Of a stretch of 64,000 nt of DNA, positions 1 through 64,000 are shown in pieces. The stretch spans positions 3,782,001-3,846,000 of the forward strand of contig NC_047026.1 of NCBI RefSeq assembly GCF_902652985.1, written 5' to 3'. How positions within the stretch are numbered: position 1 is the stretch's first letter; every line of letters starts with the position of its first letter. The position numbers and the translations under genes were made by a program. The stretch comes from Pecten maximus (lineage: Eukaryota). The notes below the pieces were generated by a model. The model worked only from the letters and a program-made list of their open reading frames with translations, was not told the origin of the DNA and did not search any database.

Positions 1-1160
1 ATTTAGTCTATCATAGGGAGGTCAATGGGTTGTATCCCGGGATTTAGTCTGTCGTAGGGAGGGCAATGGGTTGTATCCCGAGATTTAGTCTATCATAGGG
101 AGGGCAATGGGTTGTATCCCGGGATTTAGTCTATCATAGGGAGGGCAATGGGTTGTATCCCGGGATTTAGTCTATCATAGGGAGGGCAATGGGTTGTATC
201 CCGGGATTTAGTCTATCACAGGGAGGGCAATGGGTTGTATCCCGGGATTTAGTCTATCATAGGGAGGGTCAATGGGTTGTATCCCGTGGTTTAGTCTATC
301 ATAGGGAGGGCAATGGGTTGTATCCCGGGGTTTAGTCTATCATAGAGAGGGTAATGGGTTGTATCCCGAGATTTAGTCTGTCATAGGGTGGTCATTGGGT
401 TGTATCCCCGGGGTTTAGTCTATCATAGGGAGGTCAATGGGTTGTATCCCGAGATTTAGTCTATCATAGGGAGGTAAGTGGGTTGTATCCCCGTGGTTTA
501 GTCTATCATAGGGAGGTCAATGGGTTGTATCCCGGGGTTTAGTCTATCATAGGGTGGTCAATGGGTTGTATCCCGAGATTTAGTCTATCATAGGGTGGTC
601 AATGGGTTGTATCTCCGAGATTTAGTCTATCATAGGGAGGTCAATGGGTTGTATCCCGGGGTTTAGTCTATCATAGGGAGGTCAATGGGTTGTATCCCGA
701 GATTTAGTCTATCATAGGGAGGGCAATGGGTTGTATCTCCGGGATTTAGTCTATCATAGGGAGGGTAATGGGTTGTATCTCCGGGATTTAGTCTATCATA
801 GGGAGGGCAATGGGTTGTATCACGAGATTTAGTCTATCATAGGGAGGTCAATGGGTTGTATCCCCGAGATTTAGTCTGTCATAGGGAGGTCAATGGGCTG
901 TGTTCCCGAGATTTAGTCTATCATAGGGAGGTCAATGGGTTGTATCCCGGGGTTTAGTCTATCATAGGGAGGTCAATGGGTTGTATCCCCGAGATTTAGT
1001 CTATCATAGGGTGGTCAATGAGTTGTATCCCGGGATTTAGTCTGTCACAGGAAGGGCAATGGATTGTATCCCGGGATTTAGTCTGTAGTAGGTAGGGCAA
1101 TGGGTTGTATCCCCGATATTTTGCTCATTTTAAGGAGGTCTTTGGGTTGTATCCCGGGAT
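1..1160. repeat. 41-bp minisatellite (ATTTAGTCTATCATAGGGAGGTCAATGGGTTGTATCCCGGG), runs off the left edge
   Basis: About 28 head-to-tail units, degenerating towards 1160. Confidence 0.97.
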
Positions 1161-1949
1161 TCTAAGGAGAGTAGGGTTATCCCTTGACAATAGTGTACAC
1201 AATTCCATTTAGTCATAGGTGTATGTCGCTCATTTATGAGACCGGTACTAAGAATTTTAGTATTATTATTCAATTCATAAAGTTCATATCAAATGCCTGT
1301 TATTCAAGAATGGAAATGGTACGTTTGAGTTTGTGAGCAGTGTTGCAGACAGGACGGACAAAATATGACATATCATCAACGATCAGTGCGGCGTTTGGCC
1401 TGGCGGACGTTATTCCGTCCGGACCTCCCTGTTATACATAGAATCCGTCAATGACAATGATCATATCTCAGTAGGTCTCAACTATCTTTAGCTATTTTGA
1501 TTTTGCGATACATGATCTCAATATCCTTTACACTGGACTCTAACATGATTTTATAAAGAATATACAGATAAACACGTGATCCGAAGATATAGATTTGAAT
1601 TTCCTGTCGTACATATATAGTTGTACCGAGAGAAATATTCACAATATATGTACAATTCGTATCCATGTATGTAAATACATTGCGATCCAGGTATTCATAT
1701 AATCTTATAGACGACTTCCACAATGATCATGTCAGGATATCGGGCTGACCATCACTGCGCCATTGAAACGTTCTTTTTTTAAGAGCTGCGGGTATTTCTG
1801 GCTAGGCGATTGGGTGCCGTAGATCGTGAGTTCGAGGCCCGGTCAGGGCAAGAGTCAAAAAGTTGTCTTCCTTCGTCAATTGTGTTGCTAATTTATATAT
1901 ATATATGTATAATATATACATCTTTAACATACATAAGCTCTGTAATTAT

Positions 1950-3900
1950 GTATTAAAACATTTCTGGATCAATATTCATCAAGTTTTTAATGCACTAAGT
2001 AACAGATGGTGCCGTTATCATACCTTCCGAAAGACTCTTCCATAATCTTCTACTCGTAGAGAAAAGAAATATTTCCTTATTTGAATATTTGGAGTTTGTT
2101 GATGCAAGTTTGGTACTAATATATTTTCAGAATGATCCTGCCTGCTTTTTAAAAAAAGAAATCCAAGGCCTTTCTGTCGTAAACAGCGCTTGTTATTTTG
2201 TATACCTCTTGATGAAATCTCCTCTTGCATGTCTCTTAATGTGGGTAATTTAAGTATATTTTTTTGTCGTAACGGATATTCCAGATCCCCGAACCCTGGT
2301 ATCTGTTTATTTGCCCTCCTCTGAACCCCTTCTTACAAACAGATTTGTTTAACCGTGTGTAGTGGGTACCAAACCGAATCCGCATGCTCTAAATGAACTC
2401 TACCAAATTTTTTATATAAATTCGGGAAAGTACGTTCATTACAGCGAACACGGATTTTTTTTTCTGTTTAACATCTGGTTATCAAAAGTAAGGGCATTGT
2501 CTATAAATACTCCAGGATCCTTCTCCTGCCATAAATCTTCTAATTCTACATTATTTAAGTAATAGGTTTGTTCTCCTTGCATATGACCTTTGTGCACTGA
2601 ATTCGTATTTCCTAGAATGGGATCTCGATAACCATATGAAACTCAACTCAGAGTCTTTTCATATCCACTTGGAGAGTGTTTACATCTCCAAACTCGCATA
2701 CAAACTTTGTACAATAGAGTATCATCAGCAAGCAGGTAGCCCATGGAGACAAACCGCCGACCTACGGTCAGTACCTGGCAACTGCCCACCATAGGTTTCG
2801 AACTAGCAACCCAGAGGTGGAGGGCTAGTGATAAAGTGTCGGTATACCTTAACCACTCGGCCATCGCAGTCCCTACATATTACTTGGGAGATCATTAATA
2901 TACAATAAATATTTGTTCTCTGTTGGATATAAAGCTCGACTCCTAATTAATAATCTCTTCACTGAACCCGTAATCAACATTTTCCGTAATAGTCTTTTAT
3001 GTGGAATAGTATAAAGTCCTATTGCTAGGTCTTGATCCGAAGTATTGGCCAGAGTAGCAGAACTACCTAGTTGGCGCAAAACATATTGCCTTGACGAAAA
3101 CAAATTATTTTGTTTGATATCTAATATGTGTCATCCTTGACCTTACACGCTGTAGATGTCAAGCTGACAGATCTAAAATTAAATTTGTAAAATTAGGAAC
3201 CAATGCGGATTAATTATCCGGAACAAATAAAATCAGCAATGAAAGGGACATAACTCATAACGATAATATTGAATAGTCAAAATGTTGTTCCAAGTTTCAC
3301 ATCTATGATATATAACAGTTTCCCCTTAATCCTTGTAGATGGCGCTATCTTTAGCCATTTCCCAATCACGCGGCATTGTCCCACATTTCAGAGAAATATT
3401 GTACAATGATACTAGTGGTGTTGATATGGAGTCTGCTGTATATCTGAGAAAGTGTGAATGTAACCCACCATGCCCCGAGGATTTATATTTTTTATTATTA
3501 TTATATATATTTTTTTTTTTTTTTTTTAAATATTTCATTATTTGTTCTTTATCGACATTTTCACTCTCGTCATTTCCGGGTCCTCCGGTAGCCGGTTCAT
3601 TGATAAAGACACCATAAACTTTCACTATCGATAACCGCTTTGTGCGAGCGATCATTTCCGTTTTATTTTTGGATCGAATATATCTCCATATAGCTTTTAG
3701 TTCTGTTCAGCCTCAACTACTAGATTCATCTCGAAATCTTTTCTGGCCTTCCATGTTTGATTCCTACAAAAACATTAAATCTTGTTTTGCAGTATTCTCG
3801 TCAGATATTTTGGCAATCTACGGCAACCTTATTTTTCTAATAAGTTACCTGCCACCAGAGGGCGACAGTGTCGATGATCACTGGATTTCTTTCCGCTAGC
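1950..3900 (-). mobile_element. Degenerate CR1-clade LINE ORF2 (RT) remnant
   Basis: Colinear RT motifs on the minus strand: SISTPLVSLYNISLKCGTMPRDWEMAK (~3340-3440), YLLYINDLP (~2885-2910), LLADDTLLY (~2710-2737), EKDPGVFIDN (~2500), GVQRRANKQIPG (~2300). Many stops and frameshifts. Confidence 0.8.
2750..2873 (-). mobile_element. tRNA-derived SINE, 5' half, nested in the CR1 remnant
   Basis: Matches the head of the full copy at 59535-59754 (TGGCCGAGTGGTTAAGG...GTTCGAAACC...GGCAGTTGCCAGGTAC). Confidence 0.8.
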
Positions 3901-3947
3901 ATGCACTTATGAATGTTTAGCCAAACAGCGACAGCAGACACACACGT

Positions 3948-3948
3948 A

Positions 3949-3975
<27 letters not shown>
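3948..3975. repeat. (CT)n microsatellite
   Basis: Direct reading. Confidence 0.9.
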
Positions 3976-3979
<4 letters not shown>

Positions 3980-6900
3980 CCCGACAGAGGACGACAGTGT
4001 TAGTCACATGTCACGTGGTATTTTCTCAAAGAAGTATAAAGAAATTAATTTCCAAACAAACTTTTATAAATTGTATTTTCCTTTATTAATGCTGGTACCT
4101 CCTCGCTACCAGCGTTTGACAAACGACGGGGGCGCCACTGATTTGGTCACGTGCTTTCCGACAGCACACCCGGTATCCCCGACGCCCGAAGCACACGTGA
4201 CCTTTATAAGTCAACAGGTGTATTTTCCTGCGCGCCACCTGTTGGCGGATTCTAAATATACGAGCGTACTTGGAAACAATGGCTACCACCTCAGGTGAAA
4301 TACGTTTCCCTTTAGCTTTACCTACACGTTCTCTGTTCAAAGACTTCCGGGTGTTCTTGGTTCGCTTTCTGTCATCAGTGCTATGACGTGGTTTTGTCTG
4401 CAAAATTAGACACGAGGGCATGAAATGCAATGAATTGAATAACAACTTGGATGATATAAGTACATGTATACTGTATAGTTAAATTTAGTATTTCTAAGAA
4501 AAATGTAGAAAAAAATGTTTATTTTGTTTCTGGAACTATTAAATTTCAGAACACTATTCAGTCAAAAGGGCGTTTAAAGTTTTGGGTTACTTTCATGAAT
4601 GCTAAATAGTAATATGATTATCAGGGACCAATGCTGGACACCACAATAACAGATTTTAAGATATGAAAGATTTTAAAATATACATATTTATAAATAAATA
4701 TAAAATGTGTTATTATGTAAATTTATCAATATTGTCTAGGCCATTGAATGTTGTATTGTTTAATTGTATATTGGAAGAGGGATTTTATAAGTTGCAAAAA
4801 AACTTGTGCCCTATCCTTTTGTTCAAAAGACAATAAAATAAGTTTTAACTGAAAACCACAACAACCATTTAAGTGTACATTGGTTCGTATATCATCACCA
4901 GTGTTGGGTTTTAAGCATGCAGTTTCGATGACTACAATGTCGCCTTCATCAGATACATGGCCAGTGAAGCATAGTCTGTTCATCAAATCCTTTGAAAAGA
5001 AAATGTTTTAAAATAGTGGAGATTTTATTTCATTGCATATTTTGTTCTCAACGATATTTTGTTTTTGTTTCATTCTTTTTAAATCCTAACGCAGATTGCA
5101 TTTGATCTTGTACGTAATTAAAAATATATAAATAAGTAAACATAAAATAAATAAATAGATAAAAAAATAAATAAATCAAAAAATACAGGTATGACGGTGT
5201 ATGTTGATGAGACTAATATGATATACATTGTATGTTTGCTACTGAAATAAGCTACCAAGTAATAAATAAATGTCCGAGTTTCGTGTTCCGTCTGTTATCT
5301 AGTATTCTAGACGTCTCTTTTTAGTTCATTGTACAATAAAATTGGTCGATTATCAAAGAAAATATCCTAAGGAAATTAGGCTTAACAACGATACAGTTCC
5401 CTATGCATGCCGCTGTCGTGCATTTTTAAAACGACTTTTCAGAAACAGGCTATACGACGAATCCGTCATTGTGTCGTCTGCTCCTGTAGTTTTGTGGCGG
5501 AAATTATGCATCAGGAACAGAGGCAGAAAGAAACTATTGCCAATTTGACATTAAAAAATTCCCCAAATAAAGATTAACGAAAACGTTCGGCATTCAAGTG
5601 TCAAAAAGATTAGTCCGTATTTTGGAAGATGACAGGATGAAATGCTGACATAGCCAACGCATTGAAAACCACAGAGACAAGCATGGAATCAATTTCACAG
5701 AATGAAAGATGCGAGTTGAGTGGGCTTGCCGCGAACATTCCTGTCAACAGATGTCTCCATATCAGATTGAATTCAAGAAATAATTATCGAATAACAGGGA
5801 AACAAATAAAATATAAGGTAAGTGACTTTATTTTACAGATCCAAGATCCTCAACAAACCGCCGCCATATTGAAAATTGTGACCGCAGCATTCTGTCCGTT
5901 TGAGGTGAAATATAGCTTGTACACGTGACTCAAGCTGAACTATTTTATAATAACTAGAGCTGTCGTTTATGAAATTGATGTATGTGACAGTTCAGTCTTA
6001 AATGACAGTAGCAGGTCTCTTATTCACTTTTAAGTACACAAAATAACCTAAATGTGTTTTTAATAACTTCAAACGGTGTACGTCGAGTGTTCTATTAAAC
6101 CAAGTTACGTATCAATGAGGCAACACGGGCCATATAAACACTCTTTCGGCTATAAGTGATCAAAAATACCACATATAAAAATAATGGCCTTGCATTTAAT
6201 GTATATTCACAAGATATTCTAAACCAAACTTTAATAAGATGTGATGTTTTGAACGAGTAGCTTATGTGAAATTTCACAATTAGATTTTTTTTTCTATTTA
6301 TTTATTTATTTTCTTTTTTTTTTTACTGAACATGCTTATGGGAATCGAAGAAGAACGTCTAGCGATAAAGTCAACATTCTATATATACTATATAGTGACG
6401 ATGACCTTGTTCAAAATCATAAATGACTTTCCCTCATTTTGTTTTTAAAGCGTCGCGCTTTTAATTCGTACCGTCACAAACAGGAGTTGTTGCCCTTACA
6501 AAAGCGCCCCCATGTGCGGATTTTTATTTGATTGAAAATAATTTTATGCTTGACAGTTATAACGTTCTCATTTAAAATGATATTATCACGTGTCTTTGCT
6601 GCCAAATAAAAATGTAAACAAATATATAAAGACCATTCACGGTTAAAGGTGGGAAAATATTCCTTCCATATACAGTACTAGTACAAATATTGATGGCGAG
6701 CACAGCGACAGTTTAACGATTTCTATGTGAATTAGATCAGGGGCATGAACATAAGACAAAAATATCGTTTTGAAAGAAAAAATAAGATTATTCAAAAAAA
6801 TATAATCATAAGGATGTATATTGTATCATGAGCTGACTGCCAAATGATTGTAAATCCTGTACATATCAAATGTATGTTGTCAGAATAAGTCTGTACAGAC

Positions 6901-7106
6901 ATCAGTTGAAAAAGATTTTTGACAAATCCTTGCGACGATTCCAATACACAACTATAATTTCTTTTGATACAAAAAATCGTTTATTTGCAACATTTATAAA
7001 CTATCAAATTTTAACGAATAAATGTACATATTTATATATAATCCGTGTATGCGAAGAAAAAATCTAGTACATCACGATATTACATCAGGATTACATATTT
7101 AATATG

Positions 7107-7710
7107 AAACGAGAGGGCCATCAGCTTTAAAGGTCACCTGAGTTTTGAAATATTTCAGTTAATTTGACCATTTTTGGCCCCGTCCATCAGCCCAGGGGGT
7201 CAGTCAGAGCCAATATACAAGTACTTTTCAACAGATATCCCATACTGATAATTCTAACAAATTTTGTGTCATTTCTAATGGCAATTGGAACAAATAATGT
7301 TCAAAAATATGAATTTCCTATATAAACTATAGTAAACTTTACCCCTTTCCAGAGGGAAACGTGATACCCCAGGGTCATGAAATTCATAATTTGAGTAAAG
7401 GACCTTCAGACCTTTCTATCTGTAAAGAGTATTTGATTATACCATATCTGGGAGTTGAGAATTTTTCAATTTTTTTTTTATTTTAGCCAAGTTGACGCTT
7501 TTTGGCCCCGCCTCTCGGGCCCTTGGGGGGTCGGGACCATACAATTCACGATTTTTGTTGACCTTTGACCATGGAAGCCTCCTGGCACATTTCATTAAAT
7601 TTGGTTCAACGGTTTTTGAGAAGAAGTCGAAAATGTAAATTGTTTATGACGCACGACGCCGGACAAAAGGTCATAGGTCAACTGTGACTTCGTCTCAGGT
7701 GACCTAAAAA
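7107..7710. mobile_element. Non-autonomous Helentron-like element (HINE)
   Basis: Subterminal inverted repeat AGGTCACCTGAG (7131-7142) / CTCAGGTGACCT (7694-7705); imperfect hairpin at 7675-7705; A-run end; internal duplicated TTTTTGGCCCCG segments. Confidence 0.6.
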
Positions 7711-10105
7711 CACCAACTATTCACTAAATTAACTATGACGAAATTTCCGAATATCATAATTTATTTGAATATCATTAAATAATGCTGAAACATATTTTTT
7801 GAAATAATCTTATATCACATGACAAATTGAATTGCATTAGTTCTGTCACGTGACAGTATCACGTGGTGATTAGGATGTCACGCGACAGGATTAACAAAAA
7901 GAAACCAGATATAAAGTAGTATTAAAATGTCCCTGTTTATAATATCGGGGTTTATTTTGTTGATAAATGAAAACAAAATGAATAGAGAAATAGATATTTG
8001 TTCATGTTAGCTAAACTAAATAACAAGAATTATGTGTTCCTGTGTCCAAACTATGACGTAAACGACTGCGAAAAAATGAATGAGGTAAACAAATTTATTT
8101 TCATTTGTTAAATTTATTCTTTAGTGAAGGTGTGTTAAGATTATTGAAGGAGTTATCACCAAACCATCAAAATCTTACATTTCTATACGAAAATTTTGGT
8201 CTTATTCTAAATACAAATGTATGTATAATATCACGTTTGGCATGTTCAACCTTTGTTTTAGCTGAACACCAGCTTTTCTGAGACCCTCCCCTCCTCCAAC
8301 TAAAACCAATGAAGGAATGATAATATAAAATTATGTTTGAATGAGTGAAAATTTGTTCATATCATAAGATACGGTTTTAATGAGTTATCGCCATTTCTCA
8401 AAATTAACGAAGAAAAGAATCCACAAAAAAACTTAATTACCCCAATATCAATGTTTGTGCTGACAAGAGTCGTACAAGGATATATACAATATGTACATAT
8501 ATGGGTGTGAGATGTTGACATTAGATACAGCCCAAACTACCTCTGAACCCAACCCCTGACGTTCGACATTTAGACAGATGGATGTCCGGATGGTTAAAAT
8601 CACTGTCAAATGTCCAGCGTCTGGTGTTTGGGTCGAAGGAAAATCGGGCTAGTATCGGCAAAATGGATTGGCAGCAGATCTGTACGTGTTCGTTGATATA
8701 TCGGAATAAGCCTGATCGTGAACCGGATCTGATGATTTTAAATGTAACATTTCAACGTAAAACCCGAGGAAACGGATATGTTAATATCACAAGAACTTGA
8801 ATAGAAGAATTGAAGGCTAGCAAGAAAGCAAAATCCTATCATTATATCTTGTCAAACTGTTTAGATAACACTGGAATGGCCACAATGTACCTGTGTATTG
8901 TTGTATCACGGGACTTTGGGATTATGACACGTTTTAGTTTTTATACTATGTGAAGGACTAAACAGCAGTGAGGTCTATGAAGCCAATATCCATGTGAAGG
9001 AAAAAGCCATGCATACCAAGCTACCGTCAAAGTTCATACACATACCATCTCGCATACCAACGCGCTTCTATACAATCATCGTAGCAACATCGACTCGTCA
9101 ATTTAAACAGAAAGGATGGGCGTGTTTAAATGTTAGCGGTGTCCTTGGTCACTTAAGTGATAATTGGCCATCAAATATACATCGCACGGATCTAACGCCC
9201 GATCTACATTCTTTTGGGAGAATACCCAACCGTTTAGATGATTTGACTCATTACAGCGCAACTCCAATGGCAACAACTTGGGTGAATTTCCAGCAATCTT
9301 CCAAAAATTCACTCAAGTTTGCAAGTTGGTTTTCAAAGATCGTCGGAAATTTCATTGAAATGTTGAGATTTGGCATACCTTGAAGGAGTTATCTCCCTTA
9401 CACATAAATCTATATTTATGTAAGTTACCACCCTAATACACGATATAATTCTGCCAATCACATGAAAGTTGCCTCCTGTACATTATACCACCATCTGCGC
9501 GAGACCTTAGTATTTTAATGTTGTCAAATAGAATTGCTCTTGTACCTCATGCTTGAATGTACATGTTATTCAAAATAAACTCAGAGATATAAATGGTTGT
9601 ACTGTAGAAACGGTTAATGCTCCACTGCGAAGTTTTATATCGATGGCTCGTTCTATTTACTTGTAGTTTCCGATATAAAGATCAATAAAACAATATCTTG
9701 GCTACAACCTGAAAATAACGACACTAAAGTTAGGATCATTCTTCCAACACACATGTTTTGGCCGAAGTACGACCTCATACAACACCCAAACACACACTGC
9801 TTATATATCTCAATCGCAACACCTCGGCTCATTCCGTTAAGGTTCGGAGAATTCACGGAAATTGCCGATACGTTGCGATTGCTTCCTTCACAGTACGTTA
9901 AATGTCTATAGCACTATTGTAGTAAACATTATTATTTCTCTATAATTACATGGCAAAATAATTTAAGGTTTATGTACAAAGCTGCTATAACCACGCCAAC
10001 AACAACCAGGCAGTCAGTTCTACGTCATGGTCAAGTGGAAGACGACTATGATGTAAATGACCTCATGATATCTATCAATGTTATTGACACTCTTGACCAC
10101 TGTAT

Positions 10106-10111
10106 TTTATT
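10106..10111 (-). terminator. Candidate polyadenylation signal (AATAAA) for CSRP
   Basis: tttatt on the + strand about 240 bp downstream of the predicted stop; position only. Confidence 0.3.
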
Positions 10112-10347
10112 AAGTATATGTCTTGTGACGTCATAAATGTACGGGGCAAAGTCGTTTATATCTGACGAACACAACGTCGGGTCGACACTTGTTGTCGGCC
10201 CATATATCAAACATACTGATGTCTATGATCACATTTGTAGGCACTTGAAGACATATGTGGTGTTGAGAGCTCATTAATGTCATATAATAACGATTTTGTT
10301 TTGAACAGTCTGACGAAGAGGCACGTGAAAATTAGGCGGAAGTGTTC

Positions 10348-10418
10348 CTAAACCCGGGACATCAGGCGCTGGAGGAATAAGGAAAGAAGAACAGCCACCA
10401 ACGAAATAGAAAATCCAG
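10348..10418 (-). CDS. CSRP terminal coding exon, GPI-signal-like hydrophobic tail
   Basis: Strong acceptor ccttgtttcgttttcag|CT. Reads (A)GFSISLVAVLLSLFLQRLMSRV then TAG; phase 1 matches the previous donor. Confidence 0.72.
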
Positions 10419-13400
10419 CTGAAAACGAAACAAGGACAAGTGTTAATCACGTGTCGGGTAAGCGGGATATTTTTTTGGTGAATAATCATGCACATAAAAA
10501 CCCAGACAGCTAACAGACGAAAATCCTTCGTCGCCGTATTTGTTACAGTGATCATGAAACATAATGAATTATTACATGTACCTGAGATAATGCCGCGACG
10601 TAAGTTATATGAAGCACACAAACATGCCAACCACCCATGTCCCTGGCGCGCGCCATCAGCTGGTAAATAATAATATATGTTGACCCACCACACCAGCAAA
10701 AAAAAAACGCCATCTCATTCCAGGAAGCTACCGAACCTTAAATATGCGTATTTGATATTATGTGTCGATGCATGCGTCTTAAATAGTATACAGGCGCTCA
10801 TAACGAAACCAGTCAAAACACCAAGGTTCGTTTTGAAATGAGTTTTAAATGATTAAGGGAGTGGTTTGAGGGAGTGGTTTGAGGGAGGGAGGGGCTTGAG
10901 GGAGTGGATTAAGGGAGTGGTTTGAGGGAGCGGTTTGAGGGAGTGGATTGGGGAAGTGGTTTGAGGGAGTGGTTTGAGGGAGTGGGTTGAGGGAGTGGTT
11001 TGAGGGAGTGGCTTGAGGGAGTGGTTTGAGGGAGTGGTTTGAGGGAGGGGCTTGAGGGAGTGGATTAAGGGAGTGGTTTGAGGGAGTGGTTTGAGGGAGT
11101 GGTTTGAGGGAGTGGCTTGAGGGAGTGGATTGAGGGAGTGGATTGGGGGAGTGGTTTGAGGGAGTGGTTTGAGAAAGTGGATTGAGGGAGTTGTTTGAGG
11201 GAGTGGTTTGAGGGAGTGGTTTGAGGGAGTGGTTTGAAGGAGTGGTTTGAGGGAGTGGTCTGAGGGAGTGGATTGGGGGAGTGGTTTGAGGGAGTGGTTT
11301 GAGAAAGTGGATTGAGGGAGTTGTTTGAGGGAGTGGTTTGAGGGAGTGGTTTGAGGGAGGTTTGAGGGAGTGGTTTGAGGGAGTGGATTGGGGGAGTGGT
11401 TTGAGGGAGTGGTTTGAGGGAGTGGTTTGAGAAAGTGGATTGAGGGAGTGGTTTGAGGGAGTGGTTTGAGGGAGCGGTTTGAGGGCCTGGTTTGAGGGAG
11501 TGGATTGGGGGAGTGGTTTGAGGGAGTGGTTTGAGAGAGGGCTTTGAGGGAGTTGTTTGAGGGAGTGGTTTGAGGGAGTGGTTTGAAGGAGTGGTTTGAG
11601 GGAGTGAATTGATGGAGTGGTTCGAAGGATGGTTTGTGGGAGTGGTTTGAGGGAATGGTTTGAGGGAGCGGTTTGAGGGAGTGGTTTGAGGGAATGGTTT
11701 GAGGGAGTGGTTTGAGGGAGTGGTTTGTAGGAGTGGATTGTGGGAGTGGTTTAAGGTAATGTGGTGATTGGTAATGTACTTAGCATTCAGTGAGCTCAAG
11801 TATCGTTAGCTATGATGAAGTGATTATGAGTAAATCAAGAATGGAACAAGTGAGTTTACTCAAAGTTGGAATGGAGCAAGTGAGCTTAAGTTTACTCAAA
11901 GTTGGAATGGAGCAAGTGAGTTTGAGTTAACTCAAAGTTGTAATTGAGGAAGCGAGTTTAAGTTACTCAAAGTTGGAATAGAGGAGGGAGTTTGAGTTAC
12001 TCAAAGTTGGAATGGAGGAAGCGAGTTTGAGTTTACTCAAAGTTGGAATGGAGGAAGTGATTTTGAGTAAATTTAGAATTGAGAGAGTGAACTTGAGTAA
12101 ATCTAGAATGGATAGAATGAACTTGAGTTAAAATACATAATTTATTTTCGGTAAAATTTACATTGGGTCACCGAGTCTGAGTTAAGTTAGAATTGGGGAG
12201 TTAATTTGAGTTATTTTGTTCGGCGTTTAGCATCCCCAAAATGACCGAGGTCATATATAGTTTGTGTGTTAACGAACTCGCCCACAATGACCGAGGTGAT
12301 ATGTAGTTTGTGTCTGTTAACGAACTCACCCACAATGATTGAGGTCATATGTAGTTTGTGTCTGTTAACGAACTCGCTCAAAATGACCGAGGTCATATAT
12401 AGTTTGTTTCTGTTAACGAACTCATCCACAATGACCAAGGTCATATATAGTTTGTGTCTGTTAACGAACTCGCCCACAATGACCGAGGTCATAAATAGTT
12501 TGTGTCTGTTAACGAACTCGTTCACAATGACCGAGGTCATAAATAGTTTGTGTCTGTTAACGAACTCGCCCACAATGACCGAGGTCATAAATAGTTTGTG
12601 TCTGTTAACGAACTCGCCCACAATGACCGAGGTCATAAATAGTTTGTGTCTGTTAACGAACTCATCAGCAATGATATAAAAGACGGATCTTATGTATATT
12701 ATATATTGTTGGGTATGGTTTCTTTGCTGAGCGCCTGTTACTATATAACTAACTACGAACACAATGTCAGTATATAACTTACTCCTGTGGGCTTTACGAC
12801 ATTGTAGACTTTCGCTGTAACAGTAACATGATTGTACACAAATTTACAAAATCATCACCAAATGGACATATGATAACTGCATGCAAGATGAAAATCTCAA
12901 AGAACATAAAAATGAATGATATGATGACGGAATCCCTGTACCAATATACGCCAGACATATGACTCCTTAACCCAGCTTGATCTGACCAAGCTACGTTGAA
13001 CGACAGCAATTTACTCCTGTAAAAGGACATTTAGGGGAGATATTCACCATCTTATTTTCTTCTGACATCTTTATACAATGGAATTATATGTCATGAATGG
13101 AACTGAAACTATAATATGTGAGCAGTCACGCGCTGAATCCCAAACGACATGACCTTGATATTGGACAAATAGTAAAAAAGTACACCATGACTGCATATCA
13201 TATTACAATTTCGGATGGGCGAACAAAGATCAACCGATTTAAAAAAAATCTGCATTGTCATTATAGCTTCTAATACTACACTGTATTTCTATCCAGCAGA
13301 CAAGTTCGTATGTGGAGCATGACGTTCTGAAACGAGACAGTCTATGGCGGTGTGGTGGGACCTTAAAATTCTATCCTTACCTGCCCGACAGATGGCAGTA

Positions 13401-16400
13401 GGCGTGTACACGCCTAATTTTGAGTCCTCGCGCATCACCATTGAGTGGAGGTCCGACCGCATTTCTTCAGCATTCGATCCTGATAAGACAAAAAATATTA
13501 AAACTGCTGACATTTTCATAACGTTTTGACGTCAAAATAATTGGCTGACATATAAGAATGGCTATGTACGGTTGTATACTCTCCCCATACATCTACATGT
13601 ACTTCGTTTCAACTAGCATTCGCCCGCTCAGTAATCTTGTGATTGACGATTATTATAAATTTTCATTACTATTAGGGTACGATTGTCATATTTTTTTATT
13701 TTTTATTTAATGTTTCCTGACTACTTTTGATAATCACCAACAAAATACTCTTTGCATTCGCTAATAGGTATACCGACCAAGACATTGGCTAAGGGGTGTG
13801 CCAACCTAGACATTGGCTAAGGGGTGTGCCAACCTAGACATTGGCTAAGGGGTGTGCCAACCTAGACATTGACTAATGGATGTACCTTACAATTATAAAC
13901 TACACCTCCGGTCAAAAGGTCTTCAACTATATATTGCAATGACTTTCAAATCCCATTAATTTCCGTTAGGCGTGCACGGGATATAGAAATAACTATATCT
14001 TCTTTACACCTATGTCGGTATGAATATAGGTGTAGCTACCTGTAAACATGACGTCCACGTCCACACAACCGGGTCCGTCCGACATCTGCATCACCGCCAT
14101 GTTGTACGGCCGGGATTGAAGCGCGGCAGCGACTGTTGCCACCAGAGCCGACCTATCGGTACAGACACGTGACATTATCGATATCACAATGAAACAATGA
14201 CTGATAATGACATACAATTACTCAATATTTTCTTTTTCCCCAATTAAAGTTATGTTTCCGTCTCCTTTATATACTTTTGTCTATTTATACAATAGAATAG
14301 TACATGAGTTATCTTCCCCTTTTACATACTAATTGGCACTAGTTTCTTTCTACTGTGCATTTAAATTTTGTCATGTGACCGTTCAAGGGAGACAATACAA
14401 ATATCACAAATGGCAGGTGGTCTCTTAGCCCGAGTTTCCTCTAGCCCTGACACCACCACCAGACATGGTGTCAGGGCCAGAGGAAACTCGGGCTAGTGGT
14501 CTCTTAGTCCATGTTCAAGTATCTAGTATTTTGAATAGCACCGAGGGGGGATATGGTCACATATAAGATGGAGTCTTTTAATTCAGGGGATCACTTAGGC
14601 AGGTCTAATTCTTTACAATGAAACCTGCCTAATCCGACACCATGGATGAATGTGCATACATGTATATACCTATATGATAAGAATGGTTATCTATCCCTTA
14701 TCTATCATACATTTGTGTATAAACATTTGAATTATCTGCCCCTTGCACATACATGGATGTATACATATTTATATCAACAATATAATAATCTTGTCACCTT
14801 TCATCATATTTTATAATACTTACTTATCGACCATGGTTGTACTGGAATGGAAACTCATCCTCTCCGTGTAACTGTTTTCCGGTATGATGTCGCCACACAC
14901 GAACCTTGGGCCGCCATTATTGGCTTGGTGTACGACTATAGACCGACCGACGACTGGAGGAGACAGTAACAACAAGGTAAAATGTGTGTCCAGTGATTCT
15001 ATACATGTTTACATTTAATATGAGATTTGACAGAAAGATCATCACAGCATCTTTAAAATATCTTCACTTGCGAGGCGTGACTAAATGACAACAGATTGGA
15101 TCCGGACAGTTTCGGAATAAATGTAACCTTTCTGACAATACGTTACATCATACACACTTCTCACGTGTAGTGTAATAACAGATTACACATACTTGAAAAA
15201 ATAACATTTAACATTTATTTACTGATTACCCTGATATGATCACCAACATAAATATGAATGTTGATTTTGTTTCTGTACAGGGTTTATCGCCGAACCCTCA
15301 GTCAGGGCAGTTTGAGACGGTTTGTCTTTATAGTACATGGTGGCTACCGAGTGACATCACCGGACGGGCCATGATACACAACCTACCATTGACCTTGACC
15401 TTCACCAGAGGTTGTATTGATCCCAATATCTACCGACTGAGCCCTCGCAGCTTCTCATTGAAGTTATAAACTGCATTCAAATCAAGAAATATTTGCTGTT
15501 GCTGTTTACTGGTGTGGTATCTTATTTTTAAAAACCCAGTTTACATTCAAGAAGAAGAAGAAGAAGAAGAAGAAGAAGAAGAAGAAAAAGAAGAAATATT
15601 TCTTCGATCAAAAGGCACTCGTTGCCGAGCTAAGACATGTTGACTTGCTAATCTCACCTCCGAAGTCGTCGATGATATTGAGGTTGACATCGGTATAGAA
15701 TCGCTTGCCATCTCCGATGTCATACACGGCTGTTTTAGAGGACAGGTCACCCGCTTCACACCGTAGGGGATTGTAAGGGGAACACTCGGTGTAATTAGTC
15801 TGTATACACAAACAACATTTTAAAAGTTGTATACACTGTCTACAGAAATTATCCTAATTTATCTTAAATAATTCCCCTGTGATGATGTCATTTGGGGTTT
15901 AACTTAAAAGACTTGTCTAGAACAATAGTTGTCACAGGACAACATAGCTCTCGGGTTGAAATTCAGAATTCGTTTTTTTAAAGTAGGTCAAATGCCATTG
16001 TCAATGTCAGCAGGCGCGCAAAATTAGTTTCAACAAACATACAAAATATGTACTATGGCCAAGATTGAAGTTTGAAAGTAGGTCAAATGTCACATTCAAG
16101 TCTAGCAGGCCAACAAATGAAGTACCAATGGAAATGATTTGTGACTAGGAACACACATGGCAAACAGGAGAGCCGCCTTATCTCATAGAGTTAACATACT
16201 GTGACGAAGGTAACATTTTTCGAAGTATGTCAAAGGTCACCGTCAAGGTCTACGGGTTCGTGAATGTAGTAGTGCCAATAGAAAGGTCTTGTCACAAGGA
16301 ACATACGTGGCAAATATAATTTTTTTTGTCTACATTCAAGGTAGGTCAAAGGTCACGGTGAAAATCAACAGGTTCGTTAATGTAGTATTAATAGAAAGAT

Positions 16401-19400
16401 ATTGTCGCAAGGAATACGCATGTAAAATACATTCGTTCTATCCTCATAATAAGTAAAAGAACACTTTTATAAAACAAAAACGTTTAACTTAGCTTTATAA
16501 ATAGTTCCCCGGTATTTCGTACCGTCTAGCTAAAATGGCATGACTTTAGTTTGAACTTTAATAGCGGTAGTTATCGCCCCTGCATACGTACCATGTCGAC
16601 CATGAAGGGATTGTAGTGTGGACCGGCACTGTTGCAGTCTCCTGTCATTGGCTTTTCATGCACGTGCCATCGATGACCTCTGGACTGCAAAATAACGTTA
16701 ATACTTATTCCATTAAATCACATACAACATGCATGTAAAATGTCGCTCAAACTGTATATGATAGATTTTATTTCAAGCAACCATACATTGCACGTCCGTG
16801 TATTAAACACAATCAATATCTACATATAATATGCTGCTAATGTTTTGGCCTAAAGAGTAAAGCGCTTATACCTTTTTCGAATCTGGCTGTTTCTGATTAT
16901 TTTTATATTCGCTGTATATAGATAGGATGAACTGGACACGGACTTTTTTTTACATTTCATTAATGATATATTATTCTGAACAGGTGTTGGGTCTGAAGCC
17001 AAAAGCAGATCATGCTGTGCAAAATCAGGTTTAAAATTGTAGACGAACAGACTAAACCAAAATCAATAGTACATACGTATGGTAACACAGGGACCAGGTA
17101 TACGTGTAAATTCTCAATTATTTGTACACGTGTGCTTTATTTTGTAGTTTGGGTGGACTTTTATCTTTAAAATATAATTAACTTGGGGCAGGGGGTTTCT
17201 ACGGCGCCATCAATGGCGGTCAAAGTGATGGCAGACGAATGTCATTCTAGATAGTGGACACTATCTCGTTATCATGTTTAACGCCCGTCAAAATAAATTA
17301 TCAACAATAGGGACCGATTCAAAGTTTTTGTGTCGAGGAATTTCCAGTGGATGTGATTGCGATCACAACAGTTCTTCAATAGTACCGTGGGTTTGTAACG
17401 ATTTAAACGTATTTTTATTACAATGTCTACACTTAGGTTGAACTAAGACCTTTCATTGACTGTTACACGCTAAGAAAGTTCTCCTTAGGCGAGCTGTAAG
17501 GAAGTAAAGCTCACAGGGGCTTGGCACGATTTATATATATATGTATATAGTATACTATATACATATATATATGGACTATCATTTGGAAAATCGTGCCAAG
17601 CCCCTGTGGTAAAGCTAGTATCTTATCGGAGTGACATACATCTCGGTCAGTCTCGAATGGATACATGTACAGGTTGGGGTTGAATACACTGTAATAAAAT
17701 TATATTGATTTAACATAAAAAGCACAGGCATTCCGATAGTACACAAGGATTTAAATGCATTCGTGATGTTCATTGTGGTTTTATTCAGTAGAAATTAAAC
17801 GCGTTGTATTTGTCAAGAGCGAGCTTTTCTCTCTCTATCCTTAACGAGGCTCAGCTGAATTCAAATGCTGTGTCTATATTTATCATTAACAACATTAATT
17901 CCTATTATTCATTTGTATGTGACGTCACATCATTGTTCTGCCATCTATTGCAGTTTCGACACACGATTTGCATAAATTCCGAAATTTACTTAAAATACAG
18001 ACGGGAAGTCGAGAAAATTGTACACAGCCACAACATGCACAAGAGAGAGAAATAGTTTATCGCCTTTGTGCTGAAAAGAATCTTTAAAATTGACAAATAC
18101 ATTTGTTTACAATATACAACATCTTTAAAATGTAAGGATTACAAGATGAAAAATACACATGCAGTTAGTGCAGTCATCGTTGAAAACTTTAAGTACATTA
18201 TACGTGGCAATATTCAACACAAGACGTCACAGAGCAATCAATATCAAATACACAGAAAAGAGCAGAGTTCTCAGAGAGACATAACTATTTATCGGGACCA
18301 TTAAATAACGATTTCTGTCGGACAGACTGACGTAAATAACACATGGCACAGGGAAATTTACCGTCTGAGGACAATTTAAACTTATTCAAATGTATACTGG
18401 ATTACAGGTATTATTGTGGGAGATTCAAGACACATGATGCGTTTGTATCGTGCATTCACGTAGAAAATAGCTAGATTTACAAGTTTAATTATATTACACG
18501 TGGCGACAGAGAAGCTTAAATGCATGTCCTTTGTGACATCTCACAAACTGCTATCACCAACATAATCTCAACATTGAGCAGGAAGTACAAAATAAAGACA
18601 AATAGTAAAGTAAAAAAAAAAAATAGATATTATATATCAACGGTATTATGTTATATGACCTTATCCAAACGCGTCACAACATGTTCCAAATAATTTTATT
18701 TTCAAAAACCGACGGTATAATGCAAATTTTCTTTTGAAGTTTTTATTTTCGTGTTTAGAATAAAATTACGAAAATGTATTATCCTGAAAATAAAACTAAT
18801 ATAGAAAATTATTATTCGTTTCATTTGATGTCCGCGAAAAATAAATATTGTTTCAAACTTTTGGTAAAACTAAGAATCGGCACATTCGTCTGAACTTTGT
18901 ACTGTATTGCGGGACAGTCAAAATGTTAAGAATTGTATTGAGGTTTTCCTTATTGTATACATTAGGCTTATACAAACCTAAACATAGTATGGCTCATCTC
19001 TGAAGATGAAGCCACACCAACATGTGAATTGTGATGTCAAATACTGCCCAATGTCATAGATGTTTTTTTGTTTGTTTTTTTTAATTGAAGAATCAACTCG
19101 AAATATCAAATTTCCGGGGTAATCCCCCGAAAACACCTGATGGTGTAAATTTCACTGAAATGAAAAGAACACCCAACACTATGTTAAGGTGTAATACAGA
19201 CTCTTGAAAGATGATGTTTCTTTTAGACATATACAGGTGTACATTTCAACTGGTGTCTACTTTCACTTCCTACTCCCTCGTCTGTGAGTCTGTGGGTACA
19301 TGTATATGGCGACTTTGGGCATTGCTCTTTCTAGGGATGAATGTACCGAGACTATAAGCCTTGTATATATGTAAGGACGGACTCTTGGAGTCTTGAAACA

Positions 19401-22400
19401 CTTTTCTTTTAAAATCTTTTGTCCATATTTCAGGAAGTCTGCCTACCTTGTGTAAGCCTTCATGTGTGCAGCGGTAGACTATCCTAACAGTATTTACTGC
19501 ATTAGCCTAAACCCGAAAATCTTCTTTCGCTGAGTCTGTGACAACAGCTTCCAAGTCTGTTGGAGTTTCAGCTCCTCACAACTCTCTCGGGTATATGACA
19601 GGTTGCCTCATAGTAACAGTTATCAACATTTTTCTAATATAGTTTAATTTTTCTAATATTTTATTTTACATTTCAGTTTTTATCTTCTAATGATGAAATA
19701 TCTTGTTTGGTTTATTTTGTTTAACGTCCTATTAACAGCCAGGGTCATTTAAGGGCGTGTCAGGTTTGGAGGTGCAGGGAAGCCGGATTACCCGGAAAAA
19801 TGTTGTAATTCCTGTTCAAAATGCATGTTGGTTCCGTGTTTGCCTTTTCCCTTCTCTGAGAAACTTCCTCTTGTTTTTTTGTTGGGACGAGTGCCTCCTT
19901 TTCGTACAATTCGTGGATTCCAATCAGTGATTGCCAATATATTGGCTTTTCGGGGCTCTCGGATGTAGGCGTATACTATGTTAGCCAATGCATTATCATG
20001 ATGTGACTCAATCGGAACACCTCGCCTCCGTCTGCGAACGTAGTTTCGTAGAAAATGACGAGGGGTTCCGATTGGATGTGACTTTGCACTTCGGTGTCCT
20101 CGGTCATTATGGGTGATTAACTGTCAGTGGAATCTCTCGAGTCTCTTACTCGTTCAATTTGAACCTTCTTCTTTGTCATCGCATAAGAATCTCTCTCTAG
20201 GTGATTTTCCTTGTGACGTGTGCTTTTGGCACGTCCACAAAGTGACATCCAAGCCTTCAGTAGTACAGGCTTTTGCCCTTTTCAGTATTGTTGTCTACAA
20301 CCAGTTCTTAATTACTAGTCCTCGTCTGATAAGCTACACTATAAGCTAGCAGCACCAAACCTTGTAAGTGTAGCGGAACTAGACTGGGTCGATCATCGGC
20401 GATCAGGTAGCTCAATTGGTAGAGCATCAGGCTAGTATTCGGAGGTCCGGGTTCGAGCCCCGGTCTCGACGTGCATTTCCCCTCTCCTATTACATATGGC
20501 GCCCAACTAAATACCCACGGAGGTGGTATAGGGTATCGTGTGTGTCTCCGGGGTCGAAGATTTTGTTGAGGGAGGGAGGAATGTAGCGAAACTGGATTGG
20601 GTCGATCATCGGCGACCAGGTAGCTCAATTGGCTAGTATTCGGAGGTCCGCGTTCGTACCCCGGTCTGGACGTGCATTTTCCCTCTCTTATCATATAAGT
20701 ACCAGTTGTATTAGACTAGGGTTTTACTGAACGTATCTTACTGGCAGTAATTCAGTTGTTCACTTCTCCATAAAAATACTGTTGTGCCAAGTCTGTGCCT
20801 TCAGTACTAACAGAGGGTATGGTACATGCATTACCATTTTTTATTCTTGCATATTAATCAGCGTTTTCTTATTATAATTGACGACAACGCTATAGGGCTC
20901 TATACTGTACCTCCGACAAAGAAGATAAACTGATTCTTTTAAAGATCTATTTTAAGTTAAGTTTCACATTTTTAAGCCAAAGAGCTGCATACACAAAGAC
21001 ATGGTATTGTGAAATATGACATTAGGAAGACAATACTTACAATCAACGTGTTGTCTGATTTGTATTTCAAATCTATAAGTATCCCTGTGTCACTCAGTCC
21101 ACCATCCGGGTACTTGTACTGGGTCTGTAACATAGCAACGGGATACTCTGTGATTTATCTACCAACGTCTGGGCAACGGCACTGAGTTTATATCACAGTA
21201 ACGGAATTATTATGCTAATTACCAACAATCCATCTCTGTGCACGTAACAAAGTTATTTCCATCGTACCAATTAATTGATTATTGTGCAAGTACACTTTGT
21301 GCCGATAAAGCTATATCTTCATCTTCAGAATCCCGAATGCTTTAACTCAATGACTTATTACTATTCCATCGGAAATTCGAAACTTGTTTGTATTAATACT
21401 TCTTTGATAAAGTATATGTCAATTCAAGACTTTGACCTTTGACCTCTCACACTCCATTCTTAGTGAACTTTCAACTTTCACATTGATCTTGACCTTTGCA
21501 GCACGTACTGTTCCTTTATGTTTTTGTATTGATCAACTGTAGCAAGATTATTTAACAAACAAACAAAAAAGAAGAAGATATTTGACTTATATTTTGAAAG
21601 CATTTACTGGACACAAGGAAAAACTGAAAGTTTATTTTCACCAATACACTTACCATTATAATGCTACCAACTACTTCTCCTTTGAACTCGGTCTTTGCTG
21701 TATACATCTTGCCACCGGAAGTAGTGGTGTCCTCCACGATATTTCCGCACTTCCACCGGGTTCCGTTGTCGAAATGGACGACGACAGAGCGTCCGACCAC
21801 ACTGTGGCTCCCCCTGACGGGCAAATTTGTATCGACACCAGTCCAATCTACACTGGTCTTGCCATCAAGCATATGGTTATATTTTCCACTTAAGTCGCCA
21901 ATTTCGTACATATCATCTGTTTTGTCAGCAGGAGATCCAACAATAGAGAGGGGATTGTAATGGCCGCCAACTGCAGCGGCGGAACACGAAGCGGAAGAGG
22001 GGACCGGGTAACTGTGAACGTGATACCCGCTAGCCATCCCATCAAGTCCATTTAGATTCACATTGACGGTCGTCGGCCCGTCCAGAAAGCCTGGAGTGTT
22101 AGAATTAAACACAGTTTTGCCAGCGTATGATTGTTGCGACCAGTCCATTATCTTCGTCAGTCTGGCTGGAGTATTGTAGAGGTTTGCACATGCCAGTCGA
22201 GGGGCCCCAGAATCGGCATTGTGTATAACTATTGATCGACCTAACACGCTGTTTGGCCCCGAAAGAGGCAGGTCGACGTCCGTGAAGAACATCCGGGACT
22301 TTCCTCGGCCCGGTGTCCTTACACCAAGCTTTCCGTGTTTCCCGGACAAATCGCCGACCTCGCAGCGTAACGGATTATTCGGGCTACATTGAGTTGAGTA

Positions 22401-24404
22401 ATCGCCCCCTAAGTCGACAGAGTAAGGGTTATAGTGACCACCGACGGATAGACATCTTTGGGAGACGTCCATTCCGAAGGCTTCGTTAATACGATCAACG
22501 TGGATGTGCCAGTTATGATTTGCTGTGGAAGTCGGCGTAGCAGAATTACTGTAGTCGAGCTCCATATAAATCTGGGTTTCCGAAAGCGGCCCGTTCATTT
22601 GGGGCTGGCGAAGGAAAATGTAACCGATGACCGGATACTTAAAGGTCGCTACTGCCTGTATGACACTGGCCTCGGCTTCGATTGTAGCACAAACCCAACG
22701 AGATCCATCCACTTGTTTATGGATTACCACAGAACGCCCAATCACACTGTTAACACCAAATAACGGTAAGTTGGAGTCCATCTTAACAATGTTCAATTCT
22801 GTCAGCCCGTTCAGCAATCCGTATTTGTTACTGAGATCCCCAACCTCGTATTGGTCGTTGGTGCCCGCCCCCGGGGCTGGAAGAGCCCCGGCCACACCAA
22901 ATGGATTAAAATGGCCACCGACATACTCCTGGCCACATATCTCTTGACCTTTTATCATCTTAAGGGGAACAGGGTAGTTGTGGATATGATATCCGCCTGC
23001 CATGTTAGCCAAGCCCGTGAGATTAACGCTTACTTCCGTCCAGTCGAATGGAGACTTCTGGGAAAATGATACAGTTCCTTTGACGTCATCCCTACTTATC
23101 GTAACCTTTGCATTCCGTGTGGTATACTTGATGATTTTAGCGCAGGCCAAAGGAACCGATTGTGGTGTTTCAACAACTAGAGTTTTACCCTCGGCCGAAT
23201 TCATAGCTCCAATACTCAACGCCCTGTCCAGAAACAGCTTTGCCCCTCCCCCCTTCATTACCGACACGGTCACAGGGTTATGTTTTCCACTTAAATCCCC
23301 AGCCTTGCAGTTTTGTTGAGCCGACATAGAACATCCTGATCCGGCTGACGACGTTGGATTGAACACATTACCCAGGTTCTGGCACCTGCTAGCTACATTA
23401 TCGCTGTCCTGAATTTCTTTATCGTAAATAGACCATTTCAGAAAAAAATCGGAGGCACCAGTGGTATTCTTAATGTGGAAAAGGTCTGTGTATATAGATA
23501 CTGGGGCGGTGTAGTCGGCGGAGGGCTGACGGAAAACTACCTCTCCGCCAACAGTGTCTTTGAACCGTGCTGTCATGGTAACTTCGTCATCGGTCTCTAA
23601 GGTGGCGCAAGCTAGTCCCGAACCTTGCCCGCCCATCAGAACGAGGGATCGACCTAAATGGTAAATAATTCACTTAGAAGTATAAAAAATGTTTAACAGC
23701 TAAACAAATTTACAAGGAACGGTGACACGGTCGAAAAACTGTTAATGTAAACAAAAACAAACAAATTCAATTAGAAGTATAAAAAATGTTTAACAGCTAA
23801 ACAAAATTACAAGGAACGGTGACATGGTCGAAAATATTTTAATGTAAACAAAAACAAACAAAAAAGAGTAATTATGTATGTTCAACTTGGATAAACATGT
23901 CAACTGGAAACATTTTCAAAAGCAACTATTTATCGAAATTTCTAAATGATTAAATATTGTAACTTTATCCGGTAAGTTTATACTAACCGTATAAGGTGTT
24001 CACATCATTTAGGTCTGTAGGCGCGATAAAAGACCCCACAGGTACCGTACTTCCAAGCGAAGTGTATCTAAAATAAAAAAGGAATAGTCTTAAAGGGGAC
24101 ATATACTATCACATTCATTTAATTTGTGTACTGAACCGACAAAAAATACCACAAGAAAATACATCAGCATTTGTAAGCCTACGTAACGCAACATTGTCTC
24201 GATACCTCGGTCCAAGTTGACTACATCGATCGGCAATATCGAGCCGGACCGGAAAAGTCCGGAATTCCCACGTGGATCCAAAACCAGTAAGTGTATAGGT
24301 GATCACAGTGTTCGTTCCGGGCGACGGCTGGGAGAAGGTTACCGTCCCACGGGCACCATTAGAGTTGAATTTCGCCTTCAGAATCGTGGCTGACACCACT
24401 GGCA
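10348..24404 (-). CDS. Multi-exon gene: Cu-only SOD repeat protein (CSRP/cusr-like; extracellular multi-domain Cu/Zn-SOD family protein), ~1003 aa plus an unlocated signal-peptide exon
   Basis: Exons 24206-24404, 23988-24067, 21654-23653, 21041-21124, 16592-16684, 15658-15799, 14824-14953, 14040-14152, 13381-13479 and 10348-10418 join with GT-AG introns and consistent phases (1,2,1,0,0,0,1,2,1,1) into 3011 nt of open frame. Repeated SOD motifs HxH...GxH(F/Y)NP...ExGDLS...GRS(I/V)V(I/V)H...RxxC occur four times. Confidence 0.9.
10856..11755. repeat. 13-bp G-rich minisatellite (GAGGGAGTGGTTT)n in the last CSRP intron
   Basis: About 65-70 units; explains the spurious ORF 11065-11799. Confidence 0.97.
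11825..12130. repeat. Degenerate ~30-37-bp tandem repeat (TTACTCAAAGTTGGAATGGAG core)
   Basis: Core recurs about 7-9 times. Confidence 0.8.
12238..12672. repeat. 48-bp minisatellite x~9
   Basis: Unit AATGACCGAGGTCATAAATAGTTTGTGTCTGTTAACGAACTCGCCCAC; produces 16-aa periodic pseudo-ORFs on both strands. Confidence 0.95.
13381..13479 (-). CDS. CSRP exon (post-SOD C-terminal domain)
   Basis: Acceptor tttgtcttatcag|GA; donor GCAG|gtaagg. 99 bp, phase 1-1. Reads SNAEEMRSDLHSMVMREDSKLGVYTPTAICRA. Confidence 0.8.
13780..13875. repeat. 28-bp tandem repeat x3.5
   Basis: AGACATTGGCTAAGGGGTGTGCCAACCT at 13780, 13808, 13836 and a partial copy at 13864. Confidence 0.9.
14040..14152 (-). CDS. CSRP exon (post-SOD C-terminal domain)
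   Basis: Acceptor taccgatag|G; donor ACAG|gtagct. Phase 2 to 1 fits both neighbours. Reads SALVATVAAALQSRPYNMAVMQMSDGPGCVDVDVMFT; GC-richer than its flanks. Confidence 0.8.
14426..14495. mobile_element. 70-bp hairpin MITE, TAG..CTA termini, 9-bp TSD
   Basis: TIR TAGCCCGAGTTTCCTCT(A/G)GCCCTGACACCA; TSD GTGGTCTCT at 14417-14425 and 14496-14504. Confidence 0.85.
14824..14953 (-). CDS. CSRP exon (end of fold 6)
   Basis: Acceptor tctcctccag|TC; donor GATAA|gtaagt. Reads VGRSIVVHQANNGGPRFVCGDIIPENSYTERMSFHSSTTMVD. Confidence 0.92.
15549..15595. repeat. (GAA)n microsatellite
   Basis: Direct reading. Confidence 0.9.
15658..15799 (-). CDS. CSRP exon
   Basis: Acceptor gtgtatacag|ACT; donor GGAG|gtgaga. 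Reads TNYTECSPYNPLRCEAGDLSSK...RFYTDVNLNIIDDFG. Confidence 0.92.
15920..16450. mobile_element. Degenerate Helentron/HINE-like element with internal tandem repeats
   Basis: Recurring AAGTAGGTCAAA(T/G)GTCAC...TTGTCACAAGGAACA motifs at ~100-130-bp spacing. Confidence 0.45.
16592..16684 (-). CDS. CSRP exon (Cu ligands of fold 6)
   Basis: Acceptor attttgcag|TCC; donor ATG|gtacgt. Reads SRGHRWHVHEKPMTGDCNSAGPHYNPFMVDM. Confidence 0.92.
17512..17608. mobile_element. 97-bp MITE with 21-bp TIR and 8-bp TSD (hAT/P-like)
   Basis: TIR CACAGGGGCTTGGCACGATTT / AAATCGTGCCAAGCCCCTGTG; TSD GTAAAGCT at 17504-17511 and 17609-17616. Confidence 0.85.
19703..19800 (-). mobile_element. SINE 3' fragment
   Basis: GTTTAACGTCCTATTAACAGCCAGGGTCATTTAAGG tail shared with the copy at 59535. 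Confidence 0.8.
20009..20074. mobile_element. 66-bp imperfect hairpin MITE with 9-bp TSD
   Basis: CAATCGGAACACCTCG...CGAGGGGTTCCGATTG; TSD GATGTGACT at 20000-20008 and 20075-20083. Confidence 0.75.
20369..20695 (+). mobile_element. TRIM (miniature LTR retrotransposon) with tRNA-derived LTRs (Ajax-like; Cassandra analogue)
   Basis: LTR1 20369-20494 (TG..CA) and LTR2 20582-20695; PBS TGGCGCCCAAC at 20497-20507; PPT GAGGGAGGGAGGAA at 20568-20581; TAAG TSD on both sides; A-box TAGCTCAATTGGTAGAGC and B-box GGTTCGAGCCC in LTR1. Confidence 0.88.
21041..21124 (-). CDS. CSRP exon (84 bp)
   Basis: Acceptor gttacag|ACC; donor ATT|gtaagt. Reads TQYKYPDGGLSDTGILIDLKYKSDNTLI, parallel to RQPQMNGPLSETQIYMELDY in fold 4. 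Confidence 0.88.
21654..23653 (-). CDS. CSRP 2-kb central exon (SOD folds 2-5 and start of fold 6)
   Basis: Within the 694-aa ORF 21552-23636. Acceptor catttag|GT CGA; donor ATAATG|gtaagt. Contains YHIH/GGHFNP/YEVGDLS, WHIH/GGHYNP/CEVGDLSGKHG and YHVH/GGHYNP/YEIGDLS. Confidence 0.95.
23674..23862. repeat. ~97-bp intronic tandem duplication
   Basis: TTAGAAGTATAAAAAATGTTTAACAGC...AAACAAACAAA at 23674 and 23771. Confidence 0.9.
23988..24067 (-). CDS. CSRP exon (80 bp)
   Basis: Acceptor ttttttattttag|A; donor TACG|gttagt. Reads YTSLGSTVPVGSFIAPTDLNDVNTLY and joins phase-correctly to give LYGRSLVL. Confidence 0.85.
24206..24404 (-). CDS. CSRP exon (end of signal peptide plus N-half of degenerate SOD fold 1)
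   Basis: Acceptor ttgttgttacag|TG; donor CCGAG|gtatc. Reads PVVSA-TILKAKFNSNGARGTVTFSQ...RCSQLGP; GTVTFSQ is the SOD beta-strand-2 motif. Confidence 0.85.
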
Positions 24405-24603
24405 CTGTAACAACAATAAACACATTTCACTTGTTTTCTATATACATGTATATATATTATTATGTTTTTCTATAGCAACGGAGTTGACCATAAGTTTTAA
24501 AAAACTTCGAAAAAGTTAGTTTTTTTCGATAATTACACAGTAATAATGAGTAACTACTTAATTACATGTCTCGCTCGTCACGCGTCGTCATAATATATAT
24601 ACA

Positions 24604-25810
24604 ATGTTTGTTTCATTTTCAGGGGTTTAACGTCCTCGCAACAGCCAAGGTCATATGAGGACGGATGTCAAGGAGACACCAACAACCAGTGTCATATGAG
24701 AACGGGTGTCAAGGTCACACCAACATCCAGGGTCTTATGAGAACGGGTGTCAAGGCCACACCAACAGCCAGGGTCATAGTAGGACGGGTGTCAATGAGAC
24801 ACCAACATCATATGAGGACGGGTGTCAAGCAGACAACATCATATGAGGACGGGTGTCAAGGAGACAACAACAGATAGGGTCATATGAGGACTGGCGTCAA
24901 GGAGACACAAACAGCCAGTGTCATATGAGGACGGGTGTCATGGTCACACCAATAGTCAGGGTCATATGAGGCCAGGTGTCAAGGAGACACCATCAGCCAG
25001 GGTCATATCAGGACGGGGGTCAAGGAGACACAAACAACCAGTGTCATATGAGGACGGGTGTAAAGGTCACGCCAACAGTCTGGGTCATATGAGGACGGGT
25101 GTCAAGGAGACACCAGCAGCCAGGGTCATATGAGGACGGGTGTCAAGGAGACACTAACAGCCAGGGTCATATGAGGACGGATGTCAAGGAGACAACAACA
25201 GCCTGGGTCATATGAGGACGGGTGTCAAGGAGACACCAACAGCCAGGGTCATATGAAGACGGGTATCAAGGAGACACCAACAGCCAGGGTCATATGAGAA
25301 CGGGGATCAAGGTGACACCAACAGTCAGGGTCATATGAGGACGGGTATCAAGGAGACACCAACAGCCTGGGTCATATGAGGCCGGGGGTCAAGGAGACAC
25401 CAACAGCCAAGGTCATATAAGGACGGTTGTCAAGGTCACACCAACAGCCAGGGTCATATGAGGACGGGTGTCAAGGTCACACCAACATCCAGGGTCATAT
25501 GAGGACAGGTGTCAAGGAGACACCAGCAGCATGACTCATATGAGGACGGGTGTCAAGGAGACACCAACAGCCAGGGTCATATGAAGACGGGTGTCAAGGA
25601 GACAACAACAGCCTGGGTCATTGAGGACGGGTGTCAAGGAGACACCAACAGCCAGGGTCATATGAAGACGGGTATCAAGGAGACACCAATAGCCAGGGTC
25701 ATATGAGGACGGGGATCAAGGTGACACCAACAGTCATGGTCATATGAGGACGGGTGTCTAGGGGACACAGAATGTCAGGGTCATATGAGGACGGGTGTCT
25801 AGGGGACACT
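24604..25810. repeat. ~41-bp minisatellite (CAACAGCCAGGGTCATATGAGGACGGGTGTCAAGGAGACAC)n starting in a SINE-like tail
   Basis: About 28 units; the array begins with GTTTAACGTCCTCGCAACAGCCAAGGTCAT. Confidence 0.93.
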
Positions 25811-27289
25811 CCTGACTCCAAAATATACTTTCATTTCTGCATTTTCCCCAAAACAAACGAAACAACATCAACGTTAAACGATAGTCAGAACTTTGGAAAC
25901 ATTATAAACAAGAATAAATATGAATATAAGTATAAAGTATAAATGCATTGCAAAGGCAAACAGCAGATTTCGCAAACAGTTTAATTCTCAAAATTCACCT
26001 AAATATGATATTATTTCTAAAAATTAACATTCATTATTAAAAGTGAGAAGAAAACTTATAGGAAATGATACAGAACTCCTTCAAGTTAGACCATAAACTT
26101 ATTTGTTAGTCCATTGGAGAAGCAATACAAATCTTACATCAATTTCTCAAAAAAGTCTAAATCTGAACGTCAATCTCAACAATTTAACACCAAAATACGC
26201 CAAAAACTCATGTGAATAATATGACGTATTAATATGTCTATACTTCAATGCGATTTTATTTATTCCATGTTCGGTTGGACTAAACTATGATACATTTTCA
26301 GAAACCGAACTAAACACAAAACTTGAAAGTACAGATTCCCAACATCCCTGATTTCCAGAGTCAATGGATCGTAAGAAGGATGTGTTGACATTGTATCTAA
26401 CTAGCGAATACATGTAAGTGAATGGACCTTGTGTTTGGAACTCGAGCAAGTCTCTGTGGTTTTGAGGACCGGGTATAAGTAAATTTGTAAAATTAGACTG
26501 CAGATGTAAACATGAGATAAAATAGGAAAAACCAGACGTAATTCAACATCGAAGAACGCTAAGATACTTTTCTCTCTTCTTTCTAAAATCCTAAGACGTT
26601 CATATGTTAACCTTTGAACAAAGCCTGTTTACTTTTTCTCGCCTTTATCAATGGTCTGTGTGTTGTTTACCCTGTAAACAATGTTCCAGAACCGATAGCG
26701 GCAGACAAAACACTCCTATAAGTAAAAAGTGTTCTGTCTGACATTTTGTCAATTCACTAGGAGACAGTTTACACATTTTGTGAAAAAAAGTGAATGTCAT
26801 GACACTAAAGACTATGCCAGACATAAAAGCATGTTGTAGTTTCGGTAATTTGGAAACCAAACTTAAAGCAATTCTTTGCTTAATAAATGGCCATGTAGCT
26901 GTTGGTAGATCGTTATACAGTAGAAAACTAAATCCTACCCTTGGCTGTGTTTAAAACACTAACTTTACAGATCGAATAGAAATATACTTAAGACTACCTG
27001 GTATACGCAATAATTCATATTCGATTTTGATACACAGCGTATAAAGGTGCTAACTTTAACCGGGAAAAAATATTTGGAACTACTGATTTAATAACAGATA
27101 AAAATCAGTGATTATGTAATTAATTAATTTAAAGGGACTCGATGGTTAGATTTTCATTTTATAACCGATAAGTGTTATTGCATTTGAAAGTATGTTAAAA
27201 GTTTTGTACTTTACGTTAAGTATATAATTTTAAAGATGCAACAAACAATTTCTGAATTAAAAAGGACATGTCAGTGACTAGGGGGTCAC

Positions 27290-27662
27290 TATTTTGTCAG
27301 TGACTCATCATTTTGTCAGTGACTCATCCTTTTGTCGGCGACTCATCATTTTGTCGGCGACTCATCATTTTGTCAGCGACTCATCCTTTTGTCGGCGACT
27401 CATCATTTTGTCAGTGACTCGTCATTTTGTCAGTGACTCATCATTTTGTCAGTGACTCATCCTTTTGTCGGCGACTCATTATTTTGTCGGTGACTCATCA
27501 TTTTGTCAGCGACTCATCCTTTTGTCGGCGACTCATCATTTTGTCAGTGACTCATCATTTTGTCGGTGACTCATCCTTTTGTCGGCGACTCATCATTTTG
27601 TCAGTGACTCGTCATTTTGTCAGTGACTCGTCATTTTGTCAGTGACTCATACTTTTGTCAGT
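27290..27662. repeat. 19-bp minisatellite (TCATTTTGTCAGTGACTCA)n
   Basis: About 19 units. Confidence 0.95.
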
Positions 27663-27923
27663 GTCCATAGGTTCTAATATTCAACACGGTGAAAATAATA
27701 GCCAATAATTGTTGTATCGTGTTAGTGTATCCAAATGTATCTGTGCTGGAGAAACAGACAGATAAAGCTTAATGACTCTCGTTCTTCAAACATTACCAAG
27801 ACCATGATTATACCGAAAGTGTCACCCCTTTGTGTGTTGTGATGACAAATAAATGTGTCACTGTACAGTTTATGTGATGCTATTTAAATATCCATATGAC
27901 ACACGTGCAACTGTGTGGACGAG

Positions 27924-27961
<38 letters not shown>

Positions 27962-28711
27962 CTGTTAGCCTATAACATCAATACTGTCCTTACACACAAG
28001 CATTTTTATGTTTATGTATTCATCTCAGGCATTCAACGCTGTATGCAGACAGACGGTTCTACATAAAGCGTTCAATATGACGCGATTTGCATTTTGATAA
28101 GAAATGTTACGGTGACGAATTGGATAAGGTTGTCCCGTTCAAATAAATGGGGGTAGAAATATAACTGATATTGGAAGGATTATCTGACAATTAAATGCAC
28201 TGGGCGATTTAAGAGTGTGCACTTTTCTGACGTTTGTGCCGCCACAAAAGATGTGCGCATAGAGACGCGGTCTCTATCAAAATGTTTTTCATTCAAATAA
28301 AACATTCAAAAGATATAAGAACTACAGATTACCAATGTTTCGATTCGCACAGACTTCACTTTATCTTGTTAGGTCGACTGGAATACTCGACTCCTTTATT
28401 ATTAATGAGTTAACGTCAACTTTAATAAACTTTTTTGTAATATCCCGACAATGACTCGTGGAGAGTACCGCGCTGTGTCATTTTATGAAATATTTTGCGA
28501 CATGATTAAACTACAATGTATAATCAAACAGCATTGTATTGTCTATTTAATGCTACAATCTTCCTGTTATCAATGATTCACTAATTATGATAATTTCCGA
28601 ACTGCCCTGGATGCATTGCATGGCGTAGGAATTGTACCTGCTGTCGACATGGCACGATTCGTAAATTTTGGTCGCTTATTTTTTTCTCTTCTTTCTAATC
28701 AACTTTCCTCA

Positions 28712-29720
28712 TAATTAGTTACTGGTTTACCGCCTTCATGACTCCTCCTACATTATATGTTTAATTATTAGTTGCTTAATTAGTTACTGGTTTACCGCCT
28801 ACATGACTCCCCCTACATTATATGTTTAATTATTAGTTGCTTAATTAGTTACTAGTTTACCGCCTACTGACTCCTCCTTCATTATATGTTTAATTATTTT
28901 AGTTACATAATTAGTCGCTGGTTTACCGCCTACATGACTCCTCCTACATTAGATGTTTAATTATTTTAGTTACATAATTAGTTAATGGTTTACCGCCTAC
29001 ATGACTCCTCCTACATTATATGTTTAATCATTAGTTACTTAATTAGTTACTGGTTTACCGCCTACATGACTCCTCCTACATTATATGTTTAATTATTTTA
29101 GTTACATAATTAGTTACTGGTTTACCGCCTACATGACTCCTCCTACACTATATGTTAAATTATTTTAGTTACATAATTAGTTACTGGTTTACCGCCTACA
29201 TGACTCCTCCTACATTATATGTTTAATTATTAGTTGCTTAATTAGTTACTGGTTTACCGCCTACATGACTCCCCCTACATTATATGTTTAATTATTAGTT
29301 GCTTAATTAGTTACTAGTTTACCGCCTACTGACTCCTCCTACATTATATGTTTAATTATTAGTTGCTTAATTAGTTACTGGTTTACCGCCTCCATGACTC
29401 CTCCTACATTATATGTTTAATTATTTGTTGCTTAATTAGTTACTGGTTTACCGCCTACACTCCTCCTCCTACATCATATGTTAAATCATCAGTTACTGAA
29501 TAATTTACTGGTTTACCGCCTACACGACTCCTCCTACATCATATGTTAAATCATCAGTTACTGAATAATTTACTGGTTTACCGCCTATATGACTCCTCCT
29601 ACACTATATGTTAAAACATTAGTTGCTTAATTAGTTACTGGTTTACCGCCTACATGACTCCTCCTACATTATATGTTAAATCATTAGTTGCTTAATTAGT
29701 TACTGGTTTATCGCCTTCAT
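28712..29720. repeat. 65-bp minisatellite x~15
   Basis: Unit TAATTAGTTACTGGTTTACCGCCTACATGACTCCTCCTACATTATATGTTTAATTATTAGTTGCT. Confidence 0.96.
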
Positions 29721-30716
29721 TACTCAGCTTACATCTTATGTTGAAGGCCTTTAGTTTGTATACGTTCGCTACTGGTTAACGATTTAACCAACATCCTCGA
29801 TAACATTCGGTATACCTCGGGCTACGACCACACGCCAGAGTACTAATCACCGCCACGATAACACTCGGAATAACCTCGGGCTACAATCACACGCCACAAT
29901 GTGTTACAGCGATATTTCACTTTGATATGAAGATTACTTTAGTAAAACATTATTTGATATTCACTATAGATTGAATTCTTTTAAATTGTTTAGATCCGGC
30001 ATGACACGGTAAAATAACCATGAATGAATTTATTGATAAAATTGTACGATATATCAAAACCATAATTGAAAAGTAAACTCGGATATTTGGTTAAATTGTG
30101 ATATACGAGATCCCATTATGATAATTTAGTCTCCGACACGGTTCAGTGATCCTGGCTTTGAGATTTTACATCAACAAAGGGCAATACAATGAAAAACTGA
30201 TCACTTACGCTTTTCTACCTTGAGAGTCACACAAACAACCATAGCGTATACAACAAGGCAAGATAGAGTACAATGTACCCAATTCAGCAGTTTTATTTCA
30301 AGATTTTCAAGGTTGTTTGAGGTCACTGACACACTAGCGAGTGTAACATGACGTCACACACACGAAGAGTCAATATAATTTTGTGATAATTACTAAAAAC
30401 ATTAAACAATGGAGGAGCACTGCTTGATACAATGATTTATTTAGAATCAATTTACTTAGTTTATCTGGAAAAAACCCAACATGTTTTATGCATAGAGTTA
30501 ACATTAAATATATTGAAAACATCTGTTGCAATTTGTCTCGACTCGGATAAGTAAAGTGGTATTTTGGAATATATTTCTACCTCAAACAAATATGCAATGA
30601 AATCCATCACAAAACCTGATAGTTACAAAATCTCTCGTGACGAGGAATACCAAGCCAATCTTCCTGATTCTATTTTAAGGTTTATTAGAGGATCAAAATT
30701 AACGCATTTTGCAATG

Positions 30717-30884
30717 CCAGTTGCAAAATGCGAGTTGTCAGTTGCAAAATGCGAGTTGCGAGTTACAAAATGCGAGTTGCGAGTTACAAAATGCGAGTTG
30801 CGAGTTACAAAATGCGAGTTGCGAGTTACAAAATGCCAGTTGCGAGTTACAAAATGCCAGTTGCGAGTTACAAAATGCCAGTTA
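30717..30884. repeat. 21-bp tandem repeat x8 (GAGTTGCGAGTTACAAAATGC)
   Basis: Direct reading; produces heptad pseudo-ORFs. Confidence 0.93.
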
Positions 30885-31682
30885 CTTAGGCAGTACACTT
30901 TTCTGTGCTAAAACAAGTTTATGTTAACATTGTTTTCAGATTTTATGACCCCCTCGTTTCAATAATAATCATTATGCATTAATATGTTCAACATATCTTA
31001 GTATGTTAACAATATTTGTTTTACATGGAACTGATTATTTTTCCATTTTGCTGTCGGGCAGGTATAGATCGAATGTTAAGGTTCCACCATACCGCCATAG
31101 ACTGTCTCGGTTCAGAAAGTCATGTCCCACATACAGATATGTCTGTTGGATAGAAACTATATCAAAGGGTGACACAGGTGTTCGTGTGTCTTAGTTCATT
31201 GATACCATAGTCACGTCTGTATAAATATTATGACGTCATTGAAGGCTACAATGTATTATTAGAGGCTAAAATGACAATGCAGATTTTAGTATTGTTGTGT
31301 CGTACATTCCCCAGTTTAGCGATTTGATATTTGGTGACGGGAAAATCCTTGCCTTTTAAAAATGTGACTTCTGGTGTCAAATTTAAAAAAAAAAAAATCA
31401 GCTGATCTTTGAGCGCCCATCCGAAGTTGAAATTGATATACAGTCGAGACTTATTTTATGACTTGTCCAATATCAAGGTCAGCGCGTGACTGCTCGCATA
31501 TCATAAGTACCAGGGGTGTAGCGTTCATAGGGAAAAAACCTGGCTTACACATAAAAATTCCGACCGTGTGTGTCAGGGGGCAATATTTCATGTAACATCG
31601 AATGAAATATAAGTAACGATCATAACACCAAATTCTTGCATTGAGTAACCCAATTAGGAACTTGTCTACCATATACAACGAG

Positions 31683-31806
31683 AACACATAGTCAGTGTCT
31701 TAAAATATAAGCTGTATTTTGGCGAGGGTAAAGAAAGACACAGGTGTCTTCTTTCTGTCCCAAGCCGAAAATCCAGCTTATGTTTTAAGACAATGACCAT
31801 GTATTC
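31683..31806. repeat. Imperfect inverted repeat (~40-bp arms), probably part of a non-autonomous DNA element
   Basis: AACACATAGTCAGTGTCTTAAAATATAAGCTG... / ...CAGCTTATGTTTTAAGACAATGACCATGTATT. Confidence 0.6.
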
Positions 31807-32464
31807 TACTTATCCAGCAACAGTCATCAAAAATAAGCATTTTTAAGTGAAACGTTATCAAAAATGAATATGTTCGTCTTCACTTGGAAGTAGGCCAGTC
31901 GAATTGTCGCACGTGCTAAGATTCTGAAATACAGTTGTTTACCGTCACTGCCGTATACATCAAATATATATATATATGGTGGGTGTATTCCGACAATGCG
32001 GTGCCAGTTGCAGGATAAACTGTATAATGTACTTTAAAATAAGCCTAGTACATTCCGGAATATCAAACACGTCATACTTCGTCTATCACTATCAATCCCA
32101 TGTTTCCGGTTGTATAATGCTGACAAGTTTATAATTTATTCAAAATGAAGAATGCTTTCAAAAATGTGTAGAAGATCGAAACCTTCTTCAAACCCAAGCT
32201 AAAAGAATCGGCGACTGAAAATCAGTCTTATGTTAAGCCCAACTTCTGGCCCGGGTAACGTGACACAGCCAAAGACACTCGGAACACCTCGGCCGATTAG
32301 ATGGAAGGTGAACAAAAGACACAAGGCAAAGTAGTACCTTAATGTTCAGACCGAAAAACATCCCAGAAAAGGACAAATTAGCTTGACATGATTAATATTA
32401 ACTGTCTCGGAAAACAATTGCAGACCTTTATAAAATCTTTAAAGCAATTTTCCGCCGGTGAGTT

Positions 32465-32495
<31 letters not shown>

Positions 32496-32560
32496 GGGTG
32501 TTCGGGTGGGGGTTCGACCATCTTGTGATAAAACACTACAGTGGGCAAGGGTAGATTTTT

Positions 32561-32930
32561 CATCATCATCATCATCATCATCATCATACCCTCCAAGAAG
32601 AAAATTTATAAGTTTGTCGTCATTATCGAGATTATGATGGTTATGAGTATGATGATTATGATGATAATGATAAGAAGGATTATTAGTATGATTATGATGA
32701 TATGATGATGATAAGATTATGATGATGATGACTATGAGGATGAGGGTGATGTTTATAATGATGATGATGGTGATGAGTATGCTGAATGATGATGATTAGT
32801 ATGATGATGATATTATGATGATGATTATTATTATGATGATGATTTTAATGTTTAAGTAGGATGATGAGATTATGATGATGAAAAATATAGGTAATGATGA
32901 CAGTGAAGATGATATTATGACTATGACGAT
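32561..32930. repeat. (CAT)n followed by degenerate (GAT)n microsatellite
   Basis: Direct reading. Confidence 0.85.
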
Positions 32931-32999
32931 AGGAAACCATACATATTGGAATCGATGTGTGTTTGTGCGTGTGATTCTTATGTATTTATGTATTAAAAA

Positions 33000-33200
33000 T
33001 GTGTTTAAAAATTTAAAAAAATATTAAAAAAAAGTTTGTCGTCATCTTTCAAAATACTGACACTCTGAATAACCGGAAGTACATTCATAATTGTAGTTTG
33101 AAGTCTGTCTCTTTCCTCAAAATATATACGACAGTCTATTGATAAATAATTAACAATGTCGGCGGCATTTCGTTTACACAAGTCACAAATACAGCTTCTT
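33000..33200 (-). mobile_element. LINE ORF2 3' (Cys/His knuckle) remnant
   Basis: CDLCKRNAADIVNYLSIDCRIYFEERDRL resembles the C-x2-C-x8-H-x4-C...R tail of non-LTR ORF2, although the His is lost. Confidence 0.4.
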
Positions 33201-33288
33201 AAGAGAAGAAGTTTGATGAGGAATCGAAATTCTCGACACGTGTTTCTTGTGTTAAGGCACAAGAATCACATATTTTTTTTACAGCGAT

Positions 33289-33372
33289 CCGCTCCACCTC
33301 TAGGTTGTGAGTTCGAAACCTACGTGGGGCAGTTGCCACGTACTGACCGTACGTAGGCCGGTGGTTTTTCTC
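33289..33372 (+). mobile_element. SINE internal fragment
   Basis: CTCCACCTCTAGGTTGTGAGTTCGAAACCTACGTGGGGCAGTTGCCA matches the SINE family. Confidence 0.8.
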
Positions 33373-33583
33373 TAGTTTGTAATTAGGATGACGACACAGC
33401 CTGAAATATTCTGTTGTGACTTTATAAATGATGGTTAATTTTATCCGATACAGAATTTTCTCAGCTGGCGAAACCTTCATATTATTCGCAATCAGTTAAA
33501 CAATAATGGTCTCTATGTTATATATATAGGTGTATATATATATATATATATATGATCAACTACCAGTCAGACATCCTGTTCGA

Positions 33584-33766
33584 GGGGCCGCGGTGGCAGA
33601 GAGGTTAAGGTGTTCGAAACCTACGTGGGGCAGTTGCCAGGTACTGACTGTAGGCCGGTGGTTTTTCTCCGGGTACTCCGGCTTTCCTCCACCTCCAAAA
33701 CCTGGCACGTCCTTAAATGACCCTGGCTGTTAACAGGACGTTAAACAAAAAACAAACAAACCAAAC
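33584..33766 (+). mobile_element. tRNA-derived V-SINE-like copy with internal deletion
   Basis: GGGGCCGCGGTGGCAGAGAGGTTAAGG head; TTCTCCGGGTACTCCGGCTTTCCTCC V-domain-like core; AAAC tail; imperfect TSD CCTGTTCGA/CCTTTTCGA. Confidence 0.85.
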
Positions 33767-34449
33767 CCTTTTCGAACGATGTGTTCAAATACTACAGATG
33801 AGTCTTAATCTTTGATTTGACAGGCGTGATGTATGAAGATGAGCTCTGACCCATGCCATCTGTCATGACGAGCCGACTTTACCTACAGCCGGGTCCTCAC
33901 TCCCTAAATCCGTTTACGACCTCTACAGGATACAGGTGACTTTGAGAAAATGAAGTGACCACTACCAGGGTCGGGGATCGTCTACTGTGGTTGTAGTGGA
34001 TCCGGAGATGGTGGGAGGGAGGGGGTGACGTAAAACACACATTACAGGAATGTATCATTGTTGACGACACGAAAGTGATACGTCAAGTAGATTATGCTAT
34101 GATTGACGACACCACGTGACCGAGGTTAAATAAATAGTGTTGCACCTTGATACCTATAATTGATATTGTTTTGAAGAATTAATTATTTATTGTCGAAGAC
34201 AGGTATAATTTAATATCAAATTAGCAAATAACAATTATACCACTACAATCCTCTATACTGCTGACGTCATCAGAATGTGTATCTAATTACACCAGTTGTG
34301 TTATATTATGACGTCATAAAATATTTGAGGATACACCCTTTATTGAAGGAGGAAATGAGACCGATCTTTAATGAGTCGTGTCACAAACCTCGTTTTGCCT
34401 AGAACATTGAAATTATATTATGCGTCAATATTTCACTGATAATTTTAAA

Positions 34450-35270
34450 ACACGTGGACGTCAAATAACGTGAGAATACGATTGGCGTCAAATTAACACC
34501 CGAGCACGCGTGGACGTCCAATTAACATATAAATACGTGTTGATATCGAATTAGCATATACACACGTGTTGGTGTCAAATTACATGTAACACGTAGGCAT
34601 GTGTGGACGTCAAAATAACACTGGTACAAATGTTGACGTCATATTAACACGGGTACAAGTGTTGATGTCATATTAACACGGGTACAAGTGTGGACGTCAT
34701 ATTAACACAGGTACAAGTGTGGACGTCATATTAACACGGGTACACGTGTGGACGTCATATTAACACGAGACAAGTGTGGACATCATATTAACACGGGTAC
34801 AAATGTTGACGTCATATTAACACGGGTACAAGTGTTGACGTCATATTAACACGGGTACAAATGTTGACGTCATATTACCACGGGTACAAGTGTGGACGTC
34901 ATATTAACACGGGTACAAATGTTGACGTCATATTAACACGGGTACAAGTGTGGACGTCATATTAACACGGGTACACGTGTGGACGTCATATTAACACGGG
35001 TACACGTGTGGACGTCATATTAACACGGGTACAAGTGTTGACGTCATATTAACACGGGTACAAGTGTGGACGTCATATTAACACGGGTACACGTGTGGAC
35101 GTCATATTAACACGGGTACACGTGTGGACGTCATATTAACACGGGTACACGTGTGGACGTCATATTAACACGGGTACAAGTGTTGACGTCAATTTAACAC
35201 TGGTACAAGTGTTGATGTCATGTAAACAAGGGTACAAGTATAGACGTCATATCACAACGGGTACAAGTGT
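34450..35270. repeat. 29-bp minisatellite (GTGTGGACGTCATATTAACACGGGTACAA)n
   Basis: About 22 homogeneous units from ~34600, with degenerate units to the left. Confidence 0.95.
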
Positions 35271-35869
35271 GGGCTCAACTGAAGCGTTGATGGCAATTTG
35301 GTATTGAAAGCCAGTTTCGAACTCCGATTATTGTATGAGGGTAGGTGGAATTTCGTGTTAAACATACAATAATGGCACAAATTTCCTTTGCCGTGTAGTT
35401 TGAATCTATTCAAATAGGAAATAGAAAGATATATATCTCGAGGCGTTTATAGTTTACAGTATCTGTAATCCAATTGTAAACTTCCACAAACTAGAACATA
35501 TAAATACAGTACAACCGATATAAGTTGTGTACTTGTAATCTATCCAATGTTTTCTTTAACCCTGTCATGAAATTAGTCCAGCGAAAGCGTAGTGACCCTA
35601 AATCAATATCTAAATATAGAAATATGCTGAGTAAGTTCGCGACAAACTCTTCCCAAGATACTGTAATAAGTGGGTATCTAAAGGTCGAACAGGATATATT
35701 GTCACTATGTGATTTCTTATCTGTACTTTACATCAAGTTATTTATTATAACTTGTGCTCAATACTATTTGCTTTGATTTACGACAATAAGAATATGTTTA
35801 AATCAATCAATCAAATCATTACCGCCATCTTACCACCGTCTTAGTGTGTAGCGATTTATTATGTTGTTC

Positions 35870-36090
35870 TCAAAACATTAATCCATTTACAAGACAAAAC
35901 ACGTGAATTAATCAATTTAATCCATTAATAAAACCAATATGTGGATTAATCCATTAAATCCATTTACAAGACAAAACATGTGGTTTAATCCATTATATTA
36001 ATTTACATGACAAAAACATGTTTATTAATCCATTAAATCCATTTATAAGACAAAGCACGTGGATTAACCCCTTTTCAAGACAAAAACAAG
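35870..36090. repeat. Degenerate ~40-bp tandem repeat (AATCCATTTACAAGACAAAAC core)
   Basis: About 5 units. Confidence 0.7.
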
Positions 36091-36460
36091 AATTCTGAAG
36101 AATTTTGTGTCTCGTCGTCCCTGTTTAAGCTTTCTTAAATAACTCAAAAAAGGTAAAGCTCTGAAAATGAAGTCAAATTCCCGTCCTAAATTTGTCAGAG
36201 TAAGTAACATATAGAATGCGTGTATAAATGTCAAGTTTAAATTGATTTTAAAATACCGACATTTTTACGAACCTTTTTTTTAAATCAAGTATTGATTCCT
36301 AATAACTTAAATCTATTCTTTTATTTTCTGTATCAAAGTTTGACACACTTGATATATTTCATTGTTTTCAGAATTAAAATACATTTATGTTATCAAAATG
36401 AGGTAAACACAGCTACCATTGGGGCGAACGTCGACGAAAAAGTAGGAATAAAACTCTGAT

Positions 36461-36700
36461 GGTCTCCACGGAAATAAGACACGTATTACACATGTTTGAC
36501 TGACGTAGTTGGTTTCCACGGAAATAAGACACGTATTACACATGTTTTACTGACGTAGTTGGTTTCCACGGAAATAAGACACGTATTACACATGTTTGAC
36601 TGACGTAGTTGGTTTCCACGGAAATAAGACACGTATTACACATGTTTGACTGACGTAGTTGGTCTCCACGGAAATATGACACGTATTACACATGTTTGAC
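36461..36700. repeat. 50-bp tandem repeat x~5
   Basis: Unit GGTTTCCACGGAAATAAGACACGTATTACACATGTTTGACTGACGTAGTT. Confidence 0.95.
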
Positions 36701-37801
36701 ATATAAACGTTGCTGTTCATCCTTTTGGTTTGGAATATTCCCCGCCAATTTGTGTCAGATTAATGAAGTTAAGTCTTCTTTTGAGTTCGCGTTTGAGTGA
36801 TTGAGAAAAGACATGATGTTCATCCAAGCGTTAACATGTCAACAGTATAAATCAAATAAATCAGTCATGCAGAAAAACGTGTCTAAACTAGTGTCCAAAC
36901 CGAACAGACACATATTTCCGGTTGACTTTCTACTCATACACAATATTTGATATCTATTATAGCCCCGAATCAATGCTTAGTTTAATTTAAACGTCCTTTA
37001 TGTGGGAGAATTGATTTGATCCAACAAAGATTGCTGATACGAGTATTGTAACACAGATAGATTTAAAGATACAAGTTCAAACACCACTTCATTGTGTGAT
37101 TCCAATATAAGCACGCCAAGTACTGCTAAAGTACAACTCCCATACCGCCCCCGCTAGTTAATGATTTTATAAAGATGGCACCCTTTGGTGTTGATTTGTG
37201 AAAAATGAAAAGTATACAATCAGCTTGTAAGTGATTTAATGTAATTTTTTTTACTAAGGAATTAAAAATGAAAGAGGGGTTTTCTATAAAAAAAAATACA
37301 TGTAGTAATGGAGGCTATGACCATACAAACCTGAAGCTCAAACTCGTCAAAGCTATTTTTCTACGCCTCGTTACATAAACGTAAATTAGTGGTAACCAGA
37401 TCATATTTTTTTAGTTTACGACACGCAACATCCCTAGGAGTAAGAAACTGGCAGGCGAAATTGTATATGACTCGACAAGGTGATGCAAGGGCTTTATTGG
37501 GAACTGAGCTGAAAAAAAATCCAAGTACTTTGTATTGTATTACACATGTTACAGAAAAAAAAAAAACTATTTTTCAAACTCAAGATCCCGTGAAGGTCGA
37601 CATAAAGTGACTTGTGTTATAAAAGAAATAAATATCTGAAACTAGAAGTGACGAATCAGAAATATCCCTTTCCTTACCTTTATATATAGATGATGCAGGT
37701 CAGTGACCCGTTTGGAGTGTCAAGATTTATCAAGTAGGAATCATATTTCAGGCAAAAGTTTACGTGTAAATTAATTACACACAACACACACTGATACATA
37801 G

Positions 37802-38196
37802 TTTATGTAAGACTTTCAATAAAGTTTGTAAGACTGTTTCAATAAAGTTTGTAAGAATATTTCAATGAGGTTTGTAAGACTGTTTCAATGAGGTTTGTAA
37901 GACTGTTTCAATGAGGTTTGTAAGACTATTTCAATGAGGTTTGTAAGACTATTTCAATGAGGTTTGAAAGACTGTTTCAATGAGGTTTATAAGACTGTTT
38001 CAATAAGGTTTGTAACACTATTTCAATGAGGTTTGTAAGACTGTTTCAATGAGGTTTGTAAGACTGTTTCAATGAGGTTTATAAGACTATTTCAATGAGG
38101 TTTATAAGATTGTTTCAATAAGGTTTGTAAGACTGTTTCAATGAGGTTTGTAAGACTGTTTCCATAAAGGTTGTAAAACTGTTTTAATAAGGTTTG
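37802..38196. repeat. 23-bp minisatellite (GTAAGACTGTTTCAATGAGGTTT)n
   Basis: About 17 units. Confidence 0.95.
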
Positions 38197-38242
38197 TCGT
38201 AAGTTTCTAACAGCACCATTATATACAAACTCAAGTGTGTCT

Positions 38243-38403
38243 GTGGTTTGGTTTGGTTTATATTGTTTAACGTCCTATTAACAGCCAGGGTCATTTTAGG
38301 ACGTGCCAGGTTTTGGAGGTGGAGGAAAACCGGAGCACCCGGAGAAAAGCCACCGGCCTACGGTCAGTACCAGGCAACTGCATCCCAGAGGTGGAGGACT
38401 AGA
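38243..38403 (-). mobile_element. V-SINE-like copy, 5'-truncated
   Basis: Tail and core match the copy at 59535. Confidence 0.85.
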
Positions 38404-39204
38404 GTCTGTGGTAAGTTTCACACAACACCAAAGCATCTTCTTCGTTCGAGTGACGTGGATTATTTCGTTGCCTTTGCAGTCATGTTTTTTAATGTTGACA
38501 ATTCTGAGAATACTTATAAGCAACCTCTGATTCTGGATACATTCTGATTGTCGGCCGCCGGTAAATACAGTTAAAATACAGTTAAATTTCATGCATATAT
38601 AATTTCTAATTGAACCACACATCAATCGATCATTATTCCAGACGAAACAAAATTCCATTTGAATTTTTTTTTTTTTGCAGCAACTGGCTATTTCGTTGCA
38701 CGTGTCTGTATGAGAGAGAATTACATAAATATGATACCCGGATTTTGAGAAACACGGACATCCTGTATTCTCGTTCCTCTGAAGCCTACCTGATTTACCG
38801 GATACAATGTCTATTTACACACAACCTTGAATTAACAGAATGGAGTTATTATAATAATGATAATAGTGACTTAAACCCTGGCATTCCAAGGTACATATTC
38901 AGATTGAATATTCCTGGTCATATACTGGGGTTTAAACTGTTGTCGTCCAACGATCTTTAAGTCCTTGTTTCGATAGTGTGTTCAAATGTTTACACGAAAT
39001 CTTTAAGTTCTGCCAATGATACAATACCTTATACCCAATCATCCGTAAAAATGATGATTTCAAAACAAAACAATATCACAAGAACATGGGAGACCGCAAA
39101 ACTATCTTAACTGTATGTCTAAACTCGGATTTTCTTGGTATTAAAATTATCTACGTAATTCCAAGAACATGAATATTTTAAACTTTAATTGTTAGTTTCC
39201 CTTC

Positions 39205-39700
39205 TATGGGGAATCAAACGTTTCCGTTATGTTAAATGGGGGATCATCGTTTCCGTTATATGGGGAATCATCGTTTCCGTTATATGGGGAATCAACGTTT
39301 CCGTTATATGGGGAATCAACGTTTCCGTTATGTTAAATGGGGGATCATCGTTTCCGTTATATGGGGAATCATCGTTTCCGTTATATGGGGAATCAACGTT
39401 TCCGTTATATGGGGAATCAACGTTTCCGTTATGTTAAATGGGGGATCATCGTTTCCGTTATATGGGGGATCATCGTTTCCGTTATATGGGGGATCAACGT
39501 TTCCGTTATATGGGGGATCAACGTTTCCGTTATATGGGGGATCAACGTTTCCGTTATATGGGGATCATCGTTTCCGTTATATGGGGAATCATCGTTTCCG
39601 TTATATGGGGGATCAACGTTTCCGTTATATGGGGGATCATCGTTTCCGTTATATTGGGGGGGGGTCATCGTTTCAATTATGTGGGGAATAATCGTTTCAC
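39205..39700. repeat. 24-bp minisatellite (TATGGGGAATCATCGTTTCCGTTA) with a 101-bp higher-order unit
   Basis: The TGTTAAATGG variant recurs at 101-bp spacing (ORF starts 39236, 39337, 39438). Confidence 0.93.
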
Positions 39701-42212
39701 TTGAAATCAAGCTATAAACATTACTACCCGAACAAAGAAAACAAGACTAATTCCATTAGTCACCCTCATGGCCAGTGACCGGCAGTGACCACTCGGTGAC
39801 CCGTAGTACTGTTCTAATTTCGTATTTACCAGGTTATTGTAATGTAAACCACAAGTGTAATTTTTCAGGAACATTTTGCTGTCCGACCCGTTAGCAGACA
39901 ACGTCATTTATATGGGTGGTATTAAAGTAGCGGATGAACAACTCACAAAACAGCGTACTAGAGTGCTACCAGTATCTAGGGCAGTTAACTAATATGTGTC
40001 TTGTCCATGAACACAACTACGACAGTTTAGTTTTATTTCATCTTTATGAAAAGAAAATGCCCCCCCCCCCCCCCCCAAAAAAAAAAGAGGAAAAAAAAAC
40101 AACAAAAAAAACCGCCCTTAGTTGGTTTCGAACCTCACACCTCGGAGCTGCACTTGGAGTTGAGACATTTCCCCATAACCATCGTAACCCAGCAGGACTT
40201 TATCAGCATAGATCACCTACACTTATATATGTGGTAATTATTAACAACCAGAGTTAAAATAATGACACGTCCCTCTCACGGAACAGCCGATTTCTGGATT
40301 TTTACTTCAGAAATATGCGATGCTGAATTATGTCGTTTACCGGCAAAATGCACATTGTTTATGTTTGGGCGTCACCCAGGGGTTAGTTGAGACTGCCAAA
40401 GTGATGAGTGTAACTTAAAAATGTGACAAAATGTGAAAAATTTCGAATTTTCTATTTTTCAAAGAGGGTGTCCGAACGGTTTTCCGAGGATCTCGAACGG
40501 AAGTTTTAGAGGATATTGAATTTGAACTATGCGTGTTAAATAACAAGTTACAAGTATTTGTGGCAAGATCCCTTGTCCAAAACATGAGATGGTTTTAAGG
40601 TGCCATCAAACTACTTGTATGTCTGGACAGCTGTGCCGTAATATAAATCTATCACGCCATGCCGTCTATACGTTGTAAGGTAGGCAGTCTCACGTACGAT
40701 ATGCCGGTCTGTCAACGGAATAATCTCCATACATTTAAACAGGATGGAAACAACGGAGACTTGTCTGTATTTAGGCCATCATTTCCGGTTAAAGGGGGAC
40801 GTCATTTCCGGTATACGGGACCATCATTTCCGGTATAAAGAGACATCACTCTCATTGTCCACGAGGGACTCAAGTTCAACGTACATTAACTGTCACAAAC
40901 GAAATCCGTCTCAAGATTGATAATTCCCGGAAGACATTTTCCAAGTTTACTCAAAGTCAGGGTTTTATGTTGTGTCCAGACTTGGCAAGCTTCCAAATTA
41001 TAGCTGTGTGGATTTATTGACAATGGAGGTTAACAACCTTTTACGAGTTCTCCGCTATCTACATTTGTTTACCGTTAAACGACACAAGTCTCCTTCATAA
41101 ACGATATTTGACAATCGCGCTTTGTCGAATACTTATAAAATATTTGAGTCACAATATGACTCTTATCAATGGATGATTGGACAAGGGTGTGGATTTTGTG
41201 TGTGCGTGTGTGTGTCATTATAATATATACGTGTACTTTGGATAGTGTGCTGAGTGGGAATTTAAATCGTGCCCTGCATCTTATTACTTTTGATGTAAAA
41301 TGGACGGAAATGATAAAAGACTTAAACTTGTATGTTAACCGGAAGTCATGTTTATGACCTTGACCCTGCACTTGCATGCACCGCCGTGTATACAGCTACC
41401 ACAGAGTGGTAGAGGTGTCTGTATCGCGTGTTAAATTTAATGTTACGTAAAGACGGTACCATGGGTGGTTCTACGCGAAAAAATTAAGAACCAACTTAAA
41501 ATTCCGTCTGACCGAAATGCCCTGACCTGAACACTGTATCACTATCGGCTATATCTTACTCTGATTATTAATTAAGTAGCTAAAACGAAATTTTAAGTGG
41601 ATATTAGGTCGATACGTACTACATGCCCAAAAAATATTTCTATACACCTTGAACGCTCAGTCAGATTTCTTGGCGAGAACTGACTCTTCCGTCAATCCCG
41701 TGCTCGATCTTCAACTTATCTTCTCTGTAGAGACAGAGCAGGTTCCTTGGAATTCAAAGATGGCGCGACGATGGATACCATTGAGCAGATAATAGTAAGG
41801 ATTTGACACCGTATATCGTGGTCAACAGGTGAAAAATTAGGGTTGTTATACAATGTACAATGCTGCAAGTAACGCCCCCTGGTGTAAATAATAAAATCGT
41901 TTAGGTCGCGATCGACCAGGGCGCCATCATGTACGTCCAGTGACAACACGACAATGAACCTCGATCGAGATGGCGTTACCCTAAATCTAATCAGACAAAA
42001 TTTCGGGCCGACTTTCAATCGACGATTTATTTATTTACTACTATTATAAAGTGTTATCAACATCGTGTATTGTGGAGGACACAATTGGGTCACGAGGTGG
42101 CGACACTTGTCCTGTAAACGCTTATCAGTTCCATATAGCGTTATATAAATATCATGGGGTCATTTTCTAGGCCGAATGGTCACCAAAAACGAAAAAAAAA
42201 CGAAAACACAAA

Positions 42213-42680
42213 AACAAGAGTATCGACGACGCTACAAAAGCTCGCGTCACATTGTTAATCACTATACCACACTCTTACATTACGGGGCGGGTTTCTTCAA
42301 TTTCTATATCGCAATATATTGAGATGTATTGAGCCTTTTTTGGAAAGGTTTGGACATAAAAACAGTTTTTAGTGCCGCAAGGAAGTTGAACATTGCTTTT
42401 ATAAAAAAAAACCAAGCAAATAGCAATCCTTAAAGGTAAACATTTAAATTTTGTTTTTAAAAAATGGGAACACCCCCCCCCCCCCCCCCCCCCCCCCCCA
42501 AAAAAAAACAACAACCCCACAGTAACCCTCAGAAGGAATATCAGTACCCTAGCACAGTTATAAATTAGTTTACTGATTCCTTTCAACAATAGCACCAAAA
42601 CTCAACATGGGGAAGCCAACGTTGAAGCCGACACCGGGTTGACATAAAAGAAAGCTTTTCGAGAGTCGAGCTGAAAACAA
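42213..42680. mobile_element. Possible HINE/Helentron-like non-autonomous element
   Basis: AACAAGAG start, AAGCTCG subterminal motif and CGAGCTGAAAA end resemble the architecture of 7107-7710. Confidence 0.35.
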
Positions 42681-43219
42681 ACGCACGTGTAACGAATGGA
42701 CCTCTCCCCTTCTGTGTCTTAGATTTTTCTTAATCCATGCATGGATTTCTACACTTTTTTTAAATATCAAGGGCGAGTGCTCGAAAGGCAAAACAGCTCT
42801 ATCGATGACGTTTCTCTCTCGTGTGTCCTATGTAACATTCTGATTAAACTACAGGTCGCCAATTTGGTGAATGATTGTATCACTTAATTACTGTTTACGA
42901 CACATTGACAAGATTTCGTTTCAAAGCAGCTTTAATGAGAATTTTGATTGCAGTTCATTGATCATCTCTGTTCAATGGAAGTCGACTGTAGTTCTTTTTC
43001 TTTTACATAAAGTAACTTAATTATAAGACGGTGGAATCGATAACACAATTCTACAGTTTCTCGTGATTACGTTTTCCTTGATTATTCGTAATATGCTCTG
43101 TCGACGAAAAAAAACTGGGAACGAATGGCGGAGAATCTATAGCAGAGAAATGATAGAGATTTTCTTAAGAAATGTCGAAATATTATCTGGAAATGAGTAT
43201 ATCACGAAGGCGGAATTTC

Positions 43220-44315
43220 CTTGTAGTAGCTGGTGGCTACTTTCTTGTAATAGCTTGGGTTTACATTCCGCTTGTAGTAGCTTGGGGCTAGCTACCTTCT
43301 CTTTGCAGCAAGTGGTAGATAACTTCTCATTGTAGTAGCTGGTAGCTACCTTATCCTTGTAGTACTGGTGGATACATTCTCATTGTAGTAGCTGGTAGCT
43401 ACCTTATCCTTATAGTAGCTGGTAGCTACTTTCTCCTTATAGTAGCTGGTGGATACATTATCATTGTAGTAGCTGGTAGCTACATTATCATTGTAGTAGG
43501 TGATGGATACCTTATCCTTGTAGAAGCTGGTAGCTACATTCTCCTTATAGTAGCTGGTGGATACATTATCATTGTAGTAGCTGGTAGCTACATTATCATT
43601 GTAGTAGCTGGTAGCTACCTTCTCTTTGCAGTAACTGGTAGCTAACTTCTCATTGTAGTAGCTGGTAGCTACATTATCCTTGTAGTAGCTGATGGATACC
43701 TTATCATTGTAGTAGCTGGTAGCTACATTATCCTTGTAGTAGCTGATGGATACCTTATCATTGTAGTAGCTGGTAGCTACATTATCCTTGTAGTAGTTGG
43801 TAGCTACCTTCTCCTTATAGTAGCTGGTGGATACATTATCATTGTAGTAGCTGGTAGCTACCTTCTCTTTGAAGTAACTGGTAGCTAACTTCTCATTGTA
43901 GTAGCTGGTAGCTACATTATCCTTGTAGTAGCTGATGGATACCTTATCATTGTAGTAGCTGGTAGCTACATTATCCTTGTAGTAGCTGGTAGCTACCTTG
44001 TCCTTATAGTAGCTGGTGGATACATTATCATTGTAGTAGCTGGTAGCTACCTTCTCTTTGCAGTAACTGGTAGCTAACTTCTCATTGTAGTAGCTGGTAG
44101 CTACATTCTCCTTATAGTAGCTGGTGGATACATTATCATTGTAGTAGCTGGTAGCTACATTATCCTTGTAGTAGATGGTGGAGACCTTCTCATTGTAGTA
44201 GCTGGTAGCTACTTATCCTTGTAGTAGATGGTGGACACCTTCTGCTTATAGTAGCTGGTGGCTACCGTATCCTTGTAATAGCTGGTAGATTCGTTCTTGT
44301 AGTAGATGGAAGCTA
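43220..44315. repeat. 27-bp minisatellite (TTGTAGTAGCTGGTAGCTACATTATCC)n
   Basis: About 40 units with block duplications. Confidence 0.96.
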
Positions 44316-44999
44316 CATCAGTGAACTGACGGGAGTATCTTTTCTTATTTTTTAATTTGGGTAAAGTGTCTTGCCCTTTGACAAACCTTATAATAAAATA
44401 ATGTATTAATAATGGGTTTTATTTATTCTTCAACGTAAAAAAATATAATCAAATCATTGATTGATTGATTTATTTATTTATTTTCCCATTGTTAAAAATA
44501 ACAATAACGCTTCCGTAAACGGGTGAAAAGGATTGTAAAGCTGAAAAGGCAAGATGTATTTCGAAAAGATACAATAAAAAAATGAAAAGATTTTATGTAC
44601 ATAACCCATTGCATTGGAAGGTCTAATGTGTATTGTGAAGTATGATTTAATGGTGCTTTTTCAATTATGAAGTATGTGAATTATTCATATAATGTCTAAA
44701 TTTATGAATCAACAGAATAAATTCCACAGTCAATAAATACTTGAACAATGTAAGACTCTCTCTAGTTACATGTTTAACATCACACAAGAAAAACCCACTG
44801 ACATGCGATGTTTTACTTTTCATACCAGACACACAGATAGAAAATCCATGGAGACATTGTGACATGCCTTTACAAATAACAAGTACATTGTTCGTGATGT
44901 TGATGTGTAATTACTGTCATGTTGTACAGGTGAACTGTCTACGTGACAGAAACGCTGATATCAATTTTAGGTATGATTCATTGTAATCCAGGAAAAGTT

Positions 45000-45505
45000 A
45001 GGGGACGTTACGACAGATTTACTCCCTCCCCTGTGTAGTATTGAGTATTGGTACGAGGACGTTACTAGATATTTACCTCCTCCCCCGTGTAGTATTGGTG
45101 TGAGATGTTACGACAAATTTACCTCCTCCCCCGGTGTAGCATTGGTGTGAGATGTTACGACAGATCCCCCCCCCCCCCGTGTAGTATTGGTGGGGGACGG
45201 TTACGACAAATGTATTCCCTCCTCTGTGTAGTATTGATAGGGGACGTTCCTACAGCGAGGGTCTATACGGACGGAATAAAACACCTAGATGGGACTAAAT
45301 GGGTGTTCTGGGCTAAATAAATATCTCATTTATCCATATATGTAAGGTAGGTGTTATGTCACACCCGATTTTATTGTATTCGCACCAAATTCTTAGCGAC
45401 ACCAAACGGTGTCTGATAATTCCACGTTCCACGACATGGTGACAGGGCCAGAGGAAACTCGGGCTACTCCTCCCCGTGTAGTGTTGGTGTGAGATGTTAC
45501 GACAG
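45000..45505. repeat. ~46-50-bp degenerate tandem repeat interrupted by a MITE end
   Basis: GTGTAGTATTGGTGTGAGATGTTACGACAGATTT units at 45000-45240 and 45467-45505; the TIR of the 14426 family lies at ~45433-45466. Confidence 0.7.
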
Positions 45506-45754
45506 ATTTTTTTTTTTTGTAAATTAATGAGATATTACATCAATTGGTAGAGTGCAAAATTTGTAAATCGATGGTCATGGGCTTTGTCTCTTGCGAATGA
45601 ATTGAAATAAATTTAATTTATATGACATACTTTTGATAGATATGATTGAATTGGAAATTAGTTTGGTATTATGCTCTTATGTCTAGATAGACTATTTCAG
45701 TAATAGATGTGATTATGACACTATAAATGCCCGGTCAGTGGCCCCATCACCCTT

Positions 45755-46228
45755 GACCTTCATATAACCTAATATCACCCGTGACCTTCATATGACCTGA
45801 TATAACCCGTGACCTTCATATGACCTAATACCACCCGTGACCTTCATATGACCTCATACCACCCGTGACCTTCGTATGACCTTATATCACCCGTGACCTT
45901 CATGTGACCAGATATCACTCGTGACCTTCAAATAACCTAATATCACCCGTGACCTTCATATGACCTCATACCACCCGTGACCTTCGTATGACCTTATATC
46001 ACCCGTGACCTTCATGTGACCAGATATCACTCGTGACCTTCAAATAACCTAATATCACCAGTGACCTTCGTATGACCTTATATCACCCATGACCTTCACA
46101 TGACCTGATATCACCCGTGACCTTCGTATGACCTTATATCACCCATGACATTCACATGACCTGATATCATCCGTGACCTTCATATGACCTGATATCATCC
46201 GTGACCTTCATATGACCTAATATCATCC
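45755..46228. repeat. 28-bp minisatellite (CCCGTGACCTTCATATGACCTAATATCA)n
   Basis: About 17 units; 112-bp block duplication at 45845 and 45957. Confidence 0.94.
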
Positions 46229-47322
46229 CACAATGCTATAGTGTACCGGTATATGACTGAATATGTTGCAAGACTGACGTGGAAGATTTACATCATCATA
46301 ACCTACTTGGCTATTTGGATAATTGAAAAAAATAAAGAAACGACTATATTAAAATGGTTAAAAAAGAGGGATTTTTTATATAAACTCGTAAATTTATTTA
46401 AGGTATTTTTCAAATAAAAAAAAAAGTCGTTTAAACTCTTATTTCAAACACATCACTTCCTGGTTAATCCTTATTAACCCAGGACGACTGTGAAACATAA
46501 TACATGAGTAAGTCATCTAAAAGCTGGCCAGTCGAGCGGTTCTATTAATATTCTCCGTTTGTGGATTTCGGCGGATACATAGTGATAAATTCAAGTGCTG
46601 AATTAAAACTTAACAAAGATATACTTCTAAATAAGAAGCTTATATGTATATGACAGCAAGGTAATCCCCTTAACCAGATTAAATGTTACGTCACAATATA
46701 CGACATTGCTATTTCGTACGTAAGTGTATTAGTCGAATATCATATGTCTGAGGCATTGACGTGCAGAATCCACAAAATATTTACATATATACAAACTGTA
46801 TTTGACAATTCTCTATACTTCGTGTCAATTGACCCCTACAAAACGGGTTTCACCTGACCCTTCTACCCCAGACCAACTTTCCACTTTTCTCCGAAAATAA
46901 CGAGACCCTACTTACGCAAGACCAACTCACCCTTCCCCTTCTCTGGGTATCACCTGACCCTACTACCATCAAGCAATCGTTAGTTTCCTCTGGCCCAGAT
47001 GGAAATAAATTCAAGCTTAATTTATTAGACATTTTATTCGCCAATTCCAACTAATAATTGAAATGTACTAATAAATCTCGCATTGCCATCGCTGCAATGA
47101 TCAGTCTGATCACGTGATATTTATCTCTATGTATACGTCCCATGGGATTTCATGAATGACCTTTACCTCATAATTCCAATCGTTTCACAAGCACTCGGAA
47201 CGCTCTCCCAGAGAGGCTAGCTCCAGGTCAGTGTTCAGAAATGTAGAGACAAAGGCCATCAACTAATTAAGTATTAATTAATAATCAGTTAACGATCATC
47301 TACAGTACTGCACGTCTCTCTG

Positions 47323-47545
47323 CAGACGGGTATGACTAAAACACCCTTCAGTAGACGGTCAGACGGGTAGGACAGAAACACTCTTTAGTAGACGGGAAGG
47401 ACTAAAACACCCTTTAGTAGACGGTCAGACGGGAAGGACTAAAACACCCTTCAGTAGACGGTCAGACGGGTAGGACAGAAACAACATTTAATAGACGGCC
47501 AGACAGGTAGGACTAAAACACCCTTTAGTAAACGGCTAGACGGAT
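47323..47545. repeat. Degenerate ~30-38-bp repeat (AGTAGACGGTCAGACGGG...GACTAAAACACC)
   Basis: About 6 units. Confidence 0.8.
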
Positions 47546-48427
47546 AAAACCATTCGCCCGGCTCTATTGAAGACGCTTTTCGGCAGACAGACAGCCAACA
47601 GTCCGGACGGTCTAAACAAAATATACGGGAAGAAGACACACCTCAGACGACAGAGACAGTCATCCGTCCGGACAGACTGAGACACTTCCCGGTAAACAGG
47701 CACAACCAATTGCAACTGCCCACACGGACTTAACCAACCGTCCGTCCGGACGCAACCAACCGTCAGGGTATACTGACACTTCGTGATAGGCAGACAACCA
47801 ACCTACACAATACCGAGACACAGGGGCCTGAGAATTTGTTACAATCCAGATGTGTTTATTTATTCTATCCCCAAATGCATAGAAAATTAAAATTGTCCCT
47901 CAGTTTAGGGGCTAAATCCCCCCGACCCGAAAAGTGAAGTGTGAAGACACCCGCCTTTTAGCACACTTTAACGACTGCCATCCCAATGTGAATTTAAAGT
48001 GCATTACGCTATATTTCTCGGAATTATAACGTTAACCCAATAAAAATACTCAGTTCGGCATCCGTAAAGATATTTGTACTTAAAAGTTTATTTCAAAGCT
48101 TTCTGTGATTACAACATACCGGTAATTTATTCATTTGGAACATCTTAATAGGAATTTCCAACGGCAAGCAGACACCATTACCTTCTTTGGCGTAAGAATC
48201 ACCAGTTCAACACCTTATTTTGTATTTATTTCCTATGAAGTTACTTTGCGATTGCTAATACATTTATAAGTATTCAGCATTCAAAGCGGACGTGAATTTG
48301 CACACTGAAGTACAAAAAAAATCCTTCTATATATAAAGATTAAGCTTTTCTCATAGAAACCTTCGACATGCTAAGTCCTGAGGATTTCTCAGACCTTCTG
48401 TTATAAAAAGTGTATGTGTAACTTCAC

Positions 48428-50295
48428 AACGTGTAATTAGGTATATATAGACAATCCCGACCTTTACGACGTGTAATTAGGTATATATAGACTTTCCCGA
48501 CCTTTACGACGTGTAATTAGGTATATATAGACTTTCCCGACCTTTACGACGTGTAATTAGGTATATATAGACTATCCCGACCTTTACGACGTGTAATTAG
48601 GTATATATAGACTTTCCCGACCATTACGACGTGTAATTAGGTATATATAGACTATCCCGACCTTTACGACGTGTAATTAGGTATATAGACTATCCCGACC
48701 TTTACGACGTGTAATTGGGTATATATAGACTATCCCGACCTTTACGACGTGTAATTAGGTATATATATAGACTATCCCGACCTTTACGACGTGTAATTAG
48801 GTATATATAGACTATCCCGACCTTTACGGCGTGTAATTAGGTATATAGACTATCCCGACCTTTACGACGTGTAATTGGGTATATATAGACTATCCCGACC
48901 TTTACGACGTGTAATTAGGTATATATAGACTATCCCGACCTTTACGACGTGTAATTAGGTATATATAGACTATCCCGACCTTTACGACGTGTAATTAGGT
49001 ATATATAGACAATCCCGACCTTTACGACGTGTAATTAGGTATATAGACTATCCCGAGCTTGACGACGTGTAATTAGGTATATATAGACTATCCCGACCTT
49101 TACGACGTGTAATTAGGTATATAGACTATCCCGACCTTTACGACGTGTAATTGGGTATATATAGACTATCCCGACCTTTACGACGTGTAATTAGGTATAT
49201 ATAGACTATCCCGACCTTTACGACGTGTAATTAGGTATATATAGACTATCCCGACCTTCACGACGTGTAATTAGTTATATATAGACTATCCCGACCTTCA
49301 CGACGTGTAATTAGTTATATATAGACTTTCCCGACCTTCACGACGTGTAATTAGTTATATATAGACTATCCCGACCTTCACGACGTGTAATTAGGTATAT
49401 ATAGACTATCCCGACCTTTACGACGTGCAATTAGGTATATATAGACTATCCCGACCTTTACGACGTGTAATTAGGTATATATAGACTATCCCGACCTTTA
49501 CGACGTGTAATTAGGTATATATAGACTATCCCGACCTTTACGACGTGTAATTAGGTATATATAGACTATCCCGACCTTTACGACGTGTAATTAGGTATTT
49601 ATAGACTATCCCGACCTTTACGACGTGTAATTAGGTACATATAGACTATCCCGACCTTCACGACGTGTAATTAGGTATATATAGACTATCCCGACCTTCA
49701 CGACGTGTATTTAGGTATATAGACGATCCCGACCTTTACGACGTGTAATTAGGTATATATAGACTATCCCGACCTTCACGACGTGTAATTAGGTATATAT
49801 AGACTATCCCGACCTTTACGACGTGTAATTAGGTATATATAGACTATCCCGACCTTCACGACGTGTAATTAGGTATATATAGACTATCCCGACCTTTACG
49901 ACGTGTAATTAGGTATATATAGACTATTCCGACCTTTACGACGTGTAATTAGGTATATATAGACTATCCCGACCTTCACGACGTGTAATTAGGTATATGT
50001 ATAGACTATCCCGACCTTTACGACGTGTAATTAGGTATATATAGACTATCCCTACCTTAACGACGTGTAATTAGGTATAGACTATCCCGACCTTTACGAC
50101 GTGTAATTAGGTATATATAGACTATCCCGACCTTTACGACGTGTAATTAGGTATATATAGACTATCCCGACCTTTACGACGTGTAATTTGGTATATATAG
50201 ACTATCCCGACCTTCACGACGTGTAATTAGGTATATATAGACTATCCAGACCTGTACGACAGGTAATTAGGTACGTGTATATAGACTAGCCCGAT
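48428..50295. repeat. 40-bp minisatellite (ACGACGTGTAATTAGGTATATATAGACTATCCCGACCTTT)n x~46
   Basis: Highly homogeneous; length variants arise only from the (TA)n core. Confidence 0.98.
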
Positions 50296-53200
50296 TTTTT
50301 CGCCGTATATTTAGGCATAGAAAGCACCCATTCAGTTAATTTCCCTTTTCCATCATAATCTGAATAATGTAGTTTACATGATACATCATCGACAATTGTA
50401 TGTGTATGTGCAAACGGATGAGACGAACTAGTCGCCTCCCTAATTCCGGCATACACTGACCATAACTCATTACTGTAGACTAAGGTTCGCGTGCACTAGG
50501 TCGCGTGACACTTACTCACTTATCTACATAATTTGTAAACAATAGAATCTTCAAATTATAGTTTTCTCTGTACCTCTCATCTTTAAAACATTTTAAACGA
50601 AATTTCATATTCTGATAATAATCATCGTTAAAATATTCGTACAATGACTTCAAAGGAATTAAGCATATTTCATAAATTACAGAATAATCACTTTATTATA
50701 CAAACGTTACTTATATTATATATTATATATTATATATAATTACATAATGACGTCATATGTGAATATTTGCATAATTTTAGGATTTATGTCGAATAACAGT
50801 CATAAATCGCTCGAACCGGGAATTTCTCATTTTATGTCTTTGTCTATCAACACTGGGTGGTGTATTCAGAGTTTAATTAAAGTATGATATCCGTTTTAGC
50901 ATTTAGAATTCAAACATTAACATTTCAAACAACCGAACATACGGATCACAGACTTAAATTGTATAATGTACTTGACTTCAGTTTGGACACGGATTTTAAA
51001 GACTCCGGTTGACCCAGACATAAACCGGCAAGGTGTAATTTATCTCAATAAAACTCATGGCCATGAACCGCCGATAAACAGCATGTTTACCAGTTAAATG
51101 TATATGTTATTTTCAATGGAAATCCATTGAAGTCCTCTATATGTTTAATAAATAAATATATATATGAATTTTCATAACTAAATATGACGATATTCTATAT
51201 ACACTACGTATACCCCATCCCACCCCACCCCATAATACAGCATGAATTACACTATTTTAAAACACTAGGTCGTTAAATATATATTTGGAAATGAAAATCT
51301 GTCTAGACAGAAATAAAGAAGTTTTCAGACACGTGCATATCATCATCAAATCCAGCAACAGGTTTTAACTAAAATGTATATTATGATTTGTATGCCTTGT
51401 TAAATTTTATTATGTAAATATCAATATATGAACTGTATCAGAGGAAAAAGTGTTGATAAGTTGGAAAAACTTGTACCTAATCCTCAGCTCAATTTTGGGG
51501 CAAAAAATATGTCTAGTGCATAGTATCAAACATTTTCTGGAATGTGGAAAAAATGCTTCGTATTCCCGTAAACGACACAGCATCACTTCTATGTTAAGTA
51601 ATTATCAGAGCTTTTAAAGCTGACAAAGTTGATCACAGGGATCAGATTTTTTTTACAGGCTATGTCAGGTAAGCTTCCGTGCATGTCTTCAAACAGCTTT
51701 GTTAGCTTCATGTGTAGTTTTATACTATTATATCGCACGAAATCATGTCGCTCTAGAGAAATTAAGATGTTATATAGATTTAGCACGGACCAGGATGTCC
51801 CTGTATGGACGAATGGGTTATGATTATCATAATTAATTTTGCCATATTTTCTTCAAGACTCTAAAGTTTGTTGAAAAAATAATTAAGCTTTGATTACAAT
51901 GATATTTTACTTATCATTTTACCTGAGATACATACTGGAAGTCAAAAGTCTGCCGTGTATAGCTTTATAACACCATACCGGATTCACATATAAACTGTCT
52001 TTCACACTGGAAGTCAAAAGTCTGCTGTGTTTTGCTAAATAACAATTTGCCAGTTCACGTAAACTATGGTTAGGTCTGAACTTTTATCACAACGATTTAG
52101 GAAATTCAAATTAGCCTTGTACGTATGGGACAACTGTCTACACTACATATTAGAAATAGGGCCCTGTGTTCCGAGTTTTTGTATACATTACAATGTATAT
52201 ATGTGTTAAACTTACATAATGTCATATCAAAGATCTGTAACATATTTAACGCTGCTCGAGTATATCTATTCATCTAGCAGTAAGATTTTGTTTGCTATAT
52301 AAAACTTTCTGACGCTACAGGTGCATGATAGATGTAGCATTTCACTTTCGAGTAAGGCACGGTTAAAATTTTAACGTCTTTGTAATAATTTAATTGTCAT
52401 GTGTAAGTATCCACGAACGAGTTTACATTACAATCATGCTCTTAAGAGGACAAGGTTTGCTTAGCTCTTGAATTCGACAGCACATATTACCGTTTATAAA
52501 AGCCGTATGCTAACAACAATGTGTTGTATATACTCACGGAAAGTCAGGCTAAGTAAACAGGTCAAATATACACGGGCTTCTGTCCTCGGCATAATGAAGT
52601 ATTCCAATCAGCGAGTATGTGACATGGAGTCCGAGAACACAGCGTGGACGATGGGAATGTAAATATAAGTCCAGCACACTACAGTACGTAACTCCGTAAG
52701 TGGTTATGACACTGGGCAGTGAGAGAGCGATAATTCGGAGATTTCACTGATAACAGTCCCGATTACAATAGGTATTATCAAACTGCGGGGACGTTATATA
52801 GGTAAATATCACTGGACCATGTCACACCGGCTCATGCAGTTCACGAGGCGTGCCTGCATACCTTTGCTGTGGCGCTACGGGCGAATAATATAGCCCGATT
52901 TTTTGTTGCTAGTATATATATCTGTATATGGACTTACTAGCACGTTGTACGTGTGTGCACATATCACACACAGACACACCGGTCACAGCAGGGTCATAAC
53001 ACCCATCAACAGACGGACGTCATCTTACAAGTACTGACTCAAAGTCAAGTCTGTAATCTTACAAAAAAATAATTAATTGATGTCTAAATTTATTTAGATT
53101 TATTCAACAGATAACATTTTTAGAATGTATAAAAGAAAAAACAAAACTTCCTTCTAATCACATGATATTGTATGCATGGCATTGCATATCGTATATGTAT

Positions 53201-53533
53201 ATTCAATGTTCATTGCCTTACTGATCATGAAGTACTTCAGCGCTCCGAAGCGGGACGGTATATCGCTGATGTGATGATGTTTTATGTATGTGCACTTCGA
53301 GTGTAATTACAAACTATAATGCCATTTTCAACAATAAAATTATCCAACGGAACGTTAGTATTTGTGGACGAAACAAGCTTAGGTTTTATGATTAAACTTT
53401 TGCCACAATTCAATTCTGCGCACACCCCACCCCTCATCTTCCATAAAGGAAAAAAAACACAATAAAAAACAAAAAGTAAACAAAAATAAAACAAAAAACA
53501 TCTGAAAATGTCTTGAAGGTTCCTGTATCTAAT

Positions 53534-54035
53534 GCCCGCTTGCACGATTTCGTAAGAGGCGACTAAATTTTGACATATTATCTTTAGCCTCAAGTTTCAT
53601 ATTCCTAATGTCCCTCGTCGACACTGCCTAAACTAGTGATGAAGACTTTGGATCTTGTTCCCTGGCCGAGACATTCAGTTTGTTTTATTCCTCATTTAGA
53701 ATAGAGAAACGTAATTTGCGTGGTAGCGCAGTGCAAGAAAATATCGTATGCAATATGTTATCGCCGAAATGGCAGCCCCGGCTGTATGCCCCCCCCCCCC
53801 CCCCTCCCCTCCCCTCCCCCTCCCCCTGGATCCGCGTCTGCTAATCATATACATGAGTATCTAAAATGACGACTGATTTCGTGCTCACACAGGAAGACAA
53901 ACCTGCGAGTCTCCCAGAACACACACATATACATTCATACATTCAAAACACTCACGCATCTCACACACAGTGGAGGTCACCCTTAAAAAACCGTAGATGT
54001 TGATAGGACATTAAACAAAACAAAAACAAACAAAG
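53534..54035 (+). mobile_element. Degenerate SINE of the second family (head ~53540-53675; tail ~53885-54035)
   Basis: TCGTAAGAGGCGACTAAATTT shared with the copy at 55000; tail GATAGGACATTAAACAAAACAAA similar to the first SINE family's tail. Confidence 0.55.
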
Positions 54036-54429
54036 CGTACCTTCTGAATACATCTTTATGAATAGTTACAAATGGAGACATTTCACAGAAAAAAGTGTTC
54101 CGAGAATTTAAACGTTTACGGCTCACCGTGTTCCTTGCGTGCACGCTTATCATGTGCATCTAGGTCAAATGTTTCCCTACCTTTACGCAAAATTTTTCTC
54201 GAACACAAAACAATTTATTTAATATGGCCCCGTAAAAACTCACTCTGACATCAACACCCGTATTGGCTTTCTCGTATTTCGGTCTGCCGCGCTCCACTTT
54301 GATCTAATTGCCGCTGAATTTGTAACTCTGCATACCATCTTTTGATGTTATCTCGTGTTGTTAACAACCAGACTTGAAACTGTAGACACTCGCTTCAGAT
54401 CTATAGAAATTTTCAAAATCTTCTGATAA

Positions 54430-54700
54430 GTCTATGTGATTTTGCCATATCAATTTATAATGAGACATATTGATATCTGAAATGTGAATCTGGAGATTTC
54501 GTCGGTGATAAGTTAATTGTAGGTTGATTTGATAGTGCCAGTTTCCATATCATAAAGTTTCCATTTCTAGAGAGTAGCATTCCTGCTCCCACAATCCATA
54601 ATGTCAATATGACCCAATCGATTGAACATTCAAGGACTTATTCCAAATTTCAAGATTACCTTGTTAGATGTCAACTTCGGACAGAACAGATAAAACTTCC
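54430..54700 (+). mobile_element. Penelope-like RT C-terminal remnant
   Basis: FHIIKFPFLESSIPAPTIHNVNMTQSIEHSR (~54542-54636) matches the FxIxNFPxLxSNIP..P.YGVYISQLIRY.R motif of Penelope-like elements. Confidence 0.55.
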
Positions 54701-54999
54701 GACACAAGTAGAAGACTGACGAAGAGAACGGAAAGGGTTCTTGGTTGTCATCATTTCATTGGAAATAATCTATTTCCTTGTGCAATATAAAAGTTAACGT
54801 GTTTGAAGCAGACTCGTTATCATTACCCCGGTTCTTATTTTGAGGGCATGGCATTACCTGAACTTGACGGATATCTACACGGCGATGATAAAGGTACTTA
54901 CCATCCCAAAACACTCTTTTAGGATCTCCATTTAGACATGTCTTGTTCATATAAAAACTCGCGTTTTATCTACTTAGAATTTTACCTGCTGTGTCCATT

Positions 55000-55310
55000 C
55001 GCATGATCGTAAGAGGCGACTAAATTTGGGATCTTATGTGTTCTATTCTTTCTTGAAAACATCTATCTCCTAATGTCTGCCTTGACGCTGTCTCACTTTT
55101 GACCTTTAGTTGAGCGTTCGCCCATATGAGGAGGGCTTTCGGTTCTGTCCCCAGGAGTGGGACGACTGTTTCGCCCGTTGTCAGTATAATGTGACCAGGT
55201 GGACTGTCCTGCTGGGTGTCTTCGGCAGTACGCTTCAGTGAGGTAGCACTGTAAAGTTGGTATACGTTCAGCGCTATCACAAGGAGACAAACACGGACAT
55301 ACCGCAGCGA
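55000..55310 (+). mobile_element. SINE with Meta/MESC-like core
   Basis: GTCAGTATAATGTGACC...CTTCAGTGAGGTAGCACTGTAAA core; TAGTTGAGCGTTCGCC tRNA-like segment; 5' segment shared with ~53548. Confidence 0.6.
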
Positions 55311-55449
55311 CCATGACGCTTTTTTCTAAACTTCATTCGTGAAATTATCTTAATAAAAAGACTACAATGAATATAATTTTTTATACAAATCATAATAATA
55401 GAAAAAAAACGATGTATATCATATCATATTATATCATATCATATCATAT

Positions 55450-56010
55450 TACCGAAACCTTTGGCTGAATTTTATATAATTTTGCACACTTCTACAATGT
55501 TTGTGTTAACATCTACCGGCAGATTTTCATTTCCTTGGAGCAATAAGTTTGAATCAATGACAACCTCCAGATATAAATTATGTAAATGTGAGAAAAGGGT
55601 GCGTCTTTGTGTAAGATAAGGAGGACAGATGAAAAAGAAATGATAGGCATTCTCACAGGGATTTCCACAAAAACACTCAGTTTCAGTTTAATGAACTACA
55701 TTTGTACCTCAACTTTGTACGCAAAATATTTAATTTTCTTTCCCCAAAACTGTAGAAGGAAGATGCTTTTTGGTGATTAACTAGATGTGAAATAGCGGAT
55801 TTAAAAATAGATAGAGAAGGAGACGAGCTTGTTTCCAAGTTTCCAAGAAAGTAAAGCTGGAGGTAAAAAGGAAGATCGAGAACTGTTTAGTCTATAATTT
55901 CGAACTGTAAAATCATTTCTGTTTCTGAATGTAGCAATGCAACTCCCTTGGTGTGGAAGATGAGGTTCATTTCTTACTAATTTGTAACAATGTTCAGATT
56001 ATTAGAGTTA
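55450..56010. mobile_element. Two LINE 3'-end knuckle remnants in opposite orientation
   Basis: Minus strand CFCGNPCENAYHFFFICPPYLTQRR (~55600-55677); plus strand VEDEVHFLLIC...IR (~55953-56005). Confidence 0.5.
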
Positions 56011-56194
56011 GATATATTATTGATATAAATGAGATTAATTGCACTGTACTGATTACGAGAATAAACAATTGTCATTGCTCAATATTCCAAACTCGAAAAG
56101 TCATAAATGAAGAAGAAAAAGAAAAGAAAAAAACATTGCCGTAATAATTAATCTAATTGTAAGTTAAACAATGGGAGAAGGGAGATAATTACGC

Positions 56195-57981
56195 TGTTGT
56201 GTTTGGGGTTTACTTGGCTGTGTGTACAATATAGCTATTAGTACCAATGTAGTTTTAAGGATGGAGTAATTAAATTGGATATTAATATAAAGTTTTATAA
56301 GTAGCATTTATTTAGTTAACATTTTATCAAGCTCAAGATTCAACAATACAAATTAAAATACATACATAAATGTCAGTCATCAATTTATAGTTTGTTCTGG
56401 CAATACTCAACTAACTGTTTACTATTACAGTATCATCATGTTGCGTCATAAGGCCATGTGATTTAAAGTTATAGAGAAATTGACCATAATAAAACTTGCA
56501 ATAATTACACAAAATATACATTAACCCGCTAGCGTTATATCTATCCCTATCAGCCTTACCGTAGCTATACATGTATATGCGCTGAAAAATATCTCGGCAT
56601 GGCCTTGTGGTTCATAAATAATCACAATATCAGAACATATATCAATTACCACCAAATACTACCAGCATGAAATCACCAAAGTTCCAAAAACATTACAATG
56701 TACAATATAATACTACCCGGAATCCATGTAACAACATAATACAGTTGATATACTTATTGATTATATGCTCATCCTTTAAAAATGTTAACCAAATATGACA
56801 TGTCATTCACAGTAAAATCAGCAGAGATTTCGCTCTTAATAATTATAGTATATTTCCGATATAATTTATCTGAGAAAAACAATCATTAACATTTGGAAAA
56901 CAATGATGTTGTGCAATATAATTGTAGGGACATGAATAGTGGGGAAATTAAAGGTTAAAACACTGACAAATCAAGAGCTAGATAAAAGGTAAAATATACT
57001 ATTATGGAATACTGATGTATCAAAAAACAAATTTATAAGGTATATAATATCTAGTGTTTCAATTTCAATGTTAATGATAATAAACCACTTATTTTAAAGA
57101 CAATCAATATGTATCAGTTAACTAAGATATCACAACATTAAATGTTTAATGCACTAAAAAAATTTTTCAAATAAATCTTGACTGTGTGTCCATAGGCATT
57201 GTTCAATACACTGAAACCTGATCTGAAGTGATCATAGCTAAATACTGTTTTCAAAGTCAACATGTTGAACTGGATTTTGATGTTATTATTAATTCAGCAA
57301 TCAGGAAAGTTACTATAAAACTCTAAAACTTCCTTGACAGTAGGCCTAGGACTCGACATCATCTTCAAAGGAAAGGATCACAGAGGGTACGAGAATGGCG
57401 GTCACATGCACACTCCTAGTATGTCACTGGAAAGTTACTTGACGAAACACATATAAACAACGTCGGTTCACAACATCAGAGATGTTGATCTTCATATATA
57501 GATACATATTAATGGATGTTGATAAATAAATGAAACTAAATGATACGTTTCATGTGTTCATCGTCACTGTTAGTGTAGATTGCCCGTCCAGATCATGGCG
57601 GAACTTCAGGTAGCCTGTGCAGTTGTACTAGTACCATCACTTCTCCATTCGACGGATTTGTCCAATTAATATGTTGACGTTCTTACAGACACATGACGAT
57701 GATTTCTTACAAAACTATATATGGGTGTGTCCTGGGATTTTGTGGATTTCACGAAGACAAAAAAATCAAAAGTTCAAACAATTACATGACGATTGACGAC
57801 ACTTTCAAGTTTCAACAGACGAACCACGTGCTCCATCACCGACACATATTATTTACATTATCTACAATACGAACTCGTCAGCAACAGCTGACGGTTTCTG
57901 ATGTCAGTCACATCGTCCTCCGGGATTTGGATTCTCCACCATGTTGTGTTTGGGGTTTACTTGGCTGTGTGTACAATATAG
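56195..57981 (-). mobile_element. Possible degenerate non-autonomous LTR element
   Basis: Perfect 40-bp direct repeat at 56195-56234 and 57942-57981 ending ...CACAACA on the minus strand. The right copy is immediately followed by TGGTGGAGAAT (tRNA-Ala-type PBS, 57931-57941). Confidence 0.45.
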
Positions 57982-58008
57982 AAAATCTCGAACACGTGGT
58001 GCCTCCAA

Positions 58009-59178
58009 TATGGGGCGCCGTTTTACTATTTATTAACAAAACTGGATATCTATAATTCGAATTTAGGATATCCATAATTCATTTCTGGATATCCATAATT
58101 CGAATTTAGGATATCTTAAAATGTTTTGAATTTAGGATATCCATAATTCGAATTTTTGATATCCTTAATTCATTTTTGGATATCCATAATTCGAATTTAG
58201 GATATCCATAATTCATTTTTGGATATCCAAAATTCGAATTATGGATATCATAAATTCCATGTATTTTTGGATATCCATAATTCGATTTTGTGATATCCAA
58301 AAATGCTCAGTGTTATCAAATTGGATTGCTCCCGGCACTACTACCGGTCAAAACCGACCCTTGTTACTCCTTTCCTTGTTACGTACTTGTTAATACGCGT
58401 AATGGACCGGAAACAACGTTTACGAAATAGAATACAGCAGAGGAGTTCCAAAGGACAAACTTCCCCAGACAGTTAGGCCCTTACATACAACATTTTCCAA
58501 AAGTTACTACTTAGGGTGCTCCGACAAGTCAACGGAGGAATTTGTACAAAACAGAACATGGCGACAGACATACTGCGGCACATTAGGGGGAAGATTTTGG
58601 CAGCGCAACGTTGTTTATCATGTGACTTAAAGCACTTGACACAATTCGCTCCATCTTGGATTCGCATTGATTCGTATAGTGAAGTCCGAGGACTTCCGAT
58701 CCTACAAAAAACGCGCCCGCGGGAACAGGATGTAGCAGGGAGAAATCATTAGACAGTAAAATATTAACATTTCCCCGGTTTATGGATATCCAAAATTCGA
58801 ATTATGGATATCCTAAATTCAAAGCATTTTAAGATATCCAAAATTCGATTTAATGATATCAAGAAATGATATTTGGATATCCAAAATTCGAATTTTGGAT
58901 ATCCATAAATGAATTTTGGATATCCATAATTCGAATTTATGATATCTTAAAATGCTTTGAATTTAGGATATCCATAATTCGAATTTTGGATATCCATAAT
59001 TCATTTTTGGATATCCATAATTCGAATTTTGGATATCCAAAATTAATTTTGGATATCCAAAATTATTTAATAATATCATAAATTCGAATTATGGATATCC
59101 AAAAATGAATTATGGATATCCAAAATTCGAATTATGGATATCCAGTTTTGTTAATAAATAGTAAAACGGCGCCCCATA
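58009..59178. mobile_element. 1170-bp non-autonomous DNA transposon, IS3EU-like (TAT..ATA termini, 6-bp TSD)
   Basis: TIR TATGGGGCGCCGTTTTACTATTTATTAACAAAACTGGATATC; TSD CTCCAA at 58003-58008 and 59179-59184; subterminal GGATATCCATAATTCGAATTT arrays. Confidence 0.88.
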
Positions 59179-59534
59179 CTCCAACTTATATTTTATTCTT
59201 CTTCTACTAAACATCAAAACAACTTCCGGTGATATACGGACACAAATTACGGAACAATAAACATACTAACATAAAAAGATGATATTGATTAATTCCGGAT
59301 ACACACTTGATGGTTGATAATATATATATATACCATATATATAACAATGCATATGTAGTGGAAGAGCAATGTGCAAGACGCCATTGTTGTTGTCCCCCAC
59401 CTACAATTGTTATGTACTGTTAAAGGGACATTTGTTCGTTCGGACATCAGAAACATGCAAAATTCCTTTTGATGAAATCTATGTCCGACCGATAACTATT
59501 TGAGTGTCTGTGTAATGAAACAATACTCCCAGAG

Positions 59535-59754
59535 TTTGGTTTGGTTTGTTTTTGTTTAACGTCCTATTAACAGCCAGGGTCATTTAAGAACGTGCCAGGT
59601 TTTGGAGGTGGAGGAAAGCCGGAGTACCCAGAGAAAAACCACCGGCCTACGGTACCTGGCAACTGCCCCACGTAGGTTTCGATCTCGCAACCCAGAGGTG
59701 GAGGGCTAGTGTTAAAGTGTCGGTACACCTTAACCACTCGGCCACCGCGGCCCC
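59535..59754 (-). mobile_element. Full-length tRNA-derived V-SINE-like element
   Basis: A-box TGGCCGAGTGG; B-box-like GAGATCGAAACC; GGGTACTCCGGCTTTCCTCC core; (AAACC)n tail; TSD TCCCAGAG at 59527-59534 and 59755-59762. Confidence 0.92.
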
Positions 59755-60337
59755 TCCCAGAGATGTGAAAAATCGTACATTTTGTAATGAGAGTTTAGAC
59801 GTTCGTATTTGTTCCGATTTGATGTTTTGTGTTTTCGCTGAGACATAAGCAGAGATAAGATGACGACACGTGACATTGATAAGCTGATCCCCTCCTTAGT
59901 TCAAATGATGTACCTTGGTTAAGCCTTTTTATCGTTTTTTTTAAAGGGACATCACGGTAAAAACGTTGTAATTTTCAATGAATGTACGTGTTTTGTTCCT
60001 TTCCAGTTATGTTTCTGTACTGTCCCAATGTTCACAGTCGATCCTCATGTCCAGCTTGACCACTTGATTTAGTTGGGAATCCCCCTCTAAATTTAGCGCG
60101 GAAATTATTTTTAAATCATCACGTAACTGTTTTGAAATCGAGGCAACACAAACACACGATAGTTTACAAGGCGAATTGGATTAGTTGGACAACGATATTA
60201 TACAGTGGTTTAAATGTTAAATAACACGTTCTGTATATATTCCGGCACATATATGTATGTGTAAATAAGTGTAAACACCGTACATATAGTATAGTGACAG
60301 TAGCGATGTACTGGTACAGACTGTAATTACCGAGATT

Positions 60338-60662
60338 ATTACATATCCTGAGTAACATCATTGTCGCTCTCGATTTCAGTGTTGTTAAGTATTGGGCAAA
60401 ATTACTCAATGTGAAATGAGAGCAACACATGTTTTTTTTTATTTTTTTTTTTATTGTTTTTTTTTTTTCGTACGATATAAATAAAATCACTACGTGTTCA
60501 TAATCCATTGATCCAAAAATACTTCCATCTTCTCCCTTCCTCCCAAATCGGGAATGGCTGTTCGCGACCGCTGACGTCACTTAGGATCATTACATATCCT
60601 GAGTAACATCATTGTCGCTCTCGATTTCAGTGTTGTTAAGTATTGGGCAAAATTACTCAATG
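60338..60662. repeat. Split direct repeats (B1/B2) of the recombinase element
   Basis: Identical 74-bp copies at 60338-60411 and 60589-60662. Confidence 0.9.
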
Positions 60663-60959
60663 CAAATGTCTTTCAATCTATGTTAACACAACGACAGAAT
60701 GTTGCAACCATTAGCACACCCGATAGTGTAACTCCCAATACTCACTTAAAACAGAACAAAGAAAAATTGCCTGCTTACACAATCACATTTTATCACTATT
60801 ACCACATATTAAAGAGAAAATTTAGTAGATCATCAAGAACTAATGTTCATTACAACCAACCGATACTTAGTAATCATATTGTAGGCGTAAATAAAACTAT
60901 GAGATATTCAATGATCATTCTACTCATTGCTACTGTCCTCGCTCGCAACACACTCTCCT

Positions 60960-62186
60960 CGAAAATATTTGTTTAAAGCCTCGAAATCCACATGTTGGTT
61001 AAAATATGACTCCACTCGGTAATTATCTGTCACCAACCCGGCTAAGTGCCCTGCCAGACAACCTGCATTAGTCAAGGTTCTGGCCCGGCTGTAGTGGTCA
61101 GCTGATTGCTCATTACGCCATCCGATATGGTGCATTATTTCCGTATTAGATACCGCTGCCCCAGACAGCGCCAGTGTAATCGCGCAACCTGCTCTAAAAC
61201 TATGAGGCGTCTCGCCTTCGTACATTCCTAGCGAGGTCAAGTGACCTTTTAAACGATCTTAAATCGCCAAATAACTTAGCTGAGAATCGAGGACTCGGCC
61301 AGATTCTGTCACGGGGCGAAATAGATACCCAACTGAGAGATGGACTCCACAATCTTTTGCTATCTGATAATACTTGTCAAATCCACGCACTGGGCACACC
61401 TCATCATCTTCGCAACGCTTTATTACGTATGTATTCGACTTTCCATCTCCTCGGAGAGTCTTACCATACGTCTGATGGAACACGAGCCCAGAATCGTCAT
61501 TTAACCGCTTTAACCTCCTGTGAGACAATATTACTAATATCACTAGCTCTCTCACCAGCGAAAAATTGCAATTTTATCAACGCCTGATCCCTTGCTAAAA
61601 TGATTTTTTCCTTAGCCGTTAACCGTGATTGACAAAGTTGACGGTCAATACAAGCTCCGAACCGTTTGAATTTTTGACAGGAAAATTGGTTTCGCTTGTT
61701 TCGGAGTAACATGTGGTTTCGCTTGTTTCGGAGTAACATGAGCTTGAGCTTGCTCTTCTTTAACAAACTTAATATATTTGTTAGCATGGTGGAATAAACC
61801 GGGTTCCCCACAGACTTGGCAATATCCCAGACACTACCTCTACCGTGCGCACAGAATATATCCCCCAAGTGACATAATATATTTTGTAAAGTACCCGCCG
61901 CTAGTCGAACGGGACATCCACTCCACATTCATGAAGACCTTTTTTTTTTCTTTTTTTCTTCTAAATAACTGCACTTTATAGTATGGACCTGCGTTTGTCC
62001 CGAAGTATCATTCCATATAAGGAAGCGACGAACATCATCAGGAGTAGCCGTCTCAATGGTTGCTTTCTCGGGAAGTTGTAGCAAAAACTGTGCCAATCTC
62101 ACCACAAGACTACAGCGTTTCTTAACATTTATAGTTGACTTCATCTTATTCTCCATCTCCCGAATTCTACCCTCGATTTTGGTCAT
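60960..62186 (-). pseudogene. DIRS/PAT tyrosine recombinase with N-terminal ALOG domain (frameshifted)
   Basis: ORF fragments 61929-62186, 61497-61928, 61259-61555 and 60920-61240; catalytic GERASD, HSFR, HIGW and Y motifs. Confidence 0.88.
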
Positions 62187-62242
62187 ATCGGCGTTTTCAA
62201 AACGCTTGCTCTGAAATATATAATAACAATGACGTCAATTCA

Positions 62243-63990
62243 TCAAAACGCAACGCGATAAGCCCGTAACTCCCACTTCAGACCGATTTTGTCCATACTA
62301 TATCCATGTTTCGTAGGAATTTCCAAGACTTCTCGACTAACTTTTCCCCCGATCACTATATAAGACAAACAACATCTACCTAGCATTGTCCACCAAATTG
62401 GACGTGGCTGGATAACTGGTACCACGATAGTACAAGCCTCCACGTGTTGTTCTCGGAGTAAACAAAGCAGTGGTAATATCAAATTGAATGGTGGGAATAC
62501 ATACGGGTTTTTCTCACGCGCTAATTCTTGCACAAATACATTCACACCGCCTGACCCCGGAGATGGTGAAACCGTGAAATGTCTTAATGGCTGATCACCA
62601 CAGGACCTCATTACGTTGGTATCCGTGGCCATCAAATCGACAGTGTGAGGACCATAGACGCTATCGACACGCCCCATGCCTATAAGGTAAGCATACAATC
62701 TGTGTATGATATTGTTCGAGATGGAGCGTCAGCAGCGTTTTTTTTTTTTTTTTTTTTTTTCGACGGTACATATTGCATATGAAGAGCCACATTACTCCGA
62801 ACGAAAATTTCTTTTATAATACTTGTCAGCTCATAATCTTTCCCGCCTTGGTTTCTCCACGAATTTAACACAGCTGTGTTGTCAGTTAAAATATCTACTC
62901 TGTGATCACGCAGAGAGTCTTCCAACGACTGTAACGCTTTCAAAACTGCGGATGCCTCTTTTGAATGAATCGGCCTACTATCATGCTCTAGCCAGAAATC
63001 GCCAAAACTCATTCCGCGGTCACTACCTGATAATACTGCGACACCATATCGGAATAATGACGCATCAGTGGCTAACAATATTTGACGCCAAACAGACACA
63101 CCCTCCCAATTATCTAAAAACCGCCAGTGTTCAATTTCCGTACGCAAAGTCCCTGTCATCCTTACATGTTTGCTATTCTTAGAACACAATGCAATGGCTG
63201 CATTAACATCCCTAGTGTACAACTGAGCGGCGGGTATAGCAAGAGCCATAGATATACATTTTCCGGCAAAACGCTGGAGAGTTCTAATATCAACATAATC
63301 AGAAGACAACATATTCTCACACAGTGTCATAAACGAATGTTTTTTATTTTCTGGTAACATATACGCTTGATTGACGGAATCAACTACGACACCGAGATAT
63401 TTCACAGAAGTCGACAGTATGAGTTGACATTTCCGAAGGGATAATGTATATCCTAACCTTGTCAGCAATTCTACAATCGCGTAAACATAGCGGAATGGAT
63501 CAGCCCTTACTTGCGCAATATCGTTTTGAGAAACAACCGCAAACCTATCGTCAATATATTGAGAAGTAGCAATTCCCAAGCTACGCAAGTACGAAGTAAC
63601 GGTAATGTTCTATACGCGAATACCCATCCTCCAAACTGGACACCAAAATACTTGACGGACTCCCAGACAAATACACATGATCATATCCAGATTTTTCATC
63701 AGTACATATCATCAATGCCTCACGTGGAACCAACCTATGAACATCCTTCAGAGTTTCCAAAGAAACTGGCATATCTTTTATCCATAAATTAAGGAAACGG
63801 GCATCATAGCATAATCGCGGTTTTGATGGTTCAACAGTCAATGGCATTATAACTCTCGGAAGCTTGCATTCCCCTAACTTTCCTATAAACTGTATAGAAC
63901 CATTCTGCACACGCTCAATCAACTCACTCATAATGAATTCTGTGAAAAGTTTACACTTGCTCGAATTGTAAAAATACGCTTGCTTAGGAA
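62243..63990 (-). pseudogene. DIRS/PAT pol: reverse transcriptase - RNase H - adenine-methylase-like (frameshifted)
   Basis: ORF fragments 63581-63931, 62680-63588 and 62243-62698; RT motif B' is truncated after RTLP. Confidence 0.88.
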
Positions 63991-64000
63991 TAGCTGAATC

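What the first reader, a model, noticed from the sequence alone, without database searches (positions are those of the whole stretch)
10348..24404. Six-fold Cu-only SOD repeat protein: two metal-less plus four catalytic-looking SOD domains, GPI-like tail
Seen: ten spliced exons give ~1000 aa with six SOD-like folds. Folds 3-6 keep all four Cu histidines (HxH, GxH(F/Y)NP, GRSxVxH), the disulfide cysteines and the Arg143-equivalent (SRWVC, PRLAC, TRWKC, PRFVC). The Zn ligand His80 is replaced by Glu (YEVGD, CEVGD, YEIGD, CEAGD), His71 is absent and the electrostatic loop is deleted. Known: this is the Cu-only SOD signature of fungal SOD5 and of animal CSRPs, which are usually described with four SOD repeats. 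Seen: folds 1-2 keep the scaffold (GTVTFSQ/GEVVFRQ, RCxxLG, GRSLVL/GKTLVV, LACA) but lack the Cu histidines and the Arg. Inference: a surface-tethered, Zn-independent superoxide-to-H2O2 array with a non-catalytic N-terminal binding or scaffold pair; its function in molluscs is largely uncharacterised.
Basis: partly seen in the sequence, partly recalled or inferred. Interest (0 to 1): 0.78.

Follow-up and report, generated by a model that had tools for sequence, protein, structure and literature searches.

The report
Scallop copper-only SOD repeat protein gene
This is the great scallop's copy of a known animal cell-surface protein built from six superoxide-dismutase-like domains, four of which keep a copper site; it is real and expressed, but its design is already in print.

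Summary
One coding exon was missed: the signal-peptide exon at 52538-52592, 28 kb upstream. Domains 3-6 keep the four copper histidines, the Glu/Asp pair typical of copper-only SODs, the Arg and the disulfide cysteines. Domains 1-2 lack all four histidines and the Arg. Pfam and PDB sequence searches do not detect domains 1-2, but profile-profile comparison shows they are homologous to domains 3-6 (probability 98-100%).

RNA contigs from four runs of four studies confirm the junctions I could lay, including the one into the GPI-type tail exon.

This is not new. CSRPs with six repeats and two copper-less N-terminal repeats are described in a 2026 review, recombinant oyster CSRP has SOD activity (2025), and the Zhikong scallop orthologue was published as Cu/Zn-SOD4 (2019).

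Three things are added here:
- Odd and even domains form two classes, so the array is a two-domain unit present three times.
- A conserved, unannotated module of about 87 aa lies between domain 6 and the tail.
- Alternative 3' exons replace the GPI signal with a very basic, four-cysteine tail that is conserved in another scallop and seen in RNA.

The parts
52538..52592 (-). Coding exon 1: start codon and signal peptide (aa 1-18 plus the first base of codon 19).
   Evidence: Exact match to P0001/P0122 residues 1-18. GT donor after 52538. The N-terminus is conserved in three other scallop orthologues.
24206..24404 (-). Exon 2: first two thirds of domain 1 (copper-less).
   Evidence: As a single exon its best PDB hit is a Cu/Zn SOD, but not significantly (E 0.097).
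23988..24067 (-). Exon 3: middle of domain 1.
   Evidence: AG acceptor, GT donor, split codons fit the RefSeq protein.
21654..23653 (-). Exon 4 (2000 nt): last strand of D1, all of D2 (23594-23124), D3 (23123-22668), D4 (22667-22167) and D5 (22166-21720), and the start of D6.
   Evidence: Open frame of 694 aa. Pfam Sod_Cu E 7.3e-45, 3 stretches. 100% identical to P. maximus LOC117338803. D3 aligns to human SOD1 and to C. albicans SOD5 chains.
21041..21124 (-). Exon 5: domain 6, strands before the His-x-His motif.
16592..16684 (-). Exon 6: domain 6, His-x-His and the third copper His.
   Evidence: Loose ends of contigs at 15800 in runs X1 and X3 read exactly into 16593-16622.
15658..15799 (-). 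Exon 7: domain 6, extra Cys pair and the Glu/Asp motif.
   Evidence: Joint 15658/14953 in 4 of 4 runs.
14824..14953 (-). Exon 8: end of domain 6 (fourth copper His, Arg, last Cys; D6 ends at 14874) and start of the C-terminal module.
   Evidence: Joints on both sides in 4 of 4 runs.
14040..14152 (-). Exon 9: C-terminal non-SOD module, including the invariant Cys957.
   Evidence: Joints in 4 of 4 runs.
13381..13479 (-). Exon 10: end of the C-terminal module (Cys996). This is the branch point of alternative splicing.
   Evidence: Joint 14039/13478 in 4 of 4 runs.
12783..12814 (-). 32-nt alternative mini-exon. Including it abolishes the GPI-tail reading frame.
   Evidence: Isoforms X1-X4. Joint 13381/12814 in runs X1 and X4.
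10348..10418 (-). Terminal coding exon of isoform X5: 23 aa hydrophobic GPI-type signal plus stop. The 3' UTR continues below 10348.
   Evidence: Joint 13381/10418 in runs X5, X3 and X4 (3 of 4). The tail is conserved in Ylistrum and Argopecten orthologues.
4867..4989 (-). Alternative exon of isoforms X2/X3. It shifts the frame of the last exon to a 5-aa end.
   Evidence: No RNA evidence was obtained here because it lies outside the stretch laid.
4086..4397 (-). Alternative terminal exon of isoform X1: 103-aa basic tail with four Cys, plus stop.
   Evidence: 30 K+R against 5 D+E, pI 11.6. 53% identity over 94 aa to the end of the A. farreri protein P0003. A contig in run X1 reads from 12783 straight into 4397-4368. 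One copy in the genome.

Best explanation
The locus is the single Pecten maximus orthologue of the animal Cu-only SOD repeat protein (CSRP, called cusr in fish). A signal peptide sends a chain of about 107 kDa into the secretory pathway. The chain has six tandem SOD-like domains joined by short linkers.

Domains 3-6 each keep a complete copper site: four His, the active-site Arg and the disulfide. They have the copper-only arrangement, with Glu in place of one zinc His, no second zinc His, the Asp retained and loop VII shortened. Each should therefore convert superoxide to O2 and H2O2 through Cu(II)/Cu(I) cycling without zinc. This is inferred from the residues and from the measured activity of an oyster CSRP, which is a related protein and was not tested here as the orthologue.

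Domains 1-2 are diverged, copper-less copies that most likely serve as scaffold or folding partners (inferred). A module of about 87 aa that is not SOD-like, with two conserved Cys, follows domain 6.

The last 23 aa of isoform X5 are a GPI-type attachment signal encoded by its own exon. Alternative splicing through a 32-nt mini-exon removes that signal. In isoform X1 it is replaced by a 103-aa, strongly basic, four-Cys tail, which predicts a released or matrix-bound form instead of a lipid-anchored one (inferred).
For: Identity and family:
- The big exon is 100% identical to LOC117338803. 606 proteins scored E <= 0.001 among 8000 candidates. The 120 best listed (589-1181 aa, most about 1000) come from molluscs, brachiopod, echinoderms, hemichordates, amphioxus, arthropods, fish and axolotl, and include a fish protein named cusr.
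- Pfam Sod_Cu scores E 2.8e-58 with 4 stretches.

Active-site residues:
- D3 aligns to human SOD1, with Glu opposite the zinc His and Asp retained. It also matches C. albicans SOD5 (4n3t, E 5.3e-7).
- The homologous columns in D4-D6 carry the same residues.

Domains 1 and 2 (hhalign on sub-alignments of 85-89 orthologues):
- D1 against D3: probability 99.4, E 1e-21.
- D2 against D4: probability 100, E 1.1e-45.
- Control, C-terminal module against D3: probability 0.7.

Conservation:
- Of 89 full-length orthologues, 26 show the scallop's pattern of four His in D3-D6 only. 88 of 89 lack a full His set in both D1 and D2; the one exception has it in D1 only.

Expression and splicing (four runs from four studies):
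- Joints 15658/14953, 14822/14150 and 14039/13478 were seen in 4 of 4 runs.
- The GPI-tail joint 13381/10418 was seen in 3 of 4 runs.
- The mini-exon joint was seen in 2 of 4 runs.
- The mini-exon to basic-tail link was seen in 1 run.

Literature:
- Six repeats, N-terminal repeats without copper, and GPI-anchored or secreted forms (review section read).
- Oyster recombinant CSRP1 is active as an SOD (abstract).

Tail:
- 65 of 89 orthologues end in a hydrophobic segment.
Against: - No activity, metal content or localisation data exist for the scallop protein.
- As single sequences, D2 finds no SOD in the PDB (6 hits, all E >= 0.15, none an SOD) and Pfam does not report D1 or D2.
- Scallop D1 is short (108 aa), and in the self-alignment it lacks the stretch that holds the Glu/Asp motif, so it may be an incomplete barrel.
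- No GPI predictor was available. The hydrophobic stretch is short (about 14-16 aa) and is followed by seven partly charged residues, so a different fate of the tail is not excluded.
- All RNA evidence comes from assembled contigs, most from runs whose RNA nature is only guessed, so isoform ratios and tissues are unknown.
- Identity of the big exon (D2-D5) to named oyster CSRP hits is only about 45%.
Confidence: 0.88

Rival explanations
1. The protein is a CSRP in sequence but does not work as an enzyme. It would act as an extracellular copper buffer, a recognition molecule or a scaffold, as proposed for oyster dominin and for the copper-less CSRPs of moths and tardigrades.
For: The review notes that some CSRPs have no copper site yet are expressed and are predicted to fold alike, and that CSRP may act independently of ROS. 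Among 89 orthologues the number of intact sites varies widely; 15 keep only D5 and 1 keeps none. This suggests the scaffold is under selection apart from catalysis.
Against: All four sites in the scallop keep every copper ligand, the Arg and the Glu/Asp pair. This pattern is shared by 26 of 89 orthologues. The one mollusc CSRP that has been tested is active (abstract).
Confidence: 0.1
2. The hydrophobic C-terminus is a transmembrane or retention segment and not a GPI signal. Alternatively, isoform X5 is minor and the main product is the secreted basic-tail form.
For: The hydrophobic run is short and is followed by a partly charged end. In run X1 the mini-exon joint has the highest contig depth, 918.7. 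The only published scallop cDNA entry (A. farreri SOD4, 1115 aa, pI 8.82) is the basic-tail form.
Against: A run of 14-16 residues is too short for a typical membrane span (general knowledge). The X5 joint is present in 3 of 4 runs. The same tail is conserved in two other scallops, and a hydrophobic end is present in 65 of 89 orthologues. The literature predicts GPI anchors for CSRPs. Contig depths cannot rank isoforms, as the output itself states.
Confidence: 0.15
3. The gene model is an annotation artefact or a pseudogene: unrelated SOD-like exons joined by prediction.
For: The first intron is 28 kb. Five predicted isoforms differ at the 3' end, and one of them (X4) reads the GPI exon out of frame.
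Against: There are no stops in any exon, all splice sites are canonical, and the spliced contigs come from four studies. Orthologues of the same length and domain order occur across animal phyla, and the exon 1 peptide is conserved in other scallops.
Confidence: 0.02

Closest known systems
[quoted passage not shown] Crassostrea gigas/sikamea CSRP1
   Same: Length of about 1000 aa, with a signal peptide and six tandem SOD-like repeats. R1-R2 lack copper sites. R3-R6 have four His plus the Glu/Asp signature, a disulfide in every repeat and a short loop VII. The C-terminus is a GPI-type end.
   Different: Identity of the big exon (D2-D5) to named oyster hits is only about 45%. There is one locus in the scallop genome, against three genes reported per oyster species (abstract). 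The scallop gene also encodes a basic four-Cys alternative tail, for which I found no description.
Azumapecten (Chlamys) farreri Cu/Zn-SOD4 (MK374368, 1115 aa; Lian et al. 2019)
   Same: It is the scallop orthologue: 80% identity over the big exon, with a homologous basic C-terminal tail at 53% identity. Its pI of 8.82 compares with 8.76 for mature Pecten isoform X1.
   Different: It was published as a Cu/Zn SOD with 'quadruple SOD_Cu domains' and considered mollusc-specific (passages seen). The passages searched did not mention CSRP, Cu-only or GPI.
Fungal Cu-only SOD (Candida albicans SOD5, PDB 4n3t)
   Same: The active-site design matches: four copper His, Glu and Asp in place of the zinc site, truncated loop VII, and an extracellular, GPI-anchored location.
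   Different: SOD5 is a single domain of about 25 kDa, whereas this protein has six domains in one chain. Sequence similarity is modest (E 5.3e-7 for D3).
Classical Cu/Zn SOD (human SOD1; extracellular SOD3)
   Same: The Greek-key SOD family (Pfam Sod_Cu), the copper ligands, the disulfide and the Arg are shared. The basic tail of isoform X1 recalls the basic heparin-binding end of SOD3; this comparison is from recall, not from a call.
   Different: Two of the zinc histidines are missing and loop VII is cut from 26 to 9-11 residues between the last copper His and the last Cys (the SOD1 figure is recalled).

Membership tests
Animal CSRP | Several tandem Cu-only-SOD-like domains in one polypeptide of about 100 kDa, joined by short linkers | tested here: met
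   Pfam Sod_Cu gives 4 stretches on P0122. D1 and D2 are homologous to D3-D6 by hhalign, probability 97.9-100. The mature chain is 107 kDa.
Animal CSRP | [quoted passage not shown] | tested here: met
   D3-D6 have His at all four columns. D1 has E/R/R/M and D2 has S/Y/V/E. The same pattern occurs in 26 of 89 orthologues.
Animal CSRP | No zinc site: Glu at the position of one zinc His, no second zinc His, Asp retained (the E110/D113 signature) | tested here: met
   D3 aligns Glu opposite the zinc His of human SOD1 and keeps the Asp. Glu and Asp are invariant in D3-D6, and no His lies in the preceding loop.
Animal CSRP | Electrostatic loop (loop VII) truncated | tested here: met
   There are 9-11 residues between the last copper His column and the last Cys in all six domains. 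Alignments to SOD1 stop at that point.
Animal CSRP | Conserved intradomain disulfide pair in every repeat | tested here: met
   Both Cys columns are occupied in six of six domains and in 81-89 of 89 orthologues per position. Whether the bond forms was not tested.
Animal CSRP | Extracellular: N-terminal signal peptide, and a C-terminal GPI signal or secretion | tested here: inconclusive
   The N-terminus from exon 1 is hydrophobic. The end of X5 is hydrophobic (mean Kyte-Doolittle 2.62 over 13 aa), as in 65 of 89 orthologues. No signal-peptide or GPI predictor was available.
Animal CSRP | Beta-barrel fold of all six repeats | not tested
Only the published oyster model speaks to this.
Animal CSRP | Copper binding and SOD activity | not testable with these tools
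   Activity is reported for recombinant C. sikamea CSRP1 only (abstract).
Classical bimetallic Cu/Zn SOD (SOD1/SOD3 type) | A complete zinc site (three His and one Asp) and a full-length loop VII | tested here: not met
   two zinc His are missing in every domain and the loop is shortened.
Fungal SOD5-type Cu-only SOD | A single-domain enzyme of about 25 kDa | tested here: not met
   This protein has six domains in one chain. The active-site signature is nevertheless shared.

The most novel reading that the evidence does not exclude
One scallop gene makes two differently placed forms of the same four-site copper-only SOD array. Skipping a 32-nt mini-exon yields the lipid-anchored (GPI) form. 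Including it and splicing to a distant exon yields a form ending in a 103-aa tail of pI 11.6 with four Cys. That tail has no relatives outside scallops and would bind polyanionic matrix or shell or mucus components, much as the basic end of vertebrate extracellular SOD3 binds heparin. The splice point sits exactly at the predicted attachment site, so the GPI signal is a swappable cassette. Separately, the six-domain array is a two-domain unit present three times, and it carries a seventh, non-SOD module that the CSRP texts I could search do not describe.
Probability: 0.4. Interest if true: 0.45.

Novelty: new member of a known kind. Interest (0 to 1): 0.25.

Why it matters
CSRPs appear to be the only active extracellular SOD of bivalves, and their biology is barely explored. 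A checked gene model for the great scallop, with its isoforms, gives a clean starting point for expression and activity work in an aquaculture species. The isoform switch, if functional, would show how one gene places the same antioxidant array either on the membrane or in the matrix. The finding does not open a long-standing question, because the architecture that made it look striking has been published.

Tried and rejected
Searches that led nowhere:
- Pfam on the three small exon frames alone gave nothing.
- D2 as a single sequence against the PDB found no SOD. Exon 2 found an SOD only at E 0.097.
- The basic tail had no Pfam family and no word-search hit. That search also failed to return the A. 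farreri protein that BLASTP then matched at E 2e-31, so its blank is weak.
- The full-library search gave 2 hits, both long ankyrin-repeat proteins matched through 11 and 6 weak stretches. I reject them as summed repeat noise.
- The tail against the PDB gave only a ribosomal protein at E 1.1.
- The C-terminal module had no usable Atlas hit. In 47 orthologues no Pfam family other than Sod_Cu matched more than 2 members. It is not SOD-like.
- An SEA-like or ferredoxin-like fold is suggested only by the hydrophobic pattern and remains untested.

Ideas considered and dropped:
- A second CSRP gene in this genome: the big exon matched one place only, of 3 candidates scored.
- A nested gene in the 28-kb first intron: no ORF of 130 aa or more there had a Pfam match.
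- The very high depth at 14457-14496 is an intronic palindromic repeat and not an RNA of this gene.

Literature:
- Searches for alternative splicing of CSRPs found one incidental paper. Searches for P. maximus with copper-only SOD found none.
- The 2018 paper that named CSRP is not held.
- Supplements are closed. The review's Table S1, which lists species with CSRPs, may name scallops.


Full report
What is there.
The window has no N. On the minus strand a 694-aa open frame (21552-23636) matches Pfam Sod_Cu at E 7.3e-45 with three stretches. I searched this frame against all minus-strand stop-to-stop segments of 25 aa or more overlapping 9000-26500. It found four further pieces, at 15611-15853, 14823-15008, 24118-24426 and 16574-16717, with E from 1.8e-8 to 0.0011. 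A word-indexed protein search with the big exon scored 606 proteins at E <= 0.001 among 8000 candidates. The top hit, at 100% identity, is 'uncharacterized protein LOC117338803 isoform X2 [Pecten maximus]', 1055 aa. Its 90% cluster holds five RefSeq isoforms, X1-X5.

Gene model.
Outside the split codons at exon borders, isoform X5 (P0122, 1021 aa) maps exactly to the window in eleven blocks. All borders are AG/GT, and the split codons give the RefSeq residues (read by eye). The coding exons are:
- 52592-52538
- 24404-24206
- 24067-23988
- 23653-21654
- 21124-21041
- 16684-16592
- 15799-15658
- 14953-14824
- 14152-14040
- 13479-13381
- 10418-10351, with the stop at 10350-10348

It missed exon 1, the start codon and signal peptide, which lies 28 kb upstream. 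The exon 1 peptide is conserved in Ylistrum, Argopecten and Mizuhopecten orthologues. Whole-protein steps used the public isoforms by id.

RNA.
Of 24 runs listed, 20 hold the big exon or a part of it, from 9 studies; 2 of these are on record as RNA. I laid contigs of four runs from four studies on 10300-16299.
- Joints 15658/14953, 14822/14150 and 14039/13478 appear in 4 of 4 runs.
- The joint into the hydrophobic-tail exon, 13381/10418, appears in 3 of 4 (X5, X3, X4).
- The joint into a 32-nt mini-exon, 13381/12814, appears in 2 of 4 (X1, X4).
- Loose ends at 15800 in X1 and X3 read exactly into the end of exon 6.
- A loose end at 12783 in X1 reads exactly into 4397-4368, the basic-tail exon.

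These are assembled contigs. They show that the joined forms exist, but not their amounts, strand or tissue. They rest on the RefSeq model, canonical sites and orthologue continuity.

Domains and residues.
I cut P0122 by residue number into six parts and aligned them.
- D3-D6 share invariant His at four columns, Cys at two, a Glu and an Asp three residues apart, and an Arg three residues before the last Cys.
- D3 aligned to human SOD1 puts these His on the copper ligands, the Glu opposite a zinc His and the Asp on the zinc Asp. C. albicans SOD5 (4n3t) also matches, at E 5.3e-7.
- No His lies in the loop before the Glu in D3-D6.
- Only 9-11 residues separate the last copper His column from the last Cys in all six domains. 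The SOD1 figure of 26 and the SOD1 residue numbers are recalled, not from a call.
- At the four His columns D1 has E, R, R, M and D2 has S, Y, V, E. Both lack the Arg and keep both Cys. D2 has Lys where D3-D6 have Glu.
- D1 is short (108 aa) and has no counterpart of the Glu/Asp stretch.

Are D1 and D2 SOD domains?
Pfam reports only four stretches. D2 alone finds no SOD in the PDB; its 6 hits all have E >= 0.15 and none is an SOD. Exon 2 alone has an SOD as top hit only at E 0.097.

For a profile test I used the 125 stored proteins (the 120 best hits plus the five isoforms). I dropped the four other Pecten isoforms and every protein outside 950-1150 aa, which left 89. I cut the alignment at the scallop domain borders, keeping 85-89 rows per domain, and ran hhalign.
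- D1 against D3: probability 99.4, E 1e-21.
- D1 against D5: 99.0.
- D1 against D2, D4 and D6: 97.9-98.0.
- D2 against D4: 100, E 1.1e-45.
- D2 against D6: 99.9.
- D2 against D3 and D5: 99.1.
- Negative control, the C-terminal module against D3 and against D1: 0.7 and 0.3.

D1 and D2 are therefore diverged members of the same domain family.

Across relatives.
In the 89-row alignment the copper-site pattern equals the scallop's (four His in D3-D6 only) in 26 proteins. Nineteen keep D3-D5, 15 keep only D5, 13 keep D3 and D5, and 1 keeps none. One row scored a full set in D1, probably through misalignment. No row has a full set in D2.

Odd and even domains.
The hhalign scores pair D3 with D5 (E 1e-65) and D4 with D6 (E 1e-58) far above the cross pairs (about 1e-30 to 1e-33). 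D1 sides with D3/D5 and D2 with D4/D6. I built a tree of 90 domain sequences: six domains from each of 15 proteins that I hand-picked from the 89 for phyletic spread. It places each domain position as a group with the fewest possible label changes (5 for 6 groups). It also separates the 45 odd from the 45 even domains on a single branch, SH-aLRT 96. The AU test I had planned did not run. Even domains carry an extra Cys pair eight residues apart just before the Glu/Asp motif. The array is therefore a two-domain unit present three times, and this arrangement predates the divergence of the sampled phyla. Another first-stage note in this scan made the same suggestion; the tests here support it. 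The words 'duplicat' and 'pairs' do not occur in the 2026 review, and nothing on a two-domain unit turned up in the 2025 oyster paper. Figures, supplements and the 2018 paper could not be seen.

After domain 6.
Residues 912-998 are conserved; 87 of 89 rows cover at least 60% of the stretch. Cys957 is invariant and Cys996 nearly so. The module is not SOD-like. It has no Pfam family in the scallop or in 47 orthologues, where Sod_Cu matched 47 of 47 and no other family matched more than 2. It has no Atlas hit. The column pattern suggests strand-helix-strand-strand-helix-strand, but that is inference only.

Tails.
Exon 11 encodes just 23 aa: small residues and then a hydrophobic run (mean Kyte-Doolittle 2.62 over 13 aa). 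This tail is conserved in Ylistrum and Argopecten, and 65 of 89 orthologues have a hydrophobic end. This fits a GPI signal, as the literature predicts for CSRPs, but I had no predictor.

The mini-exon (12814-12783) shifts the frame, with these outcomes:
- Spliced to exon 11, it gives an out-of-frame 18-aa end (X4).
- Spliced to 4397-4089, it gives a 103-aa tail (X1).
- With exon 4989-4867 or 4989-4900 in between, it gives a short end (X2, X3).

The X1 tail has 30 K+R against 5 D+E, four Cys and pI 11.6. It raises the pI of the mature chain from 6.2 to 8.8. It is 53% identical over 94 aa to the end of the A. farreri protein, with all four Cys kept. That protein was published as Cu/Zn-SOD4, 1115 aa, pI 8.82 (passages). 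The tail is single-copy in the genome and has no credible relatives elsewhere.

What is known.
The 2026 review by Peterson and Culotta (sections 8 and 9 read) states several things:
- AlphaFold shows many CSRPs have six, not four, repeats.
- In C. gigas CSRP, repeats 3-6 have intact sites with the E110/D113 signature.
- CSRPs are GPI-anchored or secreted.
- CSRP appears to be the only active extracellular SOD in oysters.

Tan et al. 2025 (abstract and two sections read, plus passages) report three CSRP genes per oyster species, mantle expression and SOD activity of recombinant Cs-CSRP1. They still count four domains. Lian et al. 2019 (passages) describe the Zhikong scallop orthologue as an 'extremely long' SOD with four SOD_Cu domains. 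No paper held links P. maximus with copper-only SOD.

Verdict.
It is worth a low score. Three smaller points are not in the texts I could search: the two-domain unit, the seventh module and the swappable tail.

Surroundings.
The introns hold several minisatellites, a tRNA-like hit and a palindromic repeat. A decayed reverse-transcriptase frame lies at 62680-63588. The big exon matched only this locus in the genome.

Noticed in passing
window 14420-14508: An intronic palindrome with arms of about 30 nt. Contig depth there reaches about 29,000 in run X1, with 'goes back 39' joints and many unrelated loose ends. It looks like a short hairpin-forming repeat that is common in the genome or transcriptome.
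   Followed up: partly
window 10856-11756: A 13-nt minisatellite of about 69 copies, G-rich on the + strand (GC skew 0.56 in 10001-12000), in the intron before the GPI-tail exon. It creates long spurious ORFs in all three minus frames.
   Followed up: no
window 24639-25809: A 41-nt tandem repeat of 29 copies, just upstream of exon 2 in the 28-kb first intron. There are also a 48-nt repeat of 9 copies at 12235-12663 and a 36/105-nt array at 11851-12103.
   Followed up: no
window 20401-20471: An Rfam tRNA match (33.2 bits, E 0.0041) that ARAGORN did not call. It lies inside the stretch that another first-stage note calls a tRNA-derived TRIM (20369-20695), in the intron between exons 5 and 6.
   Followed up: no
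window 62680-63588 (-): A 302-aa frame with weak reverse-transcriptase and RNase H matches (E 0.0016 and 0.00049, both below the Pfam cut-offs). It is probably a decayed retroelement upstream of the gene.
   Followed up: no
window 10300-10456 and below: In run X5 one 3924-nt contig carries exons 7-11 and then about 3.1 kb more beyond 10300. The GPI-tail isoform therefore seems to have a 3' UTR of roughly 3 kb. A one-base insertion after 10333, relative to the assembly, is seen in all four runs.
   Followed up: no
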